Part shown: positions 1 through 64,000 of the stretch, in pieces
Position numbering within the stretch: the first letter of the stretch is position 1
Layout: each line of letters starts with the position of its first letter
Source of the DNA: Candidatus Limnocylindrales bacterium
Lineage (GTDB): Bacteria; Chloroflexota; Limnocylindria; Limnocylindrales; CSP1-4
Direction of reading: 5' to 3'
DNA: 64,000 bases
Assembly: GCA_036508755.1 (NCBI GenBank)
Contig: DATCGV010000044.1
Coordinates: 560-64,559 of the forward strand
The notes under the pieces: model-generated
Told to the model about the DNA's origin: nothing
Database searches by the model: none
The model's input: the letters and a program-made list of their open reading frames with translations, nothing else
Translations under genes and position numbers: made by a program

Positions 1-277
1 GTCCGTCAGCCCACGTCGGTTGGAGCGCGTAGCTGCCGACGAGCTGGATGTCGGTCAGCTGCGTCTGGGCCGCCATCAGCGTGGGGTTCGAGTCGAGCCA
101 GCCGGGGATGCCGGCCTCGCCCCGACAATAGGCACACGGGCACAGCCAGCGCATGGTGACGAAGTCGTAGCGCGACAGGTGACCGTCCGGCCACTCGAGC
201 TCGAGGACCGAGGCGGCGCGGTCGGCGTGGATGCGGACGGGGACGAGATACTCGCCGCCCGAGGTGAAGGAGCTCAT
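1..277 (-). CDS. DUF971 family protein, partial (C-terminus lies beyond the window start)
   Basis: Not in the ORF track. ATG at 277..275; manual translation gives MSSFTSGGEYLVPVRIHADRAASVLELEWPDGHLSRYDFVTMRWLCPCAYCRGE...VGSYALQPTWADG, matching the DUF971 signature (W.DGH...Y......LR..CPCA.C..E ... G.YAL...W.DG). Its ATG overlaps the TGA of the upstream gene (ATGA). Confidence 0.55.
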   Translation of the reverse strand, partial: MSSFTSGGEYLVPVRIHADRAASVLELEWPDGHLSRYDFVTMRWLCPCAYCRGEAGIPGWLDSNPTLMAAQTQLTDIQLVGSYALQPTWADG

Positions 278-1104
278 CGCAGCAATGGTGGCAGCCACAG
301 GTAATCGCGCACGGGCAGCGTCCTGGCGAGCTGTTGGAAGACCCAGATCCAGCCCAGCGCCGACTGGATGTCGGGTGTGTCGGCGCCCGGCCCGGCGTGG
401 CTCGCGCTGCTGGCCTTGGGCACGATCGTGACGTACTTTCCGTACCAGATTGTCTGGCCTGGCTCGACGTACGCGTCGAACTTGCGCGCGAGGTCCTGGC
501 TGCTGATCCAGGTCCCCGGACCCGGATCGAAATGCGCTCCGTTGAGCGTGCCAGTCGGCCAGAGCGGGCCGACGACCTCAACCTGTGTGACCGTGAAGTC
601 TGTCGTCGTGGCCGGGTCGGCAGTCGCCGTAAAGCCGGTCATGATCCACGCATGACGCCCGAAGTGAACGAGCAGGCCGACCGGCTTGCCCGTCTCGCGC
701 AGCTGCAGCGCAGCGTCGTGCAGGGCGCTCTGCATCGTCGAATCGATCGTCCAGCCGTAGTCGGAACCCGCGCCGTAGTGGACGAGCGCATCGGCCCAGC
801 CCTGCGGATCCGCGCCGCCGTCCTCGACCGGGTACTTGCTGTGCGCGGAGGCATAGGCGAGGTAGTTGAGCTGCCGGCTCTTCGAGTGATCGCGCGTGCC
901 GTCGATGAGGTTGAGCATGATCTGCACAGACGCGCCGACGCACGAAGCGTCGAGGAACTGGGTCGCGAAGGCGCCTGCGCGCCAGATGCTGTAGCGGCCG
1001 GTCCACGTCGCGGCGCCGGCCGTCCCGGCCGGCGCCGCGACGAGCGCGACGAGCACGAGGCACAGCACGACGACCGGCTTTCGGCCGGTCAGGAGCCTGA
1101 TCAC
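274..1104 (-). CDS. secreted protein with C39-like (papain-fold) cysteine peptidase domain
   Basis: N-terminal signal peptide/TM (VVVLCLVLVALVAAPAGTAGA); Cys in SCVGASVQIMLN and His in GRHAWIMTGF resemble peptidase_C39-like catalytic pair; GTG start at 1104; stop overlaps downstream DUF971 ATG. Confidence 0.45.
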   Translation of the reverse strand: MIRLLTGRKPVVVLCLVLVALVAAPAGTAGAATWTGRYSIWRAGAFATQFLDASCVGASVQIMLNLIDGTRDHSKSRQLNYLAYASAHSKYPVEDGGADPQGWADALVHYGAGSDYGWTIDSTMQSALHDAALQLRETGKPVGLLVHFGRHAWIMTGFTATADPATTTDFTVTQVEVVGPLWPTGTLNGAHFDPGPGTWISSQDLARKFDAYVEPGQTIWYGKYVTIVPKASSASHAGPGADTPDIQSALGWIWVFQQLARTLPVRDYLWLPPLLR

Positions 1105-1166
1105 GGCTCAACGTTAACCAATTCGCGCGCCACGAGCGCCCGCCGCAGTCGCATCATCGTCAGGTC

Positions 1167-2111
1167 ATGACCGAGCGAACCGCGGCGGCAATCGACGTCG
1201 GCAGCAACAGCGTCCATCTTCTCGTCGCGCGCGCCCGGCGCGCCGTGCGCCTCGGAACGCGCACGGACCTGATCGCGCTCGCCGACGAGAGCGAGCTGAT
1301 CGGCCTGGGCGATTCGGTTGACGCGGGCGGCAGCATCCCGCCCGGGCCGCTCGATCTCGTGGTGGCGGCGCTCGAGCGGCAGGTATCCGTGGCGCGCAGC
1401 GCCGGCGCGGAACGCATCGTCATCGTCGGCACCGAGCCGCTGCGCCGGGCTTCCAACACGAGCACGCTCATCCTCGCCGTCGAGCGCGGGCTGGGCGAGG
1501 AGCTGCGCGTGATCGACGTCCGACAGGAGGCCCAGCTGACGTTCGTCGGCGTGTGCGGCGGCACGAATCCTGACGAAGCGCTGGCGGTAGTCGACATCGG
1601 CGGTGGCTCGACCGAGGTCGCGATCCACGTGCCTGGACGAGAGCTCGAGGTAGTTCCCCTGCCGCTCGGTTCGGCGCGCCTGACGAACTCCCTCGTGCGC
1701 CACGATCCGCCGACGAGCGACGAGATCGCGTCGCTCATCAAGGCAGCCGTGAGCGTCGTTCACGACGCTGCGTGGCCCAAGAACGATGGGCCGCCCATCC
1801 GGCGGGCGATCTTCGTGGGCGGCACCGCGACCAACGTCGCGCGCCTGGGCCGCCTCGACCGCGCCCATCTCAACGAGGACCTGAACACGATCGGTCAGAT
1901 GCCCGCCGACACGGTCGTCGAGCACTTCGGAGTGCGGCCGCGCCGCGCTCGCCAGCTCGCGGCGGGCGTTGCGATCGTGTCGGCGCTGCTCGACCGCTTC
2001 CTGCTTGGTGTGGCCGACGTGAGCGAAGCCAGCCTGCGCGACGGCGCGATCATCGCCGCCCTGGCGCGCGGCCCGGACTGGCTCGCGGCAGTCGACGAGC
2101 TGACGAGCTGA
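1167..2111 (+). CDS. Ppx/GppA family phosphatase (short exopolyphosphatase/pppGpp phosphohydrolase type)
   Basis: N-terminal AAIDVGSNSVHLLVA and DIGGGSTE motifs typical of Ppx/GppA actin-fold phosphatases; ATG at 1167; 314 aa. Confidence 0.8.
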   Translation: MTERTAAAIDVGSNSVHLLVARARRAVRLGTRTDLIALADESELIGLGDSVDAGGSIPPGPLDLVVAALERQVSVARSAGAERIVIVGTEPLRRASNTSTLILAVERGLGEELRVIDVRQEAQLTFVGVCGGTNPDEALAVVDIGGGSTEVAIHVPGRELEVVPLPLGSARLTNSLVRHDPPTSDEIASLIKAAVSVVHDAAWPKNDGPPIRRAIFVGGTATNVARLGRLDRAHLNEDLNTIGQMPADTVVEHFGVRPRRARQLAAGVAIVSALLDRFLLGVADVSEASLRDGAIIAALARGPDWLAAVDELTS

Positions 2112-2128
2112 CGAGCCGACGGGCTGAT

Positions 2129-2413
2129 TCAGTCGCCCACCTGCGCGAGCCAGTCGCGCAGCGGCCCAAGCGCGGCCTTTTCGGCGTAATGACGGCGCAG
2201 CCGGCCCGTAGCCATGGTCTGGATCAGGCCCGCCTCGCGCAGCACCGTGAGGTGCTTCATGACCGCCCAGCGCGTGATCGAGCTCGCACGCGAGGTCAGT
2301 TGCGAGGTCGTGATGCCGGGCTGCGCGGCGATCGTTTCGAACAGGGCACGACGCGTCGGATCGGCTAGGGCAGCTAGCAGTTCGTCGATGTGAATGCTGC
2401 GCACAATCGTCAT
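2129..2413 (-). CDS. ArsR/SmtB family transcriptional regulator
   Basis: 94 aa; LADPTRRALFETI...TSQLTS...AVMKHLTVLREAGLI winged-HTH typical of ArsR family; ATG at 2413. Confidence 0.75.
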   Translation of the reverse strand: MTIVRSIHIDELLAALADPTRRALFETIAAQPGITTSQLTSRASSITRWAVMKHLTVLREAGLIQTMATGRLRRHYAEKAALGPLRDWLAQVGD

Positions 2414-2431
2414 GTGACGTTATGGTCACAT
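2412..2431. promoter_or_regulatory. perfect 7-6-7 inverted repeat ATGTGAC-gttatg-GTCACAT overlapping the ArsR start codon, in the 31-bp divergent gap to deoC; candidate ArsR-family operator
   Basis: Seen directly in sequence at 2412-2431; ArsR/SmtB regulators commonly bind imperfect 12-2-12-like palindromes overlapping their own promoter. Confidence 0.45.
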
Positions 2432-2444
2432 AGTTTGCGCTGAG

Positions 2445-3491
2445 TTGTCAACCGTTCAGGGCGCGCGCTCGCCTTGCGGACAGGTCGTGGCGTATGATCG
2501 GGTCGTGACGCGCATCATCGACGCACCCGACAAGTCCTCCTCGGAACGCCAGGCGAGCGCGCTCGTGCGCGCCTGGGAGGGTCGGGCCGACGGCATCCAG
2601 TCGATCGTCGAGCGTCTCGGCGGGGTCGACCAGGTGGGCATCGAGGAGCGCGTCGACAGCCTCAAGAAGCGATCGATCAAGAAGGAATCCAAGCTCTGGG
2701 CGCTCGACCTCGCGATCCGGATGATGGACCTGACGACGCTCGAGGGGAAGGACACCGAGGGCAAGGTGCGCGCGATGTGCGCCAAGGCGATCCGCCCTGA
2801 TCCATCAGATCCAACCATCCCGAGCGTCGCCGCAGTGTGCATCTATCCGGCGCTGATATCGGTCGCCAAGAGCGCCCTCGAGGGCTCGAATGTGAAGGTC
2901 GCCAGCGTCGCCACGGGCTTCCCGTCAGGCCAGACGTTCACCGACGTCAAGCTGCTCGAAACGCGCCAGGCGGTTGTCGCCGGCGCAGACGAGATCGACA
3001 TGGTCATCGATCGCGGCGCTTTCCTGCAGGGTGACTACCGCCACGTGTTCGATGAGATCGTCGCTGTCAAGGAAGCGTGCGGATCGGCTCACCTGAAAGT
3101 CATCCTCGAAACCGGCGAGCTCGAAACGTACGACAACGTCCGCCGTGCGAGCATCCTGGCGATGGCCGCCGGGGCGGACTTCATCAAGACCTCGACGGGC
3201 AAGGTCACCCCGGCGGCGACGATGCCGGTGATGCTCGTCATGCTCGAGGCGATCCGCGACTTCAACAGGCGGACCGGTCGGCTGGTCGGCATGAAGCCAG
3301 CTGGCGGCATCCGCACGGCCAAGGAAGCGATCCAGTTCCTGACGATCCTGTACGAGACGCTCGGTCCGCGCTGGATGACGCCCGATTTGTTCCGGTTCGG
3401 CGTGAGCAGCCTGCTCAACGATGTGCTGATGCAGATCCGCAAGGAGCGCACGGGCGCCTACCAGGGACCCGACTACTTCACGCTCGACTGA
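2445..3491 (+). CDS. deoC: deoxyribose-phosphate aldolase, long form with about 100 aa N-terminal extension
   Basis: Core DeoC features: MMDLTTLEG..., active-site FIKTSTGK (Schiff-base Lys) and AGGIRT; ORF start at 2445 is TTG, true start uncertain (alternative GTG near 2500). Confidence 0.75.
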   Translation: MSTVQGARSPCGQVVAYDRVVTRIIDAPDKSSSERQASALVRAWEGRADGIQSIVERLGGVDQVGIEERVDSLKKRSIKKESKLWALDLAIRMMDLTTLEGKDTEGKVRAMCAKAIRPDPSDPTIPSVAAVCIYPALISVAKSALEGSNVKVASVATGFPSGQTFTDVKLLETRQAVVAGADEIDMVIDRGAFLQGDYRHVFDEIVAVKEACGSAHLKVILETGELETYDNVRRASILAMAAGADFIKTSTGKVTPAATMPVMLVMLEAIRDFNRRTGRLVGMKPAGGIRTAKEAIQFLTILYETLGPRWMTPDLFRFGVSSLLNDVLMQIRKERTGAYQGPDYFTLD

Positions 3492-3530
3492 GTCGCCACC
3501 GCGGCGAGCCCGGAGGTAATCGGACCCCGC

Positions 3531-4070
3531 TCAGTCGGAGCGAAGCCTCGAATAGATGACCAGGTCGTGGTAGGCGCCGCCGCGGAACTGCGACCCGCGG
3601 TTGACGCCCTCGCGCGTGAAGCCGGCCTTCTCGAGGGCATGCTGCTCGGGCAGGTTGTCGATGTCCGTCTGCGCCTCGACTCGGTTGGCGTTGGTCGAGA
3701 CGAACAGCCAAGCGGCGAGCAGCCGTTGTGCGTCCGATCCGTAGCCGTGTCCGCGCGCCGCGGGCACGAGATCGATGCCGATGTTCCACGCGCGCGAATC
3801 GTCGGGCGGTCCGTAGTGCACTGCGCGCCATTGGACGGTGCCGACCGGCTCATGGTCGAGGCGCTCCACGATCAGCGTGCCGTTGTAGTCATTGCGCAGC
3901 GGCCCACGAGCGAGAACGTCGCGCGGCGTGCGGCCGATGGGCTGGCCGAAGTCGTTGAAGCCGCCGATGTCGCGCTGCTCGTTGAGCCAGTCGACCAGCT
4001 CAGCGTCGTTGAGGGTGAGGTCACGCAGCCGGACGAGCAGGCCCTCGACCGGCAGGCGAGCGTCAGTCAT
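3531..4070 (-). CDS. GNAT family N-acetyltransferase
   Basis: Acetyl-CoA binding-like region RGHGYGSDAQRLLAAWLF; ATG at 4070 overlaps the TGA of the upstream ketosynthase (ATGACTGA); the track start at 4097 would give a longer overlap. Confidence 0.7.
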   Translation of the reverse strand: MTDARLPVEGLLVRLRDLTLNDAELVDWLNEQRDIGGFNDFGQPIGRTPRDVLARGPLRNDYNGTLIVERLDHEPVGTVQWRAVHYGPPDDSRAWNIGIDLVPAARGHGYGSDAQRLLAAWLFVSTNANRVEAQTDIDNLPEQHALEKAGFTREGVNRGSQFRGGAYHDLVIYSRLRSD

Positions 4071-5331
4071 CGACGGCGGCAAAGGCCAGCGAGGCATTCA
4101 GGCCACCGAAGCCGAACGAGGTGGACAGCACGCCCCTGATCGTGCCCTCCAGCGGCACGGCGCGCAGGCCCGGCAAAGCGGCGGCTGCGCCGGGGTCGAC
4201 GTGCTCGAGGTTGACCGTCCCGGGTGCCCAGCCACGGTCGATGGCCAGGGCCGAGATGGCGGCCTCGATCGCGCCCGACGCACCGAGCGGGTGCCCGTAA
4301 TAGGCCTTTGTGCCACTGACCGGGACGGTTTGCGCGCGCGCGCCAAGGGCACGGGCGATGGCGCGCGCCTCGACCTCGTCGCCGAGCGGTGTCGACGACG
4401 CGTGGGCATTGACGTAGTCGATCTGCACCGCCTTCATGCGGCCGTCGGCGAGGGCGAGGCGCGCTGCGCGCGCGGCCTGGCGGCCATCGGGCCGCGGCTG
4501 AACCATGTGAAAGGCATCGCTCGTCGCCGCGTACCCGCGCAGCTCGGCGTAGGGCCGCGCGCCACGCCTCCGCGCGACAGGTTCGGCCTCGAGGACGAGG
4601 AGCGCGGCGCCCTCGCCCATGACGAAGCCGTCCCGGTCGGCATCGAACGGCCGCGCCGCGCTCGCGGGGGCGTCGTTCCGGCCCGCGCTCAGGGCGCGAA
4701 TGATGTCGAAGGCTCCAAATGCAAGCGGGCTGAGGGGCACTTCCACGCCTCCCGCGAGCGCGGCGTCCGCGCTTCCAGAGCGGATCAGCCTGAGTGCCTC
4801 GCCGATCGCCACTGCCCCGGCGGCGCACGAGTTGGCCGTCGACAGGATCGGGCCATGGAGTCCGAGAGCAATGCCCACGTTGGCCGGCGCGGCGCCGCCG
4901 AAGACGGCGAGGGCAAGGTTGGGCGCCACGGACCTGATGCCACGGGCGATGTAGCGCTCGTGCTGCTGCTCGGCATACGCGATCCCGCCCAGGGCCGACC
5001 CGACGTAGACCGCGAAGCGGTCGGCACGGGCGGCTCCGCGCTGGCCAACCTCGAGGCCCGCGTCGAGCAGTGCCAGCCGCCCGGCCGCGAGCGCGAACTG
5101 GCTGAAGCGGTCCGTCTGCCGGGCGGCGCGGGCGTCCATGAAGTCGGTCGGCTCGAAATCGTCGATCTGGGCGGCGACCTGCGAGCGGAACGGAGCTGGA
5201 TCGAAGCGGTCGATGCGCTTGACCGCAGACCTGCCGGCGTGCAGGCCGGCTAGGAAGGCGTCGCGACCGATGCCGATCGGCGTGACGACTCCGATGCCCG
5301 TGATCCACACGCGGCGCGACCTGTCGCTCAC
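4063..5331 (-). CDS. beta-ketoacyl-ACP synthase I/II family condensing enzyme (FabF-like)
   Basis: RRVWITGIGVVTPIG N-terminus; catalytic Cys (LSTANSCAAGAVAIGEA), His (VNAHASSTPLGD) and His (YYGHPLGASG) triad present; C-terminal FGFGGLNASL. The first 136 aa of the track ORF look non-coding. Chosen start is GTG at 5331 in a GTGA overlap with the SRPBCC stop. Confidence 0.8.
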   Translation of the reverse strand: MSDRSRRVWITGIGVVTPIGIGRDAFLAGLHAGRSAVKRIDRFDPAPFRSQVAAQIDDFEPTDFMDARAARQTDRFSQFALAAGRLALLDAGLEVGQRGAARADRFAVYVGSALGGIAYAEQQHERYIARGIRSVAPNLALAVFGGAAPANVGIALGLHGPILSTANSCAAGAVAIGEALRLIRSGSADAALAGGVEVPLSPLAFGAFDIIRALSAGRNDAPASAARPFDADRDGFVMGEGAALLVLEAEPVARRRGARPYAELRGYAATSDAFHMVQPRPDGRQAARAARLALADGRMKAVQIDYVNAHASSTPLGDEVEARAIARALGARAQTVPVSGTKAYYGHPLGASGAIEAAISALAIDRGWAPGTVNLEHVDPGAAAALPGLRAVPLEGTIRGVLSTSFGFGGLNASLAFAAVDD

Positions 5332-5813
5332 GTCGCGCTCGTCCCGGTCGGTGTCTGCTCGGCGATCTGCTTGAACCTTGCCAGCGTGCGGCCGGCGATG
5401 GGTCGTACGAACCAGCGATCGGCGATGCGCGGGAACAGCTCGTCGCCGAGGAGCGGGAGGTGGCGCGTGAAGTCGTGCACGATCGCCACGTTCGAGCCGT
5501 GCAGGCCGGCAGGCGTGATGTGCCAGGTCACGTCCATGCCCCGTGTCGGACCGCAGGTGTGGACGAAGCGCAGACGAAGGTCGGCTGGGTCCGAAGCGTC
5601 GGCCCAGGTTCGTGCCCGCCAGCTCACGGGAACTCCCAGCGGCCCGAATCGGCGCGTCGCTTTCATCCTCGCTTCTGTCTCGTCGCCGTTGCGTGACAGG
5701 ACGGTCACCTGTCGGTAATGCGGCAGCAGCTCGGGCCATCGGCCGACGTCCCGGGCGAGCTCGAAGACTCGCTCGCCCGGCGCGTCGACGCTGATCTCAA
5801 TCCGCGAGCGCAA
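5328..5813 (-). CDS. SRPBCC superfamily protein (polyketide cyclase/dehydrase-like, Polyketide_cyc2-type)
   Basis: IEISVDAPGERVFELARDVGRWPELLPHYRQVTV...WHITPAG... pattern typical of SRPBCC/polyketide_cyc2; probable TTG start at 5813 (MRSRIEISV) overlapping the NUDIX stop; start uncertain. Confidence 0.6.
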   Translation of the reverse strand: MRSRIEISVDAPGERVFELARDVGRWPELLPHYRQVTVLSRNGDETEARMKATRRFGPLGVPVSWRARTWADASDPADLRLRFVHTCGPTRGMDVTWHITPAGLHGSNVAIVHDFTRHLPLLGDELFPRIADRWFVRPIAGRTLARFKQIAEQTPTGTSAT

Positions 5814-6234
5814 CTTCTGACGCTTCCAGGTATTCGAGCGTTGGTGCCAGGAGCGGCACGATGGGCAGCTCGCGCACCTCCGACAGCGGTACCCACGCCG
5901 CCATGTCGGTCGACTCCTCGATCTCGTGACGGATCGAGCCGCCCGTGATGCGCACGAGGTAGACGATCTGGATGCCGTGGAATGGGCCCCAGCCGCGCTC
6001 GGGTAGCGGGCCGCGAGTCCATGAGCCGACAAACGCGAGGCGCTCGATCTCGCCGGTCAGCCCCGTCTCCTCCTCGAGCTCCCGGCGCACGGCAAGAGCA
6101 GGGTCCTCACCGAAGTGGATGCCACCGCCGGGCAGGGTCCACATACCGACCGACGGGTAGCCCGGCGCGATGCGCACCATCAGGAGCTGCTGAGCCTCGT
6201 CGACGACTACCGCGTAGGCCGCGATGCGCGTCAT
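5797..6234 (-). CDS. NUDIX hydrolase
   Basis: Nudix box GGGIHFGEDPALAVRRELEEETGL (GX5EX7REUXEEXGU); ATG at 6234 verified; 145 aa. Confidence 0.75.
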   Translation of the reverse strand: MTRIAAYAVVVDEAQQLLMVRIAPGYPSVGMWTLPGGGIHFGEDPALAVRRELEEETGLTGEIERLAFVGSWTRGPLPERGWGPFHGIQIVYLVRITGGSIRHEIEESTDMAAWVPLSEVRELPIVPLLAPTLEYLEASEVALAD

Positions 6235-6257
6235 CGGCGCCAGTTCGGGCTGGTCGC

Positions 6258-7484
6258 TCACGGTGCGAGGACTCGGGCGAGGAAACGTGGGTCGAGCGCC
6301 TTGCTCGCCGGCGCCTGGTCGGCGAGCACGGCCGTCAGCTGCTGGCGCAGGTCGACGCGCCGTTCGAGTCGGCGCAGCGCGTAATCGAGAACGACTGGCT
6401 TGGCGATGAAAGCCTGCAGCACGAGCGAGAACACGTTCTTGCTCCGAAAACGCGATCGAACCCGACGATCGTAGACCGCCAACGCGTTCCGGTCTGTGGA
6501 CAGCCAGCGGTCGATCGCTTCGGCCGCAAGCGCCGCGGTCACCAGCGCCCGATGGAGGCCTTCTCCGGTGAGCGGGTCGATGAACTCGATAGCGTCGCCG
6601 ACGAGCAGCCAGCCGTGGCCTGCGGCACGAGTCACGTGATGCTCCAGCCGGCCGGCGACCTGTGCTTCGTCCGTCCTTGGCGCCGTCGACCAGCGATGTG
6701 CCTGCGACGCGGCGGCCATCACCTCGTCGACGACCGGTTCGACGCCGCCCTGAAGACGCTCCGTGGGCACGACGATGCCGACGTTGACACGGTCGCCCGG
6801 AACCGGCGCCAGGCCGACGTACCACCCGGCGCCGAGCACGAACGTGCCCGTCATCTGCACTCCCTGTGGCGCCGCGTCCATGTCGCGGACGTGGAAGGTG
6901 ATGCCGGCTCGACCGAGCCAGCTGCGCTCGCTTGCTACGCCCGCGGCACGAGCCACGCGAGATCCGCGGCCATCGGCGCCAACAACGACGCGTGCCTGGA
7001 TCAGTTCGTCGGGCGGCGCCTCACCGCCAGTGGCCGTCGATGCGATGACGAGTTGGTGTGAGTTGCGGCCAGAGCCCAACACCACCTCGCGCACCACACA
7101 TTCGCGGTGAACCTCCGCGCCGGCACGGCCAGCGTGCTCGAGCAGCTCTTGGTCGAGCCGCGTCCGATCAAAACCGCACGCGAAGCCGGCGCGGTACTCG
7201 AGGTTGCAGACCTGCCCGCGCGCCGAACGGAGTTCCATCGCGGAGATCGGGCGGTGCAGATCCGCGACCAGGTCGCGGCCCAGGCCGAGCGCGATCAGTC
7301 GCGAGCGGACGAGGGGAGAGGCGAAGACGCCGCACGCCCGCCAGCGCGGTTTGGCGTGGCGCTCGAGGATTGCCACCCGATAACCGAGCCGCGCGAGATG
7401 GGTCGCTGTCGCCGCGCCGGCCGGGCCGCCGCCCACGATGGCGACATCGACTTCGTCAGCCACCTGCCTGTTGCTCGGGGACAA
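6258..7484 (-). CDS. FAD-dependent oxidoreductase, geranylgeranyl-reductase-like family
   Basis: DVAIVGGGPAGAATATHLARLGYRVAILER dinucleotide-binding motif, GADGRGS and GDAIEFIDPLTGEG motifs; start TTG at 7484 or GTG at 7463 (GTGGCTGA overlap with methyltransferase stop). Confidence 0.7.
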   Translation of the reverse strand: MSPSNRQVADEVDVAIVGGGPAGAATATHLARLGYRVAILERHAKPRWRACGVFASPLVRSRLIALGLGRDLVADLHRPISAMELRSARGQVCNLEYRAGFACGFDRTRLDQELLEHAGRAGAEVHRECVVREVVLGSGRNSHQLVIASTATGGEAPPDELIQARVVVGADGRGSRVARAAGVASERSWLGRAGITFHVRDMDAAPQGVQMTGTFVLGAGWYVGLAPVPGDRVNVGIVVPTERLQGGVEPVVDEVMAAASQAHRWSTAPRTDEAQVAGRLEHHVTRAAGHGWLLVGDAIEFIDPLTGEGLHRALVTAALAAEAIDRWLSTDRNALAVYDRRVRSRFRSKNVFSLVLQAFIAKPVVLDYALRRLERRVDLRQQLTAVLADQAPASKALDPRFLARVLAP

Positions 7485-8136
7485 AGACGAGCGCGTAGCG
7501 GTAACCCGGCCGCGTTCCGTATCGGGCGACCGGCCGCAGCCCGGCCTGCTGCGCCATGCGCACGAGTTCCTTCTCGGTATATGCCCGGCGCACGGACAGT
7601 GGCGCGTCGTGGCGCGTGTACTGGTTGCGCGTTGCGATCCGCGTCAGCAACCACGCGCCGGCCCACCAGCGCCAGCCTCGGTCGAGGTCATTGATCACGA
7701 CCGCCTGTCGACAGACGCGGCGCATGTGGCTCAGGAATGTGACGGCGGCCGACGGCTCGAGATGGTGAATGACCAACGAAGCGTGAACCACGTCGAACGA
7801 GGCGCTGCTCTCGTCGGGTAGCGCACCCTCGCGAACGACGATCCGGCCGCGACCCTCGACGCGCATGGCTGCCGCGACGATCTCGGGCCGAATGTCAGTA
7901 GCCGTGATCTCGCGACCGTCGCGCGCAAGTCGGAGCGGAATATCGGCGCCGCCCGTGCCAACGTCGAGGATGCTCAGCGCGAAGCTGTTCAGCGCCAGCG
8001 GAGCGACCGCGCGCTCCGACAGATCCGCGCCGCCGAGCCAGCGATTTATGCGTGCCAGGTCGCGCAGGTTGCCGGCGAGAAGCTGTTCGTCGAGCCGTCC
8101 GTCGAGAAGCTCATGCCCTCCTTCAAGTCGTCGCAT
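7456..8136 (-). CDS. class I SAM-dependent methyltransferase
   Basis: LDVGTGGADIP (motif I) and FDVVHASLVIHH; ATG at 8136 verified. Confidence 0.7.
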   Translation of the reverse strand: MRRLEGGHELLDGRLDEQLLAGNLRDLARINRWLGGADLSERAVAPLALNSFALSILDVGTGGADIPLRLARDGREITATDIRPEIVAAAMRVEGRGRIVVREGALPDESSASFDVVHASLVIHHLEPSAAVTFLSHMRRVCRQAVVINDLDRGWRWWAGAWLLTRIATRNQYTRHDAPLSVRRAYTEKELVRMAQQAGLRPVARYGTRPGYRYALVFVPEQQAGG

Positions 8137-8163
8137 CGGTGAACTCTAGTCGCTTAGTGCAAC

Positions 8164-8184
8164 AAGTGACGCTTCGGTCACATA
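8164..8184. promoter_or_regulatory. inverted repeat AAGTGAC-gcttcg-GTCACATA in the divergent promoter region between the methyltransferase operon and the aldehyde dehydrogenase operon; same half-sites as the ArsR-proximal palindrome at 2412-2431
   Basis: Seen directly in sequence; shares GTGAC-N6-GTCACATA with the 2412-2431 site. Confidence 0.4.
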
Positions 8185-8225
8185 ATGAGTGGCGCTTTGG
8201 GATCACCGGGTGTAGTGTTGGCCCG

Positions 8226-9797
8226 ATGGCCGCCCGCAAAGACTCGACCGGTAGTCGCGAACCCTCGTCGGCGCTCGCTCGGCGCACATCGCCGGACGTC
8301 GGTCGGGGAACACAGTCGCCCAACAGCTGGGCACTTGGCGACGGCCAGCAGATCCCGTGGGAGTACGCGCCGGCGCCGGAGTCGCGCGATGTCGTCCAGC
8401 TCAAGTCGCGTTACGGGCTGTTCATCGGCGGCAAGGAGGTCGCACCGCGCAGCGGGCAGTGGTTCACGACGGTCGATCCATCGACGGAGGAGCCGCTCGC
8501 GGAGATCGCGCGCGCGAGCGTTGCGGACGTCGATCAGGCCGTCACCGTCGCCCGGCGCGCGTTCAAACGGGAGTGGGGCACGCTGCGCGGCAGCGAGCGC
8601 GCCAAGTACCTGTTCCGCATCGCGCGCATCCTCCAGGAACGCAGCCGTGAGTTTGCCGTGCTCGAGTCGCTCGACGGCGGCAAACCGATCAAGGAGTCGC
8701 GCGACGTGGACGTGCCGCTCGCCGCGGCACACTTCTGGTACTACGCGGGCTGGGCGGACAAGCTCGAGTACGCCTTCCCGAACCGCGATCCGCAGCCGCT
8801 CGGCGTCTGTGCGCAGGTCATCCCGTGGAACTTCCCGCTGCTCATGCTCGCCTGGAAGATCGCGCCGGCGCTCGCCGCTGGCAACACGGTCGTGCTCAAG
8901 CCGGCCAGCTCGACCCCGTTGAGCGCGCTCTTCTTCGCCGACGTGTGCCGCCAGGCAGACCTGCCGCCCGGTGTCGTCAACATCATCACCGGGCCGGGCG
9001 AGATAGGCCTCGCCCTCGTCAAGCATCCCGATGTCGACAAGGTCGCCTTCACCGGCTCGACGTCCGTGGGCAAGGAGATCGGCCGTGCAGTCGCGGGCAC
9101 CGACAAGGCGCTGACGCTCGAGCTGGGCGGCAAGGCGGCCAACATCGTCTTCGACGACGCGCCCATCGACCAGGCCATCGAGGGCGTGGTCAACGGCATC
9201 TTCTTCAACCAGGGCGAGGTGTGCTGCGCGGGAAGTCGCCTCTTCGTCCAGGAGTCGATCGCCGATTCGTTCGTCGAACGGCTGAAGGACCGACTGTCCA
9301 CCCTGCGCGTGGGCGACCCGCTGGACAAGAACACCGACGTCGGCGCGATCAACAACGCCGCCCAGCTGGCCAAGATCGAGGAGTTGGTGGAAGCGGGGAT
9401 CGCGGAGGGCGCCGACATGTACCAGCCGGCGTGCGAGCTCCCCGCGCGGGGATGGTTCTTCCGACCGACGCTGTTCACCAACGTCGCACAGTCGAGCCGC
9501 ATCGCCCAGGAAGAGATTTTCGGGCCGGTGCTGTCCGTCTTGACTTTCCGCACGCCGGCCGAAGCGCTCGAGAAAGCCAACAACACGGCGTACGGCCTTT
9601 CGGCCGGGGTCTGGACCGAAAAGGGCAGCCGCATCCTGGACATGGTCAGCAAGCTCCGCGCCGGCGTCGTCTGGGCGAATACGTTCAACCGCTTCGACCC
9701 GACCTCGCCGTTCGGTGGCTACAAGGAGTCGGGCTTCGGACGCGAGGGCGGGCTGCACGGCCTGCTGGCCTACCTGGATCTCGGAGCTGGTCACTGA
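8226..9797 (+). CDS. aldehyde dehydrogenase family protein (NAD(P)+ dependent)
   Basis: ELGGKAANIVFDDAP and catalytic FFNQGEVCCAGSRLFV (Cys) motifs; KPASSTPLSALF; probable ATG at 8226 (MAARKD...); the longer track ORF from 8052 would overlap the divergent methyltransferase. Confidence 0.8.
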   Translation: MAARKDSTGSREPSSALARRTSPDVGRGTQSPNSWALGDGQQIPWEYAPAPESRDVVQLKSRYGLFIGGKEVAPRSGQWFTTVDPSTEEPLAEIARASVADVDQAVTVARRAFKREWGTLRGSERAKYLFRIARILQERSREFAVLESLDGGKPIKESRDVDVPLAAAHFWYYAGWADKLEYAFPNRDPQPLGVCAQVIPWNFPLLMLAWKIAPALAAGNTVVLKPASSTPLSALFFADVCRQADLPPGVVNIITGPGEIGLALVKHPDVDKVAFTGSTSVGKEIGRAVAGTDKALTLELGGKAANIVFDDAPIDQAIEGVVNGIFFNQGEVCCAGSRLFVQESIADSFVERLKDRLSTLRVGDPLDKNTDVGAINNAAQLAKIEELVEAGIAEGADMYQPACELPARGWFFRPTLFTNVAQSSRIAQEEIFGPVLSVLTFRTPAEALEKANNTAYGLSAGVWTEKGSRILDMVSKLRAGVVWANTFNRFDPTSPFGGYKESGFGREGGLHGLLAYLDLGAGH

Positions 9798-10294
9798 TGT
9801 CTGATTCGCCGCGCCGCGCCTTCGTCTCGCGCCGGTCGGACGGCGAGCACCTGTGGTCGCTCGGCGGCCATTTCACGACGAAGCTGTCCGGGGAGCAGAG
9901 CGACGGTGGGTTCGCGCTGGTTGAAGCGATCGCGTTCCGTTCGACCGAGCCGCCCCTGCACATCCACACCCGCGAAGACGAGGCCTGGTACGTGCTCGAC
10001 GGCCAGATGACGCTCTACGTTGGTGATGAGTCGTTCGTCGTGCCGAGTGGAACGTTCGCCTTCGCGCCGCGCGGGCAGGCGCACGCGTTCACCGTCGACA
10101 TCGAACCGACCCGCGTGCTCGTGTTCGCGACACCGGCCGGGTTTGAGCATTTCGCCCAGGAGCTGGGCACTCCCGCAACGGGCGAGACGCCACCAGCCGA
10201 TCTGTCCGTACCGTCGCCCGACGAGCTCGGCCCGATCGGGGAGCGCTACGGCATCCAGGTCGTCGGGCCGCCGGTCAGGTTGCGCAATGGCTGA
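9797..10294 (+). CDS. cupin domain protein
   Basis: PLHIHTREDEAWYVLDGQM...APRGQAHAF two-motif cupin signature (G(X)5HXH(X)3,4E(X)6G ... PXGXXHXXXN-like); ATG overlaps the ALDH stop (TGATG). Confidence 0.65.
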   Translation: MSDSPRRAFVSRRSDGEHLWSLGGHFTTKLSGEQSDGGFALVEAIAFRSTEPPLHIHTREDEAWYVLDGQMTLYVGDESFVVPSGTFAFAPRGQAHAFTVDIEPTRVLVFATPAGFEHFAQELGTPATGETPPADLSVPSPDELGPIGERYGIQVVGPPVRLRNG

Positions 10295-11213
10295 GCGGCA
10301 CCCCAAGACGGTCATCGCAGATCCACTGGCACCGGCGCGCATCCCTGTGCGCAAGACGTACAAGCTGTACGTCGGCGGGCAATTCCCGCGCTCGGAGTCC
10401 GGGCGCAGCTACATCGTCCGTGCCGCAGACGGGACGCCGCTCGTCAACGCCGTGCGCTCGTCTCGGAAAGATGTGCGCGACGCGGTGCGCACGGCGCGCG
10501 GGGCCGTGGCGGGTTGGTCGGGCAAGACGGCGATGAACCGCGGCCAGGTCCTGTACCGCGTGGCTGAGCTGATGGAAGGGCGCCGCGCGCAGTTCGTCGA
10601 AGAGGTCACCGCGGCCGAAGGGCTGTCGCCTGCCGACGCCACCGCCCAGGTTGACCGAGCGATAGATCGCTGGGTCTGGTACGCCGGTTGGGCCGACAAG
10701 ATCAGCCAGGTGCTGGGAACGGTCAACCCCGTCGCCGCCCCGTACTTCAACTTCAGCATCCCGGAGCCGACCGGGGTCGTGGGTGTCGTCGCGCCAGAAT
10801 CGTCGTCACTTCTGGGACTCATCTCGCGCGTCGCGCCGGTCGTCGTCAGTGGCAACGCCGCGGTCGTGCTCGCGTCGGAGTCACGGCCACTGCCGGCCGT
10901 GACGCTGGGCGAAGTGCTCGCCACGTCGGACGTTCCTGCCGGCGTCATCAACATCTTGACCGGCCTGCGCAAAGAGCTCGTGCCCACCCTCGCGGCGCAC
11001 ATGGATGTCAACGCGATCGACACGTGGGGCGTGCCGCGCGACATGCGTGCGCAGGTCGAGACCAGTGCCATCGAGAACGTCAAACGCGTCACTCGCCCGC
11101 CGCGTGGCGTCGATGACCGCTACGACTGGCTGGATGACCGCCGCGCGCAGCGGCCGGAGTGGATCGCCGCGTACCTCGAGATCAAGACGGTCTGGCACCC
11201 CATAGGGATGTGA
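10287..11213 (+). CDS. aldehyde dehydrogenase-like protein truncated after the NAD-binding domain (catalytic domain absent)
   Basis: N-terminal ALDH fold (KLYVGGQF..., VVSGNAAVVLASE..., GVINILTG, ...KRVTRP aligned to ALDH ...KRVTLELGGK) but the ORF ends about 40 aa later with no catalytic Cys/Glu region; ATG at 10287 overlaps the cupin stop (ATGGCTGA). Confidence 0.55.
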   Translation: MAERHPKTVIADPLAPARIPVRKTYKLYVGGQFPRSESGRSYIVRAADGTPLVNAVRSSRKDVRDAVRTARGAVAGWSGKTAMNRGQVLYRVAELMEGRRAQFVEEVTAAEGLSPADATAQVDRAIDRWVWYAGWADKISQVLGTVNPVAAPYFNFSIPEPTGVVGVVAPESSSLLGLISRVAPVVVSGNAAVVLASESRPLPAVTLGEVLATSDVPAGVINILTGLRKELVPTLAAHMDVNAIDTWGVPRDMRAQVETSAIENVKRVTRPPRGVDDRYDWLDDRRAQRPEWIAAYLEIKTVWHPIGM

Positions 11214-11866
11214 CCAGAAGCCAAGATATTCGGCCTCGACGCTGGTATCAGAGGCCGTCGGGCACCACGCCCAGCGAGCGACGCTGGCTGGTCGCAACCG
11301 GCGCGGCCGCGCTCGCTCTTTTCGTGGCGCTCGCAGTCTGGGCACATGACGTTGTCACGCCGGCATGGGAGCTGGACCTCGTCAACTTCGCGCATCTACA
11401 GCCGAACCTGGCGGGAGACGTCCTGAATGGCATCAACACGCTGGGCAACCCGGTCAACTGGATCGTGCTGCTCGCCGTGCTGGCCATCGCGGTCGGCCTC
11501 CTGCGCGGGACTCGGGCCGGCGTGTTCGTCGGCGCCACCTATGCGGTTGACTTCGTGGCCACGCTGACCAAGTACTACGTCCAGCGCGGCCGACCCGACA
11601 CGGAGGCGACTCATGCGCTCTTCGGCGTCGATAGCTACGGATTCCCGAGCGGGCATACGGCGCGCGCGGCGGCGCTCGCAGGAGCTCTGGTCTGGATCTT
11701 CGTACCGGCGCGCTGGCGGCTGCCATTGGCGATCGTCAGCGCCCTTGTCGGCGGCCTGATGATGGGCTACGCGCGCGTCGCGTTCGGCGTTCACTTCCCG
11801 ACTGACACGCTTGGCGGACTGCTGCTGGGCATTTGCTGGTTCGCCCTCAGCGCAGCGCTCGTCTGA
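11159..11866 (+). CDS. PAP2 family phosphatase (membrane)
   Basis: Three PAP2 motifs: KYYVQRGRPD (KX6RP), PSGHTARAAA (PSGH), YARVAFGVHFPTD (SRX5HX3D-like); start uncertain (55-nt overlap with the upstream gene if 11159). Confidence 0.7.
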   Translation: MDRRVPRDQDGLAPHRDVTRSQDIRPRRWYQRPSGTTPSERRWLVATGAAALALFVALAVWAHDVVTPAWELDLVNFAHLQPNLAGDVLNGINTLGNPVNWIVLLAVLAIAVGLLRGTRAGVFVGATYAVDFVATLTKYYVQRGRPDTEATHALFGVDSYGFPSGHTARAAALAGALVWIFVPARWRLPLAIVSALVGGLMMGYARVAFGVHFPTDTLGGLLLGICWFALSAALV

Positions 11867-11890
11867 TGAGCCGGGTCTAGACTGGCGCGC

Positions 11891-12538
11891 GTGACCCACG
11901 CTGCCGCGGTGCTGCGCCGCGCGCTTCTGCCCGCGTTCCTGATGGCCGTCGCTTTTGCGCTCGGCCACCAGATCACCTACGTCGTGGAATACGGCTCGAA
12001 CGCGGGCAGCGCGCTTGCGCGATCCGGCCACGACCTCGACTGGACGCTCGCCGTCGCGTCGATCGCCCTGCTCTCGGTCGCGCTGGTGGGGCTTGCCGTG
12101 CGCGAGCTGCGTCGCCTGTCGCGCCAGGCTCGCGGCGTGGCAGACGCCCGCAGTCGGGGCTCGCCGCTCACGGCGCTCGTCGCTGACACTGTCCCGCTCG
12201 CGCTGGCCGTCCTCGTCGTCTCGGTGGTCAGCTTCGTCGTTGTCGAGAACCTGGAATACGCAGCCGCCGGACTTGCCTCGCCCGGCTTGACCCTGGTCTT
12301 CTCTGCCGAGCACCAGGCAACGCTCATCATCTTCGAGCTCGTCTCGCTCGCGGTCGCCCTTGTTGCCGCGCTGTATCGCTGGCGACGCGACATCCTCGTC
12401 GAGTTGATCGAGCTGGCGCAGGGGTTGCGGATGCACGGCAGACCGCTCCTCGGGTCGCGGCCGATCGAGCTGACGCTGCCAGCCAGCTCCATCGTCCGCG
12501 CCCGTCCACCCGGCAGGGCCCCGCCTCTTCCAGCCTGA
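11891..12538 (+). CDS. hypothetical membrane protein
   Basis: Multiple hydrophobic helices (AFLMAVAFALGH..., LAVASIALLSVALVGLAV..., VPLALAVLVVSVVSFVVV...); same strand as neighbours; no recognisable family. Confidence 0.4.
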   Translation: MTHAAAVLRRALLPAFLMAVAFALGHQITYVVEYGSNAGSALARSGHDLDWTLAVASIALLSVALVGLAVRELRRLSRQARGVADARSRGSPLTALVADTVPLALAVLVVSVVSFVVVENLEYAAAGLASPGLTLVFSAEHQATLIIFELVSLAVALVAALYRWRRDILVELIELAQGLRMHGRPLLGSRPIELTLPASSIVRARPPGRAPPLPA

Positions 12539-12614
12539 TCGACGCCGCGGCCATTTGCGGCCGCGCCGAGCAGCACCGCCGGCTGCGGCGGCAAGAAGAG
12601 GAAACAAGACCCTC

Positions 12615-13256
12615 ATGCGACTGACCAAAAGACTTGGCGCGTCCCTCGCGCTTGCGACGGCTCTCAGCCTGATCGCCGCCGTCACGGCGCTCGGCCACGT
12701 CCATTTCCAGGCCGGGACCTACAACATCGCCCTTGGCTGGGCAAACGAGCCGACGTACGCCGGAGAGCTGAACGCCGTCCAGGTGCTCGTATCGGACGGG
12801 ACCGGCAACCCGGTCACGGACCTTGGGCCGAATGACCTCCAGGTCATCGTCTCGGTCGCCGGCCAGGTGTCGCAGCCGCTCCCCTTCGCACCGGCTTTTG
12901 ATCAGGCCGAGGGCGTTGGCACGCCGGGCGACTACCGCGCCGCGATTATCCCGACCCTGCCGGGCGACTACACGTTCCACCTGACGGGGACAGTCCACGG
13001 ACAGGCGGTCGACGAGACGGCTACCTCCAGCGACTCGACCTTCGAATCGGTCCAGGGGGCGAGCGCGATCCAGTTCCCCAACCAGGCGCCGTCGGGCGCT
13101 GAGCTCGCGACGCGTATCCAGAGCGTTGATGCGCGGGTTACGTCGGCGCAATCGAGCGCGATGCTCGTCGGCGGCGCGATCGGCGTCGTTGGCATCGTCA
13201 TCGCGCTGTTCGCACTCTTCGTCGCGCTCCGCGCGCGGCGGTTCAGGGTCGTGTAG
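12615..13256 (+). CDS. YcnI-like (DUF1775) secreted copper-binding protein with C-terminal membrane anchor
   Basis: Signal peptide ending ...AVTALG followed by His (HVHFQAG...), consistent with an N-terminal His after cleavage as in YcnI/CopC; C-terminal TM (LVGGAIGVVGIVIALFALFVAL); immediately upstream of the CopC-CopD fusion as in the B. subtilis ycnI-ycnJ arrangement. Confidence 0.55.
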   Translation: MRLTKRLGASLALATALSLIAAVTALGHVHFQAGTYNIALGWANEPTYAGELNAVQVLVSDGTGNPVTDLGPNDLQVIVSVAGQVSQPLPFAPAFDQAEGVGTPGDYRAAIIPTLPGDYTFHLTGTVHGQAVDETATSSDSTFESVQGASAIQFPNQAPSGAELATRIQSVDARVTSAQSSAMLVGGAIGVVGIVIALFALFVALRARRFRVV

Positions 13257-13262
13257 CGATCC

Positions 13263-15245
13263 GTGTTGATCCGCTGGGGCCGATTCGCGCTGCCGGCAGT
13301 GTTCGTGGCGAGCGCCCTGCTCGCCACGGCCGGGCCGGTGCTCGGCCATGCCCTGCTCAAGTCGTCGCAGCCGGCGCCCGGTGGCTCGCTCGCGGCCTCG
13401 CCGGCAGCCGTAACCATCACGTTCACGGAGGCGCCCGACCTGCGCCTGTCGACGATCAGCGTCGTCGACTCGACCGGCAGCGCCATCCAGACCGGCCCGC
13501 TGACCGGCTCGCCGACGGACCCGACCACGCTCAGCGTCACGCTGCCGACACTCGCCAACGGCGTCTACACGGTCACCTGGCGGACGGTGTCGTCGGTCGA
13601 CGGGCACCTGGCCACCGGCTCCTTTGCTTTCGGCGTCGGTGTCGCGCCACCGGCTCAGCCCGTGACTGCGTCCGCGTCGGGCTCAGCGCAGCTCTCGGCG
13701 CTGGGCATCGCGGGCAGGTGGCTGACCTACGCCGGATTGCTCGTTCTCGTCGGTGCCTGCTGGATGCTCTGGCAGACGACGATCAGGAGCACCGTCGCCG
13801 GGGAGCGAGAGGCGCGGGCGCTGCGCACGCTGCTGCTGATCGCGGCGGGCGCTGCCGCCGCCGGCACGCTGATCGTGCTCTTCGACCAGCTTTCGACCGC
13901 CGGCGTCGCGTTACCGGACGTGGTCGGCACATCCCTGGGCAATGCCGTGGCACTGCGCGGCGTGACCGTCTGTATCGCGCTCGTGGGCGCGCTCATCGTC
14001 CGCTGGCGAGCTGGGCGCGTCGGCTTGCTGGTCGCGGTGCTCGGCGTGCTCGCGTCGATGGCCGTCGACGTCGGTTTCAGCCACGCCGGAGCGGGCAGCC
14101 AGCCGCTGCTCGACAGTGGCGTCCAGTGGCTGCATCTCGTCGCCGCGGGTGCGTGGCTCGGCGGACTCACCGCGCTGCTGGTCTGGCTGCACTATCGAGC
14201 GCCCGATGAACGTGCGGCGGACATCGCGCGACGCTTCTCGCTCGTTGCGACGGTCTCGATCGCGCTTCTTGTCATCACCGGCGTGGTTCGCGCGATCGAA
14301 GAGATCGGCACGCTCGACGCGCTCTTCGGAACGCTCTTCGGCTGGCTGATCATTGGCAAGAGCGCGCTGCTGTCCGTGCTCGCCGCGCTCGGCGCACTGA
14401 ACCATTTCCGGCACGTGCCGCGCGGCGTCGGCGGCATTGGCCCGCTCAGGAAGGTGGGCCGCGTCGAGATCGGCGTCGCGGCCGTGGTCGTGCTGCTGAC
14501 GGCCACGCTGGTCAACGTCGCGCCGCCAGCGGAGACGGCAACCGCGACCACACCGCAACAGGTGACTGTCTCGGGCAGCGACTTCGGCACGACCGTGCGC
14601 GTGGCGCTGAAGGTCACGCCGGGGACGGCCGGAATAAACACGTTCGTTGCCGACGTGCGCGACTACAACTCCGGGGCCGGCGCGGGTGCCACGGCGGTAA
14701 CGCTGCGCTTCGCGCTGCCGGCCGAGCCGCAGGTCGCGCAATCACGTCTCGATCTCACCAACCAGCCTGATGGAACCTTCTCTGCCACGGGCACGAACCT
14801 GTCGATCGACGGCACGTGGCGCGTGACCGCCGTGGTGACGACCGCGAGCAACGTCGTCGAGGTGCCGCTCGAGGTCACAACACGCATCGTCCGCCAGCAG
14901 GTCGATGTCAACCGCCAACCGGGACTGCCCACGATCTACATCGTCCACCTCGACGCAGGCGGCACCGTGCAGATGTACCTTGACCCCGGCACGCCTGGGC
15001 CAAATGAGCTGCACGCCACGTTCTTCGATGTGCAAGGGAATGAGCTGCCGGTGACCAGCGCGACGATGTCGATCGGACCCGAAGGCCAAGCGGCCACGCC
15101 GCTCACTCCACGCATCCTCGAGCCGGGCCACTTCGTTTCCGATACCAACCTTCAGTCGGGCACTTACCTCGCGACCGTGATCGGCACCTCGCCGAGCGGG
15201 AGCGGATCGCTCGTTGCCCACACAGATATGGATGTGAGCCAATGA
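13263..15245 (+). CDS. copper resistance CopC-CopD fusion protein (YcnJ-like) with C-terminal YtkA-like domain
   Basis: N-terminal CopC domain (signal peptide, then HALLKSSQPAPGG...AVTITFTEAP), multi-TM CopD domain (residues about 150-420), C-terminal extracytoplasmic domain; GTG at 13263. Confidence 0.75.
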   Translation: MLIRWGRFALPAVFVASALLATAGPVLGHALLKSSQPAPGGSLAASPAAVTITFTEAPDLRLSTISVVDSTGSAIQTGPLTGSPTDPTTLSVTLPTLANGVYTVTWRTVSSVDGHLATGSFAFGVGVAPPAQPVTASASGSAQLSALGIAGRWLTYAGLLVLVGACWMLWQTTIRSTVAGEREARALRTLLLIAAGAAAAGTLIVLFDQLSTAGVALPDVVGTSLGNAVALRGVTVCIALVGALIVRWRAGRVGLLVAVLGVLASMAVDVGFSHAGAGSQPLLDSGVQWLHLVAAGAWLGGLTALLVWLHYRAPDERAADIARRFSLVATVSIALLVITGVVRAIEEIGTLDALFGTLFGWLIIGKSALLSVLAALGALNHFRHVPRGVGGIGPLRKVGRVEIGVAAVVVLLTATLVNVAPPAETATATTPQQVTVSGSDFGTTVRVALKVTPGTAGINTFVADVRDYNSGAGAGATAVTLRFALPAEPQVAQSRLDLTNQPDGTFSATGTNLSIDGTWRVTAVVTTASNVVEVPLEVTTRIVRQQVDVNRQPGLPTIYIVHLDAGGTVQMYLDPGTPGPNELHATFFDVQGNELPVTSATMSIGPEGQAATPLTPRILEPGHFVSDTNLQSGTYLATVIGTSPSGSGSLVAHTDMDVSQ

Positions 15246-15706
15246 AACCGTTGCTATCTGTCGCACTCGCGCTGGTCGTCCTTGCCTGCAGCCGGGCAGG
15301 CGCGTCGTCGCCGCCCGCGAGCGCGCCTGCGAGCGCACCGGCGAGCGTGCCGGCGAGCGGGCCCGCATCCGCGTCGGAGTCCTTCGGTCCGCGCCCTTCG
15401 TCGCCGGCGACGCTGACCATCACCCAACCGGCGGACGGCGCCACGGTCAGCGGCACGACCGTCCATGTCAGCCTGAATCTCGAGAATGCCACGATCACGA
15501 GCCTGACGACCGCGTCTATCCGCCCCGACCAGGGGCACATCCACCTCTATTTCGATGGTGTCCTGACGACGATGAACTACTCGACCGAGCAGGATCTGCC
15601 GGTGACGCCCGGGACCTACTCGCTCAAGGCAGAGTTCGTCGCCGCCGACCACGCGCCGTTCTCGCCGCGCGTCTGGTCGAACCAGGTCGTGTTCACGGTC
15701 AAGTAA
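15242..15706 (+). CDS. lipoprotein, possible metal-binding (GHIHLYFDG motif; DUF4399-like)
   Basis: Lipobox VVLACS; Pro/Ala/Ser-rich linker; C-terminal beta-rich domain with conserved His pair; ATGA overlap with the CopCD stop. Confidence 0.5.
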   Translation: MKPLLSVALALVVLACSRAGASSPPASAPASAPASVPASGPASASESFGPRPSSPATLTITQPADGATVSGTTVHVSLNLENATITSLTTASIRPDQGHIHLYFDGVLTTMNYSTEQDLPVTPGTYSLKAEFVAADHAPFSPRVWSNQVVFTVK

Positions 15707-15715
15707 CGAACGGGC

Positions 15716-16516
15716 GTGGGGAACCTGGTGTGCGCTCGTTGGACACGACTGGCACGTGTGCTGCCGGCGCTTGCGCTGGTCGTGGTCGGCCTGGCCGCTC
15801 TCGGCGTCGTCCAGCTCGCCGGGCCGGCGCGGCGCCTGCCGCTGTACGACGGTGTGGTCGTCGAGGACCCATATCGCTACGCCGCGCCCTCGCCGGGTCA
15901 AGCGGGCACGCCCGGGACGGGCGAGAGTGTCGTCCAGGTTTCCGGCACGGGCAGCCCGTCGGTCGTCCTTTCGACGGGCGAGAATCCGCCTCAGGCGCAG
16001 CTCATCGCGCCCGGTGGAGCTTTCGCGGTCGCGGCGGGCGCGACCAGCCTGACGGGCACGCTCACGCCGCTGGCACCGACTGCCGCGCAGGCGCAAGCTG
16101 GCGCGGTTGGCAATGTCTACCGAATGACGGTTACCGACCAGAACGGCCAGCAGGTTGCGCTGGCGAGCGGGGCACAGGCCACGGTCATTCTTCGCGCACC
16201 CAACCAGCACGCTCAGGTCGCGGTCGGGCGCTGGGACGGCACGTCGTTCACGAACCTGACCACGACCACGGGCAACCAGGCAGACCTGCTCCGGACGCAG
16301 GCCGACAGGCTGGGCGACTTCGCGCTCGTGCCCGGTTCATCGACCGGTCCCGGCCCCGGCCTCCTCCTGCTGGCCGGCGCACTCCTGCTCGGGCTTGCGG
16401 TCCTGGCCGCTGTGATCATATTCAGGCGGCGCTCAGTTGCGACTGCGCCGGCCGCGCCGCGTGGCGCGCCGTCCGCGGCACGGACGAACAAGGCGCGCAA
16501 GCGCGGACGTCGATGA
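15716..16516 (+). CDS. membrane-anchored secreted hypothetical protein (N-terminal signal/TM and C-terminal TM with RRR tail)
   Basis: Hydrophobic N-terminus LPALALVVVGLAALGVV; C-terminal LLLLAGALLLGLAVLAAVIIFRRR; no family recognised. Confidence 0.4.
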   Translation: MGNLVCARWTRLARVLPALALVVVGLAALGVVQLAGPARRLPLYDGVVVEDPYRYAAPSPGQAGTPGTGESVVQVSGTGSPSVVLSTGENPPQAQLIAPGGAFAVAAGATSLTGTLTPLAPTAAQAQAGAVGNVYRMTVTDQNGQQVALASGAQATVILRAPNQHAQVAVGRWDGTSFTNLTTTTGNQADLLRTQADRLGDFALVPGSSTGPGPGLLLLAGALLLGLAVLAAVIIFRRRSVATAPAAPRGAPSAARTNKARKRGRR

Positions 16517-16517
16517 G

Positions 16518-17870
16518 ATGCTGGCCTTGATGATGCGCGCCAACGCTCGCCTCGCCGCCGTGCTGATGCTCGTGGTGCTCGTCGCGATGCTCGCCGGCGG
16601 CTGCACCGGCAGTTCGCCGATCGTCCTCGGCGCGGCCTTCCCGACATCCGGCAACGCCGCCGACCTCGCCAGCCAGGAGCTGGCCGGTGTGCAGATCGCG
16701 CTCGACATGGTCAACGCGGCCGGGGGCGTCAACGGCCGGCCGATCCAGCTGGTCGTCAAGGATCTCGAGAGCGACGCCGACGCGCCGACGGTGATGGCCC
16801 AGCTCAAACAGGCCGGCGCCAGTGTGGTCGTCGGCGCCTACTCGTCGGCGTTGTCTATCTCCGCGTCGAGCGCCGCGGCCGACGACGGCCTCGTCTACTG
16901 GGAGGCGGGCGCGGTCGCCGATCAGCTCACCGGCCGCGGCCTGCCGCTCGTCTTCCGAGTCGGCGCAAGCGGCTCGAACCTGGGCTCGAACTCGGCGACG
17001 TTCGCCGCGACGCAGCTCGCGCCGCGCCTGGGCAAGCCCGTGAGCCAGCTGCGTGTCGCGATCGTCGCCGCGCGCGACGACTACGCCTCGTCCGTGGCGG
17101 GCGCGGCGCGCTCGACGGCCCAGGCGGCCGGGATGCCAATAGTCGCCGACGAAACCTACGACCTGAACACGCCGGACTGGAGCCCCGTGATGGCCGACCT
17201 CGCCGCGGCACAGCCGGACGTGATCATGCTTGCCTCGCACATCCCCGACGGCGTCGCGTTCCGCCAGGCAATGCTCGCCGCCGGTGTGCACGCTGGCGCG
17301 CTGATAGGGACGACGATGGCCGAATGTGACCCCGACTTCGCCGGCGACCTCGGTCCCGACGCAGTGGGAGTCTTCGCCTCCGATCGGCCGACTGGCGGTT
17401 TCCAGCCCTCTGCGCTCAGTGCAGACGCGCGCTCTGTCTACGAGAAGTTTGCGGCCGAGTGGACGTCGCGCGGACTGGCGACGAACACGGCCGAGAACTC
17501 CGGCGCGGGCAGCGACGAGTACTCGATCACCGGCCCGAACCCGGCCGGCGGCGGCAACCAGCCGACCGAGGAGGGCATCTCTGGCTTCTCGGCGGCGTGG
17601 GCGCTGTTCCACTACGTGTTGCCGGCCGCGGCGTCGTCGGCCGAGCTCACGCCACAGTCGATCGCCGCCGCGGCCCGCGCGCTCGATCTGCCCGCAGGCT
17701 CGCTGCCTAACGGCGCGGGCGTTCAGTTCTCGTCGGACCCACAGACGCTCGGCCAGAACGAGCGCGCGGTGGGCGTCATCTGGCAGTGGCAGGCCGTGCG
17801 GACCTACACCTTCGTCTGGCCACCGACCTACGCCACGGGCTCCATCGCCTTCGTTCCGCTCGCGCGATGA
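16518..17870 (+). CDS. ABC transporter substrate-binding lipoprotein, branched-chain amino acid (LivK/Peripla_BP_6) type
   Basis: Lipobox LAGGCTG; GAAFPTSGNAADLASQELAGVQIALDMVNAAGGVNGRPIQLVVKD typical of Leu/Ile/Val-binding family; ATG at 16518 verified; no cognate permease or ATPase adjacent. Confidence 0.7.
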   Translation: MLALMMRANARLAAVLMLVVLVAMLAGGCTGSSPIVLGAAFPTSGNAADLASQELAGVQIALDMVNAAGGVNGRPIQLVVKDLESDADAPTVMAQLKQAGASVVVGAYSSALSISASSAAADDGLVYWEAGAVADQLTGRGLPLVFRVGASGSNLGSNSATFAATQLAPRLGKPVSQLRVAIVAARDDYASSVAGAARSTAQAAGMPIVADETYDLNTPDWSPVMADLAAAQPDVIMLASHIPDGVAFRQAMLAAGVHAGALIGTTMAECDPDFAGDLGPDAVGVFASDRPTGGFQPSALSADARSVYEKFAAEWTSRGLATNTAENSGAGSDEYSITGPNPAGGGNQPTEEGISGFSAAWALFHYVLPAAASSAELTPQSIAAAARALDLPAGSLPNGAGVQFSSDPQTLGQNERAVGVIWQWQAVRTYTFVWPPTYATGSIAFVPLAR

Positions 17871-18469
17871 CCGCCGCCGCACGCACCATAGGACGCTCGG
17901 CTCGTGGCACGGCACTGACCCAGGCGGCCGTGCTCGTCACGGCACTGGCCGGTATCACGCTCATTCGCGCGGCGATCAACGGCACGACCGTGGCCAGCGC
18001 GTTCTTCGCCGGCGCGTTGTTCGGTGCCACGCTCCTGGCCGCCGCGGCGCTTGCCTCACAACCCATTCGACTCGCCCTTCCCGGGGCTCGCGCGATCGTC
18101 ATCGGCCTTGCCGGCGGCGCGGCGATCGTTGCCATCCCGCTTGCCGTGCATGCGATCGCCGCGCCCCCCGTTCAGCCACAGCCGTTCGTGCTCTGGGCGG
18201 CCGTGACCTGTCTCGTGGTCGCGGGCGAGGAGGCCATGCTGCGCGGCGCGATCCTTGATCGCGCCCGTGCCGCGGCTGGCCTCGTGCCGGCCGTCGTGGT
18301 GACCAGCGCGCTGTTCGCGCTCATGCACGTGCCGCTCTACGGCTGGAGCGTCGTCCCGGTCGACCTCGGCGCCGGCCTCGTGCTGTGCGGCCTGCGCCTG
18401 CTGAGCGGCGGAATCGCGGCGCCGGCCATCGCCCACGCCGTGGCAGACCTCGCTACCTCGTGGCTCTGA
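17864..18469 (+). CDS. CPBP family intramembrane glutamic endopeptidase (CAAX protease-like)
   Basis: EEAMLRGAI (EExxxR), SALFALMH (FxxxH) and IAHAVAD (HxxxN/D) motifs in TM helices; ATGA overlap with the SBP stop. Confidence 0.65.
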   Translation, partial: AMTAAARTIGRSARGTALTQAAVLVTALAGITLIRAAINGTTVASAFFAGALFGATLLAAAALASQPIRLALPGARAIVIGLAGGAAIVAIPLAVHAIAAPPVQPQPFVLWAAVTCLVVAGEEAMLRGAILDRARAAAGLVPAVVVTSALFALMHVPLYGWSVVPVDLGAGLVLCGLRLLSGGIAAPAIAHAVADLATSWL

Positions 18470-19178
18470 ACAGTTCCAGCATTCGTTCCGCGCGCAGCGC
18501 TGATTCGCCGTGCTCGTCGTGGCGCAGGAAAACGTAGCAGTCGGTGCCCGCTTCGAGGAACGCCTGTAGTCGGTCGCTCCAGCGCACGAGCTCGTCGTCG
18601 GTATAGCTCGACCGGCGCAGGCGGAGGTAGACGAAGCGCCCGGTCAGCCGGAGGTCGGGAGGGTCGCGCCCGTCGAGGTCGGTCGCGCACAACGTCGCTG
18701 CGTGCGCGCTCAACAGCTCGAACACCTCATCGACGTGCCACGACTCGTGCTGGAACTCGACGGTCAGAGGCATGTCCACCGGCCACTCGTGGAGCATCTT
18801 CTCCAGCCGCAGATCGTCGCGCCGGACCTGCTCGGGCACGCGGAAGAGCACTGTCCCCAGGCGTTCGCCGAACAGCCGATACGGCGCGGTCAACCATTCC
18901 ACCGTCTGCGCTGCGGCTTCGCCGAACGCGCGCATGCTGCCACCGCGCTGGGCCTTGACGCTGAACCGGAAGTCGGCGGGCGTCGCGGCCAGCCAGGCAG
19001 TGATGCGGTCCTGTTTTGGATGCTGGTAGAAGGTGTTGTTGAGCTCGACCGCGTTCAGGCGCTCGGCGTAGGCGAGGAGCAACTCGGCGCTGCGCGTTCC
19101 CGCCGGGTAAAAGAGCGGCGCCCAGTCGGCGTAGGCAAAGCCGCTCGTGCCCACGTAAAGCGTGCCGCGTTCGCCCAC
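18453..19178 (-). CDS. DUF72 family protein (YecE-like)
   Basis: LYVGTSGFAYADWAPLFYP...NNTFYQ... characteristic DUF72 N-terminus. Confidence 0.7.
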   Translation of the reverse strand: MGERGTLYVGTSGFAYADWAPLFYPAGTRSAELLLAYAERLNAVELNNTFYQHPKQDRITAWLAATPADFRFSVKAQRGGSMRAFGEAAAQTVEWLTAPYRLFGERLGTVLFRVPEQVRRDDLRLEKMLHEWPVDMPLTVEFQHESWHVDEVFELLSAHAATLCATDLDGRDPPDLRLTGRFVYLRLRRSSYTDDELVRWSDRLQAFLEAGTDCYVFLRHDEHGESALRAERMLELFRATR

Positions 19179-19188
19179 GGCCGCGTGC

Positions 19189-20298
19189 CTACTGCCAGCG
19201 GAAGTAACGCGCAGAGATCAGGAACGTCACGACGAGCCAGCCGGCCAGGACCAGGACGTCTATGTACAGCGGCGCGTAGGCTGCGCCGCCAACCATCGTT
19301 TGGCGCAGCGCGTCGCCGAGGTATGTCAGCGGCAGGAACGCAGCAACCGGCTGCAGCCACTGGGGCATGAACGCGATCGGAAAGAAGATGCCCGACAGGA
19401 ACATGAGCGGAAACTGGACGATGCTGGCCAGCGTGTTGGCCGTGTCCTCGGTCCGCGCATACGACGCGATCACGTAGCCGATCGACACAAAGGTCACGGC
19501 GCCAAGGACCACGAGCGCGGCCACGGCCAGTGGTTGAAGAACCGAGACGCCGAAGAGCACCACGCCGATGCCGACGATGATCAAGGTCTGCACGACCGCG
19601 ATGAGCAGGCGCATGAACACGTTGCTGCCGACCAGCGTCGAGCGCGCGAGGGGAGTGGCGCCGAGACGCTTCAGGATCTGCTTCTCGCGCTGGGCGACGA
19701 GCGGGATGGCGGCGAACACGCCGAGCTGCATAAGTGCCATGGCCAGGATGCTGGGCACGAAATAGGCCGCATTCGTCAGGCTTTGTGTCTGGAGCGTCTG
19801 TGGCTGGATGGCGATAGTCGGCGGCTTGCCGCTCAGTTGCTGATTGATGCCGCCAACCACCTGGCCGACGACCTGCTGGATCGTGCCGCTGGAAGACTGC
19901 TTGCTCGGATCGGTGTACAGGATCAGCTGGAAGGGCGCGCCCGCTGAGCCTGCAGAGCCACCGGATGTCATTGCCGCGCCAAGGCCCGCCGGGACGACGA
20001 TGACCGCGTCGAGCTTGCCGTCGCGCATCTGGGCGAGGGCATCGTCCTGGCTGGCGTCCTTCAGATTGAGCAGTGACACCGCGGCGAAGCCGGCGCGCAA
20101 CTGAGTCGCTGCGGGCGACTGGTCCTGGTCCACCCAGCCGACGTTGAACGTGGTCGCGCCGCCCGAGAAGATCGACCCGAACAGGACCACGAAGAGCACC
20201 GGAAACGCGATCGTCCAGAAGAGAGCACCGCGGTCGCGGACGTAGCTCTTGACGTTGGCGATGGTTAGCGGCAGGAGGCCGCGCGTAAATCTGCTCAT
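19189..20298 (-). CDS. ABC-2 type transporter permease
   Basis: 6-TM ABC-2 pattern with large N-terminal extracytoplasmic loop; ATG at 20298 verified. Confidence 0.7.
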   Translation of the reverse strand: MSRFTRGLLPLTIANVKSYVRDRGALFWTIAFPVLFVVLFGSIFSGGATTFNVGWVDQDQSPAATQLRAGFAAVSLLNLKDASQDDALAQMRDGKLDAVIVVPAGLGAAMTSGGSAGSAGAPFQLILYTDPSKQSSSGTIQQVVGQVVGGINQQLSGKPPTIAIQPQTLQTQSLTNAAYFVPSILAMALMQLGVFAAIPLVAQREKQILKRLGATPLARSTLVGSNVFMRLLIAVVQTLIIVGIGVVLFGVSVLQPLAVAALVVLGAVTFVSIGYVIASYARTEDTANTLASIVQFPLMFLSGIFFPIAFMPQWLQPVAAFLPLTYLGDALRQTMVGGAAYAPLYIDVLVLAGWLVVTFLISARYFRWQ

Positions 20299-20308
20299 GC
20301 CAATTACC

Positions 20309-21235
20309 TCAGTCGCGCAGCGCGCGGCCGGTCAGCTCGAGGAAGACATCCTCGAGCGTCGGGCGCTTGACGGCCACGTCCAGGTTCTGGGCACCCACCT
20401 GGTCGGCGAGGCGGTCCAGGTCACCGATGGTTGCCGGCACGTCAGTCGTGTACAGGGCCGTCTCAACGACCTCGTGGGCGACGCGCGTCACGCCGCGCAA
20501 CTGGGCGAGGTGCGCGTCATCGAACGCGGCGCGCGTCGCGAAACGGACGCTGCGTTCCTTGAAATGGCCGCTGACGACGGCGTCGACCGTGCCCAGCTCG
20601 AGGATCCTGCCGTGGTCCATGATCGCGACCCGGTCGCACAGCTGCTCGGCCTCTTCCATGTAGTGCGTGGTCATGACCACCGTCCGGCCCTCGTCCTTGA
20701 GCGCGGCGACTCGGTCCCATAGAGAGCGGCGAGCCTGGGGATCGAGCCCGGTCGTGGGTTCATCGAGAAAGATCAGCTCCGGATCGTTGACCATCGCCAG
20801 TGCGACGGACAGCCGCTGGCGCTGGCCGCCTGAGAGATCCTTGGTCAGCCCGGTCTGGCGCTCTTCGAGGCCGTACTCGCTGATCAGCTCCCTGGTCGGC
20901 CGCGAATGCTTGTAGAAGCTGCGGAAGACGTCGATCAGCTCGACCACGGTGAGATTGGGATACAGCGCGGCTGTCTGGAGCTGCACGCCGATGCGCTCCT
21001 TGAGCTGAGTGGGATGACGGGCCGGGTCGATGCCGAGCACGCGCACCTCGCCCGAGTCGGACTTGTTGAGGCCCTCGAGGATCTCGACCGTTGTCGTCTT
21101 GCCCGCGCCGTTCGGGCCAAGCAGGCCGAAGACTTCGCCCTTGCCGACCTCAAAGCTGATGCCGTCTACGGCGTGCAGGTCGCCGTAGCTCTTGTGCAGG
21201 TCAGCGACCGATATGACCGGTGGCGTGGGTTCCAC
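20309..21235 (-). CDS. ABC transporter ATP-binding protein (DrrA-like exporter ATPase)
   Basis: Walker A GPNGAGKTTT, signature LSGGQRQRLSVA, Walker B IFLDEPTTGLD; GTG at 21235. Confidence 0.85.
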   Translation of the reverse strand: MEPTPPVISVADLHKSYGDLHAVDGISFEVGKGEVFGLLGPNGAGKTTTVEILEGLNKSDSGEVRVLGIDPARHPTQLKERIGVQLQTAALYPNLTVVELIDVFRSFYKHSRPTRELISEYGLEERQTGLTKDLSGGQRQRLSVALAMVNDPELIFLDEPTTGLDPQARRSLWDRVAALKDEGRTVVMTTHYMEEAEQLCDRVAIMDHGRILELGTVDAVVSGHFKERSVRFATRAAFDDAHLAQLRGVTRVAHEVVETALYTTDVPATIGDLDRLADQVGAQNLDVAVKRPTLEDVFLELTGRALRD

Positions 21236-21303
21236 CCGCGAAGATTAATGGCTTGTGCGGATCGGCTCGGCAGCGCTCAGGCGATCACGAGACATCCGGC
21301 GGT

Positions 21304-22152
21304 TCACGAAGTGGCTGCCACGGCCTGACGGCGCCGGAGCACGGCGGTTCCTCGGGCAAGCACCAGCGCTGCGACAAACGTGGCGGTCTGCACGAGGACG
21401 ATCGTGGCGCCACTGGCGACATCAAGCCAGAAGCTGAGGTACAAGCCGGCCACGGACGTGACGCAGCCAATGACTGTGGCGAGCACGATCATGCGCGTGA
21501 AACGAACGGTCATCAGCTGAGCTGTCGCGGCCGGCGTAACGAGCATCGCTACGACCAGGATGATGCCGACGGCCTGGAGGCTGATGACGATGGTGATCGC
21601 GACGAGGCCCAGGAACAGATACTCGAGCCCGGCGACAGGCAAGCCCGAGGCAGCCGCGCCGAGCGGGTCGAACGTCGAGTAGAGCAACTCTTTCCACAGT
21701 ACGGCGACCGCTCCCAGTACGATTGCGCTCAGCACGATCAGGCTGACCAGATCGCCAGTGCTGATGGCGAGGACGTTGCCGACAAGAAAGCCAAATAGGT
21801 CGCCGACGAACCCTTTGATTCCGCTGTAGATGAAGATACCGAGCGCGAATGCGCCGGCGAAGACGACACCTATCGCGGTGTCGACGCGGAGGTGACTGCG
21901 ACGGCTTATCCAGCCGATAGAGATCGCGGTCAGGAATGCCGCGATGCCGCCGCCAATTGCGTACGGCGCCGAGAACAGGTACGCCACGACGACGCCGGGG
22001 AACGCGGCGTGGGCGACGGCGTCACCAATGAACGCCAGGCCCTTGAGCACGACATAGCTGCCGACGACGGCGCAGACCGTCCCGGCGAGCACACTTGCGA
22101 CCAGGGCGCGCTGGAAGAACTGGAACGACAGCGGGTCGAGGATGAGATTCAT
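21304..22152 (-). CDS. znuB: metal (Zn/Mn) ABC transporter permease, ABC-3 family
   Basis: ABC-3 permease pattern; ATG at 22152 immediately after the znuC stop; zur-linked operon. Confidence 0.75.
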   Translation of the reverse strand: MNLILDPLSFQFFQRALVASVLAGTVCAVVGSYVVLKGLAFIGDAVAHAAFPGVVVAYLFSAPYAIGGGIAAFLTAISIGWISRRSHLRVDTAIGVVFAGAFALGIFIYSGIKGFVGDLFGFLVGNVLAISTGDLVSLIVLSAIVLGAVAVLWKELLYSTFDPLGAAASGLPVAGLEYLFLGLVAITIVISLQAVGIILVVAMLVTPAATAQLMTVRFTRMIVLATVIGCVTSVAGLYLSFWLDVASGATIVLVQTATFVAALVLARGTAVLRRRQAVAATS

Positions 22153-23025
22153 TCAGCGGCTGCGCTGGGACTCTTCGTGGTAATGGACCTCGCCCTCGCC
22201 CGGCTGATCGTGATGATGCGCGTCGTCGAGGACTACGGTCTGGTTGCCGAGCACAAGCAAATGGCCACCGTAGGTTCGCGTCAGGACGTCCGGATCGAGA
22301 ATCAACGATGACGGCCCATAAGCGATGACCGTATGGTTGATCGCCGCGACGCGGTGAAAGCGCGCGGCGGCGGCTGCCAGATCATGAGTTGTCGCGACCA
22401 CCGTCCTGCCCCGCTTCGACTCTGCCTCGAGGATGTCCATCAGGTCTTCCTGGGTCGTGGCGTCAATTCCGGTCACCGGCTCGTCCAACAGGTAGAGCGC
22501 AGGATCGGCGGCCAGCGCTCGCGCCAGGAAGACTCGCCGGCGCTGGCCGCCGGACAGCTGGCCGATCTGCGTCTGACGGTGGCGAGTCATGCCCACCTTC
22601 TCCAGGGCCTCATCGGCGTGGCGCCGATCAACGGGGCCAGGCCGCCGGAGCGGTCCGAGCAGCGGGTAACGGCCCATCATCACGACATCCGCGACGGTGA
22701 CGGGGAATGCCCAGTCAACCGTTTCCGCCTGCGGCACATAAGCCACTCGATGTGCCTCACGTCGCGGCGCGCCGCCCAGGATCTCGACTCGGCCGGTCCA
22801 TGGCTCGAGCAGGCCGGCCATTACCTTGAGCAGCGTGCTCTTGCCCGCGCCGTTCGGGCCGACCACTGCCAGCAGCGTGCCCGATTCGACGGCGAGGCTG
22901 ACTTCCTCGAGTGCGGCACGATCGCCGTAGCCCGCTGTGACGTTCGACAGCCAGACGTCGGAATGCGCGCGCAGATGACTCAGCTGGGCATCGTGGCCGT
23001 TGGGGGTCGCAGTCGGCTGAGTCAG
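22153..23025 (-). CDS. znuC: metal ABC transporter ATP-binding protein; start codon uncertain (no canonical start upstream of Walker A)
   Basis: Walker A GPNGAGKSTLLK, signature LSGGQRRRVFLA. The track ORF starts at GTG 22866, which is inside the Walker A beta-strand (AVVGPNG). The in-frame upstream translation SDVWLSNVTAGYGDRAALEEVSLAVESGTLLAVVGPNG is clearly part of the protein yet contains no ATG/GTG/TTG back to the znuA stop (CTG at 23025 overlaps that TGA). Confidence 0.7.
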   Translation of the reverse strand: MTQPTATPNGHDAQLSHLRAHSDVWLSNVTAGYGDRAALEEVSLAVESGTLLAVVGPNGAGKSTLLKVMAGLLEPWTGRVEILGGAPRREAHRVAYVPQAETVDWAFPVTVADVVMMGRYPLLGPLRRPGPVDRRHADEALEKVGMTRHRQTQIGQLSGGQRRRVFLARALAADPALYLLDEPVTGIDATTQEDLMDILEAESKRGRTVVATTHDLAAAAARFHRVAAINHTVIAYGPSSLILDPDVLTRTYGGHLLVLGNQTVVLDDAHHHDQPGEGEVHYHEESQRSR

Positions 23026-23921
23026 CGCAGTCCCTCGACGATCCTGTCGGTGTCCCAGCGTATCTCGGCGTCGTACGAGGTGATCTGGTCGGTCAACGCA
23101 TCGTCGTACAGATCGCTCTCCAGGCGCGCACCGGTATCTGACGCGATCTCGCGCACGAGATTGTCCGGGAACTGGACCTCGGCCAGAACCAGCTTGACAC
23201 CGGAGGCCTTGATCGCGTTGACGAGATCCGCGATCTGGCCCGCGCTCGGGTCCTGTCCGGGCGCCGGCACGGCGACGCCGACGATGGTTATGCCGTAATC
23301 GCGGGCGTAATAGGGGAATGCGTCGTGGAAGGTCACCATCTTGCGGTTCGCCTCTGGGATCGTCGCAATCTGGCTGCGCACATATTGGTCAAGTTCAACG
23401 AGCCTGGCGTCGTAGTTGGCAGCGTTGGCATCGTAGTCGGACTTGTTGGCCGGATCGATCTCGTCGAGCTTGGCGCGAATCGCATCGGCGTACTTGCGTG
23501 CGTACTGCACGTCCATCCACAGGTGTGGGTTGTCGCTACCCGCCTCGCCTTCTCCGGCGGCTATGTAATCGACCCCTGCAAGGCCCTCGCCCAACTTCAG
23601 GATGGGGATGTCAGCGTTGCCCGTGTTCTGGACGAACGGCATGAGCCAGTCATCGAGGCCGAGGCCGTTCATGACAACCAGCTTTGCGCCGGTCATCACA
23701 ACCGCGTCTGATGGCGATGGATCGAAGGTGTGCACGTCCCCGCCCTTGGGCACGAGTGATGTGACCGTGACGTGACTGCCGCCGATGTTCGAGACGAAGT
23801 CGGCGAACACGGTAGTGGTTGTGACGATAGAGATCGTGCCCGGCGCGAGCGTGCTGCCGCCAGCTCCCGAACACCCGGTCACGAACAGGACGGCCAGCGC
23901 GGCCAGCAACGAGCGCTTCAT
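23022..23921 (-). CDS. znuA: metal ABC transporter substrate-binding lipoprotein (ZnuA/TroA family)
   Basis: Lipobox FVTGCSG; TroA-like cluster-9 SBP pattern (HD...DPHLW...); ATG at 23921 adjacent to the zur stop. Confidence 0.75.
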   Translation of the reverse strand: MKRSLLAALAVLFVTGCSGAGGSTLAPGTISIVTTTTVFADFVSNIGGSHVTVTSLVPKGGDVHTFDPSPSDAVVMTGAKLVVMNGLGLDDWLMPFVQNTGNADIPILKLGEGLAGVDYIAAGEGEAGSDNPHLWMDVQYARKYADAIRAKLDEIDPANKSDYDANAANYDARLVELDQYVRSQIATIPEANRKMVTFHDAFPYYARDYGITIVGVAVPAPGQDPSAGQIADLVNAIKASGVKLVLAEVQFPDNLVREIASDTGARLESDLYDDALTDQITSYDAEIRWDTDRIVEGLR

Positions 23922-24334
23922 TTCGCCTCGTCCGCCTGGCACTCCGGGCACAGGCCGTACAGCTCGAGTCGGTGACTTTCGATGACATAGCCGCTCTTGG
24001 CGCCGATCTGCTGGACGACAGCCTGCAGGCCCTGGTCGGCTACCTCGACAGACCTTGCGCAGCGGCGACAGACGACGTGATGGTGGTGCTCGCGCGGCGC
24101 GCAGGCGACGTAGGCGTGCTCGCCGGACGGCAGGTCGAGGCGCTCCAGCGAGCCCTGCTCGGCGAGCAGGTCAAGGGTCCGGAAGACAGTCGCGCGGCCG
24201 ACTTTGACGTTGCGGGCCTCAGCATCAGCGATGAGGTCGGCGGCCGTGAAGTGGCCGCGCCGCGCAGCGATCATCTCGACGAGAGCGCGGCGCGGCGCGG
24301 TCACTCTGGTCGCGGTGTTGAGACCCGATCTCAT
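23918..24334 (-). CDS. zur: Fur family transcriptional regulator, probable zinc uptake regulator
   Basis: Fur fold with HHHHVVCRRC and C..C metal sites; directly upstream of znuACB. Confidence 0.75.
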   Translation of the reverse strand: MRSGLNTATRVTAPRRALVEMIAARRGHFTAADLIADAEARNVKVGRATVFRTLDLLAEQGSLERLDLPSGEHAYVACAPREHHHHVVCRRCARSVEVADQGLQAVVQQIGAKSGYVIESHRLELYGLCPECQADEAK

Positions 24335-24368
24335 TGTCGCGAGATGATACCGAATCTCAGAACGTTGT

Positions 24369-25208
24369 CTAGCCCATCAGGCGCACGCTCGCACAACCCT
24401 CGGGGACGATGCTGGTCGGGCTGTCTGCCGGGGCGTAGCTGCTCGCGACGACGCTCGTTTGGAAGAGCCTCTTGCCGTGCGCGCCGATCCAGTTGACTAG
24501 CACCGTGACGCGCAGGACATCGGACGTGCCCACCGGCAACGACCTCACGTCGAAAGTCACCGGTTTGAACGTGACGCTGCCCCGACCGCGAAGGGTGAAT
24601 ACGTGCGTCGTCGACACGTCTATCGGCCGCCAGTCAGCCTCGAAGATCGCGCTGAGCTGGTTCGTCTCGAGCACGGCCGTCCAACTCACCGCCTTTAGCT
24701 GCCCGATCGTGCCGGCATGTCCCACCGCGATCACGGGCGGACTCACAATGACGTGAGCCAGCGATGGTGGGTTGGCGGTCATGTCGTACGAGCACGCGAC
24801 GTATGCTTTGTCCCCCGCGTCGAGCGACACGCTGCCGGGGGAGCCCCCGCTGTCGGGCGGACTGGGCTCTTCCGACACGGCTGGCCCGCCTGTCGTCGGC
24901 GGAGGCTGCGGCTCGATCACACCGGGATCGACGGGGATCGAAAGTGGGGTTGCGGATGGTGTCGGCGAGGGACTCCCGTGCGTCACCGCGACGAAGGCCG
25001 GCGTCGGGAGGGGCGCCGACGGCTGGTCCCAGGGCTTCCAGATCAGGCCGCCGACCACGACCAGTGCGGCGGTCAGGACCACGAGCCCTTTCCAGCGTCC
25101 GCCGCGCACGCGCTCGGTCGTGAGATCGGGTCTCGGCTCGTAGGGAGGCACTGGCACAGTCGTTGGTATAGCAGCACGGCCGACTTTCGATCGGCACCTA
25201 GAATTCAT
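24369..25208 (-). CDS. membrane-anchored hypothetical protein with Pro-rich linker and C-terminal globular domain
   Basis: Single TM (GLVVLTAALVVVGGLIW) then P/S/T-rich linker; true start probably internal (GTG near VRGGRWKG), because the 25208 start would leave only 8 bp to the divergent pncA. Confidence 0.4.
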   Translation of the reverse strand: MNSRCRSKVGRAAIPTTVPVPPYEPRPDLTTERVRGGRWKGLVVLTAALVVVGGLIWKPWDQPSAPLPTPAFVAVTHGSPSPTPSATPLSIPVDPGVIEPQPPPTTGGPAVSEEPSPPDSGGSPGSVSLDAGDKAYVACSYDMTANPPSLAHVIVSPPVIAVGHAGTIGQLKAVSWTAVLETNQLSAIFEADWRPIDVSTTHVFTLRGRGSVTFKPVTFDVRSLPVGTSDVLRVTVLVNWIGAHGKRLFQTSVVASSYAPADSPTSIVPEGCASVRLMG

Positions 25209-25216
25209 GGCGCCGC

Positions 25217-25840
25217 ATGCCGACGTACGATCCGACTACCGCCCTGCTCATCGTCGACGTCCAGAACGACTTCGCCGATCCGCAGGGCAACCTCTATGTG
25301 AAGGGCGGCGAGCAAGTCGTGCCGTTCATCAACGCCGAGATCGAGCGTGCCCAGCAGGCCGGCGCGCGGCTGTTCTACACACAGGACTGGCACCCCGAGT
25401 CGACGCCGCACTTCCAGAAGGACGGTGGCATCTGGCCGGTCCATTGCGTGCAGTTCACCTGGGGCGCGGAGTTGCATCCCGCGCTCGTGGTCGGTGGCCC
25501 GATCGTCAAGAAGGGCAGCAACGGCGAGGACGGCTACTCGGGCTTCACGATGCGTGACCCGGTGAGCGGCGAGACGACCGCAACGCCGCTTGGCGACATG
25601 CTCGCCACGGCCGGCATCACGACACTCGTCGTGGCGGGATTGGCAACCGACTACTGCGTCAAGTCGACGGTGCTCGACGCACGCGAGCGTGGCTATCCGG
25701 TGACCGTGCTCCAGAACGGGATCCGTGCCGTCGACCTGCAAGCGGGCGACGGCGACAGGGCAATCGAGGAGATGTTTGCCGCGGGGGCGCTGCTCGAGTC
25801 GCGCGCGGCCGTCAGCGCTGAGGGAGGGCTAGACTCGTGA
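25217..25840 (+). CDS. pncA: nicotinamidase/pyrazinamidase (isochorismatase family)
   Basis: LLIVDVQNDF, TQDWHP, and catalytic Cys in ATDYCVKST; ATG at 25217 verified. Confidence 0.75.
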   Translation: MPTYDPTTALLIVDVQNDFADPQGNLYVKGGEQVVPFINAEIERAQQAGARLFYTQDWHPESTPHFQKDGGIWPVHCVQFTWGAELHPALVVGGPIVKKGSNGEDGYSGFTMRDPVSGETTATPLGDMLATAGITTLVVAGLATDYCVKSTVLDARERGYPVTVLQNGIRAVDLQAGDGDRAIEEMFAAGALLESRAAVSAEGGLDS

Positions 25841-26955
25841 CGATGACAGCGGAGAAGCCGGCGGACGACCGTCCGTACTCGCCCGGACTCGAGGGGGTCC
25901 TGGCGGGTGAAACCTCGCTCGGCTACGTCGACGGCGCGAATGGGCGGCTGCTCTATCGCGGCTATCCGATCGGCGAGCTGGTCGAGCAGGGTTCGTATCC
26001 CGCCATCGCCAACCTGCTCTGGACCGGCGACTGGGATCCGAAGTGCAAACTGCCAACGGCGCCGGTCCCCGGGCCCGTCATGGACGTGCTGCGCGCATTG
26101 CCGCCGTCGGCCAAGCCGATGGACGCGCTGCGCACGGCCGTTTCCGCGTGGGGCACGACCCAGGACCTGCTCTGGCCACCGACCGATGGGCAGGCGCGAG
26201 CGATCACTTCGTTCTCGCCTTCGGCGCTGGCCGCCTTCGCGCGCCTGCGTGCCGGCAAGCAGCCCATTGATCCGGACCCGTCGCTCGACCTCGTCGAGGG
26301 CTTCCTCTACCAGCTCAACGGCCAGCGTCCGGACGCCGCCACGGCGCGCGCTCTCGACGCGTACTTCATCGTCGGTGCCGAGCACGGCTTCAACGCCTCG
26401 ACATTCACCGCGCGCGTGGTCACCTCGACCCGTTCGGACATCGCCTCGGCCGTCGCCGCGGCCATCGGCACGATGAAGGGGCCGCTCCACGGTGGCGCTC
26501 CGTCAGAGGTCGTCGACCAGCTGGCGCACGTCGAGTCTGCGGCCGATGCGGAGCGCTGGGTGCGCGAGACGCTCGATAGCGGCGAGCGGTTGATGGGCTT
26601 CGGCCACCGCGTCTACCGCGCCTACGATCCGCGTGCCGCGGCACTGCGCAAGGTCGCCGAAAGCATGCCGACGAAGCCGGACTGGCTACAGAAGGCTATC
26701 GACGTCGAGGATGTCGCCCTGCGCGTGCTCGCCGAAAAGCATCCCGACCGCGCGCTCAAGACGAACGTCGAGTATTACGCCGCGCCCGTGCTCATGGGTG
26801 TCGGCCTTACGCCCGACCTGTTCGCCGCGACCTTCTCGCTCGCCCGACACGCCGGCTGGACGGCACACGTCCTGGAGCAGGCGGCGGACAACCGACTGAT
26901 CCGGCCCGACGTGCGCTACATCGGCCCCGCGGAGCGCCACCTGCCGACCGCCTGA
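25837..26955 (+). CDS. citrate synthase (type II / 2-methylcitrate synthase family)
   Basis: GFGHRVY catalytic His motif, PLHGGA, EHGFNASTF; GTGA overlap with the pncA stop. Confidence 0.85.
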   Translation: MTMTAEKPADDRPYSPGLEGVLAGETSLGYVDGANGRLLYRGYPIGELVEQGSYPAIANLLWTGDWDPKCKLPTAPVPGPVMDVLRALPPSAKPMDALRTAVSAWGTTQDLLWPPTDGQARAITSFSPSALAAFARLRAGKQPIDPDPSLDLVEGFLYQLNGQRPDAATARALDAYFIVGAEHGFNASTFTARVVTSTRSDIASAVAAAIGTMKGPLHGGAPSEVVDQLAHVESAADAERWVRETLDSGERLMGFGHRVYRAYDPRAAALRKVAESMPTKPDWLQKAIDVEDVALRVLAEKHPDRALKTNVEYYAAPVLMGVGLTPDLFAATFSLARHAGWTAHVLEQAADNRLIRPDVRYIGPAERHLPTA

Positions 26956-27168
26956 GCTCGGGCCGAGGCTCTGCCGGGCGCCCGCGCCGGTCGTCTCATT
27001 TGTTGCGTATGACTGAACGCGACACGCCCCGGATTGGCGATTCTGCCCTTCAGCGCCACGTTTCCCGACTGATATTCCAGTGATGCTGGAGATTCAGCAC
27101 GTTCGCGAGCCGATTTCGTCGTGTCGTTCAGTGATGCGGGAAATCGGATGTGAGCCGCGGCCGGCAGG
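26956..27168. other. 213-bp convergent intergenic region, locally AT-richer, with nested inverted repeats (possible bidirectional terminator or small RNA)
   Basis: TGAACGCGACACG (27012-27024) versus CGTGTCGTTCA (27127-27137); CCGATTTC (27110-27117) versus GAAATCGG (27148-27155); composition visibly lower GC than flanking coding sequence. Confidence 0.3.
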
Positions 27169-29130
27169 TCAGACCGGGGTTGCCTCAGCGCCTGTGGCGG
27201 ATAGGAACTGCTCGCGATACAGCCGCGCGTAGAGGCCGCCGTGGGCGAGCAGCTCGTCGTGTCGGCCGCGCTCGATCACGCGACCGTTCTCAAAGACGAC
27301 GATCAGGTCGGCGCGCAGGATCGTCGACAGACGGTGGGCGATGGCAACGGTCGTTCGGCCCTGCATGACGCGCTCGATGGCGGCCTGAATGAGCCGTTCC
27401 GAAACCGTGTCGAGCGCGGAGGTCGCCTCATCCAAGACGAGGATGCGCGGGTTCTTGAGCATCACCCGGGCGAGCGCGATCCGCTGCTTCTCGCCACCCG
27501 ACAGCTTGTAGCCGCGCTCGCCGACGATCGTGTCGTAGCCCTCGGGCAGGTCCATGATCTGGTCGTGGATGGCCGCAATGCGCGCGGCCTCCTCGAGCTG
27601 CGCGTCGGTCGCGTCGGGCCGCGCGTAGCGCAGGTTCTCGCGCACGGACGAGTGGAACAGGAATGTCTCCTGCGTGACGAATCCGATCACCTCGCCGAGC
27701 GAGGCGAGGGTCACGCTGCGCACGTCGTGGCCGTCGATCTCGACCGAACCGTCATCCACGTCGTAAAGCCTCGGCAGCAGGTACGTCGTCGTCGTCTTGC
27801 CCGATCCGGACGGGCCGACGAGCGCGACGAGCTGGCCGGGCAGCGCCTCGAAATCGATGTCGGTCAGGCCGAACGGCGCGCGCTCGGCGCCGGGCGCGCC
27901 GCCATTGCCGTTGTCGGCGGCCGGCGCAGGCCCCGTGCCGTGTGAATCGGCAACCGTGGCTGTCGGGCGTGGCATGCGGCGGTAGCGGAAGAACACGTGG
28001 CGATAGCGGATCTGACCTCGCACCTGGTCGGCCGACATGACGACCGCGTCGGGCTTGTCGTCGATCTCGACGGGCAGATCCAGGTATTCGAAGATGCGGT
28101 CGAAGAGCGCGAGCGCGCCCTGCGCCTCGACCTGCACGTTGAGCAGCTGGCCAAGCGGGAAGAAGAGGCGCGACTGGAGCGTCGTGAAGGCGACGATGTC
28201 GCCGATCGTCGGCGCTGAAGACGCTCCCGTAATTGCCAGGTAGCCGGCCAGCCAGTAGACGAGCGCCGGCGTTATCGAGAAGACCGTGCCGACGATCATG
28301 AAGAACCAGCGCCCGACCATCGACTGGCGGATCTGCAGCGCCGCCAGCTTCGAGTTGGCCTGGCGATAGCGGGCAATGACTGCGGCCTGCTGGCCGAACG
28401 TCTTGGTCAGCAGCATGCCGCTGACGCTGACGGTCTCCTCGGCGATGGCGGTGATGTCGGCCAGGCTGGCCTGGGTCATCGCCGCGACGCGGCGCCGTAT
28501 CTTGCCCACACGATAGGTCAGGAACAGGAAGATCGGCAGCATGCCCAGCGACAGCACCGTCAGTCGCCAGTCGAGCAGGATCATGGCCAGGACGGTCGAG
28601 ATGACCGTGACCAGGTTGGCGAAGGTGCTGCTGGCCGTGTCGGTGACGATGCTCTGGATGCCACCGACGTCGTTCGACAGCCGGCTCTGGATCTCGCCAG
28701 TGCGTGTCTCGGTGAAGAAGCGCAGCGGCATGCGCTGGAGATGCGCGTAGAGCGCGTTGCGCAGGTCCTGCATCACGTGCTGGCCGACGACGTTGTTGAG
28801 GTACGACTGGCCGACGCCGATCAGGCCCGAGACGATGGGCACGATGATCATCAGCCCGACGAACAGGTTGAGCAGACCCCAGTCGCGCTTCGGGATGGCG
28901 ACGTCGATGAGCAGCTTGAGCAGGTACGGGTTGACCAGGCCGAGCAGGCTGGTGATGACGATCGTGCCCAGCACGGCCGTTACCGAGAGTCGGTACGGCC
29001 GGAAGAAGCCGAGAATGCGGCGGACGGTCTGGTTGCGTCGCTCCGGCGGGACCGGAGGCGTGTCGCGACCGGCGCTGTCCAGCATCCGGCGCATGCCCCG
29101 GCCGCCGCCGCCGCCGCTATGCAAACTCAT
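27169..29130 (-). CDS. ABC transporter permease/ATP-binding fusion protein (exporter, MsbA-like)
   Basis: 6-TM N-terminal domain then Walker A GPSGSGKTTT, LSGGEKQRIALAR, LVLDEATSALD; about 45-aa Pro/Ala/Gly-rich insertion before Walker A; ATG at 29130 verified. Confidence 0.8.
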   Translation of the reverse strand: MSLHSGGGGGRGMRRMLDSAGRDTPPVPPERRNQTVRRILGFFRPYRLSVTAVLGTIVITSLLGLVNPYLLKLLIDVAIPKRDWGLLNLFVGLMIIVPIVSGLIGVGQSYLNNVVGQHVMQDLRNALYAHLQRMPLRFFTETRTGEIQSRLSNDVGGIQSIVTDTASSTFANLVTVISTVLAMILLDWRLTVLSLGMLPIFLFLTYRVGKIRRRVAAMTQASLADITAIAEETVSVSGMLLTKTFGQQAAVIARYRQANSKLAALQIRQSMVGRWFFMIVGTVFSITPALVYWLAGYLAITGASSAPTIGDIVAFTTLQSRLFFPLGQLLNVQVEAQGALALFDRIFEYLDLPVEIDDKPDAVVMSADQVRGQIRYRHVFFRYRRMPRPTATVADSHGTGPAPAADNGNGGAPGAERAPFGLTDIDFEALPGQLVALVGPSGSGKTTTTYLLPRLYDVDDGSVEIDGHDVRSVTLASLGEVIGFVTQETFLFHSSVRENLRYARPDATDAQLEEAARIAAIHDQIMDLPEGYDTIVGERGYKLSGGEKQRIALARVMLKNPRILVLDEATSALDTVSERLIQAAIERVMQGRTTVAIAHRLSTILRADLIVVFENGRVIERGRHDELLAHGGLYARLYREQFLSATGAEATPV

Positions 29131-29195
29131 GGTCCCGCCCTGTGCACGACCCGACGATCAACTGCCCGACCGTCAATCGCGGCTGACGGCGTCGC

Positions 29196-31361
29196 CTAAC
29201 CCGCGGGTTGTGGCGTGATCTCGGGCCCCTTGCCCAACCGTTCGGCACCCTCGCTCTCGAGCTGGCGCTCCGACTCCAGCTCCTTGTCCTGGCCGAGCCG
29301 GAGCCGCGTGGCAAAGAGCCAGGCCAGGGCATACAGCGCGGCGACGATCACCAGCAGGAACTGGTAGCCGGTGACGAGCGCCACGTACTCGATCGCGCCG
29401 CCCACGACCGCGCCCAGCAGGTTGCTGGCGAACGACATGTCGGCCATCGTCGACTCGCGGAACGAGTAGCTGAAGACCAGGTTGGCGAAGAAGATCGGCG
29501 CGAAGGCGAGAGCAACCGCGGCCAGGTAGCGCAACCAGGCCGGGTCGAAGATGAGCGACTCGGGCGGGATGATGAACGCCACCAGGAGCGAGACGAAGAG
29601 GGCTATGTAGAAAAGCGTCGGTTTCCGAATCGGGAACCTGTAGTTGACCAGGATGGCTAACAAGACGCTGCACAGGATGCCGAAGAACGAGAGCGAGTTG
29701 ACGATCCAGGTCGTGCCGAAGAGCAGGCTGAAGCTGGTCACGCTGCGTGTATTGAGTAACAGGAAGGCAACGCCCAGGACGAAGAAGTGCGGGCTGAACT
29801 TGCGGATGGTCGTGCCCGTGAACCTGGCTGCGGCCGCGACCGCGACAAGCGCGCCGAGGAGCACGATCGCCAGCGCAAAGATGTAGTAATCGGCCACGAA
29901 TGGCGTGCGCAGGTAGAGGAACGGCCAGTCGTCCGTGGCGGGCGTTGGCGTGGGATCGCCCACGGCGGGAATCGCACTGACGACGTCGCCGGGCGGCTGT
30001 CCGTTGGGCAGCGCGGCGACGAGCGGTCCGTCGGCCAGGGCCGCCTCGGTGTTGTTGTAGATGCGCACGAGCGGCTGCGTGCCGTTGAAGGACGACTGGA
30101 GCATGCTCGCGAGCTTGGTCACGAGCCAGTTGTCGCGGTAGTAGTTGTAGAGCACGAAAACGCCGTCAGGCGCGAGATGATCGCGCACCGTCTGGAAGGC
30201 CTGGAGCGTGAACAGGAACGACTCGAGACGCACGCTCGACTGCTGGCTGACCAGCGTCAGTGAGTCGGGCAGGGCGAAGATGACGAGGTCGTACTTGCTG
30301 TTGTTGGTGCGCAGGAACGCCCTGCCGTCGTTGTTGTAGGCAGTCACCCGCGGATCGCTGTAGGGGCGGTTGGGGTGCTGCTGCTCGCCAATCTGGAGCA
30401 GCTTCGGGTCGATCTCGACCGCATCGACGTGCCCCGCGTTGTGGGCCAGGGCGATTGCAACGTCAGAGCCGCTGCCCGCGCCGACGATGAGCACGTTCGC
30501 ATACGTGCGGCCCGGGAACCAGTTGTAGATCTGGTTGTAGAACGGCTCGAGGCCCGGCTGGCCCACGGGATGAAGGGCCTGGTGCGGAATGCCGTCGACC
30601 GTCAGCTGGGTGACGCCGCCCTGGTCCTTGTATTCGTTGATCCGGTAGTACGGCGACCAGATGTCGCTCGAGTGCGCCTGGCCCTGCTGGATGACGAGCA
30701 GCAGCACGGCAGCCAGGGCGGCGACGTTGACGAGCGTCAACGGGTTGAACCGGCGGCCCAGCTCGAGCGCCAGCACGATGATGACGGCAACCGTGAACCA
30801 GACGACTGGATCTGTGCCCAGGGCGGACAGGACCGTGAAGCTGGCAATGCCGGCCAGCGAGCCGCAGATGTCGATCGCGTAGGCCTTGAGCGGCGGCATG
30901 CTTTTGAGCAGCGGGCCCAAAGGCAGGGCCAATGTCGCGAGCAGGGACACGATGAGCGCCACGATCAGCGGCAGGATCAGGAAGTTCTGGTCCGCCGCAC
31001 TGCTCTCGGCAAGGCCGAAGAAGAGCTCGTCCTGGGATTTGACCTGGACGTTGAGCTGGAACGTGAAGACGTACAGCACGACCGCGGCGAGCAGGATGGC
31101 GAACGGCGAGATGCGCGGGTTGAAGCCGTTGCGGCCGATGAGGATGCCGAGGCCGATGCCCAGGAAGGAAGCGATCAGCAGGAAGTTGCTGAAGAAGCCG
31201 ATGTACTTGACGTTGGACGGGATCCAGCGGATGAGCAGCAGCTCCACGAACAGGATCGCGAAGCTGGTCAGGAAGAGCCTGACCTCGTTACGCCGTAGCA
31301 CCGTCAAAAGAGCCAATGGAATGGCCGCTCCTCTCTCATGGCTCTGTCGCCGAGCCGTCAC
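29196..31361 (-). CDS. polytopic membrane protein fused to a spermidine synthase-like (SpeE-type SAM methyltransferase fold) domain
   Basis: Central VLIVGAGSGSDVAIALAHNAGHVDAVEIDPKLLQIGE...FALPDS SpeE signature flanked by many TM helices; start uncertain (GTG at 31361 chosen; TTG/GTG alternatives at about 31318 and 31303). The track ORF N-terminus overlapping trxB was rejected. Confidence 0.65.
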   Translation of the reverse strand: MTARRQSHERGAAIPLALLTVLRRNEVRLFLTSFAILFVELLLIRWIPSNVKYIGFFSNFLLIASFLGIGLGILIGRNGFNPRISPFAILLAAVVLYVFTFQLNVQVKSQDELFFGLAESSAADQNFLILPLIVALIVSLLATLALPLGPLLKSMPPLKAYAIDICGSLAGIASFTVLSALGTDPVVWFTVAVIIVLALELGRRFNPLTLVNVAALAAVLLLVIQQGQAHSSDIWSPYYRINEYKDQGGVTQLTVDGIPHQALHPVGQPGLEPFYNQIYNWFPGRTYANVLIVGAGSGSDVAIALAHNAGHVDAVEIDPKLLQIGEQQHPNRPYSDPRVTAYNNDGRAFLRTNNSKYDLVIFALPDSLTLVSQQSSVRLESFLFTLQAFQTVRDHLAPDGVFVLYNYYRDNWLVTKLASMLQSSFNGTQPLVRIYNNTEAALADGPLVAALPNGQPPGDVVSAIPAVGDPTPTPATDDWPFLYLRTPFVADYYIFALAIVLLGALVAVAAAARFTGTTIRKFSPHFFVLGVAFLLLNTRSVTSFSLLFGTTWIVNSLSFFGILCSVLLAILVNYRFPIRKPTLFYIALFVSLLVAFIIPPESLIFDPAWLRYLAAVALAFAPIFFANLVFSYSFRESTMADMSFASNLLGAVVGGAIEYVALVTGYQFLLVIVAALYALAWLFATRLRLGQDKELESERQLESEGAERLGKGPEITPQPAG

Positions 31362-31422
31362 GCGCCGCGCAACTGAGAGGGCATGGTAGCGACGAACGCT
31401 GATACCGTCGGCTCGCGTCGGC

Positions 31423-32511
31423 CTACCCGGCTGTGGTGGTCGAAGCCTCCACGACGTCCTGGGTTTCCAGCCAGCGCTCGGCGTCGATGGCCGCCTTGCA
31501 GCCGTCGGCAGCGGCAGTAATGGCCTGGCGATATCGGTGATCGTGCACGTCGCCGGCGATGAATATGCCGTCGACCTTCGTGTGCGTTTCGTCGGTGACG
31601 ACCAGGTAACCCTTGTCGTCGATGTCGAGCGAGTCGCGGAAGATGTCGGTGTTGGGCTTGTAGCCGATGGCGATGAACAGCCCTTCCATGGGCTCATCCT
31701 GCTCGCCGCCGGCGACCGTGTCGCGCAGGCGCAGGCCCTCGACCTTCTCGTCGCCGAGCACGTCGGCGACCTCGGTGTTCCAGCGCACGCTGACCTTGGG
31801 ATTGTTCAGGGTGCGGTCCTGCATGATCTTGCTGCCGCGGAACCTGTCACGCCGGTGGAGGAGCACGACTTCGCGCGCGAAGCGGGTCAGGAACGTGGCC
31901 TCCTCGAGAGCCGTGTCGCCACCGCCGACCACGGCCACCTTCTTGCCACGAAAGAAGAAGCCGTCACACGTCGCGCAGGCGGACACGCCGCGGCCACGCA
32001 GCCGGGTCTCGTTGTCCAGTCCCAGCCACAGCGCCGAGGCGCCCGTCGCGACGATGACCGAGTCGGCGCTGAACTCGACCTTGTCGGCCCAGACGCGGAA
32101 AGGGCGCCCCGAGAAGTCGACACGCTCGGCGTCCACGTCGACGAAGCGCGTGCCGAAGCGCTCGGCCTGCTCGCGGAACTTCTGCATCAGCTCGGGGCCC
32201 TGGATGCCGTCGGGGAAACCCGGGAAGTTCTCGACATCGCTCGTGATCATCAGCTGGCCACCGGGCGCGTAGCCGCCGATGACGATCGGCTCGAGGTTCG
32301 CGCGCGCCGCGTAAATCGCCGCGGTCAGGCCCGCGGGCCCGGAGCCGACGATCAGCACCTTCGCGTCGTTGCCGTGGCCTTCTGTGGCAGTGCCATTACC
32401 CGCCGACTTGAGCGGCACTGGCGCGTGCTCGTCGGTCACGTCTGCGGGCGCGCCGTCGTCGACGATCGAGATGCTGGGGAAGCCCAGCTTGGTCATGTCC
32501 ACGGGCTTCAT
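31423..32511 (-). CDS. trxB: thioredoxin-disulfide reductase with about 45-aa N-terminal extension
   Basis: FAD motif VLIVGSGPAGLTAAIYAARA, redox-active CATCDGFF, NADPH motif VAVVGGGDTALEEA. Confidence 0.8.
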   Translation of the reverse strand: MKPVDMTKLGFPSISIVDDGAPADVTDEHAPVPLKSAGNGTATEGHGNDAKVLIVGSGPAGLTAAIYAARANLEPIVIGGYAPGGQLMITSDVENFPGFPDGIQGPELMQKFREQAERFGTRFVDVDAERVDFSGRPFRVWADKVEFSADSVIVATGASALWLGLDNETRLRGRGVSACATCDGFFFRGKKVAVVGGGDTALEEATFLTRFAREVVLLHRRDRFRGSKIMQDRTLNNPKVSVRWNTEVADVLGDEKVEGLRLRDTVAGGEQDEPMEGLFIAIGYKPNTDIFRDSLDIDDKGYLVVTDETHTKVDGIFIAGDVHDHRYRQAITAAADGCKAAIDAERWLETQDVVEASTTTAG

Positions 32512-32564
32512 CGTATCAGGACTGCATACCCCAGGGGAGTATGTCTTCCATGGCCCAACGCGGT

Positions 32565-33479
32565 TCAGTCGAGCGGGCTTGGTGCGCCCATTTCGCGGAT
32601 GTGTGGAATGACGTCGCGGCCGATGAGGTCGATCTTGGACAGGTCGCTGACGCCGCGGATGGAGACGATGGTGTGGTGCGAGCCCGCCTCGGCCCAGTTG
32701 CCCAGGCGCTCAACGAACGCCGCCGGCGTGAGCGAGCCGCGGCTGCCGTCGGCGCTGATCGAGACGGTCGACAGGTTCGTCTTCTCGATTGAGTCGTAGT
32801 CACGGCCGACGGCGTCGCAGTGCCGGCGCAGCACGTCGAACTTGTGGACGAGCATCTCCGGTGCGCCAAAGATGTTGCACGCGTCGGCGTAGCGCGCAAC
32901 AAGGCGCAGTGTCGTCCGCTCGCCACCGCCGCCGACGAGGATCGGTATGCGTGGCCGCGACAGCTGTTGCGGGCTGATCATGAGCCGGTCGGCTTTGACC
33001 ACCCGGCCGGTGAAGCTGCCCGAGTCGCGCTCACCGCGCCATGCCTGGTGGGCCATGCGCAGCGTGTCGTCGAGCAGGCGGAAGCGGTCGGGCAGGTCGG
33101 GAAACGGGATGCCCAGCGAGTGGGCCTCCTCGATATTCCAGGCCGCGCCGATGCCGAGCCAGGCGCGGCCGCCGGACAGTACGTCGAGCGTCGTCGTCGC
33201 CTTGATCCACAGGCCAGGCTCGCGGTACGGCACGGCACCGACCATCAGCCCCAGCCGAGCGCGCCGCGTGTTGGCGGCCATGAAGCCGAGCGTGGTCATG
33301 CCCTCGAGCATGGGCTCCTCGATCTCACCCACGCTGCGGATCTGGAACAGGTGGTCCATCACCCAGATCGAGCTGAAGCCGGCATCGTCGGCCGCGCGGC
33401 AGATGCGCGCCAGGGTCTCGCCGATGGCGGCATCGCCGCCGGGCCAGGTGAACGACGAGATCTGCAGACCGAGCTTCAC
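32565..33479 (-). CDS. LLM class (luciferase-like) flavin/F420-dependent oxidoreductase
   Basis: Bacterial luciferase-like TIM barrel pattern (GFSSIWVMDH..., LGIGAAWN..., ILVGGGGERTT); adjacent to the F420 biosynthesis genes; GTG at 33479. Confidence 0.75.
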   Translation of the reverse strand: MKLGLQISSFTWPGGDAAIGETLARICRAADDAGFSSIWVMDHLFQIRSVGEIEEPMLEGMTTLGFMAANTRRARLGLMVGAVPYREPGLWIKATTTLDVLSGGRAWLGIGAAWNIEEAHSLGIPFPDLPDRFRLLDDTLRMAHQAWRGERDSGSFTGRVVKADRLMISPQQLSRPRIPILVGGGGERTTLRLVARYADACNIFGAPEMLVHKFDVLRRHCDAVGRDYDSIEKTNLSTVSISADGSRGSLTPAAFVERLGNWAEAGSHHTIVSIRGVSDLSKIDLIGRDVIPHIREMGAPSPLD

Positions 33480-33510
33480 TATCGCCCGATGCTACGCGAA
33501 GTTGGTCGGA

Positions 33511-34293
33511 CTACTTGAACAGATCCATCTCCCGGGGCATGACTACCTCGGCCGTGACGGAGCCCTCAGTGGCTTTGAAGTCGACGCCGCGGACGAGGAC
33601 GACGGGCTGCTGGCTGGTCTTGCTCGCTGCGAGTTCGGCAGCTGAGCAGATCTCGTCGGCCAGGGCGACGATCGTCGAGTGCATCAGCCGGCCGTCGGCG
33701 TCCGGCCGGCCGCGCCAGTCGACGAGCGGCGCGATGCCTGCCACGCCGAGCGCCACGTCGACGATGCCGAAGCGCCACGGCCGGCCAAAGGAGTCACTGA
33801 CGATGACCGCCGGCGCGTTCTTCGTGTTCAGGTTCAGGCGCATGGCCAGTCCGTCGCGGATCTGACGTGCCGATGCATCCGGATCGTCGGGCAGCAACGT
33901 GACGAGATCGCCACGGCCGGTGTTGGAGGCATCGACGCCGGCGTTGGCGCACACGAAGCCATGTTTCGTGCGGCTGATGACGATGCCGCGCGCCATGCGC
34001 AGGACCTGCGCCGATTCGCGCAGGACCACCTCCACCTGGCGCGCGTCGCGGTCCCAGCGCTCGGCAAACTCGACCGCCTCGGCCCGGGGCTCGACCGTTG
34101 TCAGGTCGACAAGGCGGCCTTCCGCCTTCGAGACGACCTTCTGGGTCACGACGAGGATGTCGCCGGGCCGTGGCGCGAGAGCGGGCTGCTCGCGGACGAG
34201 GGCACGCCAGGCGTCGGCGATCAGGGCGGCCAGGTCGTCACCCCTCGCGACCTCCGGCAGCGCCGGCAGGGGAACGGCGAGGATCGTGGGCAC
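33511..34293 (-). CDS. cofE: coenzyme F420-0:L-glutamate ligase (stand-alone CofE, not an FbiB fusion)
   Basis: CofE-family pattern (ILVVTQKVVSKAEGR..., ISRTKHGFVCANAGVDASN, VIVSDSFGRPWRFG); GTG at 34293 one nt after the cofC stop. The first about 115 aa of the track ORF were rejected. Confidence 0.75.
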   Translation of the reverse strand: MPTILAVPLPALPEVARGDDLAALIADAWRALVREQPALAPRPGDILVVTQKVVSKAEGRLVDLTTVEPRAEAVEFAERWDRDARQVEVVLRESAQVLRMARGIVISRTKHGFVCANAGVDASNTGRGDLVTLLPDDPDASARQIRDGLAMRLNLNTKNAPAVIVSDSFGRPWRFGIVDVALGVAGIAPLVDWRGRPDADGRLMHSTIVALADEICSAAELAASKTSQQPVVLVRGVDFKATEGSVTAEVVMPREMDLFK

Positions 34294-34294
34294 G

Positions 34295-35005
34295 CTAGCG
34301 ACCGGCGGCGAAGACGAGCTCGCGCGCCAGCTCGTCGCCGATCGCCTCGAGCTCCATCTGTCTGGCCGGATCGAGCCTTTCCAGGTCCTCGGGCGTGTCA
34401 AGGTCGAAGCCGAGTTGCGCGTCGTCAACGACTTGTACGCTGGCATGCGCGGCGGCCGCCGCGCGCAGATGCGCCTCGAAGCTCTCCTCCCCGAAGTGCG
34501 GCTCGATCGTGGACGGTGGAGTGACGAGCAGCGCGTTGGTGCCTGTTCGCGCATCTGCGGGCGCGATCGCGACCAGCGGCCGGCCGTTGCCGGCCGCGAG
34601 CGCGGCGTCCGCTGCGGCGAGCAGGTTGTCGAGCGACGCATGGTTGATGAGCGGCAGGTCGGCCGGGACCATCAGAACGGCCGTCGCGCCGGCCGCGAGC
34701 GCAGCATCGCGGCCGGCGCGCAGCGCGCCGTTGAGGCCGCTGCCCGGATCCGCGACGAAACCTATGGAACCGAAACCCCGGGCAATTACGTCTAGCTCCG
34801 AATTGCTCGCAGTGACTACATGGACGAACCGGCATGGCTCCCAGCCGGTCAGCACGTGTATGGTGTTCGCCAGCATGCCGAGGACGAGAGCGTCTCGTTC
34901 CTCGGGATCGAGTGCGAAACCAAGTCGAGATTTCGCGGCCTCACGCGAGCGGATGGGTAGCACGGCGTGCAGCACGCTCAGGCGGGCTTGCGACGACCGG
35001 CTCAC
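34295..35005 (-). CDS. cofC: 2-phospho-L-lactate (or PEP) guanylyltransferase
   Basis: MobA-like NTP-transferase fold; AVLPIRSREAAKSRLG N-terminus typical of CofC/FbiD. Confidence 0.7.
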   Translation of the reverse strand: MSRSSQARLSVLHAVLPIRSREAAKSRLGFALDPEERDALVLGMLANTIHVLTGWEPCRFVHVVTASNSELDVIARGFGSIGFVADPGSGLNGALRAGRDAALAAGATAVLMVPADLPLINHASLDNLLAAADAALAAGNGRPLVAIAPADARTGTNALLVTPPSTIEPHFGEESFEAHLRAAAAAHASVQVVDDAQLGFDLDTPEDLERLDPARQMELEAIGDELARELVFAAGR

Positions 35006-35059
35006 AGGGCGATGGTAAGGCCGCGAGTGTTACAGCACCGCGTGCTAAAAGGAGGGCAA

Positions 35060-35620
35060 ATGGTCTCATTCAGACGGGCGCTGGTGGCGGGCGTGGCGAC
35101 ACTCGTTTTCGCCGGTGCATGCACGAGCATCAGCGCGCCGACGATCCCGCCAATCAGCATACCCACGATCCCACCGATCGGGCTGCCTGGCGTCGGTGGT
35201 AGCTTTCCGCCGATCGTTCTCCCGAGCGGCCTCGTGATCCCGCCCGGCCTTTTCCCGTCGGTTGACGCGAGCACCGGGGTGTGCCTGCTGGCCTCGCCGG
35301 CCGAAGTAAGCAGCATCTTCGGCTCCACCGCGACGGTGACGAGCAACGACAGCAATAGTTGCACGTACACGTTCTCCAACTTTGCCACGATCGTGATCAC
35401 GACCGACACCGGCGACCTGGCCGGCGCGCAGGTGCTCTTCGGAAGCACCGCCAAGCAGATTCAGGTCGGCAACGATGCGGCCCTGACCGGCGTCTTCATC
35501 GGGCAACCCGGTGTGTACGTCCAGCGCGGACAGAACCAGCTCCAGATCCAGGGCGTCCTGACCGGGTCAGACGACGCGACGATGGCCAAGCTCGTCCAGG
35601 TCGCGACGCTGGCCGACTGA
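35060..35620 (+). CDS. lipoprotein, hypothetical (Pro-rich repeats PTIPPI)
   Basis: Lipobox VFAGACT; strong RBS AAGGAGGG 6 nt upstream of ATG at 35060; 13-bp palindrome AGCACCGCGTGCT just upstream. Confidence 0.45.
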   Translation: MVSFRRALVAGVATLVFAGACTSISAPTIPPISIPTIPPIGLPGVGGSFPPIVLPSGLVIPPGLFPSVDASTGVCLLASPAEVSSIFGSTATVTSNDSNSCTYTFSNFATIVITTDTGDLAGAQVLFGSTAKQIQVGNDAALTGVFIGQPGVYVQRGQNQLQIQGVLTGSDDATMAKLVQVATLAD

Positions 35621-35657
35621 CGCTGGCAGCCGTAGTCGACCCGCGCATGAAGCGCGC

Positions 35658-36614
35658 CTAACGCGTATGCGGCAGGGCGCCGGCGAGCTCCAGGATCTCC
35701 TGGGCGAGCCGGCGCCTTTCTTTTTCCTCGCCGATCAGCGTCTGGGCAACGCGGGCGCGCACGCCCGATGCATTGACCGCTTCCTCTTCCGCGCGATCGA
35801 CCTGGTCGATGACGAGAACGTCGAGCAGTCCCGGCCAGGCGTGCGCGTAGTGGCGCGCGACGCCGGCCGCGCTCGGCTCGCCGCCCAGGCTGCGCATGAT
35901 CTGCGCCGCCGGCCCGCGCACCGCCTCGTGACTGACGATCGGACTGATGCCCATCACGGGTGCCTGGGCGGCGAGCAGCGCCGGCAGGATGCCCGGCACT
36001 GACAGGATCGGCGCCACGCTCAGGAACGGGTTGGATGGCGCGACGACGATCAGATCGGCTCCGGCGATCGCCTCGATCACGCCGGGTGCCGGAGTCGACG
36101 ACTCGACGCCGTCGAAGCGCAGCTCGAGAACGTCGTCGGCGTGGTGGCGGCGGACGAAGTAGTCCTGGAAGTCGAGCCATCCGTCGGCCGTCCGCACCTG
36201 TGTTCGCACCCTCTCGTCGGACATCGGCAGCAGCCTGGCGGAGACTCCAAGCGCGCGCGCCATGATGGCCGCCACGGTGCTCAGCGGGCGCCCGTCGCGC
36301 AGCAGCTTGGTCCGTCCAACATGAGTCGCGAGATCGCGATCGCCGATGCGGAACCAGCTCGGCGCGCCGTAGCGCTCGAGCATCGTCGTGGCCGACCAGG
36401 TCTCGTCGCGCACGCCCCAGCCGGTCTCGTTGTTGGCCAGCCCGGCAAGCGTGTACATGACCGTGTCCAGGTCGGGCGAGACGTGCAGCCCGTGGACCTC
36501 GAGGTCATCGCCGGTGTTGACCACGACCGACAGATCGAGCGCGTCCCCCAGCAGCGCGAAGCCATGCGCCATGCGCGCACCGCCAAACCCACCAGCCAGG
36601 ATCACGACGTTCAT
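35658..36614 (-). CDS. cofD: 2-phospho-L-lactate transferase (LPPG:Fo transferase)
   Basis: CofD/UPF0052 N-terminus VVILAGGFGGARMAHGF and conserved core. Confidence 0.8.
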   Translation of the reverse strand: MNVVILAGGFGGARMAHGFALLGDALDLSVVVNTGDDLEVHGLHVSPDLDTVMYTLAGLANNETGWGVRDETWSATTMLERYGAPSWFRIGDRDLATHVGRTKLLRDGRPLSTVAAIMARALGVSARLLPMSDERVRTQVRTADGWLDFQDYFVRRHHADDVLELRFDGVESSTPAPGVIEAIAGADLIVVAPSNPFLSVAPILSVPGILPALLAAQAPVMGISPIVSHEAVRGPAAQIMRSLGGEPSAAGVARHYAHAWPGLLDVLVIDQVDRAEEEAVNASGVRARVAQTLIGEEKERRRLAQEILELAGALPHTR

Positions 36615-36624
36615 CGGGCTGCCC

Positions 36625-37614
36625 TCAGCAGACGATCTTGGGCAGGACCTCGCGCCCGAAGGCCTCGATCCACTCCTTCTGGTTGCGCCCGACGTTGTGC
36701 AGGTAGATCTTGTGGAAGCCCATGTCGGCGAAGCGCTGGATCTCCTTGCGGTGCGCCTCGAGATCGGACGAGATGAACATCCGGCCCTGGAAGTCCTCCG
36801 GGCGGACGAGTCGGGCCATCTGCTCGAAGTCCATCGGTGAGCGGATGTCGGCCTTGGGGAACTTCATTCCGCCATTTGGCCACTCGGTCATCGCGTTCTC
36901 GAGCGCGCGCTTGTCGGTCTCGGCCCACGACAGGTGCAGCTGGAGGATGTACTTGAACTCGCTCGTGTCCAGGCCTGCCTCGCGCCGGCCGTCCTCGCAG
37001 CGCGACCGGATCAGGTCGATCTTGCCCTCGGGCGCGCCAACGGTGATCAGGCCCTGCGCCGCCTGGCCGGTGCGCTTGGCAGTGATCGGTCCGGCGGTCG
37101 CGACGTAGATCGGGGGCGGCGACTCGGGCATCGTCCAGAGTCGGACGGTCTCCATCTTGAAATGACGGCCGTCGTGCTTGACGTCCTTGCCTGTGAACAG
37201 GCGACTGAAAATCTCGATCGCCTCGAACATCATGTTGATGCGCTCGGGCGCCTCGGGCCAGTAGCCCGCGACGGCGTGCTCGTTGAGCGCCTCGCCGGAA
37301 CCCAGGCCGAGCCAGAAGCGATACGGGTACATCGCGGCCATCGTCGCCGCGGCCTGGGCGATCACCAGCGGATGGGTGCGGAAGGACGGGCACGTGACGC
37401 CAGGCCCGACATCGCCCCTGGTGCGTTCCGCCACGGCGGCCATGAATGCCCACACGAAGGCGGCGTTGCCCTGTTGCGGCACCCACGGCTGAAGGTGGTC
37501 CGCGGCCATCACGCCGTTGAAGCCGTTCTGCTCGGCGAGGACGCAGTAGTCGAGCAGCTCGCTGGGGTGGAACTGCTCGAGCATCGCCGCGTAACCGATC
37601 TGTTGGACTGCCAT
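36625..37614 (-). CDS. fgd: F420-dependent glucose-6-phosphate dehydrogenase family protein (Fgd-like LLM)
   Basis: N-terminus IGYAAMLEQFHPSELLDYCVLAEQNGFNGVMAADHLQPW follows the Fgd pattern (GY.A..EQF.P.EL.......AE..G......DH.QPW); LGLGSGEALNE; ATG at 37614 verified. Confidence 0.75.
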   Translation of the reverse strand: MAVQQIGYAAMLEQFHPSELLDYCVLAEQNGFNGVMAADHLQPWVPQQGNAAFVWAFMAAVAERTRGDVGPGVTCPSFRTHPLVIAQAAATMAAMYPYRFWLGLGSGEALNEHAVAGYWPEAPERINMMFEAIEIFSRLFTGKDVKHDGRHFKMETVRLWTMPESPPPIYVATAGPITAKRTGQAAQGLITVGAPEGKIDLIRSRCEDGRREAGLDTSEFKYILQLHLSWAETDKRALENAMTEWPNGGMKFPKADIRSPMDFEQMARLVRPEDFQGRMFISSDLEAHRKEIQRFADMGFHKIYLHNVGRNQKEWIEAFGREVLPKIVC

Positions 37615-38030
37615 CAGCTGGGGCTCCCATGGACCAGGACCCGGTCGGGTCGGAGGATGAACGTCACACGCGGTTCGGTGCGGAAGCGCGCGATCTCGCG
37701 CTCGGCCATCTCATCCGCGTCGTAGCGCCGCGCCATCTCGGCGATGTCGGCCTGGGCGCGCTCATCGTCATAGGTCTGCTCGACGTGGCACTCGACGGTC
37801 ACCGCGTCCTCGGCCTCGAAGACGGTCAGGTTGGCGCGGCCGTCGTGTTCCAGGTTGCTCGGCCAGCGCCGGCCGCGCCGCGAGTTGACGACGAGATGCT
37901 CGCCGAGCGGCTCGTCAGAGCGCAGCAGGAACCAGATCACGATCTGGTGCGGGCTTCCGTCGGGATTGATCGTCGCGATCGTCGCGTAGCGCGCTGGGCG
38001 CGTCAGGAACGATCGGACGTGCGCGTCCAT
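37614..38030 (-). CDS. PPOX class F420-dependent oxidoreductase (pyridoxamine 5'-phosphate oxidase-like split barrel)
   Basis: About 139 aa; pattern ATIATINPDGSPHQIVIWF typical of F420-binding PPOX-class proteins; TGATG junction with the fgd start. Confidence 0.65.
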   Translation of the reverse strand: MDAHVRSFLTRPARYATIATINPDGSPHQIVIWFLLRSDEPLGEHLVVNSRRGRRWPSNLEHDGRANLTVFEAEDAVTVECHVEQTYDDERAQADIAEMARRYDADEMAEREIARFRTEPRVTFILRPDRVLVHGSPS

Positions 38031-38097
38031 CGCCGCGCTTGGTTTCGTTTGCCCAGACACGGCGGCGATGGTACGCCGCGAATGCACCGAGCCCCCA

Positions 38098-40518
38098 CTA
38101 GGCGACTCGGGCAGTCACCACGGGGACGGACGCAGGCTGTGCGGATGCGGGCAGCGCTGCCTGCCTTCGGGTCCTCTGGGTCAGCGCGCGCGGCAGTTCC
38201 TCGGCGGACAACGGCTTCGAGAAGAGGAAGCCCTGGCCCATCTGGGCCGACAGGCCGCGCAGAGCCTGGAGCTGCGCATCGCCCTCGATGCCCTCGGCGA
38301 CGGTCTCGAGGTGGAGTGTTTCGGCGAGGTCGACGATCGACCGAACGACCGCCATCTGGCCTGGTTCGCTGGCCATGCCGGCGATGAACGAGCCATCGAT
38401 CTTGAGCTCGTCGATGGGCAGCCGGCGCAGGTACGAGAGCGATGAATAGCCCGTCCCGAAGTCGTCGATCGAGAGACGCAGGCCGAGCGCCTTCAACGCG
38501 TGAAGCTTGCTGATGGTCAGCTCGGTGTCACGCAGGAGCAGGCTTTCGGTGAACTCGAGCGTCAGCCGCTTCGGGTCGAGGCGTGTGGCCGCCAGGATTT
38601 CGGCCACCTGGGCGACGAAGTCGGGCTCCTGGAGCTGGCGGGCACTGACGTTGACATTGACCGCGACCCTGGGCACGCCGCTGATCTCGTCCCAGGCGCG
38701 GACCTGGCGGCACGCCTCCTCCAGCACCCAGCGGCCGAGCTTGACGATCAGGCCGGTCTCCTCGGCCAGCGGCACGAACTGGAGTGGATTGACGACGCCA
38801 CGCTCCGGGTGTCGCCAGCGCAGGAGTGCCTCGACGCCTGTGGGGCGCTCATCGGTCAGGCACACGATCGGCTGGTAGACGAGGTAGAACTCGTTGCGCT
38901 CCATGGCCCGCTCGAGATCAGCGCGCAGTGCCTGGCGCGTCATCGCCGCGTCATGCATCTCGGGCTGGTACGTCTCGATGCGGTTCTTGCCGTTGCTCTT
39001 TGCCGTGTACATCGCGATGTCGGCGTTGCGCAGCATGTCCTCAGGCGACTCGTCGGACGAGACTCGGACGGTCAGGCCGACGCTCGCGCGCACGAAATGG
39101 TCCTTCGTGCCGTGGCCGAAGGGCGCTTTCAGGGCGGCAAGCAGGCGGCGCGCCACCTCCATGGCCGCGTCGGCCTCGAGCGAATCCTCGACGAGGATGG
39201 CGAACTCGTCGCCGCCCATGCGCGCAATCGTGTCGGATGAACGGAGCACATCGCGCAGGCGCTGAGCGACAGCCACCAGCAGCGCGTCGCCCTCGCCGTG
39301 GCCGAGGCTGTCGTTGATGGTCTTGAAGTCGTCGATGTCGATGAACAGCACTGCCAGGGGAGTGGCGAAGCCGCGCTGGCGAGCCATGGCGTGCTGGAGG
39401 CGGTCCAGGAACAGGGCTCGATTGGCCAGGCCGGTCAGCGAATCGTGAAACGCCTGGTGGCGCAGCTCGTCCTCGAGCGTCCGGCGCGTGGTCACGTCGC
39501 GGTAGTTGACGACGACGCCGTTGACCGCCGGATCGTCGGCCAGGTTGCGCAGGACGACCTCGATCCAGCGCGCGGACCCGTCGGCGTGGAGCATGCGCAG
39601 CTCGGTCGACGCCTGATTGCCCGGCGCCTTCAGGACCTCGGCCACGAGTCGCGTCGCGGACGGCCGATCATCCGCTTGGACGGCCGCGAACGCCGGTTGC
39701 CCCACACGCTCGGAGCTTGGATAGCCGAGCACACGCTCGACCGTGTCGCTCTCATACGTGATTCGGCCGCTGCCGTCGACAACCATGCTGACGTCCGCGC
39801 TGTTGTGGACGAGCGAGCGGAAGCGCCGCTCGCTCGAACGGAGAAGCTGGTTCTGGCGCGATAGCATCTTCGACGCGCCGGCAAAGCCGAGGAACAGGAC
39901 GAGCATGAGTGCCGCGCCGCAGCCACCGACGATGAGCAGCACATCGAGGCGCGTCGAGTCGATCTCGCTGACGATCGGCCCGGCGTCCTCGTAGATCTCG
40001 TAGACGCCGATCGCGTCACCACCGCTCGTGCCGTACAGCGGCAGGTATATCGATAGCAGTTCGCTGGCCAGGCCACGTTCGAAGACATTCTCCGCGTCCT
40101 GGCCTTTGCTGAACTCGGCCGAGGTCGCGCCGTCGAACGCATTGCGCAGGTCATCTGCAACGCCGAAGTTCTGGCCGCGCAACGCGGGCAGGTCGGAGTA
40201 GACCACCGTGCCCTGCGGGTTCCAGACCTTGATGCGCAGCAGCTGGCCCGTTCCAACCAGGCTGGCCAGTTCAGAATTGATGCGTGCCTGCTCGTCAGCC
40301 GTGTGGCCCTCGAGGCTCGAGCCGATCAATTGGTCAACGAGGCCCTCGATGACAGCCTTCGTGTTGCGCGTCGCCTCGTTCTCCGAAGCCTGCGCGAGCT
40401 TGTCCGAAACCGTGATCGACACAGCCAGTGCCATGACTGCCACGAGCAACGCGCTGATGGCGACGATGCCCACGCGCAGGCTGGGACGCCAGGTCCCAGG
40501 TTTGCCGACTGACCTCAT
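38098..40518 (-). CDS. sensor diguanylate cyclase/phosphodiesterase (TM-anchored periplasmic sensor, PAS, GGDEF, EAL)
   Basis: N-terminal TM, extracytoplasmic domain, second TM; PAS region; GGDEF (ARMGGDEFAIL); EAL (EALLRW...DDFGTGYSSL); ATG at 40518 verified. Confidence 0.85.
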   Translation of the reverse strand: MRSVGKPGTWRPSLRVGIVAISALLVAVMALAVSITVSDKLAQASENEATRNTKAVIEGLVDQLIGSSLEGHTADEQARINSELASLVGTGQLLRIKVWNPQGTVVYSDLPALRGQNFGVADDLRNAFDGATSAEFSKGQDAENVFERGLASELLSIYLPLYGTSGGDAIGVYEIYEDAGPIVSEIDSTRLDVLLIVGGCGAALMLVLFLGFAGASKMLSRQNQLLRSSERRFRSLVHNSADVSMVVDGSGRITYESDTVERVLGYPSSERVGQPAFAAVQADDRPSATRLVAEVLKAPGNQASTELRMLHADGSARWIEVVLRNLADDPAVNGVVVNYRDVTTRRTLEDELRHQAFHDSLTGLANRALFLDRLQHAMARQRGFATPLAVLFIDIDDFKTINDSLGHGEGDALLVAVAQRLRDVLRSSDTIARMGGDEFAILVEDSLEADAAMEVARRLLAALKAPFGHGTKDHFVRASVGLTVRVSSDESPEDMLRNADIAMYTAKSNGKNRIETYQPEMHDAAMTRQALRADLERAMERNEFYLVYQPIVCLTDERPTGVEALLRWRHPERGVVNPLQFVPLAEETGLIVKLGRWVLEEACRQVRAWDEISGVPRVAVNVNVSARQLQEPDFVAQVAEILAATRLDPKRLTLEFTESLLLRDTELTISKLHALKALGLRLSIDDFGTGYSSLSYLRRLPIDELKIDGSFIAGMASEPGQMAVVRSIVDLAETLHLETVAEGIEGDAQLQALRGLSAQMGQGFLFSKPLSAEELPRALTQRTRRQAALPASAQPASVPVVTARVA

Positions 40519-40819
40519 TGCCTCGGACGCTACGGAAGGCGGTGCGTCCGGACAACCGAACTAACGTCCGACGGTTGCTGGTACCTGTCAGATGTCGGCT
40601 GGGCCGACACTACGCGGGTTTTGACAGCGCTCCGACACACCGGCATGCCGCTGCCACGCTCATCGGCCGTCGCAGGCGAGCCGCCCACGCTCTTGGGACC
40701 CGCGTTAGGTCGGCCGCACCGACAGATGACGGAAGAATCGCCCGATTCATGCGCGAATGGCAGTTAAGGACGACTGAGCCGACAAATGACAAAAGCCGCC
40801 ACCCGGACCGTCGGTGTGT

Positions 40820-41470
40820 TTAGCCTGGCAGGCGTTCTCCGGCACGGACGGGCGGTGTCAGGCGGCTTTCGAGTGGCGCGAGCGGGCAGTTCCACTTCGG
40901 GTCGTAGCTACACGACGGGTGGTAGGCGAGGTTGAAATCGAGCGTGAGCTCACGCTTGTGCCAGTCGCCGCCCTGGTCGGCGCCCTTGACCGTGTCGAGC
41001 AGGTAGCGGCCGGCGCCGTACGTCTCCGCGCCGCTCGTCGCGTCGCGGAAGGGCACGAACAGGCCGCCGGCATAGCCCTCCATCCAGAACACGGGCAGTA
41101 CGGCGTTGGCCAGCGGCCCGGACAACGCGGCACGGCCGATCAGCCGGAACGAGAACTCGGGCGTGATGCTTGCCGGCAGCTGCATCGCGAGCGCGAATTC
41201 CGGCCGTTCCGGTGGCGCCGCAGGCTCGACGACGGCCGTCATCCGGTAGGCAGGGTCGTACGGGAAATAGGAGAGCCCGCCGAAGCGGGCTTTGTCCTCT
41301 GGCTTGAGCGGTGTCTGCGGATGCGAACGAAACAGCAGGTCCTTGGCGGCGCGAAGCTGAAGCGTCGCTCCTTCCGGATCCGCCTCTGAATCATGCCGCC
41401 ACGCGGCGAAGATCTCCGACACCCGGCGCCGCCAGTCGGCGATATCCAGGTAGCCGTCCATCAGCGCCAC
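40820..41470 (-). CDS. DUF1684 domain-containing protein
   Basis: GGLSYFPYDPAYRM...LDFNLAYHPSCSYDPKWNCPLAPLESRL matches the DUF1684 conserved C-terminal motif (N.AY.PsCaY...w.CPL.P). Confidence 0.6.
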   Translation of the reverse strand: MALMDGYLDIADWRRRVSEIFAAWRHDSEADPEGATLQLRAAKDLLFRSHPQTPLKPEDKARFGGLSYFPYDPAYRMTAVVEPAAPPERPEFALAMQLPASITPEFSFRLIGRAALSGPLANAVLPVFWMEGYAGGLFVPFRDATSGAETYGAGRYLLDTVKGADQGGDWHKRELTLDFNLAYHPSCSYDPKWNCPLAPLESRLTPPVRAGERLPG

Positions 41471-41489
41471 GTGGCGACGTTAACTTCGG

Positions 41490-42461
41490 TCAGCTGGGCT
41501 TCGGGACGAACCCGTTGGCCTGGAGCCAGGCCTTGGCGACGGCCGCCACGTCCTGGTGGTCGACGGCCACCTGCTTGTACAGGCTGGCCAGCGTGGTCGT
41601 ATCGATCTTGGCCGAGATGTCGTTCAGGATCTTCTCGAACGAAGTCTTGTCGACCTTGGCCAGGAAATCGTTGCGTACGATCGGCGCGACGTTGTCGGCC
41701 GGCTGCGTGTGCTTGTTGTCGTTCAGGATGACCCAGCCGTTGACGAGAATGTCCGGCTGTGTCGAGCACAGCTCGCCGACGTCGATCGTGCCCGCCTTGA
41801 GCGCGTCAGCCATCGGCGTGTCGCACGCCGATAGGAGGGTCGCGCCGGCGATGGTCTGAGCGGTGATGCCGTACTGGCCCTGGAGCGCGCCGCCCGGGGC
41901 ACCGCACAGCGCGTTGGTCGGGCAGTCGGTCGCCAGGCCCCACTTGAGCTGGCCCTGGACCGCGGTCGTGTCGGTCAGGTCCGTCAGGTGGAGCTTGCTC
42001 GCCGTGTCGGATCGGACGACGAATGCGTTCGTGTCCACCGCCGGCGTGTAGTTCAGGACGGTCAGGTTCTTCGGCGACAGAAGCTGCTGGAGATCCGTCA
42101 GGTTCGTCGCCGAATCGCCCGTCGGACCGGTAATACCGGCGTTCGCGGCCGGCGCCGGAGAGGCAGCAGGGTGCGCGAGCTCATACGAGATGCGGCTGCC
42201 GATGTACTCGGGCTGGAGATCGATCTGCCCGGTCTCGACGGCCGGGGCCAGGACCGACCGGTCGCCCAGGCCGATGCCCGTGCGATCGACGGTGTAGCCG
42301 TTGGACTCGAGCGCCTGGGCGTAGATCTCCGCCACTACCTTGGCTTCGTCGAAGCCGACGGAGCCGATCTTGATGGTCGGCTTGCTGCCCCCACCCAGCG
42401 AGCACGCGCTCACGAGCACGACGCCCACCGCCCCGAGGGCAAGCATGCGGGTTAGCCGCAT
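41490..42461 (-). CDS. glycine betaine/osmoprotectant ABC transporter substrate-binding lipoprotein (OpuAC/ProX family)
   Basis: Lipobox LVSACS; OpuAC-fold pattern; strong SD GGAGG upstream of ATG at 42461. Confidence 0.75.
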   Translation of the reverse strand: MRLTRMLALGAVGVVLVSACSLGGGSKPTIKIGSVGFDEAKVVAEIYAQALESNGYTVDRTGIGLGDRSVLAPAVETGQIDLQPEYIGSRISYELAHPAASPAPAANAGITGPTGDSATNLTDLQQLLSPKNLTVLNYTPAVDTNAFVVRSDTASKLHLTDLTDTTAVQGQLKWGLATDCPTNALCGAPGGALQGQYGITAQTIAGATLLSACDTPMADALKAGTIDVGELCSTQPDILVNGWVILNDNKHTQPADNVAPIVRNDFLAKVDKTSFEKILNDISAKIDTTTLASLYKQVAVDHQDVAAVAKAWLQANGFVPKPS

Positions 42462-42480
42462 GGGTAACCTCCTCTAGCGA

Positions 42481-42553
42481 TTGATCCGGTTAGTCCGGAA
42501 GTTGATCGACGGACTATACAGATCAGTACGCGATTGTCCAGCCCCCGGATCAA
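42481..42553. promoter_or_regulatory. cluster of TTGATC-containing inverted repeats in the leader upstream of the osmoprotectant SBP gene (TTGATCCGG ... CCGGATCAA; GTCCGGAAGTTGATCGACGGAC)
   Basis: Seen directly: TTGATCCGG at 42481-42489, CCGGATCAA at 42545-42553, internal GTCCG...CGGAC palindrome at 42493-42514. Confidence 0.3.
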
Positions 42554-43260
42554 CCCGGAGATTGCGCGGCGCTTGCGGTCGTCGCCAAAAGCAGTCCGCG
42601 CGGTGTCGCGAGGCGTTGTATCAGCACGATGAGCAGCTCCGTCACGATCACGAGCAGGGCAACGAGAACGACGCCACCCATGATCTGGCCGGTGTCGTTC
42701 TGCGATATGCCGTTGACCAGGTAGCGGCCAAGCCCGCCGAAGCCGAACACCGCGCCAAGCGTGGCCGTGGCCACGACCTGGATCGCGGCGGAGCGAATGC
42801 CCGTGGCGATGACCGGCACGGCCAGTGGCAGCTCCGCGCGACTCAGGACCTGACGCTCGCTCATTCCCTGGCCGCGCGCGGCCTCGAGGATGTCGCGATC
42901 CACGCCAGCGAGGCCGGCGTAGGCGTTGACGAGGATCGGTGGCACGGCCAGCACGACCATGGCTACGACCGTCGGATAGACCTTGAAGCCAAACTCTGGG
43001 TCGATGCTCGACGTGATCGGCAAGACGATCGCGATCACGGCCAGTGACGGCAGCGCTCGCCAGAGATTGGCCGAGTTGACGGCAAACGCCGTACGGCGTC
43101 CGGTGTGACCGATGTACAGGCCGATCGGCAACGCGATGGCGAGCGCGATCAGCAGCGACACGCTGGATATGGCGATGTGCTCAAAGAGGCGCACGGGGAT
43201 GCCGTTCGGACCGGCCCAATGGGTCGGGTCAGTCAGCCAGGTGATTGTCTTGTCGAGCAT
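42550..43260 (-). CDS. ABC transporter permease (OpuAB/ProW-type, BPD_transp_1)
   Basis: 6-TM permease with EAA-like loop; in operon with the ATPase and SBP. Confidence 0.75.
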   Translation of the reverse strand: MLDKTITWLTDPTHWAGPNGIPVRLFEHIAISSVSLLIALAIALPIGLYIGHTGRRTAFAVNSANLWRALPSLAVIAIVLPITSSIDPEFGFKVYPTVVAMVVLAVPPILVNAYAGLAGVDRDILEAARGQGMSERQVLSRAELPLAVPVIATGIRSAAIQVVATATLGAVFGFGGLGRYLVNGISQNDTGQIMGGVVLVALLVIVTELLIVLIQRLATPRGLLLATTASAAQSPG

Positions 43261-43263
43261 GGC

Positions 43264-43920
43264 TTAGACGGTCGTGCCCATCAAGGGCCGGGCCCAGGGC
43301 GTCGCCCGACGCTGGACGCGTGACAGCAGCACGTCGAACGCGACCGCAAGCACGATCGACGGGACGGCACCGAAATAGAGCTCGGTCGGAAAGCTGCGCG
43401 AGTAGCCCTGGAGGATGAAGAAGCCCAGGCCACCGAACGAGTCGCCCAGGATCGAGGTCACGGTCACGAGCCCGAGCGTCGACACGACCGCCAGGCGCAG
43501 GCCGGCGACGATGAGCGGCACGGCGAGCGGCACCTCGACGCGCCACAGGCGCTGACGGCCGGTGTAGCCGAGGCCGTTGGCTGCCTCAAGGACATCCGCC
43601 GGAACGCTGTCGAAGCCAGTGGCGATGTTCCTGACGAAGATCACGAGCGTGTACATCACGAGCGGGATCTCGACGGTCAGCAGGGTGATGCCGGTGACCG
43701 ACACGAGCGCCGCGAACAGCGCCAGGCTGGGGATCGTGTACAGGATGTCGCTGACGGCCAGGATCGGTCCGTAGGTTGCGCGGCGCCGGACGGCAAGCAC
43801 GGCCAGCGCGAACGAGATGACGAAGCCGATGCCAACGGCAATTCCCGCGAGCCAGATGTGCTGGATGGTGCGGTACAGGAGATCGTCCAGGTGGTCGGCC
43901 ATCCAGCCAAAGTCGAGCAT
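43264..43920 (-). CDS. ABC transporter permease (second OpuAB/ProW-type subunit)
   Basis: Paralogous permease; LEAANGLGYTGRQRLWRVEVPLAVP EAA loop. Confidence 0.75.
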   Translation of the reverse strand: MLDFGWMADHLDDLLYRTIQHIWLAGIAVGIGFVISFALAVLAVRRRATYGPILAVSDILYTIPSLALFAALVSVTGITLLTVEIPLVMYTLVIFVRNIATGFDSVPADVLEAANGLGYTGRQRLWRVEVPLAVPLIVAGLRLAVVSTLGLVTVTSILGDSFGGLGFFILQGYSRSFPTELYFGAVPSIVLAVAFDVLLSRVQRRATPWARPLMGTTV

Positions 43921-44904
43921 CTACTTGGCGCCCGAGCCGCCGTCGTGGAGCGCCGCGGCAATCTGGTCGTAGGTGACGACGCCGAGAACCTTCTGATTGC
44001 GGTCGACGACGACCGCGGCAGAGACGTCCGCGTCGAGCATCTGCGAAAGAGTGTCCTTGAGCGTCGCCCGTCGACCGACGAGCGGTTGGCCGGGCCTTGG
44101 CCTGAAGTCGTCGCCCGGCGGCTGGAGGTTGAGATCGCCGACGCACGTCAGCGACAGCCGCTTGAGGCCGCGGTCGGCGCCGACGAAGCGGGCGACGAAA
44201 TCAGAGGCCGGATTGGCCAAAATCTCCGCCGGCGGTCCGAACTGGGCAAGCACGCCGCCGACGTCCATGACCGCGACGAGATCGCCCATCTTGATCGCCT
44301 CGTCGATGTCGTGAGTGACGAAGACGATTGTCTTGGCGAGCTGCTCCTGGAGCCGGAGCAGCTCGTTCTGGAGCCGCTCGCGGACGATCGGATCGACCGC
44401 ACCGAACGGCTCGTCCATGAGCATCAGCGGCGGGTCGGCGGCGAGCGCACGGGCCACGCCGACGCGCTGGCGCTCGCCGCCCGAGAGCTGCGCTGGGAAG
44501 CGGTCGCGATACGCCGCGGGATCGAGTCCGACGAGCGCCAGGAGCTCGTCGACGCGAGCCTTGATCCGCGGCGCATCCCAGCCAAGGAGCCGCGGCACGA
44601 TCGCGACGTTGTTGCCCACGGTCAGGTGGGGCAGCAGCCCGACCTGCTGGATGACGTAGCCGGTCCCGCGCCGAAGCTCGATCGGATCCTGGGCCATGAT
44701 GTCGCGGCCGCCGATCAGGATCTGTCCGTCGGTCGGCTCGATGAGCCGATTTACCATCTTGAGGCTGGTCGTCTTGCCGCAGCCCGAGGGACCGACGAGG
44801 ACGCAGATCTTGCCCGCCGGCACTTCGAAGCTGAGGTCCTTGACCGCGACTAGATCCGCGTAGCGCCGCGAGACGTGGCGGAACTCAAGGCTGACCGCTT
44901 TCAT
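43921..44904 (-). CDS. glycine betaine/proline ABC transporter ATP-binding protein with C-terminal CBS pair (OpuAA/ProV)
   Basis: Walker A GPSGCGKTTS, LSGGERQRVGVARAL, Walker B LMDEPFGAVD, C-terminal CBS-like region; ATG at 44904 verified. The upstream 209 aa of the track ORF were rejected. Confidence 0.85.
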   Translation of the reverse strand: MKAVSLEFRHVSRRYADLVAVKDLSFEVPAGKICVLVGPSGCGKTTSLKMVNRLIEPTDGQILIGGRDIMAQDPIELRRGTGYVIQQVGLLPHLTVGNNVAIVPRLLGWDAPRIKARVDELLALVGLDPAAYRDRFPAQLSGGERQRVGVARALAADPPLMLMDEPFGAVDPIVRERLQNELLRLQEQLAKTIVFVTHDIDEAIKMGDLVAVMDVGGVLAQFGPPAEILANPASDFVARFVGADRGLKRLSLTCVGDLNLQPPGDDFRPRPGQPLVGRRATLKDTLSQMLDADVSAAVVVDRNQKVLGVVTYDQIAAALHDGGSGAK

Positions 44905-44931
44905 CGGTGGTGCACCGTATACGCTTCGACG

Positions 44932-45507
44932 GTGGAGACCAAGCCCGGAGCCGGGGAGCTGGGCCAGGGGAGCCGACGCGAAACGATCGGCGAGAGCGCG
45001 ATCATCGTCCCGGTCATCGTGCCCGTCGCGGTGCAGCGCCTGCGCGATCGGATGGATCCGTCGGCGGCGGACGGCGTCCCGGCCCATGTCACGCTCATCT
45101 ACCCGTTCATGCCCCCTTTCGACCTCAAGGACGATGTCCGGCGCCGCGTCGAGGAGATCGTCGCGTCGGAGCCTGCGTTCCCGTTCGTGCTCCGCGCGGT
45201 GGGTCGGTGGCCCAACGTCGTCTACCTCGTGCCTGAGCCGGACGAACCGTTCCGCAGGCTGACCAACGCGCTGGCGGCCGCCTTCCCCGACTACCCGCCC
45301 TACGAGGGCGCGCACGCCGAGGTGATCCCGCATGTGACCGTCGCGTCCGACGTGCCCGACGACTACTTCGACGCGGCCGCCCACGCGTTGCCGGCGCTGC
45401 TGCCGATCCGCGACGTCGCCCGCGAGGCGTGGCTTATCGGCCATACGCCCGAGCCGGCGTGGCACACGTTGTGGCGCCTGCCGCTGGGCACGTCGCGGAC
45501 GTCGTAA
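44932..45507 (+). CDS. 2H phosphoesterase superfamily protein (LigT-like 2'-5' RNA ligase / cyclic phosphodiesterase)
   Basis: Two H-x-T/S-x motifs: AHVTLIYPF and PHVTVAS; probable GTG at 44932; the track start at 44875 would overlap the divergent ATPase start. Confidence 0.6.
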   Translation: METKPGAGELGQGSRRETIGESAIIVPVIVPVAVQRLRDRMDPSAADGVPAHVTLIYPFMPPFDLKDDVRRRVEEIVASEPAFPFVLRAVGRWPNVVYLVPEPDEPFRRLTNALAAAFPDYPPYEGAHAEVIPHVTVASDVPDDYFDAAAHALPALLPIRDVAREAWLIGHTPEPAWHTLWRLPLGTSRTS

Positions 45508-45529
45508 CCGGGCGGCTAGACTCGCGGCC

Positions 45530-46282
45530 ATGCCACAGATCCACCTTCGCGCCGAGGTAGGCGACTACGCACCGCTCGTGCTCCTGCCCGGCGATCCCGG
45601 CCGGGCAACGATGATCGCCGGCCTTTTCGACGGCGGCCTTGAAGCAGCACGGCTTGTGAACCAGCACAGATCGCTGCTCGGCTACACCGGCACTTACCAC
45701 GGCGTGCCCGTCAGCGTCCAGACAACCGGTATGGGCACGCCGTCGTTCTCGATCGTCATGGAGGAGCTGCTCAACCTGGGCGTCACGACGTTCATCCGTG
45801 CCGGCACGTGCGGTGGCATCTCGCGCGGCCTGCGCACGGGCGACCTCGTCATCGCCACGGCCGCGGCGCCGGTCGATGGCGCGACACGGACGTACCTGCA
45901 CGGCGATCCTTACGCTCCTGCCGCGGACTTTGAAGTGACACGGGCGCTCGTGGATGCTGCCGCCAAGCACGGGATCAAGGCCGTGATCGGGCCGGTCGCC
46001 TCGGTCGACGTCTTCTACAACACTGACGACGACTACGTTTCGAAATGGAAGTCGCGCGGGATCGTGGCCTTCGAAATGGAGGCCGCCGCCTTGTTCTACC
46101 TCGCCGCCCGCGCGCAGGGCAGCGGCAACGACGTGCGCGCGGGCTGCATCCTGACCGTCAGCGACACGCTCGGGCCAAAGGACGAATCTGTCGGCATGGA
46201 CTACATGTCGCTGGAGGACCTCGAAGCAGCGACCCGGCGGATGATCGAGATCGCGCTGGAGGCCGGCACGGCGCTCGGCTGA
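45530..46282 (+). CDS. purine/uridine nucleoside phosphorylase, PNP_UDP_1 family (DeoD-type)
   Basis: LLPGDPGRA...GYTGTYHGVPVSVQTTGMGTPS...FEMEAAAL pattern of the DeoD-type phosphorylase family. Confidence 0.7.
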   Translation: MPQIHLRAEVGDYAPLVLLPGDPGRATMIAGLFDGGLEAARLVNQHRSLLGYTGTYHGVPVSVQTTGMGTPSFSIVMEELLNLGVTTFIRAGTCGGISRGLRTGDLVIATAAAPVDGATRTYLHGDPYAPAADFEVTRALVDAAAKHGIKAVIGPVASVDVFYNTDDDYVSKWKSRGIVAFEMEAAALFYLAARAQGSGNDVRAGCILTVSDTLGPKDESVGMDYMSLEDLEAATRRMIEIALEAGTALG

Positions 46283-46286
46283 CGCA

Positions 46287-47123
46287 TTGATGATCCCGAT
46301 CGGCCTGAACCTCACCTGCATGGGCGTTACGTCGGCCTGGTGGCTGGAGTCGGCGCTGCAGGCCGAGCAGGCTGGTTTCAGGGGAGTCTGGTGCTGGGAC
46401 CACTCGATCAGTCGTGGCAAGAAGACGACGCCCGTGCTCGAATGCTGGACGACGCTGACGGCGGCCGCGGCGGTCACCCGCAAGCTCAGGGTCGGCAGCT
46501 TCATCGACAACGTCATGAACCGCCAGCCGGCGATTCTCGCGCGGATGCTCGCGACCCTGTCCGAGCAGAGCGGCGGCAGGGTCGAGCTCGGCATCGGCGT
46601 CGGCGGTAACGAGGAAGAGGCGCTCGCCTACGGCATCCCGTTTCCGGCGCCGGCCGAACGGGTCGAGATCCTCGAAGAGGCCGTCGCCGTCATGCGCCTG
46701 CTGTGGACGGGCGGCCCGGTCGATTTCTCGGGTCGCCATTTCCAGCTCCACGAGGCGTGGTCATACCCGGTTCCGGAGCCCGCGCCCCGGGTCATCGTCG
46801 GTGGCGAGAAACCGGCCGGAGCTCGGCTGGCGGCGCGCCTCGGCGATGGCTGGACGACCAACGCGCCCGACTACGAAGCGTTGCTGCCGATCCACCTCGA
46901 GGAGCTCGCCGACCACGGACGCTCACGCGCGCAGGTCGCGCACCTGATCGCCGTTTCGATCGACAAGGACGTGCCCTTGGAGAGCCAGCCGCTCATCGCC
47001 GACATAGCGACCTTCCTTGGGGAGTGGCAGGAACGCGGCGCGGACGAGATCATCGTCAGCTGGGTAAGGCCGGCGCAGCTGCCGGCGCTGCTCGAGGCGG
47101 CTGCGCGCGCCGGCCTCGGCTGA
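46287..47123 (+). CDS. LLM class F420/flavin-dependent oxidoreductase
   Basis: Luciferase-like pattern (GVWCWDH, LGIGVGGNEEE, VIVGGEKP). Confidence 0.7.
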   Translation: MMIPIGLNLTCMGVTSAWWLESALQAEQAGFRGVWCWDHSISRGKKTTPVLECWTTLTAAAAVTRKLRVGSFIDNVMNRQPAILARMLATLSEQSGGRVELGIGVGGNEEEALAYGIPFPAPAERVEILEEAVAVMRLLWTGGPVDFSGRHFQLHEAWSYPVPEPAPRVIVGGEKPAGARLAARLGDGWTTNAPDYEALLPIHLEELADHGRSRAQVAHLIAVSIDKDVPLESQPLIADIATFLGEWQERGADEIIVSWVRPAQLPALLEAAARAGLG

Positions 47124-47144
47124 CTCGGCTACGCTGAACGCGGC

Positions 47145-47648
47145 ATGTTCAGGCGCTCCACGCCGGTCACGGTTCCGGCACTCCCCGTTGATCCCGAGGC
47201 GGAGCACGACGTCTGCCTGAAGTGCGGCCGGCCGACGCCGCTCGGCGTGTCACTGTGCGAGAACGACAACCCCGGCCGCATCAAGTCGCCGTCGACGACG
47301 CAGGTCCACGGCACGATCGTCATCGGCGTGCTTGTCGGCTTCCTGTTGCTGCTGCTGCTGTTCCGCTTCGGCTCGATCGGCATCGGGCCGTTCCACTCGT
47401 CGATCGTCGGCTACAGCGCGCGCTCGGACGGTGGCCTCGATGTGGCCGTCAGCGTCCAGAACTCTGGTTCGCGCGCGTCAGGCGCGAGCTGCCGAATCTC
47501 GAACAGCGGCACGCAGGGCTACCGCGACTACACCTTCTTCACGCAGCCCATCGCGGTGGGCGCAAGCCAGACGTTTACGCAGACGATCCCACCCGCGCCC
47601 GACCAGCCGCCATTCTCACCGGCGAACCTGATCGTCAGCTGTACTTAG
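47145..47648 (+). CDS. hypothetical membrane protein with N-terminal zinc-ribbon-like CxxC...C motif
   Basis: CLKCGRPTPLGVSLCEND then TM (IVIGVLVGFLLLLLLF) then extracytoplasmic domain; no family recognised. Confidence 0.35.
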   Translation: MFRRSTPVTVPALPVDPEAEHDVCLKCGRPTPLGVSLCENDNPGRIKSPSTTQVHGTIVIGVLVGFLLLLLLFRFGSIGIGPFHSSIVGYSARSDGGLDVAVSVQNSGSRASGASCRISNSGTQGYRDYTFFTQPIAVGASQTFTQTIPPAPDQPPFSPANLIVSCT

Positions 47649-49252
47649 CCCGGGACGGATCCAGCGGCGGGCGCAGCGCTGGCCTCTTCGCCGCTCGGAC
47701 CGGCCAGCGCCTGGCGGTTGCTGATGAACAGGCTGTTTGCCAGTGCGCCGGCCGTGAGCAGCGCCGCGGCCGTCAGCATCGCCAGGTGGAACGCGTCGGT
47801 TGACGCCGTGCGGGCCGCGGCGACCTGCTCGGCCGGGACGGACGAAGCCGGGCGGTTCATCGGCGGGATGTTCGTGCGCACGTCCGCCGAGCTCGTGTCG
47901 AGGCCGGGCACGAGCGAGCCGAGCGTCGCGTAGAAAGACGCCGTCACGACGATAAAGATCAGCGCGCCGGCGAGCTGCGGCCCGACACGCGAGATCGCGT
48001 TGTTGATCGCCGACGCGAGGCCCGCCTGGCGGCCAGGCACGGAGCGCATCAGCGCCGTTGTCAGTGGCGCAACCATGATCGACACGCCGATACCGAAGAT
48101 CAGGTAGTAGGGCAGGAAGTCAGTGAGGTAGCCGGCCGATGGCGCCCACGTCGACGGGTTGGCGATGTCGAACTGCCACGGCGGCGAGTCGGCCGGGATG
48201 CGTGCGATCCAGAGCAGGCCGGCGGCCATGATCAGCGGCCCTACGGTCATGAACAGTCGCGGCCCATAGCGCGAGGCGAGCCTGCCCCAGCGCGTCGACA
48301 GAAAGATCAGGAAGAGCGAGCCAGGGATGCTGCCCAGGCCGACGGCGCTCGCGCTGTAGCCGAGCGAGCCCTGCATGAACAGCGGCAGAAAGAAGAAGGT
48401 CACGTACAGCGCGCCGTAGATGAGCATCGTCGAGACGTTCGTGACCGTGAAGTTGCGCGAGCGGAACATGGCCAGCGGAACGAGCGGATGCGCGGCGCGG
48501 GCAAAGTAGAAGGGCAGCGCGATGGTCGTGATGCCGCCCAGCGCGAGCGCAACGAAGGCCAGCGGATCATGCCACTGGCGCTGCTGGCCGTAGATGGCGC
48601 CGAAGCTCAGGCCACCGACGGCGACGGCGACGAGCAGCGCGCCCAGCCAGTCGAACTGGCCCACGGAACGTTCGTCGCGGCTCTCCTTGACGTAGCGCAG
48701 CGCGGCCCAGATCGCGACGAGCGTGAACGGCAGGTTGAGCAGGAAGATCAGGCGCCAGGTGAAGTTGTCGACGAGGATGCCACCGACGAACGGCCCGATG
48801 ATCGGCGCCAGCGCGGACGCTGCGGCCCAGATGCCGAAGGCGCGGCCCTGCTCTTCGCCCTCGAAGTTGTTGGTCAGGATTGCCAGTGACCCGGGCACGA
48901 GTAACGCGCCGGCCGCGCCTTGGATGAGCCGGAAGAGGATCAGCAGCTCCAGGTTGGGCGCGAGGCCGCACAGCAGCGATGCGCCGCCGAAGCCGACCAG
49001 GCCGAGGATGAACATGCGCCGCCGGCCGAAGAAGTCGGACAGCGCGCCGGCCAGGATGAGCAGCGCGCTGAGCGTCAGCAGGTAGCCGTACTGGATGTAG
49101 TTCTGCGCCTCGAGGACGTCGAGAAACAGTCGCGGCTCGCGGCCGATCGCCGGCAAGGCGACGGTCAGAACGGCCGAATCGAGGAAGACGATGCTCGAGC
49201 CGAGCACAGCCGCGACGAGAGTCCAGTTCTTGCTGCTCATGGGGGCCGCCAT
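47645..49252 (-). CDS. MFS transporter, DHA2 (14-TMS drug:H+ antiporter) family
   Basis: 14 predicted helices; MFS motif GRRRMFILGL; ATG at 49252 (MAAPMSSKNW) verified. Confidence 0.8.
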   Translation of the reverse strand: MAAPMSSKNWTLVAAVLGSSIVFLDSAVLTVALPAIGREPRLFLDVLEAQNYIQYGYLLTLSALLILAGALSDFFGRRRMFILGLVGFGGASLLCGLAPNLELLILFRLIQGAAGALLVPGSLAILTNNFEGEEQGRAFGIWAAASALAPIIGPFVGGILVDNFTWRLIFLLNLPFTLVAIWAALRYVKESRDERSVGQFDWLGALLVAVAVGGLSFGAIYGQQRQWHDPLAFVALALGGITTIALPFYFARAAHPLVPLAMFRSRNFTVTNVSTMLIYGALYVTFFFLPLFMQGSLGYSASAVGLGSIPGSLFLIFLSTRWGRLASRYGPRLFMTVGPLIMAAGLLWIARIPADSPPWQFDIANPSTWAPSAGYLTDFLPYYLIFGIGVSIMVAPLTTALMRSVPGRQAGLASAINNAISRVGPQLAGALIFIVVTASFYATLGSLVPGLDTSSADVRTNIPPMNRPASSVPAEQVAAARTASTDAFHLAMLTAAALLTAGALANSLFISNRQALAGPSGEEASAAPAAGSVPG

Positions 49253-49266
49253 CCTACAATCGGCCG

Positions 49267-50094
49267 GTGGCCCAGATCGTGACTTTTGCCCGGCCGTTGC
49301 GCGCGGCGCGGCTTGACGCCGAGCTGGCAATCGCAACCGACGCCGCGCGCCGCGCCGGCCGGCTGCAGATGGAGCGCTACGAGCGCCTCGAGCGCATCAT
49401 CCACAAGGCCGAGCACGACGTCGTGACCGAGGTCGACACGCTCTCTGAGCAGCTGATCATCAGCGCCATTCACGACGCCTTCCCGCGCGATTCGATCCTC
49501 GCCGAGGAATCGGGACGGACTGACGTTGTCGCCGGCGACCCGCTCGACGAGCGGGTGTGGATCATCGACCCACTCGATGGCACCGTGAACTACGCCAATG
49601 GCATCCCGGTCTTCTGCGTCAGCGTCGGGCTGGCGGTCGGTGGCAGGCCCGCAATCGGTGTCGTCTACGACCCGACGCGCGACGAGATGTTCGCGGCGCA
49701 GGCCGGCATGGGCGCGCGCCTTGACGGGATCCCCATTCGTCATCCGGGCAAGGACAAGCTCTCCGATTGCGTCGTCTCGCTGTCACTGCCGGGCCGCGGC
49801 TGGGCGATCCGCGACCGCAAGGTTCGCCGCGCTGTTCGCGTGTGGCGCAACATGGGCAGTGCCGCGCTCGCGCTCGCGTACCTGGCCAACGGCCGCTTCG
49901 ATGCCTTCATCCAGGCCGGCGGCCTGTCGGCCTGGGACATCTGTGCCGCCGGCCTGCTGGCCGTTGAGGGCGGCGCCCAGCTGACGGCACTCGATGGCGG
50001 GCCGTGGTTCGACATCAGCCATGCCACGCGCTCGATCTCGCTCCTGGGCGCCGCGCCGCCGCACCACCAGACGCTGTTCGAGATGCTCAAGTGA
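49267..50094 (+). CDS. inositol monophosphatase family protein (IMPase/SuhB-like)
   Basis: WIIDPLDGTVNY (DPxDGT) and EESG motifs, WDICAAGLL. Confidence 0.75.
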   Translation: MAQIVTFARPLRAARLDAELAIATDAARRAGRLQMERYERLERIIHKAEHDVVTEVDTLSEQLIISAIHDAFPRDSILAEESGRTDVVAGDPLDERVWIIDPLDGTVNYANGIPVFCVSVGLAVGGRPAIGVVYDPTRDEMFAAQAGMGARLDGIPIRHPGKDKLSDCVVSLSLPGRGWAIRDRKVRRAVRVWRNMGSAALALAYLANGRFDAFIQAGGLSAWDICAAGLLAVEGGAQLTALDGGPWFDISHATRSISLLGAAPPHHQTLFEMLK

Positions 50095-50936
50095 TCAGCT
50101 GGCGGCCGTACGCCGACGTCCACGGCCACGACAACACCGTGACCGGCAACGTCCTCGTCTGGCCGGAGCTGCACAGCGCCGGGCTGGGCCGCACGGCGGA
50201 GATCTGTGTCTACCTGCCGCCGTCGCTCGGGCCTGAAGGGCCGGGCTGGACCGACGGCCGGCGCTACCCGACGATCTACTTCAACGACGGCCAGAACATC
50301 TTCGACGACCGCACTGCCAACGCCGGGGAGTGGCACGCCGACGAGACGCTCGAGATGCTGTCGGGGGAGGGCATCGAGGCGATCGCGGTGGCCGTGCCCA
50401 ACTCGCCTTCGCGCCTCGACGAGTACAGCCCGTGGCGCGCGCCGAACCCGTTCAGCGCTGGCAGCGGCGAGGTCGGCGGCCGTGGCGAGATCTACCTAGA
50501 GTGGCTGGTCGGTTCCGTGATGCCGCTCGTCGACCGTTCGTTTCCGACGAGCACGGAGCGCGAGGCGACCGGCATCATCGGCTCATCGATGGGTGGCCTG
50601 ATCAGCCTCTACGGGCTGATGTTCGAGCCGCGCGCGTTCGGCTTCGCCGGTGTGATGAGCCCCTCAGTCCGGTGGGCCGACTACTCGATCGTGCGCATGA
50701 TCGAGGAGGGCAAGCTGCCGCCGGGACGAATTCACCTCGACATGGGCGGCAGCGAGTGGGGCGGCATGGTCGAGGATTCGCGACTGCTGCGCGACACGCT
50801 GGTCAGGACGGGCTGGCAGGAAGGCAACGACCTCCAGTACATCGAGGACGACATCGGCGGACATCGCGAGGCCGCCTGGTCGTGGCGTCTGCCCGACGCG
50901 CTGCGTTTCCTCCTGGCGCCTTTCAAGTCCGTCTAG
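50091..50936 (+). CDS. alpha/beta hydrolase, putative esterase (esterase D/enterochelin esterase-like)
   Basis: Nucleophile elbow GSSMGG, ICVYLPPS; GTGA overlap with the IMPase stop. Confidence 0.65.
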   Translation: MISWRPYADVHGHDNTVTGNVLVWPELHSAGLGRTAEICVYLPPSLGPEGPGWTDGRRYPTIYFNDGQNIFDDRTANAGEWHADETLEMLSGEGIEAIAVAVPNSPSRLDEYSPWRAPNPFSAGSGEVGGRGEIYLEWLVGSVMPLVDRSFPTSTEREATGIIGSSMGGLISLYGLMFEPRAFGFAGVMSPSVRWADYSIVRMIEEGKLPPGRIHLDMGGSEWGGMVEDSRLLRDTLVRTGWQEGNDLQYIEDDIGGHREAAWSWRLPDALRFLLAPFKSV

Positions 50937-50948
50937 CTGAGAGCGCCG

Positions 50949-51026
50949 AATCGCGCATCGCCAGCAAGGCTGATGCGCATGCCGGGTGGTGAGTCGAGCC
51001 CCTGAATAACGAACCGTGATGCGCAT
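50949..51026. repeat. three copies of a short GC palindrome motif ((G)ATGCGCAT / ATCGCGCAT) within an 80-bp convergent intergenic region
   Basis: ATCGCGCATCGCC (50950-50962), TGATGCGCATGCC (50971-50983), TGATGCGCATCTGCC (51017-51031); ATGCGCAT is self-complementary. Confidence 0.3.
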
Positions 51027-51060
51027 CTGCCCTGGACCCGCAGCCCTGCGAGGGATGGTT

Positions 51061-51945
51061 CTAGCTTGCCCAGCGGTGGACGCGGCCGATGAGCTGCGGC
51101 TGACCAAGACGCTCGGCGATCGCGGTGAACTCCGCGCGGTGCGCGCCGCGCCAGCGCAGGTCGTCGACCGACTCTGACACCAGCGGCACGTCGAGCACCA
51201 GCGTGGCCAGCTCGCGGAAGAGAAACGCCTCGTCGCGGTGCTCGCGCAGCGAAGTCGCGAGCCCGGCACCGCCTCGGACAGATAGGTCCCAATGCGCGAC
51301 CCGCTCCGGAATCTCCTCAAGGTGGACGTAGCGCGTCAGCACGGCGCCGGCGGACACTTTGCCCCAGCCGGGGATGCCTGGATAGCCGTCCGCTGAGTCG
51401 CCAACCAAAGCCAGGAAATCGGGGATCGACTCGGGTGAAACCCCGAACTTCTCGCGCACCGCGTTCGCGTCGAGCAGCTTGCGCTGGCGTCGGTCGTACT
51501 GGACGACCTTGCCGTCCTCGCGCACGCATTGGCCCATGTCCTTGTCGGGCGTCATGATCACCACGCGCTCGACTCCGGGCGCGTCGGCATAGCGCGCGGC
51601 CGCGGTACCCAGGCCGTCGTCGGCCTCCCATTCGACGAGCGGCCAGACGACGACGCCCAGCGCGCGCAGCGCGTCCTCGGCGAGGGTGAACTGGTCGAGC
51701 AGCTCGCGCGGTACACCGAAACCCGTCTTGTAGCCCGCATAGCGCTCGTTGCGCCATGACTCGATGACGTGGTCGGCGGCGCAGCCGAGGTGCGTGACGC
51801 CCTCGTCGCGGAAGAGATACAGGGTCGACTCGATGATGCCGACTGTCGCCGACACGTTGTTGCCGGCAGGATCAAGCACCGGCGGCCGTGGCGCGAAGTG
51901 CGACCTGAAGAGCTCGTACGTCGCGTCGAGCAGATGGACCTGCAA
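51061..51945 (-). CDS. 5'-3' exonuclease (Pol I N-terminal-like / flap endonuclease family, stand-alone)
   Basis: MQVHLLDATYELFRSHFA N-terminus (compare MxLLLIDGSSLLYRAFYA), PDKDMGQ, H3TH region GIPGWGKVSA. Confidence 0.7.
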   Translation of the reverse strand: MQVHLLDATYELFRSHFAPRPPVLDPAGNNVSATVGIIESTLYLFRDEGVTHLGCAADHVIESWRNERYAGYKTGFGVPRELLDQFTLAEDALRALGVVVWPLVEWEADDGLGTAAARYADAPGVERVVIMTPDKDMGQCVREDGKVVQYDRRQRKLLDANAVREKFGVSPESIPDFLALVGDSADGYPGIPGWGKVSAGAVLTRYVHLEEIPERVAHWDLSVRGGAGLATSLREHRDEAFLFRELATLVLDVPLVSESVDDLRWRGAHRAEFTAIAERLGQPQLIGRVHRWAS

Positions 51946-51948
51946 CGG

Positions 51949-52761
51949 CTAGCCGGTCTGTGCCAGCTCGCGGGCCTGTGCCAGCTCGCGGGCCTGGAGA
52001 TCGGCGGCGTTGAGCGCGGCGCCGATGATGCCCGATGTGTTGCGGTACTGCGCGGGCACGATCGGCGCGCGGCTCTTGAGGAACTCGCGATAGCGATCCA
52101 TGACCTTGGATACGCCGCCGCCCAGGATGATCAGGTCGGGCCACAGGTAGGCCTCGAGGCGGGCAACGTATTCGTTGAACTCGAGCGCCCACGTCTTCCA
52201 GCGCATCCGGCGCCGCTCCCGCGCCACGCCCGAGAGGCGCAGCTCGGCGTCGCGGCCGTGGAGCTCGATATGGCCAAGCTCCGTGTCGGGCACGAGCCTG
52301 CCGTCGACGAACAGGCCGCTGCCGATGCCCGTGCCGACGGTCAGCAGCAGCACGGTGCCACGTGCGTCGCGGCCGGCACCCAGGCGGACCTCGGCCAGGC
52401 CGGCCGCGTCGGCATCGTTGATCGCGTAGACCCGGCGGCCGATGGCCTGGCCCACGATCTCGTCGGCTGAGCTGCCGACCCACGCTTTGTCAATGTTCGC
52501 CGCGGTCATGACCATGCCGCCCTTGATGACCCCGGGCAGGCCCATGCCTGCGGGCGCGTCGTCCGGAATCGGATACTCGGCGAGGCTCTGGCCGACGAGA
52601 TCGATGATCGTTGCAGCGGCCGCCTCCGGCGTCGACGGCCGTGGCGTATCGAGCCTGTGCCGGCGGCTGAGCAGCTCGCCGGTCGCGATGTCGACTACCG
52701 CAGCCTTGATCCCGGTGCCGCCGAAATCGATGCCCAAACTGGCCCGACGATTCTCAGCCAC
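51949..52761 (-). CDS. ppgK: ROK family polyphosphate/ATP glucokinase
   Basis: LGIDFGGTGIKAAVVD N-terminal ATP-binding motif and ROK core; GTG at 52761 chosen. The track start at 52878 overlaps the divergent aceE. Confidence 0.7.
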   Translation of the reverse strand: MAENRRASLGIDFGGTGIKAAVVDIATGELLSRRHRLDTPRPSTPEAAAATIIDLVGQSLAEYPIPDDAPAGMGLPGVIKGGMVMTAANIDKAWVGSSADEIVGQAIGRRVYAINDADAAGLAEVRLGAGRDARGTVLLLTVGTGIGSGLFVDGRLVPDTELGHIELHGRDAELRLSGVARERRRMRWKTWALEFNEYVARLEAYLWPDLIILGGGVSKVMDRYREFLKSRAPIVPAQYRNTSGIIGAALNAADLQARELAQARELAQTG

Positions 52762-52852
52762 GGAAGGAGGATAAGCCTCGCGCGGCCGCCAGCGGACGGA
52801 CGCACTTTGCGCGAAGGCTCGCGCGGGCTCTTGCCCGTAAACTGGGCTGGAG

Positions 52853-55567
<2,715 letters not shown>

Positions 55568-55569
55568 CC

Positions 55570-55905
55570 GTGGTTGTGCTGGTCGTCGCGGCGTTGGCCA
55601 CGGCCTGCACCGGCTCACCCGGTCCATCGCCCGCGCCGTTGACCGCCAGCGGCCTGGTCATTGCCGCGAGGGGCCCGGACTCCGCGACGGTCGACACCTT
55701 CACCCTGCGCACCAACGATGGCGAGGTCATCGACTTCACCGTAGGCACGCTCGACCTCTCGAACGGCGGCCTGCCTGCGCCGCACCTGCGTGAGCACATG
55801 GTTGGTGCCACGCCGACGAAGGTCTACTACGTCGTGGAGGAGGGCAAGGACGTCGCGATCAAGTACATCGACTTGCTGGCGCTGCCGTCGGCGAGCCCGT
55901 CGTGA
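55570..55905 (+). CDS. small lipoprotein, hypothetical
   Basis: Lipobox LATACTG; 111 aa; starts 3 nt after the aceE stop. Confidence 0.4.
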   Translation: MVVLVVAALATACTGSPGPSPAPLTASGLVIAARGPDSATVDTFTLRTNDGEVIDFTVGTLDLSNGGLPAPHLREHMVGATPTKVYYVVEEGKDVAIKYIDLLALPSASPS

Positions 55906-56384
55906 CCGACCTATCCGGCGATGGGCCGCTCCGTCCCTTCTTTCCATCCGCCACTGACTTCGCGGCCGCGACGACACCGCACTTCAGCTTCCTGATCGAC
56001 GAGTTCCGCTTCGCTGGACCGGTCGTGACCGGCAACCAGGAGGCATACGACATCCGCTACGACGGACCGGGCACGGCGGTGCTGCTCAGCTGGGAGATCG
56101 AAAACGGCCTCTTCGGCTGCGAGCTCGCGCCGCGGGCGGCGGACGGCCACCTCGATCCGGATTTCGAAAACTGGCTGACGGCTAACGAGGTTCTTGCCGC
56201 CCGCGGCGCGATGGATCGCTGGGTGGTCGAGTCGGAGCTTGATGGCGTCGACGAGGACGGCTATGCCGCGGTCATGATGCGTGAGGCCGACAACCTGCGC
56301 ACGTACTGCGCCGACGTGCTGCGCGGCGACTGGAGCGTGCACGATTCCGCCGTGATGTGGTGGACCGACATCAAGGAGCGATGA
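55902..56384 (+). CDS. hypothetical protein (acidic, 160 aa)
   Basis: ATGA overlap with the upstream lipoprotein stop and with the downstream dehydrogenase start; no family recognised. Confidence 0.35.
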   Translation: MTDLSGDGPLRPFFPSATDFAAATTPHFSFLIDEFRFAGPVVTGNQEAYDIRYDGPGTAVLLSWEIENGLFGCELAPRAADGHLDPDFENWLTANEVLAARGAMDRWVVESELDGVDEDGYAAVMMREADNLRTYCADVLRGDWSVHDSAVMWWTDIKER

Positions 56385-57658
56385 TTCGCCGCGCTTGGGC
56401 GCTAGTCGCCATAACGCTGGCAGCGCTCGCCGTCGGGTGCGCCAGCCCGACGCTTCGGCCGACACAGGCCCCGACGTTCACTGCTTCACCATTACCGCCG
56501 CGGTCATCGTTACCGCCGCCGTCGCCGACGCCGCAGTCCACCCGCTCCGCAGGCGCACCGCCGCAGCTTTCGGTCGAACCGTTTGCGTCGGGCTTCTCCA
56601 ACCTGACCTTCGTGACCAACGCGGGCGACGGCAGCGGTTCGTTGTACGCGATTGAGCAGGTCGGTCGCATCCGCCTCGTCACGCCTGGCAGCACCCAGGG
56701 CGGGCAAGCGTTCCTCGATCTGACTGACCGCGTCTCTGTGGGCGGGGAGCGCGGACTGCTCGGTCTCGCGTTCGACCCCAACTTTGCCTCGAATGGCCGC
56801 TTCTTTGTTGACTACACGAACCTCTCTGGCAACACCGTCATCTCGCGGTTCACTCGTGCAGCGGATGGCACGGTCGATCCCGGGGCAGAGACCATCGTGC
56901 TCACCGTCGACCAGCCGTTCCCGAATCACAACGGCGGGATGCTCGCCTTTGGTGCCGACGGTGACCTTTACATCGGCCTGGGCGACGGCGGCTCGGAGGG
57001 CGATCCGCAGGGCAACGGCCAGAACCTTGACACGCTGCTGGCCAAGATCCTGCGCATCGACGTCGAGTCCGGCTCGCCCTACGCAATCCCGGCAGACAAC
57101 CCGTTCGTATCGGGCCAGGCCGCCGGCGGCCCGGCCAGGCCCGCGATCTGGGACTACGGAGTGCGCAACCCGTGGCGCTTCTCATTCGACCGCCAGACCG
57201 GTGCGCTGTTCATCGGCGACGTGGGCCAGGACGCGTACGAGGAGGTCGATGTCGAGCCGCCGGGCTCGGGCCGCCACGACTACGGCTGGAGCGTGATGGA
57301 AGGCCTCCATTGTTACGGCGCGTCGACGTGCAACCAGACCGGGTTCACGCTGCCGGCTGTCGAGTATCCGCACTCGCTCGGCTGTGCCGTGACCGGCGGC
57401 TATGTCTATCGCGGTTTGGCCTACCCGAGCCTCGTGGGCAGCTACGTTTTCGGTGACTACTGCTCGGGCCGGCTCTTCGCGTTCAACGCTGACGACGCGC
57501 TTGCCGGCCGGCCCGTCGCCGCCCTCCAGGTCGGGCAAGTGCCGTTCAGCATCTCGAGCTTCGGCCAGGACGAAGCCGGCGAGCTCTACGTGGTCGACCT
57601 CGCCGGCGCCATCAACCGCCTTACTGCGCAGGGGTGGCTGGCCAGCCTTCGTGGATGA
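56381..57658 (+). CDS. PQQ-dependent sugar dehydrogenase-like beta-propeller lipoprotein (soluble glucose/sorbosone dehydrogenase family)
   Basis: Lipobox LAVGCAS; motifs FVDYTN...RFT, HNGGMLAFGADGDLYIGLGDGG, PAIWDYGVRNPWRFSFD (compare EIWA.GLRNPWR..FD). Confidence 0.65.
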   Translation: MIRRAWALVAITLAALAVGCASPTLRPTQAPTFTASPLPPRSSLPPPSPTPQSTRSAGAPPQLSVEPFASGFSNLTFVTNAGDGSGSLYAIEQVGRIRLVTPGSTQGGQAFLDLTDRVSVGGERGLLGLAFDPNFASNGRFFVDYTNLSGNTVISRFTRAADGTVDPGAETIVLTVDQPFPNHNGGMLAFGADGDLYIGLGDGGSEGDPQGNGQNLDTLLAKILRIDVESGSPYAIPADNPFVSGQAAGGPARPAIWDYGVRNPWRFSFDRQTGALFIGDVGQDAYEEVDVEPPGSGRHDYGWSVMEGLHCYGASTCNQTGFTLPAVEYPHSLGCAVTGGYVYRGLAYPSLVGSYVFGDYCSGRLFAFNADDALAGRPVAALQVGQVPFSISSFGQDEAGELYVVDLAGAINRLTAQGWLASLRG

Positions 57659-59783
57659 GGTTGGCCACGAGTGCAGTCCACCCCGCCTGCTCGTCGGCGC
57701 CGAGACCCTTGCCCGTGTCGCCGTCGAAGAACTCGTGCAGCCGTCCGGTCTGCAGGTAGTCGGCCTCCACGCCGTTCACGACCCGAGCGCGAACGTCTTC
57801 GGCCAGACTCGGGTCGACGTCGTTCAGCTCCTCGATCAGCAGGTAGTTGATGGGCACCCAGACCGGCCCACGCCAGTTCGAGTTGACGCCCTGTCCGGCC
57901 GTGCCGGGCACATAGAGGCTGCTCTGGGCAGATAGTGAGCGGATCCCGGCAACGCCCAGGAAATCGTTCTCGTCGTGGAGCGTGGCCAGGACGCGTGGTA
58001 CCCGCTCGGGCGGCACGACCCCGGCAATCAGCGGGATGAGGCCCGTGTACGATTTCTGGAGCACGAACGATCCGTCCGCGTTGAGGTCGTAGTAGAACCC
58101 GGTCGACTCGTCCCACAGGTGGTCGTTGATCGCCTCCTGGATCGTGCCGCGATCGACCCAGTAGCGCTCAGATCCGTTGGGATCGCGCAGCTCGGACGCG
58201 ATGCGCGCCATGTCGCGGGCGAAGAAGGCCATCCACGCGCTTGCGTCGGACTGGGCCGTGCCGGCGGCGCCGCGGGGCAGGTTGTCCATGCCCATGAAGC
58301 CGCCCGTGAAGAGAGAGCCGCCGACCATGTTGTGCGACCACCAGTAGTCGTAGTTCTGCTGGAGGCCCGGGTAGGCGGCCTGGAGGAAGTCGAGGTCGTG
58401 GGTCTGCTCGTACACGCGCCACACCGCCCAGGCGAAAATCGGCGGGCACTCCTGGTCCATGACCCACTCGGCGCACGGAATGTGGCCGTCGCTCTGCTCC
58501 CAGCGGTTCGAGAGCATGAACAGGAGCTGGTTCTCGGCGATCTTGGGGTCGATCAGCGCAGCTGTCACCGACTCGAACGCCGAATCCCACGACGCGGGCC
58601 ACGGGAACTCCCATTTGTCGGGCAGGATCAGCAGGTCGTGCGCGTCGACCTGGCCCGCATACGCCGGGTTGACCCCGGACGTGCCGTCCCAGCGGTAGTA
58701 GGTCTCGTTCCACATCATGCTCATGAGCGCCTGGTCGTACAGCGCCTGGTGCTGCGAGACCTGGTTCGTGAACTGCGCGTCAGCCTCTGTTCGCCGCGCG
58801 CTGATGATCGAGTCGCTCTGCGCGAGCCGGTCGGCCGCGGTCTGCGGCGCCTGTGCCTTGGCCGCGTCCGCGGAGGTCGAGGCGTCGAAGCTCGCTTCGG
58901 CCGCCCCGATGCGGATCACGCCCTGGGCGCCGGCCGGGATCTCGAGCTTGAACGCCAGCGCGCCGATCGTGCCGCCCTGGTCGCCGTTGAGGCCCGTGCC
59001 GCGCAGGTTCGCGTCGAGCGCGCCTTTGTCGGGGCTGATCTGCCACTCGCTGGGTGGCTGGCCGACGACGGCGACGTATGACGCGCTGCCGTGCATGAGC
59101 AGGCCGTTGGTCAGTGGCGTGACCGCGCCGCCGGCGCCCATCCAGGCCTTGAAGACGACGTCGAGGTTGCGCGTGTCGGAGGTCGTGTTGGTCACCGTCG
59201 CCACGAAGGTCATGCTCGACGAGTCGTAGCGCGCGGCCTCGAGGTCGATCGAGAACCATTTCGTCTGCTGCGGGTACTGGTAGGTCAAGCGGTCGTAGGC
59301 GTGGGTCGGTCCGTTCTCGTGAAACTCGCGGTCGTCGGTGATCTGCTCCCCCGCGGGACCGGCCGGATTGGACAGGCCATTGAAGCGCTCCGTGACGTAG
59401 TCCTGTGTGCCGTCCCAGAACGCCCAGCCCATGTCGAACTGGTTGTTGCTGTCGGTCCAGCCGGCGATCCCGTCGTCGCCGTACTTGTAGGCCGTCGTGA
59501 TCGCGCCGCGCCACGAGAGGCCCCAGCCGTTATTGCCAACCGCCTCGCGCGGCGTGCCCCACTCGCGCTCGGCCAAATACGTGCCCCAGCGCCGATCGAG
59601 CTGCGACTGTGGCTGCAGGTTGAGAGCGGCAGTCGTCGCCGTCGGCGGTGGCGCAAGGACCGTGAAACCGGCGACGATCAGGGCGACGATCGCGAGCAGG
59701 CCCGCGACGACGCCAAGGACCATCCACCACGGGCGGCGGCTCGAAGAGCGGCGGGGCTGGGCCGCCGGCACTGGCGCGCTCAC
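57621..59783 (-). CDS. membrane-anchored glycoside hydrolase, GH63-like (alpha/alpha)6 barrel (processing glucosidase/mannosylglycerate hydrolase-like)
   Basis: N-terminal TM; C-terminal catalytic region with DGHIPCAEW..., FMGMDNLPRG, ESTGFYYDL, VAGIRSLS resembling the GH63 family. Confidence 0.55.
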   Translation of the reverse strand: MSAPVPAAQPRRSSSRRPWWMVLGVVAGLLAIVALIVAGFTVLAPPPTATTAALNLQPQSQLDRRWGTYLAEREWGTPREAVGNNGWGLSWRGAITTAYKYGDDGIAGWTDSNNQFDMGWAFWDGTQDYVTERFNGLSNPAGPAGEQITDDREFHENGPTHAYDRLTYQYPQQTKWFSIDLEAARYDSSSMTFVATVTNTTSDTRNLDVVFKAWMGAGGAVTPLTNGLLMHGSASYVAVVGQPPSEWQISPDKGALDANLRGTGLNGDQGGTIGALAFKLEIPAGAQGVIRIGAAEASFDASTSADAAKAQAPQTAADRLAQSDSIISARRTEADAQFTNQVSQHQALYDQALMSMMWNETYYRWDGTSGVNPAYAGQVDAHDLLILPDKWEFPWPASWDSAFESVTAALIDPKIAENQLLFMLSNRWEQSDGHIPCAEWVMDQECPPIFAWAVWRVYEQTHDLDFLQAAYPGLQQNYDYWWSHNMVGGSLFTGGFMGMDNLPRGAAGTAQSDASAWMAFFARDMARIASELRDPNGSERYWVDRGTIQEAINDHLWDESTGFYYDLNADGSFVLQKSYTGLIPLIAGVVPPERVPRVLATLHDENDFLGVAGIRSLSAQSSLYVPGTAGQGVNSNWRGPVWVPINYLLIEELNDVDPSLAEDVRARVVNGVEADYLQTGRLHEFFDGDTGKGLGADEQAGWTALVANLIHEGWPATPAQ

Positions 59784-59848
59784 GCGGCCGAGGTTAGCAG
59801 CCGTTGCTCGCTATGATCGGCCGTCCTTATGCATGCAGGTCCCTGCCA

Positions 59849-60703
59849 ATGAATGCGATCGTCCAGCGCTACGACCGAGATGCCGCCGACTACGAGCGCT
59901 ACTGGGCGCCGGTGCTCCAGTCGACCGCGCGGCGGCTGCTCGACTACGTCGACGACTTCGTTCATTTCGTCGAGCGGCGCGACGGCCGCGTGCGCATCCT
60001 GGAGGTAGGCGTTGGCACGGGCGCGCTCCTGCGCGGCGCTCTCGAGCACTGGCCGGCGGCCGAGTTCATCGCCGCTGACGCCGCGCCGGCGATGGTCGAG
60101 CTGGCGCGCTCGCGCCTGGCCGATGGCGGCTACGAGGCGGCCGGCAGAGTCCGTTTCCTCAACGCGCCGGCAGAGGCACTGTCGTTGCCCGACGCGTCCG
60201 TTGACCTCGTCATCTCGACCTTCGTCCTGCAGCTCGTGCCCGACCGCATCACGGCGCTGCGCGAGGCGCACCGCGTCCTGGCGCCGAGCGGCATGGTCGC
60301 CTACCTGACCTGGCTCGACCGCGCCGCGCGCGGCCCATTCCTGCCCGCGCAGGACTTCGACGAAGCGGTCTACGACCTCGAGATCGACGAGCCCGAAACA
60401 CCCGAAGAACCGCACGCGGGCGATGTCCACTCGGGCCGGACGGCGGCCAGCGAGCTGCGCCGGGCAGGCTTCGTCAAGGCATCCGCGCGCGAGGAGGTGC
60501 TCGAGTACGACTGGAGCGCCGACTCGTACCTCGAGTACAAGCTCGACTACGACGAGCGCTCGCTGGTGGAACTCCTCGACGCGGAGCAGAGTGCTCGTCT
60601 TGAGCGCAATGCGCGCGAGCGGCTGGCGCGTCTCAAGCCGCACGACTTCCGCTGGCACGCGCCGGTCGTATTCGCCCGCGCCGAGAAGCCGCGCAGCAGC
60701 TAG
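59849..60703 (+). CDS. class I SAM-dependent methyltransferase
   Basis: ILEVGVGTGALL motif I; DLVISTFVLQLVPD; ATG at 59849 chosen over the track start at 59804. Confidence 0.65.
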   Translation: MNAIVQRYDRDAADYERYWAPVLQSTARRLLDYVDDFVHFVERRDGRVRILEVGVGTGALLRGALEHWPAAEFIAADAAPAMVELARSRLADGGYEAAGRVRFLNAPAEALSLPDASVDLVISTFVLQLVPDRITALREAHRVLAPSGMVAYLTWLDRAARGPFLPAQDFDEAVYDLEIDEPETPEEPHAGDVHSGRTAASELRRAGFVKASAREEVLEYDWSADSYLEYKLDYDERSLVELLDAEQSARLERNARERLARLKPHDFRWHAPVVFARAEKPRSS

Positions 60704-61524
60704 GCGACCACGGCGCGGAACGGCGGATCGACGGGCCGGCACACCTTGCAGGCGCGATAGCCGGCGCCGCGGGCCTCATAGGACGACCGAAGCGGAACCC
60801 TGTGCGCGTCAGTCACACGTCGCGCGTTGCGGCACGACGGGTAGCAGAAGATGTGCGTGGTATCGGAGCCGATGAAACGCACGCCGCGATTGGGCAGCGT
60901 CTCCAGAGTGTTCACGTCGACGCCCTCTGACGCCAGCACGGCGCGCTTCGCCGTGGGCCCGCCCGCGCCGTAGTTGCCGATCCTGCCGTCCGAGCGGACG
61001 ACGCGATGGCACGGGATGACGAACGGGATCGGGTTGCGCGCGACGGCATTGCCCACGGCGCGAACCGCGAGCGGGCGGCCGAGCTCGGCCGCGACCCAGG
61101 CATACGGCCGGACCTCTCCGCGCGGGATCTCGAGCACCTTGAGCAGCACCTGGCGCTCGAAGTCGGGTAGCTGGTCGAGCTCGAAGCGCATCTTCGGCTG
61201 TGACCCGGCGCGCCCCCAGATTCGGGCGTCGATGATCCGCTGGACGAGCTCGGGGGCGCGCTCAACGCGCCGCACGGATCGGCCGAAAGTCGCCCTGAAT
61301 GCCTCCTCGAAGTCGCCCGCCTCGCTCCGATCGGCACGCTCGACGAGCGAGATGCCCCGCTGGCCATAGGCCACGAAGAGCGGGCTGATGGGCCCGTCGA
61401 CATTGACGTACTCGTCACCAGCGAGACCGACACGCTCCATGACGGCATCGGCCAAACCGGCCGGTGCAGACTGGCGAAGCTTGGCCAGACCGGTCGCGAT
61501 GAGTCGGTCGTCTGAAGTCTTCAT
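60700..61524 (-). CDS. methylated-DNA-protein-cysteine methyltransferase fused to a C-terminal Ada-type zinc-binding domain
   Basis: MGMT N-domain (GPISPLFVAYGQRGISLVE), active site IPCHRVV (PCHR), then HIFCYPSCRNARRVTDAHRVPLRSSYEARGAGYRACKVCRP matching the Ada_Zn_binding Cys4 pattern; ATG at 61524 overlaps the ECF sigma stop. Confidence 0.7.
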   Translation of the reverse strand: MKTSDDRLIATGLAKLRQSAPAGLADAVMERVGLAGDEYVNVDGPISPLFVAYGQRGISLVERADRSEAGDFEEAFRATFGRSVRRVERAPELVQRIIDARIWGRAGSQPKMRFELDQLPDFERQVLLKVLEIPRGEVRPYAWVAAELGRPLAVRAVGNAVARNPIPFVIPCHRVVRSDGRIGNYGAGGPTAKRAVLASEGVDVNTLETLPNRGVRFIGSDTTHIFCYPSCRNARRVTDAHRVPLRSSYEARGAGYRACKVCRPVDPPFRAVVA

Positions 61525-62147
61525 GAGGCTGCCTCCTGCGCGCCGCCCAGCGCGCGTTGCTCCGCGTCGTAGGCGGCCCGCAGGAGCGCCGTGCCGCGAT
61601 GTACGTCCGATTTGACGGTGCCCAGGGGCCGGCCGAGCGTCTCGGCCAGCTCCGGGTAGGAAAGGTCGTCGATGTACCTGAGGGCCACCGCCAGCCGGTA
61701 ACGGTCCGGCAGTCCGGCCAGCAGCCGTGCCCACGTGCGCCGCTCGTCGCTGCGCTCGGCGAGCCGGAGCGGGCTGTCGCCCGGTTCCGCCAGCGTGGCC
61801 GCGGCTTCGTCGATATCGACGTGGCTGCGCCTTCCGCGAAGCTCGTTGCGCGCGGCGTTGAGCGCAATCCGTGCCAGCCACGGCCGAAGTCGCAGCTCAC
61901 GGACCTGCTGGTTCGGGTAGCGCTTGAGTGCTCGGTATGCGCGCACGAAGGCTTCCTGGGCGACATCCTCGGCCGCGTGCTCGTCCCGTACGACGCGCAG
62001 CGCGACGCCGAAGACGAGATCCTGGTTGGCGACGACAAGCTCGGGAAATGCCTCGTCCACGTCCGTGGCCAGCCGATCGCACAGCGGGTCGGGGGTCATC
62101 TGCATCCACACGCAGGGTAAACACGCGGGCCGCGGCTCCGGTTGCAT
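61521..62147 (-). CDS. RNA polymerase ECF-type sigma-70 family factor
   Basis: Region 2 (DVAQEAFVRAYRAL) and region 4 (LSYPELAETLGRPLGTVKSDVHRG) signatures; start may be the internal ATG near 62102. Confidence 0.7.
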   Translation of the reverse strand: MQPEPRPACLPCVWMQMTPDPLCDRLATDVDEAFPELVVANQDLVFGVALRVVRDEHAAEDVAQEAFVRAYRALKRYPNQQVRELRLRPWLARIALNAARNELRGRRSHVDIDEAAATLAEPGDSPLRLAERSDERRTWARLLAGLPDRYRLAVALRYIDDLSYPELAETLGRPLGTVKSDVHRGTALLRAAYDAEQRALGGAQEAAS

Positions 62148-62453
62148 CTTCGCCTGAGCGCCGGCTGTTCGAGATTGTCGGCTGTAGTGACGGCTCAGAC
62201 TTCACTGGCAGTTGCAGGTCCTGGGAGAAGCGACTCGACAAGGCTGTTCGGGTCGCGTTGCCCGGCGGGCGTCGGGCCGTCTCCACGCTCAAGTCCCGCG
62301 GCCACAAGGCCCTGGGCGTCCCAAGCGGGCGTCCGGTTGCGCCTTGACCATGCCCGTACCGCACAAGCTGGAACTGTCAGTTACATCGATGCCCTCTGCG
62401 CTCGGCGATCCCGGGCGAACCCTTCGACCGACGGCGAGTTTCGAGCAGCCCGG

Positions 62454-63998
62454 TCAGCCGAGCAGGAAGCCGTCCCCGAGCGGGTCGCGCGAGTCGACCG
62501 TGAACGTCGAGTAGCCGGTCAGGAATGCCGTGCCGGCCACGGACGTGCTCACGGCCGGGTATGGACCGAGGGCTGTCTCGGCCTCGATGCGGCCAAGGAA
62601 GTGCTCGCCCGTGATGCCGGCGTTGACGATCTCCTGGCCGACCTTGATCCGGCCGCGCGCGTGGAGCTGGGCGAGGATCGCCGACGTACCAGATCCGCAC
62701 GGTGAGCGGTCAAGTTCCGCCTCGGCGAAGATCGTCACGTTGCGCAGGTGCGCGTCACGCGCCCGACCGTCAGGGGACGTGCGCGGGTCGAGATCGACGA
62801 TGATCGTGCCGTACACGAAGCTCAGGTCGGGGTCCGACGGATGTGCCGGCGTGTGGTCGCGGCGCAGGACTTCGGTGATCGCGGCGCCGACGCGGCGCAG
62901 CTCATCGGCGTTCTCGGGCACGACGCGCAGGCCAACCTCGGCCGCGTTGACGATGCCGTAGTAAGCGCCACCGAAGGCGATGTCGACACCGAGCGCGCCG
63001 TATTGCGCGGCAGTGCCATGCAGCTCAACGCCGTCCGGCCGAACCGCGAGCGACTGAGCGGCGAGATACGACGGGACGTTCGTGAAGCGCACGCCGCGCA
63101 CTGCCCAGGTGCCATCGTCCTGCTTCGTCGTCGCGGCATTGGCCGCGACGATGCCAGCCGGAACCTCGTAACGGATCGTCGTCACCGGCTCGGACGCGGG
63201 GAAGAGGCCTTCCTCGATCAGTCCGGTCGTGATGGCGATGATGCCGTGGCCGCACATCGTGCTGTAGCCCTCGTTGTGCATGAACAGCACGGTCATGTCG
63301 GCGTAGTCGTTGTACGGCGGCAGCAGGATCGCGCCGTACATATCCCTGTGGCCGCGCGGCTCGTAGATGAGCGCGCGCCGGACGTGATCGGCGTTGTCCT
63401 TGAGCCACTGCCGGCGTTCGAGCACGGGCAGCAGGGGCACGTCGGGGAAGCCGCTCCTGACGAGGCGGAGTGGCTCGCCAGCGGTATGCAGGTCCATGGT
63501 CTGGATCGTCAGCCGTGCCTGGCGTCCCGTGGCCTCGGCAGCCGTCGCTGGCTGCTCGGCGGGAGCTGGCTGCGCGGGCACCGACTCTGAGCTCGCCGCG
63601 GTCTCGACCTCGTCGGCCTGCGACGCAACGACTGGCTCGGCCTGTGCGGCTGGTTCCGCCACGGGGAGCGGCTCATCCGCTGCGAAAGGCTCGGCTATCG
63701 CGACGGGCTCGTCCTGGACACGTGGCTCTTTCGGCGCGTAGGTCTCAGGCTCAGCGATCGGCTCGTGCTCGACGAGGGGCTCACCGGTCGGCACTGGCGC
63801 GTACATCTCGGGCGAAGATGCGTACATCTCCGGCGGTGGCGTGTAGCGCTCGAGCTGCCTCTCGGGCTCAACCTCGGGCAGCAGCCAGTCCGAATCGGGT
63901 GGCGCGGCGACATGCGCCTGGGCCGTTTCCGGCGGTGGCGCGAATGAGTCGCTCGGCTGCTCGGGCGCGACGAACTGCGCGTCATGGTCCGCGCCCAC
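62454..63998 (-). CDS. proline racemase family enzyme (Cys/Cys type, racemase or hydroxyproline epimerase); core starts at ATG 63497, and an in-frame acidic Pro/Glu-rich repeat extension runs to the window edge
   Basis: Core MDLHTAGEPLRLV..., first catalytic Cys GYSTMCGHG, second SPCGSGTSA. The upstream 63498-63998 is stop-free in frame and encodes EP-rich repeats. Confidence 0.7.
   Translation of the reverse strand: MGADHDAQFVAPEQPSDSFAPPPETAQAHVAAPPDSDWLLPEVEPERQLERYTPPPEMYASSPEMYAPVPTGEPLVEHEPIAEPETYAPKEPRVQDEPVAIAEPFAADEPLPVAEPAAQAEPVVASQADEVETAASSESVPAQPAPAEQPATAAEATGRQARLTIQTMDLHTAGEPLRLVRSGFPDVPLLPVLERRQWLKDNADHVRRALIYEPRGHRDMYGAILLPPYNDYADMTVLFMHNEGYSTMCGHGIIAITTGLIEEGLFPASEPVTTIRYEVPAGIVAANAATTKQDDGTWAVRGVRFTNVPSYLAAQSLAVRPDGVELHGTAAQYGALGVDIAFGGAYYGIVNAAEVGLRVVPENADELRRVGAAITEVLRRDHTPAHPSDPDLSFVYGTIIVDLDPRTSPDGRARDAHLRNVTIFAEAELDRSPCGSGTSAILAQLHARGRIKVGQEIVNAGITGEHFLGRIEAETALGPYPAVSTSVAGTAFLTGYSTFTVDSRDPLGDGFLLG
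63500..63998. repeat. degenerate tandem repeat region (GGCTC periodicity, plus 21-bp direct repeat GCGTACATCTC x2) encoding EP-rich / PEMYA peptide repeats in frame with the proline racemase gene
   Basis: GCGTACATCTC at 63799-63809 and 63820-63830; recurring cGGCTCg units about every 15-18 nt between 63590 and 63790. Confidence 0.4.
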
Positions 63999-64000
63999 GG

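Follow-up and report, generated by a model that had tools for sequence, protein, structure and literature searches.

A palindrome shared by an ArsR/SmtB-fold regulator gene and an aldehyde dehydrogenase operon in Limnocylindria, with a predicted operator function

The regulator and the closest described systems

Operators of ArsR/SmtB repressors are of the 12-2-12 type, and BigR/SqrR and HlyU, which are non-metal members of the family, sense through cysteines. The deo operon of E. coli, controlled by DeoR, has three operators with looping, and the effector of the B. subtilis DeoR is deoxyribose 5-phosphate. CRP/FNR boxes have the consensus TGTGA-N6-TCACA. We know of no characterised transcription factor in Limnocylindria, and literature searches on ArsR/deoC/ALDH palindromes, on GTGAC/GTCAC with ArsR and on Limnocylindria regulators found nothing relevant.

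We analysed a stretch of 64,000 nucleotides from Candidatus Limnocylindrales bacterium (the window), in which the following genes were considered:

2129..2413, minus strand: regulator, 94 aa, cysteine-free, ArsR/SmtB fold (HTH_20), predicted palindrome binder
2505..3491, plus strand: deoC (deoxyribose-phosphate aldolase), 328 aa with start codon GTG at 2505, pointing away from the regulator gene; TIGR00126, 197 bits against a cut-off of 117
3531..8136, minus strand: six-gene operon, bracketed and interrupted by sites 2 and 3, with synteny in related loci
7456-8136, minus strand: methyltransferase, six-gene operon
6258-7484, minus strand: FAD oxidoreductase, six-gene operon
5797-6234, minus strand: NUDIX, six-gene operon
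5328-5813, minus strand: SRPBCC (polyketide-cyclase-like), six-gene operon
4063-5331, minus strand: ketoacyl synthase, six-gene operon
3531-4097, minus strand: GNAT, six-gene operon
8226..11213, plus strand: predicted target operon ALDH1-cupin-ALDH (ALDH1 8226-9797, cupin 9797-10294, short ALDH-like gene 10287-11213), order kept in orthologous loci

The regulator matched PF12840 (39.3 bits against a cut-off of 27, E 6.4e-10), its AlphaFold2 model (pLDDT 91.9) had the topology a1-a2-a3-aR-b1-b2-a5, and its top Foldseek matches were ArsR-family structures, with probability 1.00 and TM 0.80-0.87 to 3f6o, 2oqg, 6j05 and 7p6f. By predicted structure, the protein belongs to the ArsR/SmtB family. On sequence grounds it falls outside the ArsR/SmtB metalloregulators, because it scored below the cut-offs of the NCBIfam metalloregulator model NF033788 (HTH_metalloreg; 42.7 bits against 55) and of the sensor models CmtR (33 against 150) and BigR (19.6 against 155), and no conserved metal-ligand set (a3N, a5 or equivalent) was found in its orthologues and homologues. 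Cysteine is absent from the window protein and none is conserved among 31 orthologues or 38 homologues. No recognisable sensor site was found in the protein, and its conserved histidines lie in the recognition helix and the wing. The invariant segments were TRR...RW.V.KH and GR.RRHY; the recognition helix (T/S)RW(A/G)V(M/I)KH and the wing GR.RRHY were essentially invariant, with overall identity down to 47%.

The ArsR/SmtB autorepressors SmtB, CzrA, CadC and ArsR share with this protein the winged-helix topology, a gene beside the targets and a palindromic operator on their own promoter, so that autorepression would be expected here. They differ from it in their cysteines and a3N or a5 metal ligands, in their 12-2-12 operators, where the palindrome of the window is a compact 5(6)-6(4)-5(6), and in their targets, which serve metal efflux or sequestration, whereas those predicted here are catabolic or biosynthetic. 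The non-metal members matched by Foldseek (7p6f SrnR, 4omy NolR, 3pqj BigR, 4k2e HlyU and 6o8o SqrR) have the same fold and likewise control non-metal functions, but identity to them is only 15-26%, their operators and regulons are unrelated, and the sensing cysteines of BigR/SqrR and HlyU are missing from the window protein. The closest solved relatives in sequence and fold were ArsR-like proteins of Rhodococcus sp. RHA1 from structural genomics (PDB 3f6o, 3f6v and 2oqg), which are short HTH_20 proteins (E 2e-7, 28-31% identity, TM 0.83-0.87); their entries report no function, operator or effector, and therefore no function could be transferred. DeoR is alike by functional analogy only, as a repressor of deoxyribose catabolism with several separated palindromic operators that is released by a pathway intermediate. 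Unlike the regulator, it belongs to the DeoR family and has a sugar-phosphate-binding domain, with no homology between the two, and deoC is the least certain target in the window.

Copies of the palindrome and their conservation

The sequence GTGAC-N6-GTCAC was found in three exact copies in the window:

2414..2429, no strand assigned: site 1, putative operator core GTGACGTTATGGTCAC, within the extended palindrome ATGTGAC-N6-GTCACAT (2412-2431), abutting the regulator start codon
8166..8181, no strand assigned: site 2, putative operator core GTGACGCTTCGGTCAC, between the divergent methyltransferase and ALDH1 genes (89-bp gap), found before ALDH1 in 23/25 loci
5693..5708, no strand assigned: site 3, third exact copy GTGACAGGACGGTCAC, in SRPBCC codons 36-41 (V-T-V-L-S on the minus strand), conserved in 16 loci

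A first-pass annotation had reported two of them, ATGTGACgttatgGTCACAT at 2412-2431 and AAGTGACgcttcgGTCACATA at 8164-8184, and both were found at these positions; site 3 had been overlooked and the count of two was too low. As it had also noted, site 2 lies in an 89-bp gap (methyltransferase start 8136, ALDH1 ATG 8226), and sites 1 and 2 have the same half-sites, the same 6-bp spacing and the same right flank ACATA. Both also carry a G after GTGAC and a G before GTCAC. The palindrome is real and far above chance, in agreement with the earlier view that such a match was unlikely to be accidental: three exact copies were observed where 100 dinucleotide shuffles of the window lead one to expect 0.09 +/- 0.29, and no shuffle contained three or more. 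When one mismatch was allowed there were 9 matches in all (3.1 +/- 1.8 expected), and the six beyond the exact three (179, 23761, 31595, 33899, 51794 and 61403) were at about chance level.

The comparison set comprised 33 non-redundant related loci (486 kb) of the Chloroflexota class Limnocylindria, denoted below by L numbers, and the control set comprised 75 G+C-matched loci (643 kb) with deoC and ALDH1 retained, all from other lineages. In the related loci 63 of 66 exact copies were at the three homologous positions and only 3 were elsewhere; the controls had a single exact copy. All 31 orthologous loci have the motif directly upstream of the regulator gene, as an exact copy in 25 and with a single mismatch in 6; it was also found at the promoter of ALDH1 in 23 of 25 loci, and in 16 at or past the junction of NUDIX and SRPBCC. 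In the six loci with the regulators nearest to that of the window (67-89% identity), the site 1 mismatch is in the gene-proximal half-site. No regulator homologue was found in the 75 control loci, and the 38 that include the deoC upstream region had neither such a homologue nor the motif (best match with at least 2 mismatches). Since every carrier belongs to one class, phylogeny confounds the association between motif and regulator.

Over 69 distinct sites the half-sites were invariant and the consensus was (A)nGTGACc-N4-gGTCACn(T). This is a symmetric inverted repeat, 11 bp from the centre of one half-site to that of the other, and the palindrome is lengthened by the inner C/G and by the flanking A (-2) and T (+2). 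These mirror-symmetric flanks and inner bases are as expected for a two-fold symmetric dimer.

Promoter arrangement at the three sites

Scanning for consensus sigma-70 promoters and terminators gave no site in either intergenic region, so the promoter boxes proposed below are drawn only from conservation across loci:

2446..2451, minus strand: TTGACA, putative -35 box of the regulator gene, 16 nt ahead of site 1
2493-2498, plus strand: -10-like box TATGAT of deoC, a TAnnnT 6 nt before the start codon, conserved in relatives
8143..8148, minus strand: TAGAGT, putative -10 box of the methyltransferase operon, 6 nt ahead of the ATG at 8136
8213..8218, plus strand: TAGTGT, putative -10 box of the ALDH1 promoter, within GGTGTAGTGT, 7 nt ahead of the ATG at 8226, leaderless type

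The core of site 1 adjoins CAT at 2411-2413, which is the minus-strand ATG of the regulator frame 2129-2413. TTGAC was found 15-16 nt before site 1 in 25 of the 31 loci and 18 nt before it in one more, and all 26 of these loci have a T at position 8 of site 1 in the direction of the gene, which is not seen in sites 2 and 3. A -10-like GACnnT thus falls inside the site (GACCAT in the window), with the ATG 0-2 nt after the site in most loci; GACCAT is non-canonical, which explains why the consensus scan missed this promoter. The putative operator would then overlap the -10 region and the start of the regulator gene, as in autoregulated repressors, and this layout points to autorepression of a leaderless mRNA.

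The first-pass annotation had extended the control exerted at site 1 to deoC, and direct control through this site is unsupported: the distance from the site down to the deoC -10 box is 63 nt in the window and 44-64 nt in relatives, without constant helical phase, and the -35 box of the regulator itself lies in between.

ALDH1 (Pfam Aldedh, 541 bits) is 523 aa long from ATG 8226, matching its orthologues, and a GGTGTAnnnT box is found 5-9 nt before its start in nearly all loci. The -10 box begins 30-34 nt past site 2 in 17 of 22 loci. The spacing is conserved, the site being centred at about -51.5, upstream of the -35 position by 8 bp. Because a site at -51.5 misses the core promoter, simple occlusion does not explain repression of ALDH1, and activation is possible. 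On the other side of the gap, TAGAGT begins 17 nt past site 2 in the window, so that the site covers the -35 position of the methyltransferase operon. This layout is the same in L001 and L004, and other loci differ, with distances from 5 to 43 nt; ALDH1 keeps site 2 in L035 and L036, where the methyltransferase operon is elsewhere. The earlier proposal that both divergent operons are controlled is thus favoured for the ALDH operon by the fixed distance between site and promoter, and for the methyltransferase operon it is plausible in the window but not conserved.

By comparison of loci, site 3 is constrained as DNA. In its half-sites the synonymous third positions never vary (GTG and TCA, the latter ending in A in a genome with a G+C content of about 68%), while the spacer codons and residues do change (V/I/A and L/Q/R/M). 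SRPBCC orthologues without site 3 have R, G or A in place of the serine, and in loci of the L008 type, which have no SRPBCC gene, the site persists at the NUDIX stop and the start of the next gene. That 116-aa gene was considered as an SRPBCC remnant in L008, but it showed no similarity. An internal promoter at site 3 was also rejected, since by eye there was no TTGAC-type box at a fixed upstream distance: the 18 nt before the site are the conserved SRPBCC codons L-P-H-Y-R-Q in the window, and in L008 TTGACT is 19 nt upstream of the site, not 15-16.

Alternative explanations and proposed regulation

On these comparisons, the three palindromes are probably operators for a dimer of the adjacent 94-aa ArsR/SmtB-fold protein. 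It seems unlikely that they are bound by another transcription factor whose gene lies elsewhere (a global CRP/FNR-like protein, for instance, or a different dimeric regulator), with the ArsR-like gene as just one of its targets. A CRP-type protein would find TGTGA and TCACA in the best sites here, and the position of site 2 would suit an activator; however, these halves are 8 bp apart and not 6 (TGTGA-N8-TCACA, or GTG-N10-CAC, at all 69 sites against a GTG-N8-CAC core), and the C and G of GTGAC/GTCAC are not required by CRP boxes, so the CRP-box reading was rejected on spacing. Any external factor would also have to be reconciled with a site that in 31/31 loci coincides with the ArsR-like gene's core promoter, with a DNA-reading helix as invariant as the half-sites, with only three exact copies outside the canonical places in 486 kb, and with no other regulator gene consistently linked to the related loci. 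It is highly improbable that the sites are direct repeats GTnAC-N6-GTnAC read by a response regulator of the OmpR/PhoB type, for instance GlnR or PhoP, although both halves match GTnAC at an 11-bp period like actinobacterial GlnR boxes and orthologous loci have phosphate and polyphosphate genes close by, which such a regulator would suit (ppk, CHAD, a Trans_reg_C regulator and pstSCAB). GTGAC always comes first and GTCAC second, the A-n-GTGACc / gGTCAC-n-T preferences are those of an inverted repeat, and no site was found at ppk or pst promoters in the loci compared; the reading was rejected on the orientation of the halves.

There is equally little probability that the palindromes act as RNA hairpins (attenuation, processing or stability) and not as protein-binding DNA. 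Each of them can fold (5-8 bp, -6 to -9 kcal/mol) and site 3 is certainly transcribed, but the stems never vary and show no compensatory change in the 69 sites, in the six one-mismatch variants a pair is lost with no compensating change, and no Rfam match was found in 1-12000; loops that vary freely between symmetric outer flanks are a feature of double-stranded DNA, and sites 1 and 2, being upstream of the presumed leaderless starts, are probably not transcribed. Coding conservation or chance, for site 3 and for the finding as a whole, is very unlikely. It would draw on the reading frame through site 3 and on the extra exact copies in L034 and L026, which occupy homologous codons (G-D-H-x-V-T-V) in another gene and could be by-products of coding; against it, sites 1 and 2 are intergenic, and at site 3 the fixed synonymous positions, the replaced serine and the site kept at the NUDIX stop codon speak for the DNA. 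The adjacent ArsR-family protein, which the first-pass annotation had named as the simplest single regulator, is thus the best candidate by sequence comparison, given the motif upstream of every orthologue, the invariance of recognition helix and half-sites, and the absence of both motif and regulator from the control loci.

The dimer on site 1, where TTGACA, a 16-nt interval, GACCAT within the operator and the ATG directly after would form the core promoter, is proposed to shut off the regulator's own gene. At site 2 it would gate the ALDH1-cupin-ALDH operon and, in this genome, the divergent methyltransferase operon. The protein would most likely be a repressor released by a small molecule; deoxyribose 5-phosphate or acetaldehyde are candidates because deoC and ALDH1 are present. 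Site 3, within the operon and 2.5 kb from site 2, could be a third binding point, perhaps a roadblock or loop anchor. The local regulon appears real and is newly predicted, and it would be of an already known kind, an ordinary gene switch. A bolder version, which we regard as doubtful, is that a cysteine-free ArsR-fold protein is dedicated to deoxyribose/acetaldehyde catabolism in Limnocylindria, with three operators, one of them a roadblock or loop anchor in coding sequence, and activates ALDH1 from -51.5; if true, it would be a dual-mode, metabolite-sensing ArsR member without a known sensor site.

The locus offers a testable regulator-operator pair, with a clear consensus and three defined targets, for the uncultured but abundant soil and freshwater lineage Limnocylindria. 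deoC and ALDH1 form one operon in most other lineages; this widespread operon is split here, and ALDH1 has its own copy of the putative operator. In this group the start codon is preceded at 5-9 nt by a conserved TAnnnT box, which reads GGTGTAnnnT at ALDH1, and the promoters look leaderless. For the ArsR family, the protein would be one more non-metal member tied to carbon metabolism, and the accepted view of such regulators is unchanged.

Palindromes and gene order in the window

The first-pass annotation had claimed two copies of the palindrome GTGAC-N6-GTCAC (sites 1 and 2) and both were confirmed at their exact positions, but a third exact copy at 5693-5708 (site 3) had been overlooked. 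The three exact copies compare with 0.09 +/- 0.29 expected from dinucleotide shuffles, none of which had three; a one-mismatch search of the window gave no excess over chance. Genes were called with Pfam and NCBIfam profiles plus gene-start checks.

Sites and genes of the window (coordinates, strand, feature)
1167-2111, plus, ppx
2129-2413, minus, HTH_20/ArsR-like regulator (94 amino acids)
2412-2431, site 1 with its full 7-bp arms, ATGTGAC/GTCACAT
2414-2429, site 1 core, GTGACGTTATGGTCAC, adjoining the regulator's start codon (CAT 2411-2413)
2493-2507, TAnnnT region of deoC
2505-3491, plus, deoC
3531-4097, minus, GNAT, in the six-gene operon
4063-5331, minus, ketoacyl synthase (FabF-like), in the six-gene operon
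5328-5813, minus, SRPBCC (Coq10/RatA-like), in the six-gene operon
5693-5708, site 3, codons 36-41 of the SRPBCC gene
5797-6234, minus, NUDIX, in the six-gene operon
6258-7484, minus, FAD oxidoreductase (GG-reductase/UbiH-like flavoprotein), in the six-gene operon
7456-8136, minus, methyltransferase, in the six-gene operon
8143-8136, minus, TAnnnT region of the methyltransferase gene
8166-8181, site 2 core, GTGACGCTTCGGTCAC, within the 89 bp that separate the methyltransferase start (8136, minus) from the ALDH1 ATG (8226)
8210-8228, TAnnnT region of ALDH1
8226-9797, plus, ALDH1
9797-10294, plus, cupin
10287-11213, plus, short ALDH-like gene

The methyltransferase-to-GNAT operon (3531-8136, minus strand) was conserved with its six genes, and only NUDIX and GNAT were retained from it in L008, L015, L016 and L018, four of the related loci. 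Phosphate and polyphosphate genes lay beside the locus, namely ppx in the window and, at 11-20 kb in relatives L001-L009, ppk, CYTH-CHAD, a Trans_reg_C response regulator and pstSCAB; the palindrome was found neither on the window's ppx nor on any of these genes of the relatives. A one-mismatch copy, GTGGCcggacgGTCAC (locus orientation), at 179-194 of the window and also at L001:12204 and L008:12225, occupied the same place within a GBBH-like_N gene in several loci, and this recurrence is probably coding conservation and not a site.

Conservation in related and control loci

We assembled 33 non-redundant related loci (486 kb) from regulator homologues and their contigs, a GTDB genome scan and a metagenome scan with ALDH1. 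All the named records were Chloroflexota, mostly labelled Candidatus Limnocylindrales, and gene order was kept among the loci. Site 1 was present in each of the 31 regulator-bearing loci (25 exact, six with one mismatch), site 2 in 23 of the 25 that cover the ALDH1 upstream region and site 3 in 16. The two exceptions for site 2 were L032, which had no site, and L037, where ALDH1 directly followed deoC. Just three exact copies fell outside the standard places, one within ppx of L007 and two (L034:4464-4479 and L026:7384-7399) in a large gene situated between GNAT and deoC, at codons (G-D-H-x-V-T-V) that are homologous in the two loci; the latter two may be extra operators or a coding by-product. 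The 69 distinct sites gave the symmetrised consensus A-n-GTGAC-c-N4-g-GTCAC-n-T, in which the ten core bases were essentially invariant.

The control set of 75 loci from other lineages, retrieved by means of ALDH1 (643 kb, G+C 68.5%), contained one exact copy and no homologue of the regulator. In 38 of these loci 600 nt or more before deoC were covered, and none of the 38 had anything closer to the motif than a match with two mismatches.

The regulators closest to that of the window (67-89% identity) were those of L001, L004, L005, L006, L013 and L014, whose site 1 had an altered gene-side half-site (ATCAC/CTCAC, with A or C for the first G), unlike the perfect site 1 of the window; autorepression could be weaker in these six loci. 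Two metagenome contigs of the control set, L041 and L043, had an ALDH1 about 80% identical and retained the methyltransferase operon; in L041 this operon and ALDH1 run divergently, 86 bp apart (L041:337-423). On neither contig did the palindrome occur in front of ALDH1 or in the promoter of the methyltransferase gene, nor was a regulator homologue present; L043 had one exact palindrome elsewhere, at 11795. They may represent a sister lineage without this regulator.

The regulator and alternative readings of the palindromes

The structure model of the regulator (pLDDT 91.9) had the ArsR/SmtB topology, and the closest solved chains were uncharacterised ArsR-like proteins of Rhodococcus RHA1, followed by ArsR, SrnR and NolR. 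The protein had no cysteine, none was conserved among its relatives, and it scored under the cut-off of the NCBIfam metalloregulator model; by structure it thus belongs to the family, but it is not recognisable as a metal sensor. Its invariant residues formed clusters in a1/a2 (TRR), in the recognition helix (RW.V.KH) and in the wing (GR.RRHY).

Since site 3 lies in a coding region, its conservation could be ascribed to the protein. In the SRPBCC frame it reads GTG ACN NNN NNN TCA C, and the third bases of the codons for Val and Ser, which are within the half-sites, never varied, whereas the Thr third position and the two middle codons, which form the spacer, were variable even in residue (V/I/A; L/Q/R/M). 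The SRPBCC orthologues of site-less loci had R, G or A where Ser stands. Moreover, L008, L015, L016 and L018 had no SRPBCC gene, yet retained site 3 directly after NUDIX; in L008 the TGA that ends NUDIX was within GTGAC and the ATG of the next gene, which is unrelated to SRPBCC, was within the spacer. It is therefore the DNA that is constrained, not the protein.

The palindromes are able to fold as RNA hairpins, but no covariation was seen, the one-mismatch variants were uncompensated, the inferred transcripts would start downstream of sites 1 and 2, and an Rfam search of window positions 1-12000 gave no match to an RNA family; this reading is very unlikely. A distant global factor might also bind the sites, although they are strictly tied to the regulator gene and extra copies of the motif are rare, which disfavours it. 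As for other types of DNA site, the register was off by 2 bp for a CRP-type box, and OmpR/GlnR-type direct repeats did not fit halves that were always inverted, with mirror-symmetric flanks. The assignment of the palindrome to the adjacent ArsR-family protein, as originally proposed, is supported as predicted binding.

Promoter geometry and the predicted regulon

A consensus promoter scan found no promoters, so that all the promoter geometry was deduced from conservation. TTGAC(N) preceded site 1 by 15-16 nt at the regulator gene in 25 of 31 loci, and position 8 of site 1 was T in all 26 TTGAC-bearing loci, which was not so in sites 2 and 3; positions 3-8 (GACnnT) would therefore give the A and T of a -10 hexamer, at a spacing of 17-18 nt. 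With the regulator ATG 0-2 nt after site 1 in most loci, a leaderless mRNA would be implied, with the operator over the -10 and the start, a classical autorepression layout. L015-L018 had a different layout, yet site 1 was still between -35-like and -10-like boxes.

ALDH1 had a conserved GGTGTAnnnT 5-9 nt before its start codon. The TAnnnT started 30-34 nt after site 2 in 17 of 22 loci. By this count site 2 would span about -59 to -44, with its centre at -51.5, and 8 bp would separate it from the conserved aGTGGCg block downstream that stands at the -35 position. This layout was kept in L035 and L036, where the methyltransferase operon is not adjacent, so that ALDH1 has the prior claim to site 2. 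In the window, L001 and L004, TAGAGT was 6 nt before the methyltransferase ATG and 17 nt after site 2, suggesting that the site occupies the methyltransferase -35 position there; in other loci the distance from site 2 to the box was 5 to 43 nt. Both operons are supported as predicted targets, as had been claimed, the methyltransferase operon in the window's layout.

The claim that site 1 also controls deoC fared differently. The deoC box TATGAT (2493-2498) is 6 nt before the GTG at 2505, and site 1 lies 63 nt upstream of the box (44-64 nt in other loci, with no constant phase), with the -35 box of the regulator between them; this geometry gives no support to a direct control of deoC. On the other hand, ALDH1 followed deoC directly, in the same orientation, in 53 of the 75 control loci, and L037, of the motif-bearing lineage, had the regulator, site 1 and then a contiguous deoC-ALDH1 operon, an arrangement noted at L037:1668-2660. 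The two genes therefore form one pathway unit, presumably from deoxyribose 5-phosphate through acetaldehyde to acetate, as judged from gene context. In the window the six-gene operon parts them, and ALDH1 is served by a separate predicted operator. This link supports the membership of the regulator in the deoC/ALDH system, as originally proposed, although no operator overlaps the deoC promoter.

The TAnnnT box 5-9 nt before the start of deoC, methyltransferase and ALDH1 was conserved in L001-L037, and no Shine-Dalgarno-like stretch preceded these genes, suggesting that leaderless mRNAs may be common in this Limnocylindria lineage.

In the mechanism proposed from these sequences, the regulator would act at its palindromic operators as an autoregulated local repressor, although at ALDH1 it may either repress or activate. 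Autoregulated non-metal ArsR-family repressors are a known kind, and the prediction of one with a palindromic operator, governing a previously undescribed local regulon in an uncultured lineage, is well supported.

Follow-up and report, generated by a model that had tools for sequence, protein, structure and literature searches.

The locus comprises six minus-strand genes within the window (the whole 64-kb stretch of DNA that was analysed), encoding a methyltransferase (MT), an FAD-dependent oxidoreductase (hereafter the FAD enzyme), a NUDIX hydrolase, an SRPBCC protein, a FabF-like beta-ketoacyl synthase (KS) and a GNAT protein (Table 1). An earlier note on this DNA had described them as a translationally coupled operon and listed four start/stop overlaps; read directly from the sequence, the six genes and all four overlaps proved real. 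The MT and FAD genes share 8 nt (GTGGCTGA at 7463-7456, with an in-frame alternative FAD start, TTG, at 7484), the NUDIX and SRPBCC genes overlap by 17 nt at the SRPBCC TTG start, the SRPBCC and KS genes overlap by GTGA, and the KS and GNAT genes by ATGACTGA. A fifth coupling, absent from that list, is the GTGA overlap between the FAD stop and the NUDIX start, the NUDIX gene having an alternative start (ATG) at 6234. The gene calls of the identical public contig agree with these boundaries for five genes and render the SRPBCC gene merely as a 69- or 109-aa fragment; since full-length homologs measure 153-161 aa, the TTG start is supported. No sigma-70-like site was identified in the intergenic region upstream of the MT gene by a sigma-70 search, which is not informative for Chloroflexota.

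Table 1. Features of the locus (window coordinates; aldehyde dehydrogenase, ALDH).
Feature	Position	Strand	Length	Remarks
MT, class I SAM-dependent methyltransferase	7456..8136	(-)	226 aa	ATG start, TGA stop; core gene 1
FAD-dependent oxidoreductase	6258..7463	(-)	401 aa	GTG start 7463; core gene 2
NUDIX hydrolase	5797..6261	(-)	154 aa	GTG start 6261; PF00293
SRPBCC / helix-grip protein	5328..5813	(-)	161 aa	TTG start 5813; core gene 3
FabF-like beta-ketoacyl synthase (KS)	4063..5331	(-)	422 aa	GTG start 5331; core gene 4
GNAT (Acetyltransf_3)	3531..4070	(-)	179 aa	ATG start 4070
Divergent intergenic region, MT start to ALDH start	8137..8225		89 bp	presumed promoter region

Comparison with 80 related Limnocylindria loci, in which genes upstream of the KS gene on the same strand were counted over the loci covering the position in question, revealed that the SRPBCC gene is present in 78/78, the FAD gene in 72/72 and the MT gene in 69/69. 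The order MT-FAD-SRPBCC-KS recurs in all 69 loci that cover the whole span, and the 4-nt overlap between the SRPBCC stop and the KS start was found in 62 of 83 related loci. The conserved unit in these uncultured soil Chloroflexota is four genes, MT-FAD-SRPBCC-KS, and not six; its gene content, order, translational coupling and conservation across the class are direct observations, as are the family relationships of its four proteins and the loss of the KS nucleophile described below. The earlier note had held that its cassette would be contradicted by homologs scattered in other genomes; the core genes are co-localised across genomes, and that objection therefore falls away. The NUDIX gene lies inside the cassette in 40 of 72 loci, is situated several kb upstream of it in three others (L046, L048 and L049), and was retained in L098, which, compared with L046 and L049, has lost MT-FAD-SRPBCC through a clean deletion of 2.4 kb. 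The GNAT gene follows the KS gene in 14 of 72 loci, all among the closest relatives. Both are lineage-specific passengers, the NUDIX gene a variable accessory gene or hitch-hiker and the GNAT gene an add-on of one clade, and the functional unit of six genes that had been proposed does not hold. An aldehyde intermediate, suggested from the divergent ALDH genes, also lost its footing, given that the ALDH pair occupies the same position in a cassette-less relative (L093/L094) and that unrelated genes intervene between it and the MT gene in many loci.

The MT matched Methyltransf_25/11/12 in Pfam, and its best NCBIfam match was NF004851 (PRK06202) at 127 bits, the next family scoring 37 bits; weak matches to UbiG/MenG were also recorded. 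When the plasmid collection was searched by tblastn, all six MT homologs (6/6) fell in type III polyketide synthase (PKS) clusters: one Paenibacillus and two Deinococcus plasmid clusters with the arrangement T3PKS-MT-FAD, and three Novosphingobium clusters in which the MT gene is divergent from DUF2147-ACP-KS-T3PKS-FAD. All type III PKS-linked MTs that we tested had the same NF004851 model as their best match, the Deinococcus MT scoring above its cutoff, and the Mtr protein of Gimesia maris has the motifs ILDxxxGGxD and NDLxR in common with the window MT. By sequence, the window MT is thus a member of the family whose enzymes tailor alkylresorcinol lipids in bacteria, of the HidA/SrsB type, a label that derives from the NF004851 model, the plasmid homologs and the Mtr motifs and not from the HidA or SrsB sequences. 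A CFA-synthase-type identity was rejected, NF004851 being the sole strong family and the plasmid homologs being type III PKS-linked.

The FAD enzyme (FAD_binding_3) belongs to the geranylgeranyl-reductase/QhpG superfamily, with weak matches to MenJ and Ubi-hydroxylase. The same superfamily models were the top matches of the type III PKS-linked FAD enzymes from Paenibacillus and Novosphingobium, to which it is 35% identical over 165 aa and 24% identical over 351 aa (pairwise E-values of 3e-16 and 1e-8), respectively. Database-wide, no specific link to HidB-type enzymes was found, the kinship being at the superfamily level only, and the sole plasmid match was a halogenase of an aryl-polyene cluster. 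In geranylgeranyl reductases, a Cys close to the flavin is conserved (RxxCGG). A geranylgeranyl reductase identity was rejected on the TIGR02032 score (138.6 bits, under the cutoff of 158.8) and on the variability of the corresponding position, Cys44, where 34 of 65 orthologs have Cys, 20 have Gly, 9 have Ser and 2 have Ala; the prenyl tailoring envisaged in the earlier note accordingly found no specific support. The best PDB matches were halogenases because the fold is common to both; a flavin-dependent halogenase was likewise rejected, as the WxWxIP motif is absent (the region reads G-W/G-Y-V-G-I/L-A-P) and the conserved Gly is preceded by Arg/His-Ala-x and not by Lys. The FAD enzyme is a probable ring hydroxylase.

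For the SRPBCC protein, Pfam returned Polyketide_cyc / Polyketide_cyc2 (including PF03364, a family that contains COQ10/RatA as well), while the best PDB sequence matches were BexL, ZhuI, WhiE-ORFVI and TcmN (E 1e-9 to 1e-5) and the plasmid-collection matches were exclusively Streptomyces aromatase/cyclases. Its AF2 model (pLDDT 87.9) retrieved WhiE-ORFVI, TTHA0849 (an uncharacterised Thermus protein), ZhuI and TcmN as the top Foldseek matches, with a probability of 1.00 and TM of 0.65-0.75. The invariant residues are W26, L30, Y33, R54, W65, H85, W97 and H113, and its WPELLPHY motif presumably corresponds to WPELFSEY of TcmN. By sequence and predicted fold, the protein is closest to the aromatase/cyclases of type II PKSs, and its cyclase activity is putative.

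The KS possesses both ketoacyl-synt domains (PF00109 and PF02801) and an intact Cys-His-His-Lys set, which is kept in all 80 cassette loci. It is ~49% identical to the FabF proteins of Thermus (1j3n) and Synechocystis, scores higher against FabF (322 bits) than against the actinorhodin KS-alpha (271 bits), and shares only 36% identity with the KS of Novosphingobium. The stand-alone, FabF-like synthase with an intact Cys-His-His triad described earlier was thereby confirmed. It exceeds the cutoff of the PRK07314 subfamily model (427 against 387) and falls under that of the TIGR03150 fabF equivalog (441 bits against 493.75); its ortholog group is set off from ordinary FabFs by a score gap, and PGAP names the orthologs merely 'family protein'. 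Across the loci, KS identity is 70-97%, similar to that of deoC and ALDH, compared with 39-90% for the MT, FAD enzyme and SRPBCC protein. One KS gene was found per locus, with no second KS in the 64-kb window or the related loci, and no Limnocylindria paralog was identified via representative search or cluster-member names.

The KS gene sits at the ancestral syntenic position, and its fate in lineages that lack the partner genes is informative. In the cassette-less syntenic lineage (L093/L094; P0223 and P0446), the catalytic Cys is replaced by Asp and deletions have accumulated, and in L098 (P0474), the Cys is replaced by Gly alongside a frameshift; a triad kept in every lineage, as for a housekeeping FabF, was therefore not observed. 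The loss of the catalytic Cys in two independent lineages means that those organisms must elongate with another KAS. Since deoC is likewise damaged in L098, part of the decay at this locus may reflect a regional process. One sister KS (P0122, 58% identity) is intact and solitary, with none of the partner genes beside it. Because the KS decays where MT-FAD-SRPBCC are absent, we regard it as a non-housekeeping enzyme, and a housekeeping FabF as very unlikely.

No type III PKS was detected by tblastn with three query PKSs in the 64-kb window or the 80 related loci, where the search reached ~8 kb from the KS gene, and no ACP was detected in the same window and loci with E. coli AcpP and the Novosphingobium ACP as queries. 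Across the 62 kb of contig annotated with Pfam, there were no fab genes and no Chal_sti_synt-type or PP-binding genes. The reported lack of neighbouring ACP and fab genes was thus borne out.

Taken together, these findings lead us to propose, somewhat short of even confidence, a specialised pathway of the phenolic-lipid or polyketide-quinone type in which the KS and the cyclase replace a type III PKS. In this proposal, the FabF-derived KS would be primed by acyl-ACP out of primary fatty-acid synthesis and would lengthen the chain from malonyl-ACP, using the housekeeping ACP and leaving the beta-keto groups unreduced. The SRPBCC protein, whose translation is coupled to that of the KS, would fold and cyclise the poly-beta-keto chain into a phenolic or pyrone head group, the PRK06202-type MT would methylate the ring and the flavoprotein would oxygenate it; the end product would be a membrane lipid, a methoxylated alkyl-phenol or alkyl-quinone. 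The parts that we infer are the iterative, non-reducing extension by the KS, the role of the SRPBCC protein as a cyclase, the compounds on which the MT and FAD enzyme act, and the product. The cassette would then encode a dedicated pathway for specialised lipids, one that is dispensable and of the alkylresorcinol / polyketide-quinone type, a description we hold with the same, slightly less than even confidence. The earlier view of a polyketide or lipid cassette was of the right general class, and its verdict of 'not a canonical pathway' can be sharpened, as the MT family, the MT-FAD pairing and the gene order are those of hid/srs-type alkylresorcinol tailoring genes.

Two other readings are both unlikely. 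The pathway class may be the same, with a type III PKS from another part of the genome forming the ring, the KS supplying a special acyl starter and the SRPBCC protein acting as a COQ10-like lipid or quinone carrier. Such a supply of starters is the task of dedicated KS and ACP genes, or of FAS genes, found beside type III PKSs. The PF03364 match of the SRPBCC protein, in a family that also includes COQ10/RatA, would suit such a carrier role, although its nearest neighbours by sequence and structure are catalytic aromatase/cyclases and not COQ10-type proteins. The decay of the KS after partner loss fits equally. The Novosphingobium clusters join an ACP-KS pair with a type III PKS, an FAD enzyme and a homologous MT, and in the 'S. 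ferox' operon a lipid/isoprenoid-binding protein is encoded beside the type III PKS (PMC10896814). Against this reading are the low identity to the Novosphingobium KS, the lack of an ACP in the window and loci, and the lack of a type III PKS within ~8 kb of the KS gene at the 80 loci or in the window.

It is also improbable that the cassette tailors either a non-aromatic lipid, with the KS as a second elongating KAS that yields an unusual fatty acid and the MT and FAD enzyme altering its chain by a BfaB/BfaA-like logic of methylation and reduction, or an isoprenoid quinone, with MenJ/UbiG-like enzymes, the SRPBCC protein being in both versions a lipid-binding or dehydratase-like partner. The strongly FabF-like KS, above the PRK07314 cutoff, the superfamily and weak MenJ/Ubi-hydroxylase matches of the FAD enzyme and the weak UbiG/MenG matches of the MT are consistent with it. 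However, the MT is not of the CFA-synthase type and has type III PKS-linked relatives, the geranylgeranyl-reductase-type Cys is not conserved, and the cassette holds neither reductase nor dehydratase of the fatty-acid elongation cycle. Finally, it is very unlikely that the KS serves as the housekeeping FabF of the organism, with upstream neighbours that share its operon without any other tie to it: its identity to bona fide FabFs, its deoC-like conservation, its ancestral position and the lack of a second KS in the window are outweighed by the loss of the nucleophile in two lineages, the sub-cutoff equivalog score and generic PGAP name, and the invariable, recurrently overlapping SRPBCC gene.

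Returning to our preferred reading, in which the KS and the SRPBCC protein build the ring, we know of no characterised precedent in which a lone FabF-like homodimer, lacking both a chain-length factor and an ACP of its own, makes an unreduced tri- or tetraketide. Counting against this reading are also the much higher conservation of the KS than of the other three proteins, its nearness to FabF, the superfamily-level kinship of the FAD enzyme, the intact sister KS, the deoC damage in L098 and the chance that a type III PKS lies elsewhere in these genomes. Somewhat more speculative is a third route to monoalkyl phenolic lipids, and to polyketide quinones, that needs no type III PKS: a FabF-derived homodimer would act iteratively on the housekeeping ACP, and a monodomain aromatase/cyclase would close the ring. 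If true, a 'type II' stand-in for the type III PKS would operate inside a hid/srs-like operon, and such a route would be a fixed trait of a class of soil Chloroflexota that is abundant and uncultured. A KS and a cyclase-like protein in the type III PKS slot may indicate an undescribed synthesis of such lipids.

Among known systems, the closest are hidABC (hierridin, Cyanobium) and the planctomycete mtr-fdo-t3pks operons, with srsABC of Streptomyces griseus and the M. smegmatis polyketide-quinone cluster being of the same kind. In hidABC and 58 planctomycete alkylresorcinol operons, the order is MT-oxidoreductase-condensing enzyme (PMC10896814; PMC6836626). The cassette resembles them as a short operon with MT, then FAD, then condensing enzyme, with an NF004851/PRK06202-like MT and an FAD enzyme of the geranylgeranyl-reductase/QhpG superfamily, and its output is likely to be a tailored phenolic lipid. 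It differs in that the type III PKS slot holds an SRPBCC protein and a FabF-like KAS II, its substrates would be ACP-bound and not CoA-bound, and the FAD-enzyme similarity is at the superfamily level only. With type II PKSs (TcmN, WhiE-ORFVI, ZhuI), it shares a thiolase-fold Cys-His-His KS and a helix-grip cyclase, but it has no KS-beta (chain-length factor) or ACP at any locus, no ketoreductase or further cyclase, and a KS nearer FabF than KS-alpha. Compared with FabF (KAS II) itself, the identity, the intact triad and the PRK07314 score are alike, whereas the KS lies below TIGR03150 and outside a fab operon, is coupled to the SRPBCC gene and loses its nucleophile without its cassette partners. 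DarB is a KAS III (FabH)-like enzyme. DarAB/BrtCD form resorcinol lipids independently of type III PKSs through a ketosynthase and a separate aromatising protein; DarB represents a phylogenetically distinct ketosynthase class that catalyses head-to-head condensation and not elongation, and the brt cluster has no dedicated ACP, drawing acyl-ACP substrates from primary metabolism (PMC6836626). The cassette would share with DarAB/BrtCD this logic, a ketosynthase with a separate aromatising protein and borrowed acyl-ACP, as a likeness of design.

In this computational analysis, reading the minus strand of the window from 3400 to 8300 recovered all six consecutive genes that the earlier note had described from the sequence alone, namely those for a methyltransferase (MT), an FAD oxidoreductase, a NUDIX protein, an SRPBCC protein (an aromatase/cyclase-like helix-grip protein), a FabF-like ketosynthase (KS), and a GNAT, and Pfam and NCBIfam bore out the family assigned to each. 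The four gene overlaps it had named are present in the sequence, and a fifth links the FAD and NUDIX genes. The deoC gene is convergent with the operon and lies 40 nt downstream.

Genes and junctions of the operon, from the minus-strand reading of the window
Gene	Start codon	Coordinates	Strand	Overlap with the next gene
MT		8136..7456	-	GTGGCTGA, 7463-7456
FAD oxidoreductase	GTG	7463..6258	-	GTGA, 6261-6258, provided NUDIX starts at the publicly called GTG
NUDIX	GTG (start in public gene calls)	6261..5797	-	17 nt, 5813-5797
SRPBCC	TTG	5813..5328	-	GTGA, 5331-5328
KS	GTG	5331..4063	-	ATGACTGA, 4070-4063
GNAT	ATG	4070..3531	-	

The window is identical in sequence to a soil-metagenome contig from ENA (L001). 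On the identical contigs, public gene calling yields an SRPBCC gene of only 69 or 109 aa without a Pfam match, because the true start is the TTG that overlaps NUDIX; the SRPBCC protein is therefore missing from the automated annotation of these contigs. Full-length homologs agree with the 161-aa reading from the TTG start. The Rfam scan gave no match, the promoter scan no promoter-like site, and the terminator scan one weak terminator-like site within the FAD gene, which is within chance expectation.

Scanning one genome per species gave 304 relatives of the KS, and the best 80 loci were kept. Almost all of these 80 are labelled as Chloroflexota or Limnocylindria-type metagenome-assembled genomes (MAGs), two (L074 and L075) carrying other phylum labels; their KS proteins are 70-97% identical to that of the window, and the closest named relatives are Candidatus Limnocylindrales/Limnocylindria, Chloroflexota. 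In tblastn searches of these loci with the window proteins, counting genes upstream of the KS and on its strand wherever a locus was long enough, SRPBCC was found in 78 of 78, FAD in 72 of 72, and MT in 69 of 69. The same search placed NUDIX on the KS strand in 40 of 72 loci and detected GNAT in 14 of 72, all of them closest relatives. The six-gene functional unit of the earlier note was abandoned on the NUDIX and GNAT counts. The conserved unit is a cassette of four genes, MT-FAD-SRPBCC-KS, spanning 3.6-4.1 kb, and the 4-nt overlap between the SRPBCC stop and the KS start is retained in 62 of 83 loci. Many of the related loci are MAGs, some of them long-read assemblies with indels that affect apparent SRPBCC-KS fusions and some frameshifts. 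Complete Limnocylindria chromosomes with the cassette are OY970149.1 and OY969885.1 (loci L032 and L015). Two apparent in-frame fusions, L049:7518-9257 (P0452, 579 aa) and L053:7545-9263, were set aside as Rosetta-stone evidence, as they are probably artefacts of 1-nt long-read indels: L049 differs by one base in a GGAGGAGG run, and at the L053 junction the C-terminal helix is frameshifted.

The main rival reading, in which the KS is simply the housekeeping FabF, draws on its about 49% identity to Thermus FabF. The KS keeps the Cys-His-His-Lys residues, including the Cys-His-His triad noted earlier. Against the fabF equivalog model the KS scores 441 bits (cutoff 493.75). A search of 1.84 billion representative proteins returned the ortholog cluster at 606 bits, a few sister clusters at 307-455 bits (53-58% identity), and ordinary FabFs from about 364 bits (44-47% identity). 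Comparison with relatives speaks against it in two cases, in which the KS is present and its partner genes are not. The P0223 locus (L093/L094; GCA_017853275.1) shares synteny with the window, running ABC-3, DUF72, and the aldehyde dehydrogenase (ALDH) pair, then KS, a chromate transporter, a luciferase-like gene, deoC, and Ppx, with 78% (ALDH) and 74% (deoC) identity to the window proteins; no MT, FAD, NUDIX, or SRPBCC gene is found there. Its KS (L093:6264-7433, L094:5873-7042) is 49-53% identical to the window KS, carries internal deletions, and shows a replacement of the catalytic Cys by Asp, whose codon was confirmed in the DNA. The P0446 cluster shares this Asp and is 70% identical to P0223, so the Asp form may be maintained as a non-condensing protein, possibly with a new function, for example CLF-like (chain-length factor) or decarboxylase-like. 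The second case, L098, is 77-82% identical in DNA to the cassette-bearing L046 and L049, relative to which a clean 2.4-kb deletion takes out exactly MT-FAD-SRPBCC; its KS (L098:8862-10119, P0474) has Gly for the catalytic Cys and an N-terminal frameshift, and deoC is damaged as well.

The KS nucleophile has thus been lost in two independent lineages that lack the partner genes, and another KAS must therefore elongate fatty acids in those organisms. These Cys-to-Asp and Cys-to-Gly orthologs at syntenic, cassette-less loci led us to reject housekeeping FabF as the main reading, and the coincidence of nucleophile loss with partner absence, in two comparative cases, argues for the KS as a dedicated partner of the cassette. 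One counter-case is the closest sister KS, P0122 (L091:8001-9272; 58% identity), which keeps its Cys although its neighbourhood is unrelated: it is flanked by a PTPS-like gene on one side and by a luciferase-like monooxygenase on the other, in a contig of 70.6% GC, and has no MT, FAD, or SRPBCC gene with it.

The top family of the methyltransferase is NF004851 (PRK06202), at 127 bits vs 37 bits for the next family. When 72,556 plasmids and secondary replicons were searched with it by tblastn, six matches were returned, all six within type III PKS (T3PKS) clusters. The Paenibacillus match and two from Deinococcus show the gene order T3PKS-MT-FAD, and in three from Novosphingobium the MT is divergent from DUF2147-ACP-KS-T3PKS-FAD monooxygenase. 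NF004851 is also the best family for the MTs of these T3PKS clusters, the Deinococcus protein exceeding the curated cutoff. The Novosphingobium layout, with its divergent PRK06202-type MT, is seen at L087:659-5642 (N. pentaromativorans pLA3) and also in L088 and L089; this alphaproteobacterial T3PKS cluster carries its own KS and ACP and is possibly an evolutionary intermediate to the Limnocylindria arrangement. In the hidABC operon of Cyanobium, HidA is an MT for which methylation of 5-pentadecylresorcinol has been shown, HidB is an FAD oxidoreductase proposed as the hydroxylase, and HidC is a type III PKS, and planctomycete operons (n=58) follow the order MT-oxidoreductase-T3PKS (PMC6836626; PMC10896814). 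The cassette follows this order, except that SRPBCC-KS stands where the T3PKS would be. The mtr sequence of Gimesia maris, taken from the PMC10896814 supplement and damaged by machine reading, matches the window MT as two colinear pieces over family motifs.

The FAD enzyme falls in the geranylgeranyl-reductase/QhpG superfamily with a score below cutoff. Its top families are also those of the T3PKS-linked FAD enzymes of Paenibacillus (35% identity over 165 aa) and Novosphingobium (24% over 351 aa), a tie that is non-specific at database scale. PDB and plasmid matches suggested a halogenase, which was ruled out by the absence of signature motifs including WxWxIP, and a geranylgeranyl-type reductase was ruled out by a reductase-type Cys that varies among orthologs; a hydroxylase is therefore the most plausible putative activity.

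In sequence, the SRPBCC protein comes closest, among solved structures, to the aromatase/cyclases (ARO/CYCs) of type II PKS systems, namely BexL, ZhuI, WhiE-ORFVI, and TcmN, and its plasmid matches are Streptomyces aromatase/cyclases only. Its AlphaFold model adopts a helix-grip fold (pLDDT 87.9), for which Foldseek ranked ARO/CYCs on top and the uncharacterised Thermus protein TTHA0849 second. Residues W26, L30, Y33, R54, W65, H85, W97, and H113 are invariant among orthologs, and the WPELLPHY segment resembles WPELFSEY(35) of TcmN. The IMG name, RatA toxin, was not adopted, the nearest neighbours in both sequence and fold being ARO/CYCs.

A divergent operon (8226-11866, plus strand) begins 89 nt upstream and encodes, with overlapping junctions, an ALDH (523 aa), a cupin_2 protein, an ALDH-like protein (308 aa), and a PAP2 phosphatase; the two ALDH genes are paralogs of about 30% identity. 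The functional link to this operon suggested in the earlier note did not hold, since the ALDH pair stays beside the KS locus even without the cassette and unrelated genes often intervene (a PfkB kinase, a peptidoglycan-binding protein, a Hint-domain protein, and others). Downstream, relatives vary in gene content: by sequence reading, an MFS transporter accompanied by a MerR regulator is among the genes there, as are a chromate transporter, DUF2461, and others, and the genes outside the cassette appear to have no relation to lipid synthesis. The reported lack of fatty-acid synthase genes nearby extends to the remainder of the 64-kb window, and a hidden T3PKS or ACP next to the cassette was dismissed, none being found in the window or in any of the 80 loci kept. 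Polyphosphate genes (Ppx-GppA, polyphosphate kinase, a CYTH/CHAD protein) occupy 1167-2111 (plus strand) and, beyond the window start, L001:15485-19173, a neighbourhood syntenic with the KS locus across distant Limnocylindria, L098 included. Elsewhere in the window are coenzyme F420 biosynthesis genes (CofD, CofC, and the F420 ligase CofE; about 33511-38030, minus strand), interleaved with luciferase-like oxidoreductases of the F420-dependent type and a PNPOx-like protein, and a 706-aa protein with a spermine/spermidine-synthase domain (29196-31316, minus strand) that adjoins an ABC exporter.

In the proposed pathway, the KS would carry out a non-reducing extension of an acyl-ACP, and cyclisation of the product would fall to the SRPBCC protein. 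For the putative tailoring half (MT, FAD), the basis is homology to hid/srs-type T3PKS phenolic-lipid operons, both in protein family and in gene order; the scaffold-forming half (KS, SRPBCC) we infer from the T3PKS slot, the ARO/CYC resemblance, and the tight SRPBCC-KS gene coupling. To our knowledge, a FabF-type system of this kind, free of CLF and ACP, has no precedent, and literature searches on the cassette and on the lipids of Limnocylindria gave no relevant description. In Azotobacter, Streptomyces, and mycobacteria, alkylresorcinol-type lipids and polyketide quinones have roles in dormancy, in hardening of the envelope, in tolerance of antibiotics, and in respiration at low oxygen (PMC5916927, PMC9927152, PMC6836626), and every bacterial route to such lipids in the literature covered depends on either a type III PKS or DarAB. 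Should a FabF-like KS and a small cyclase do this job instead, the cassette would represent a new, minimal polyketide-forming logic and a new way of building a ring, one that genome mining based on the known PKS types may miss, and Limnocylindria, an uncultured lineage widespread in soil, would have a lipid trait assigned to it. Its small size makes the cassette directly testable by heterologous expression, and the joint loss of KS nucleophile and partners offers an example of how a KAS paralog with a dedicated role can be distinguished from the housekeeping FabF when whole genomes are not available.

Among known systems, the hid/srs phenolic-lipid operon is the closest in working, and the cassette falls outside that class because the type III PKS that defines it is missing at cassette loci. 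With type II PKS the cassette has the pairing of KS and ARO/CYC in common, but has neither chain-length factor nor ACP; its KS, finally, is FabF-like but not FabF.
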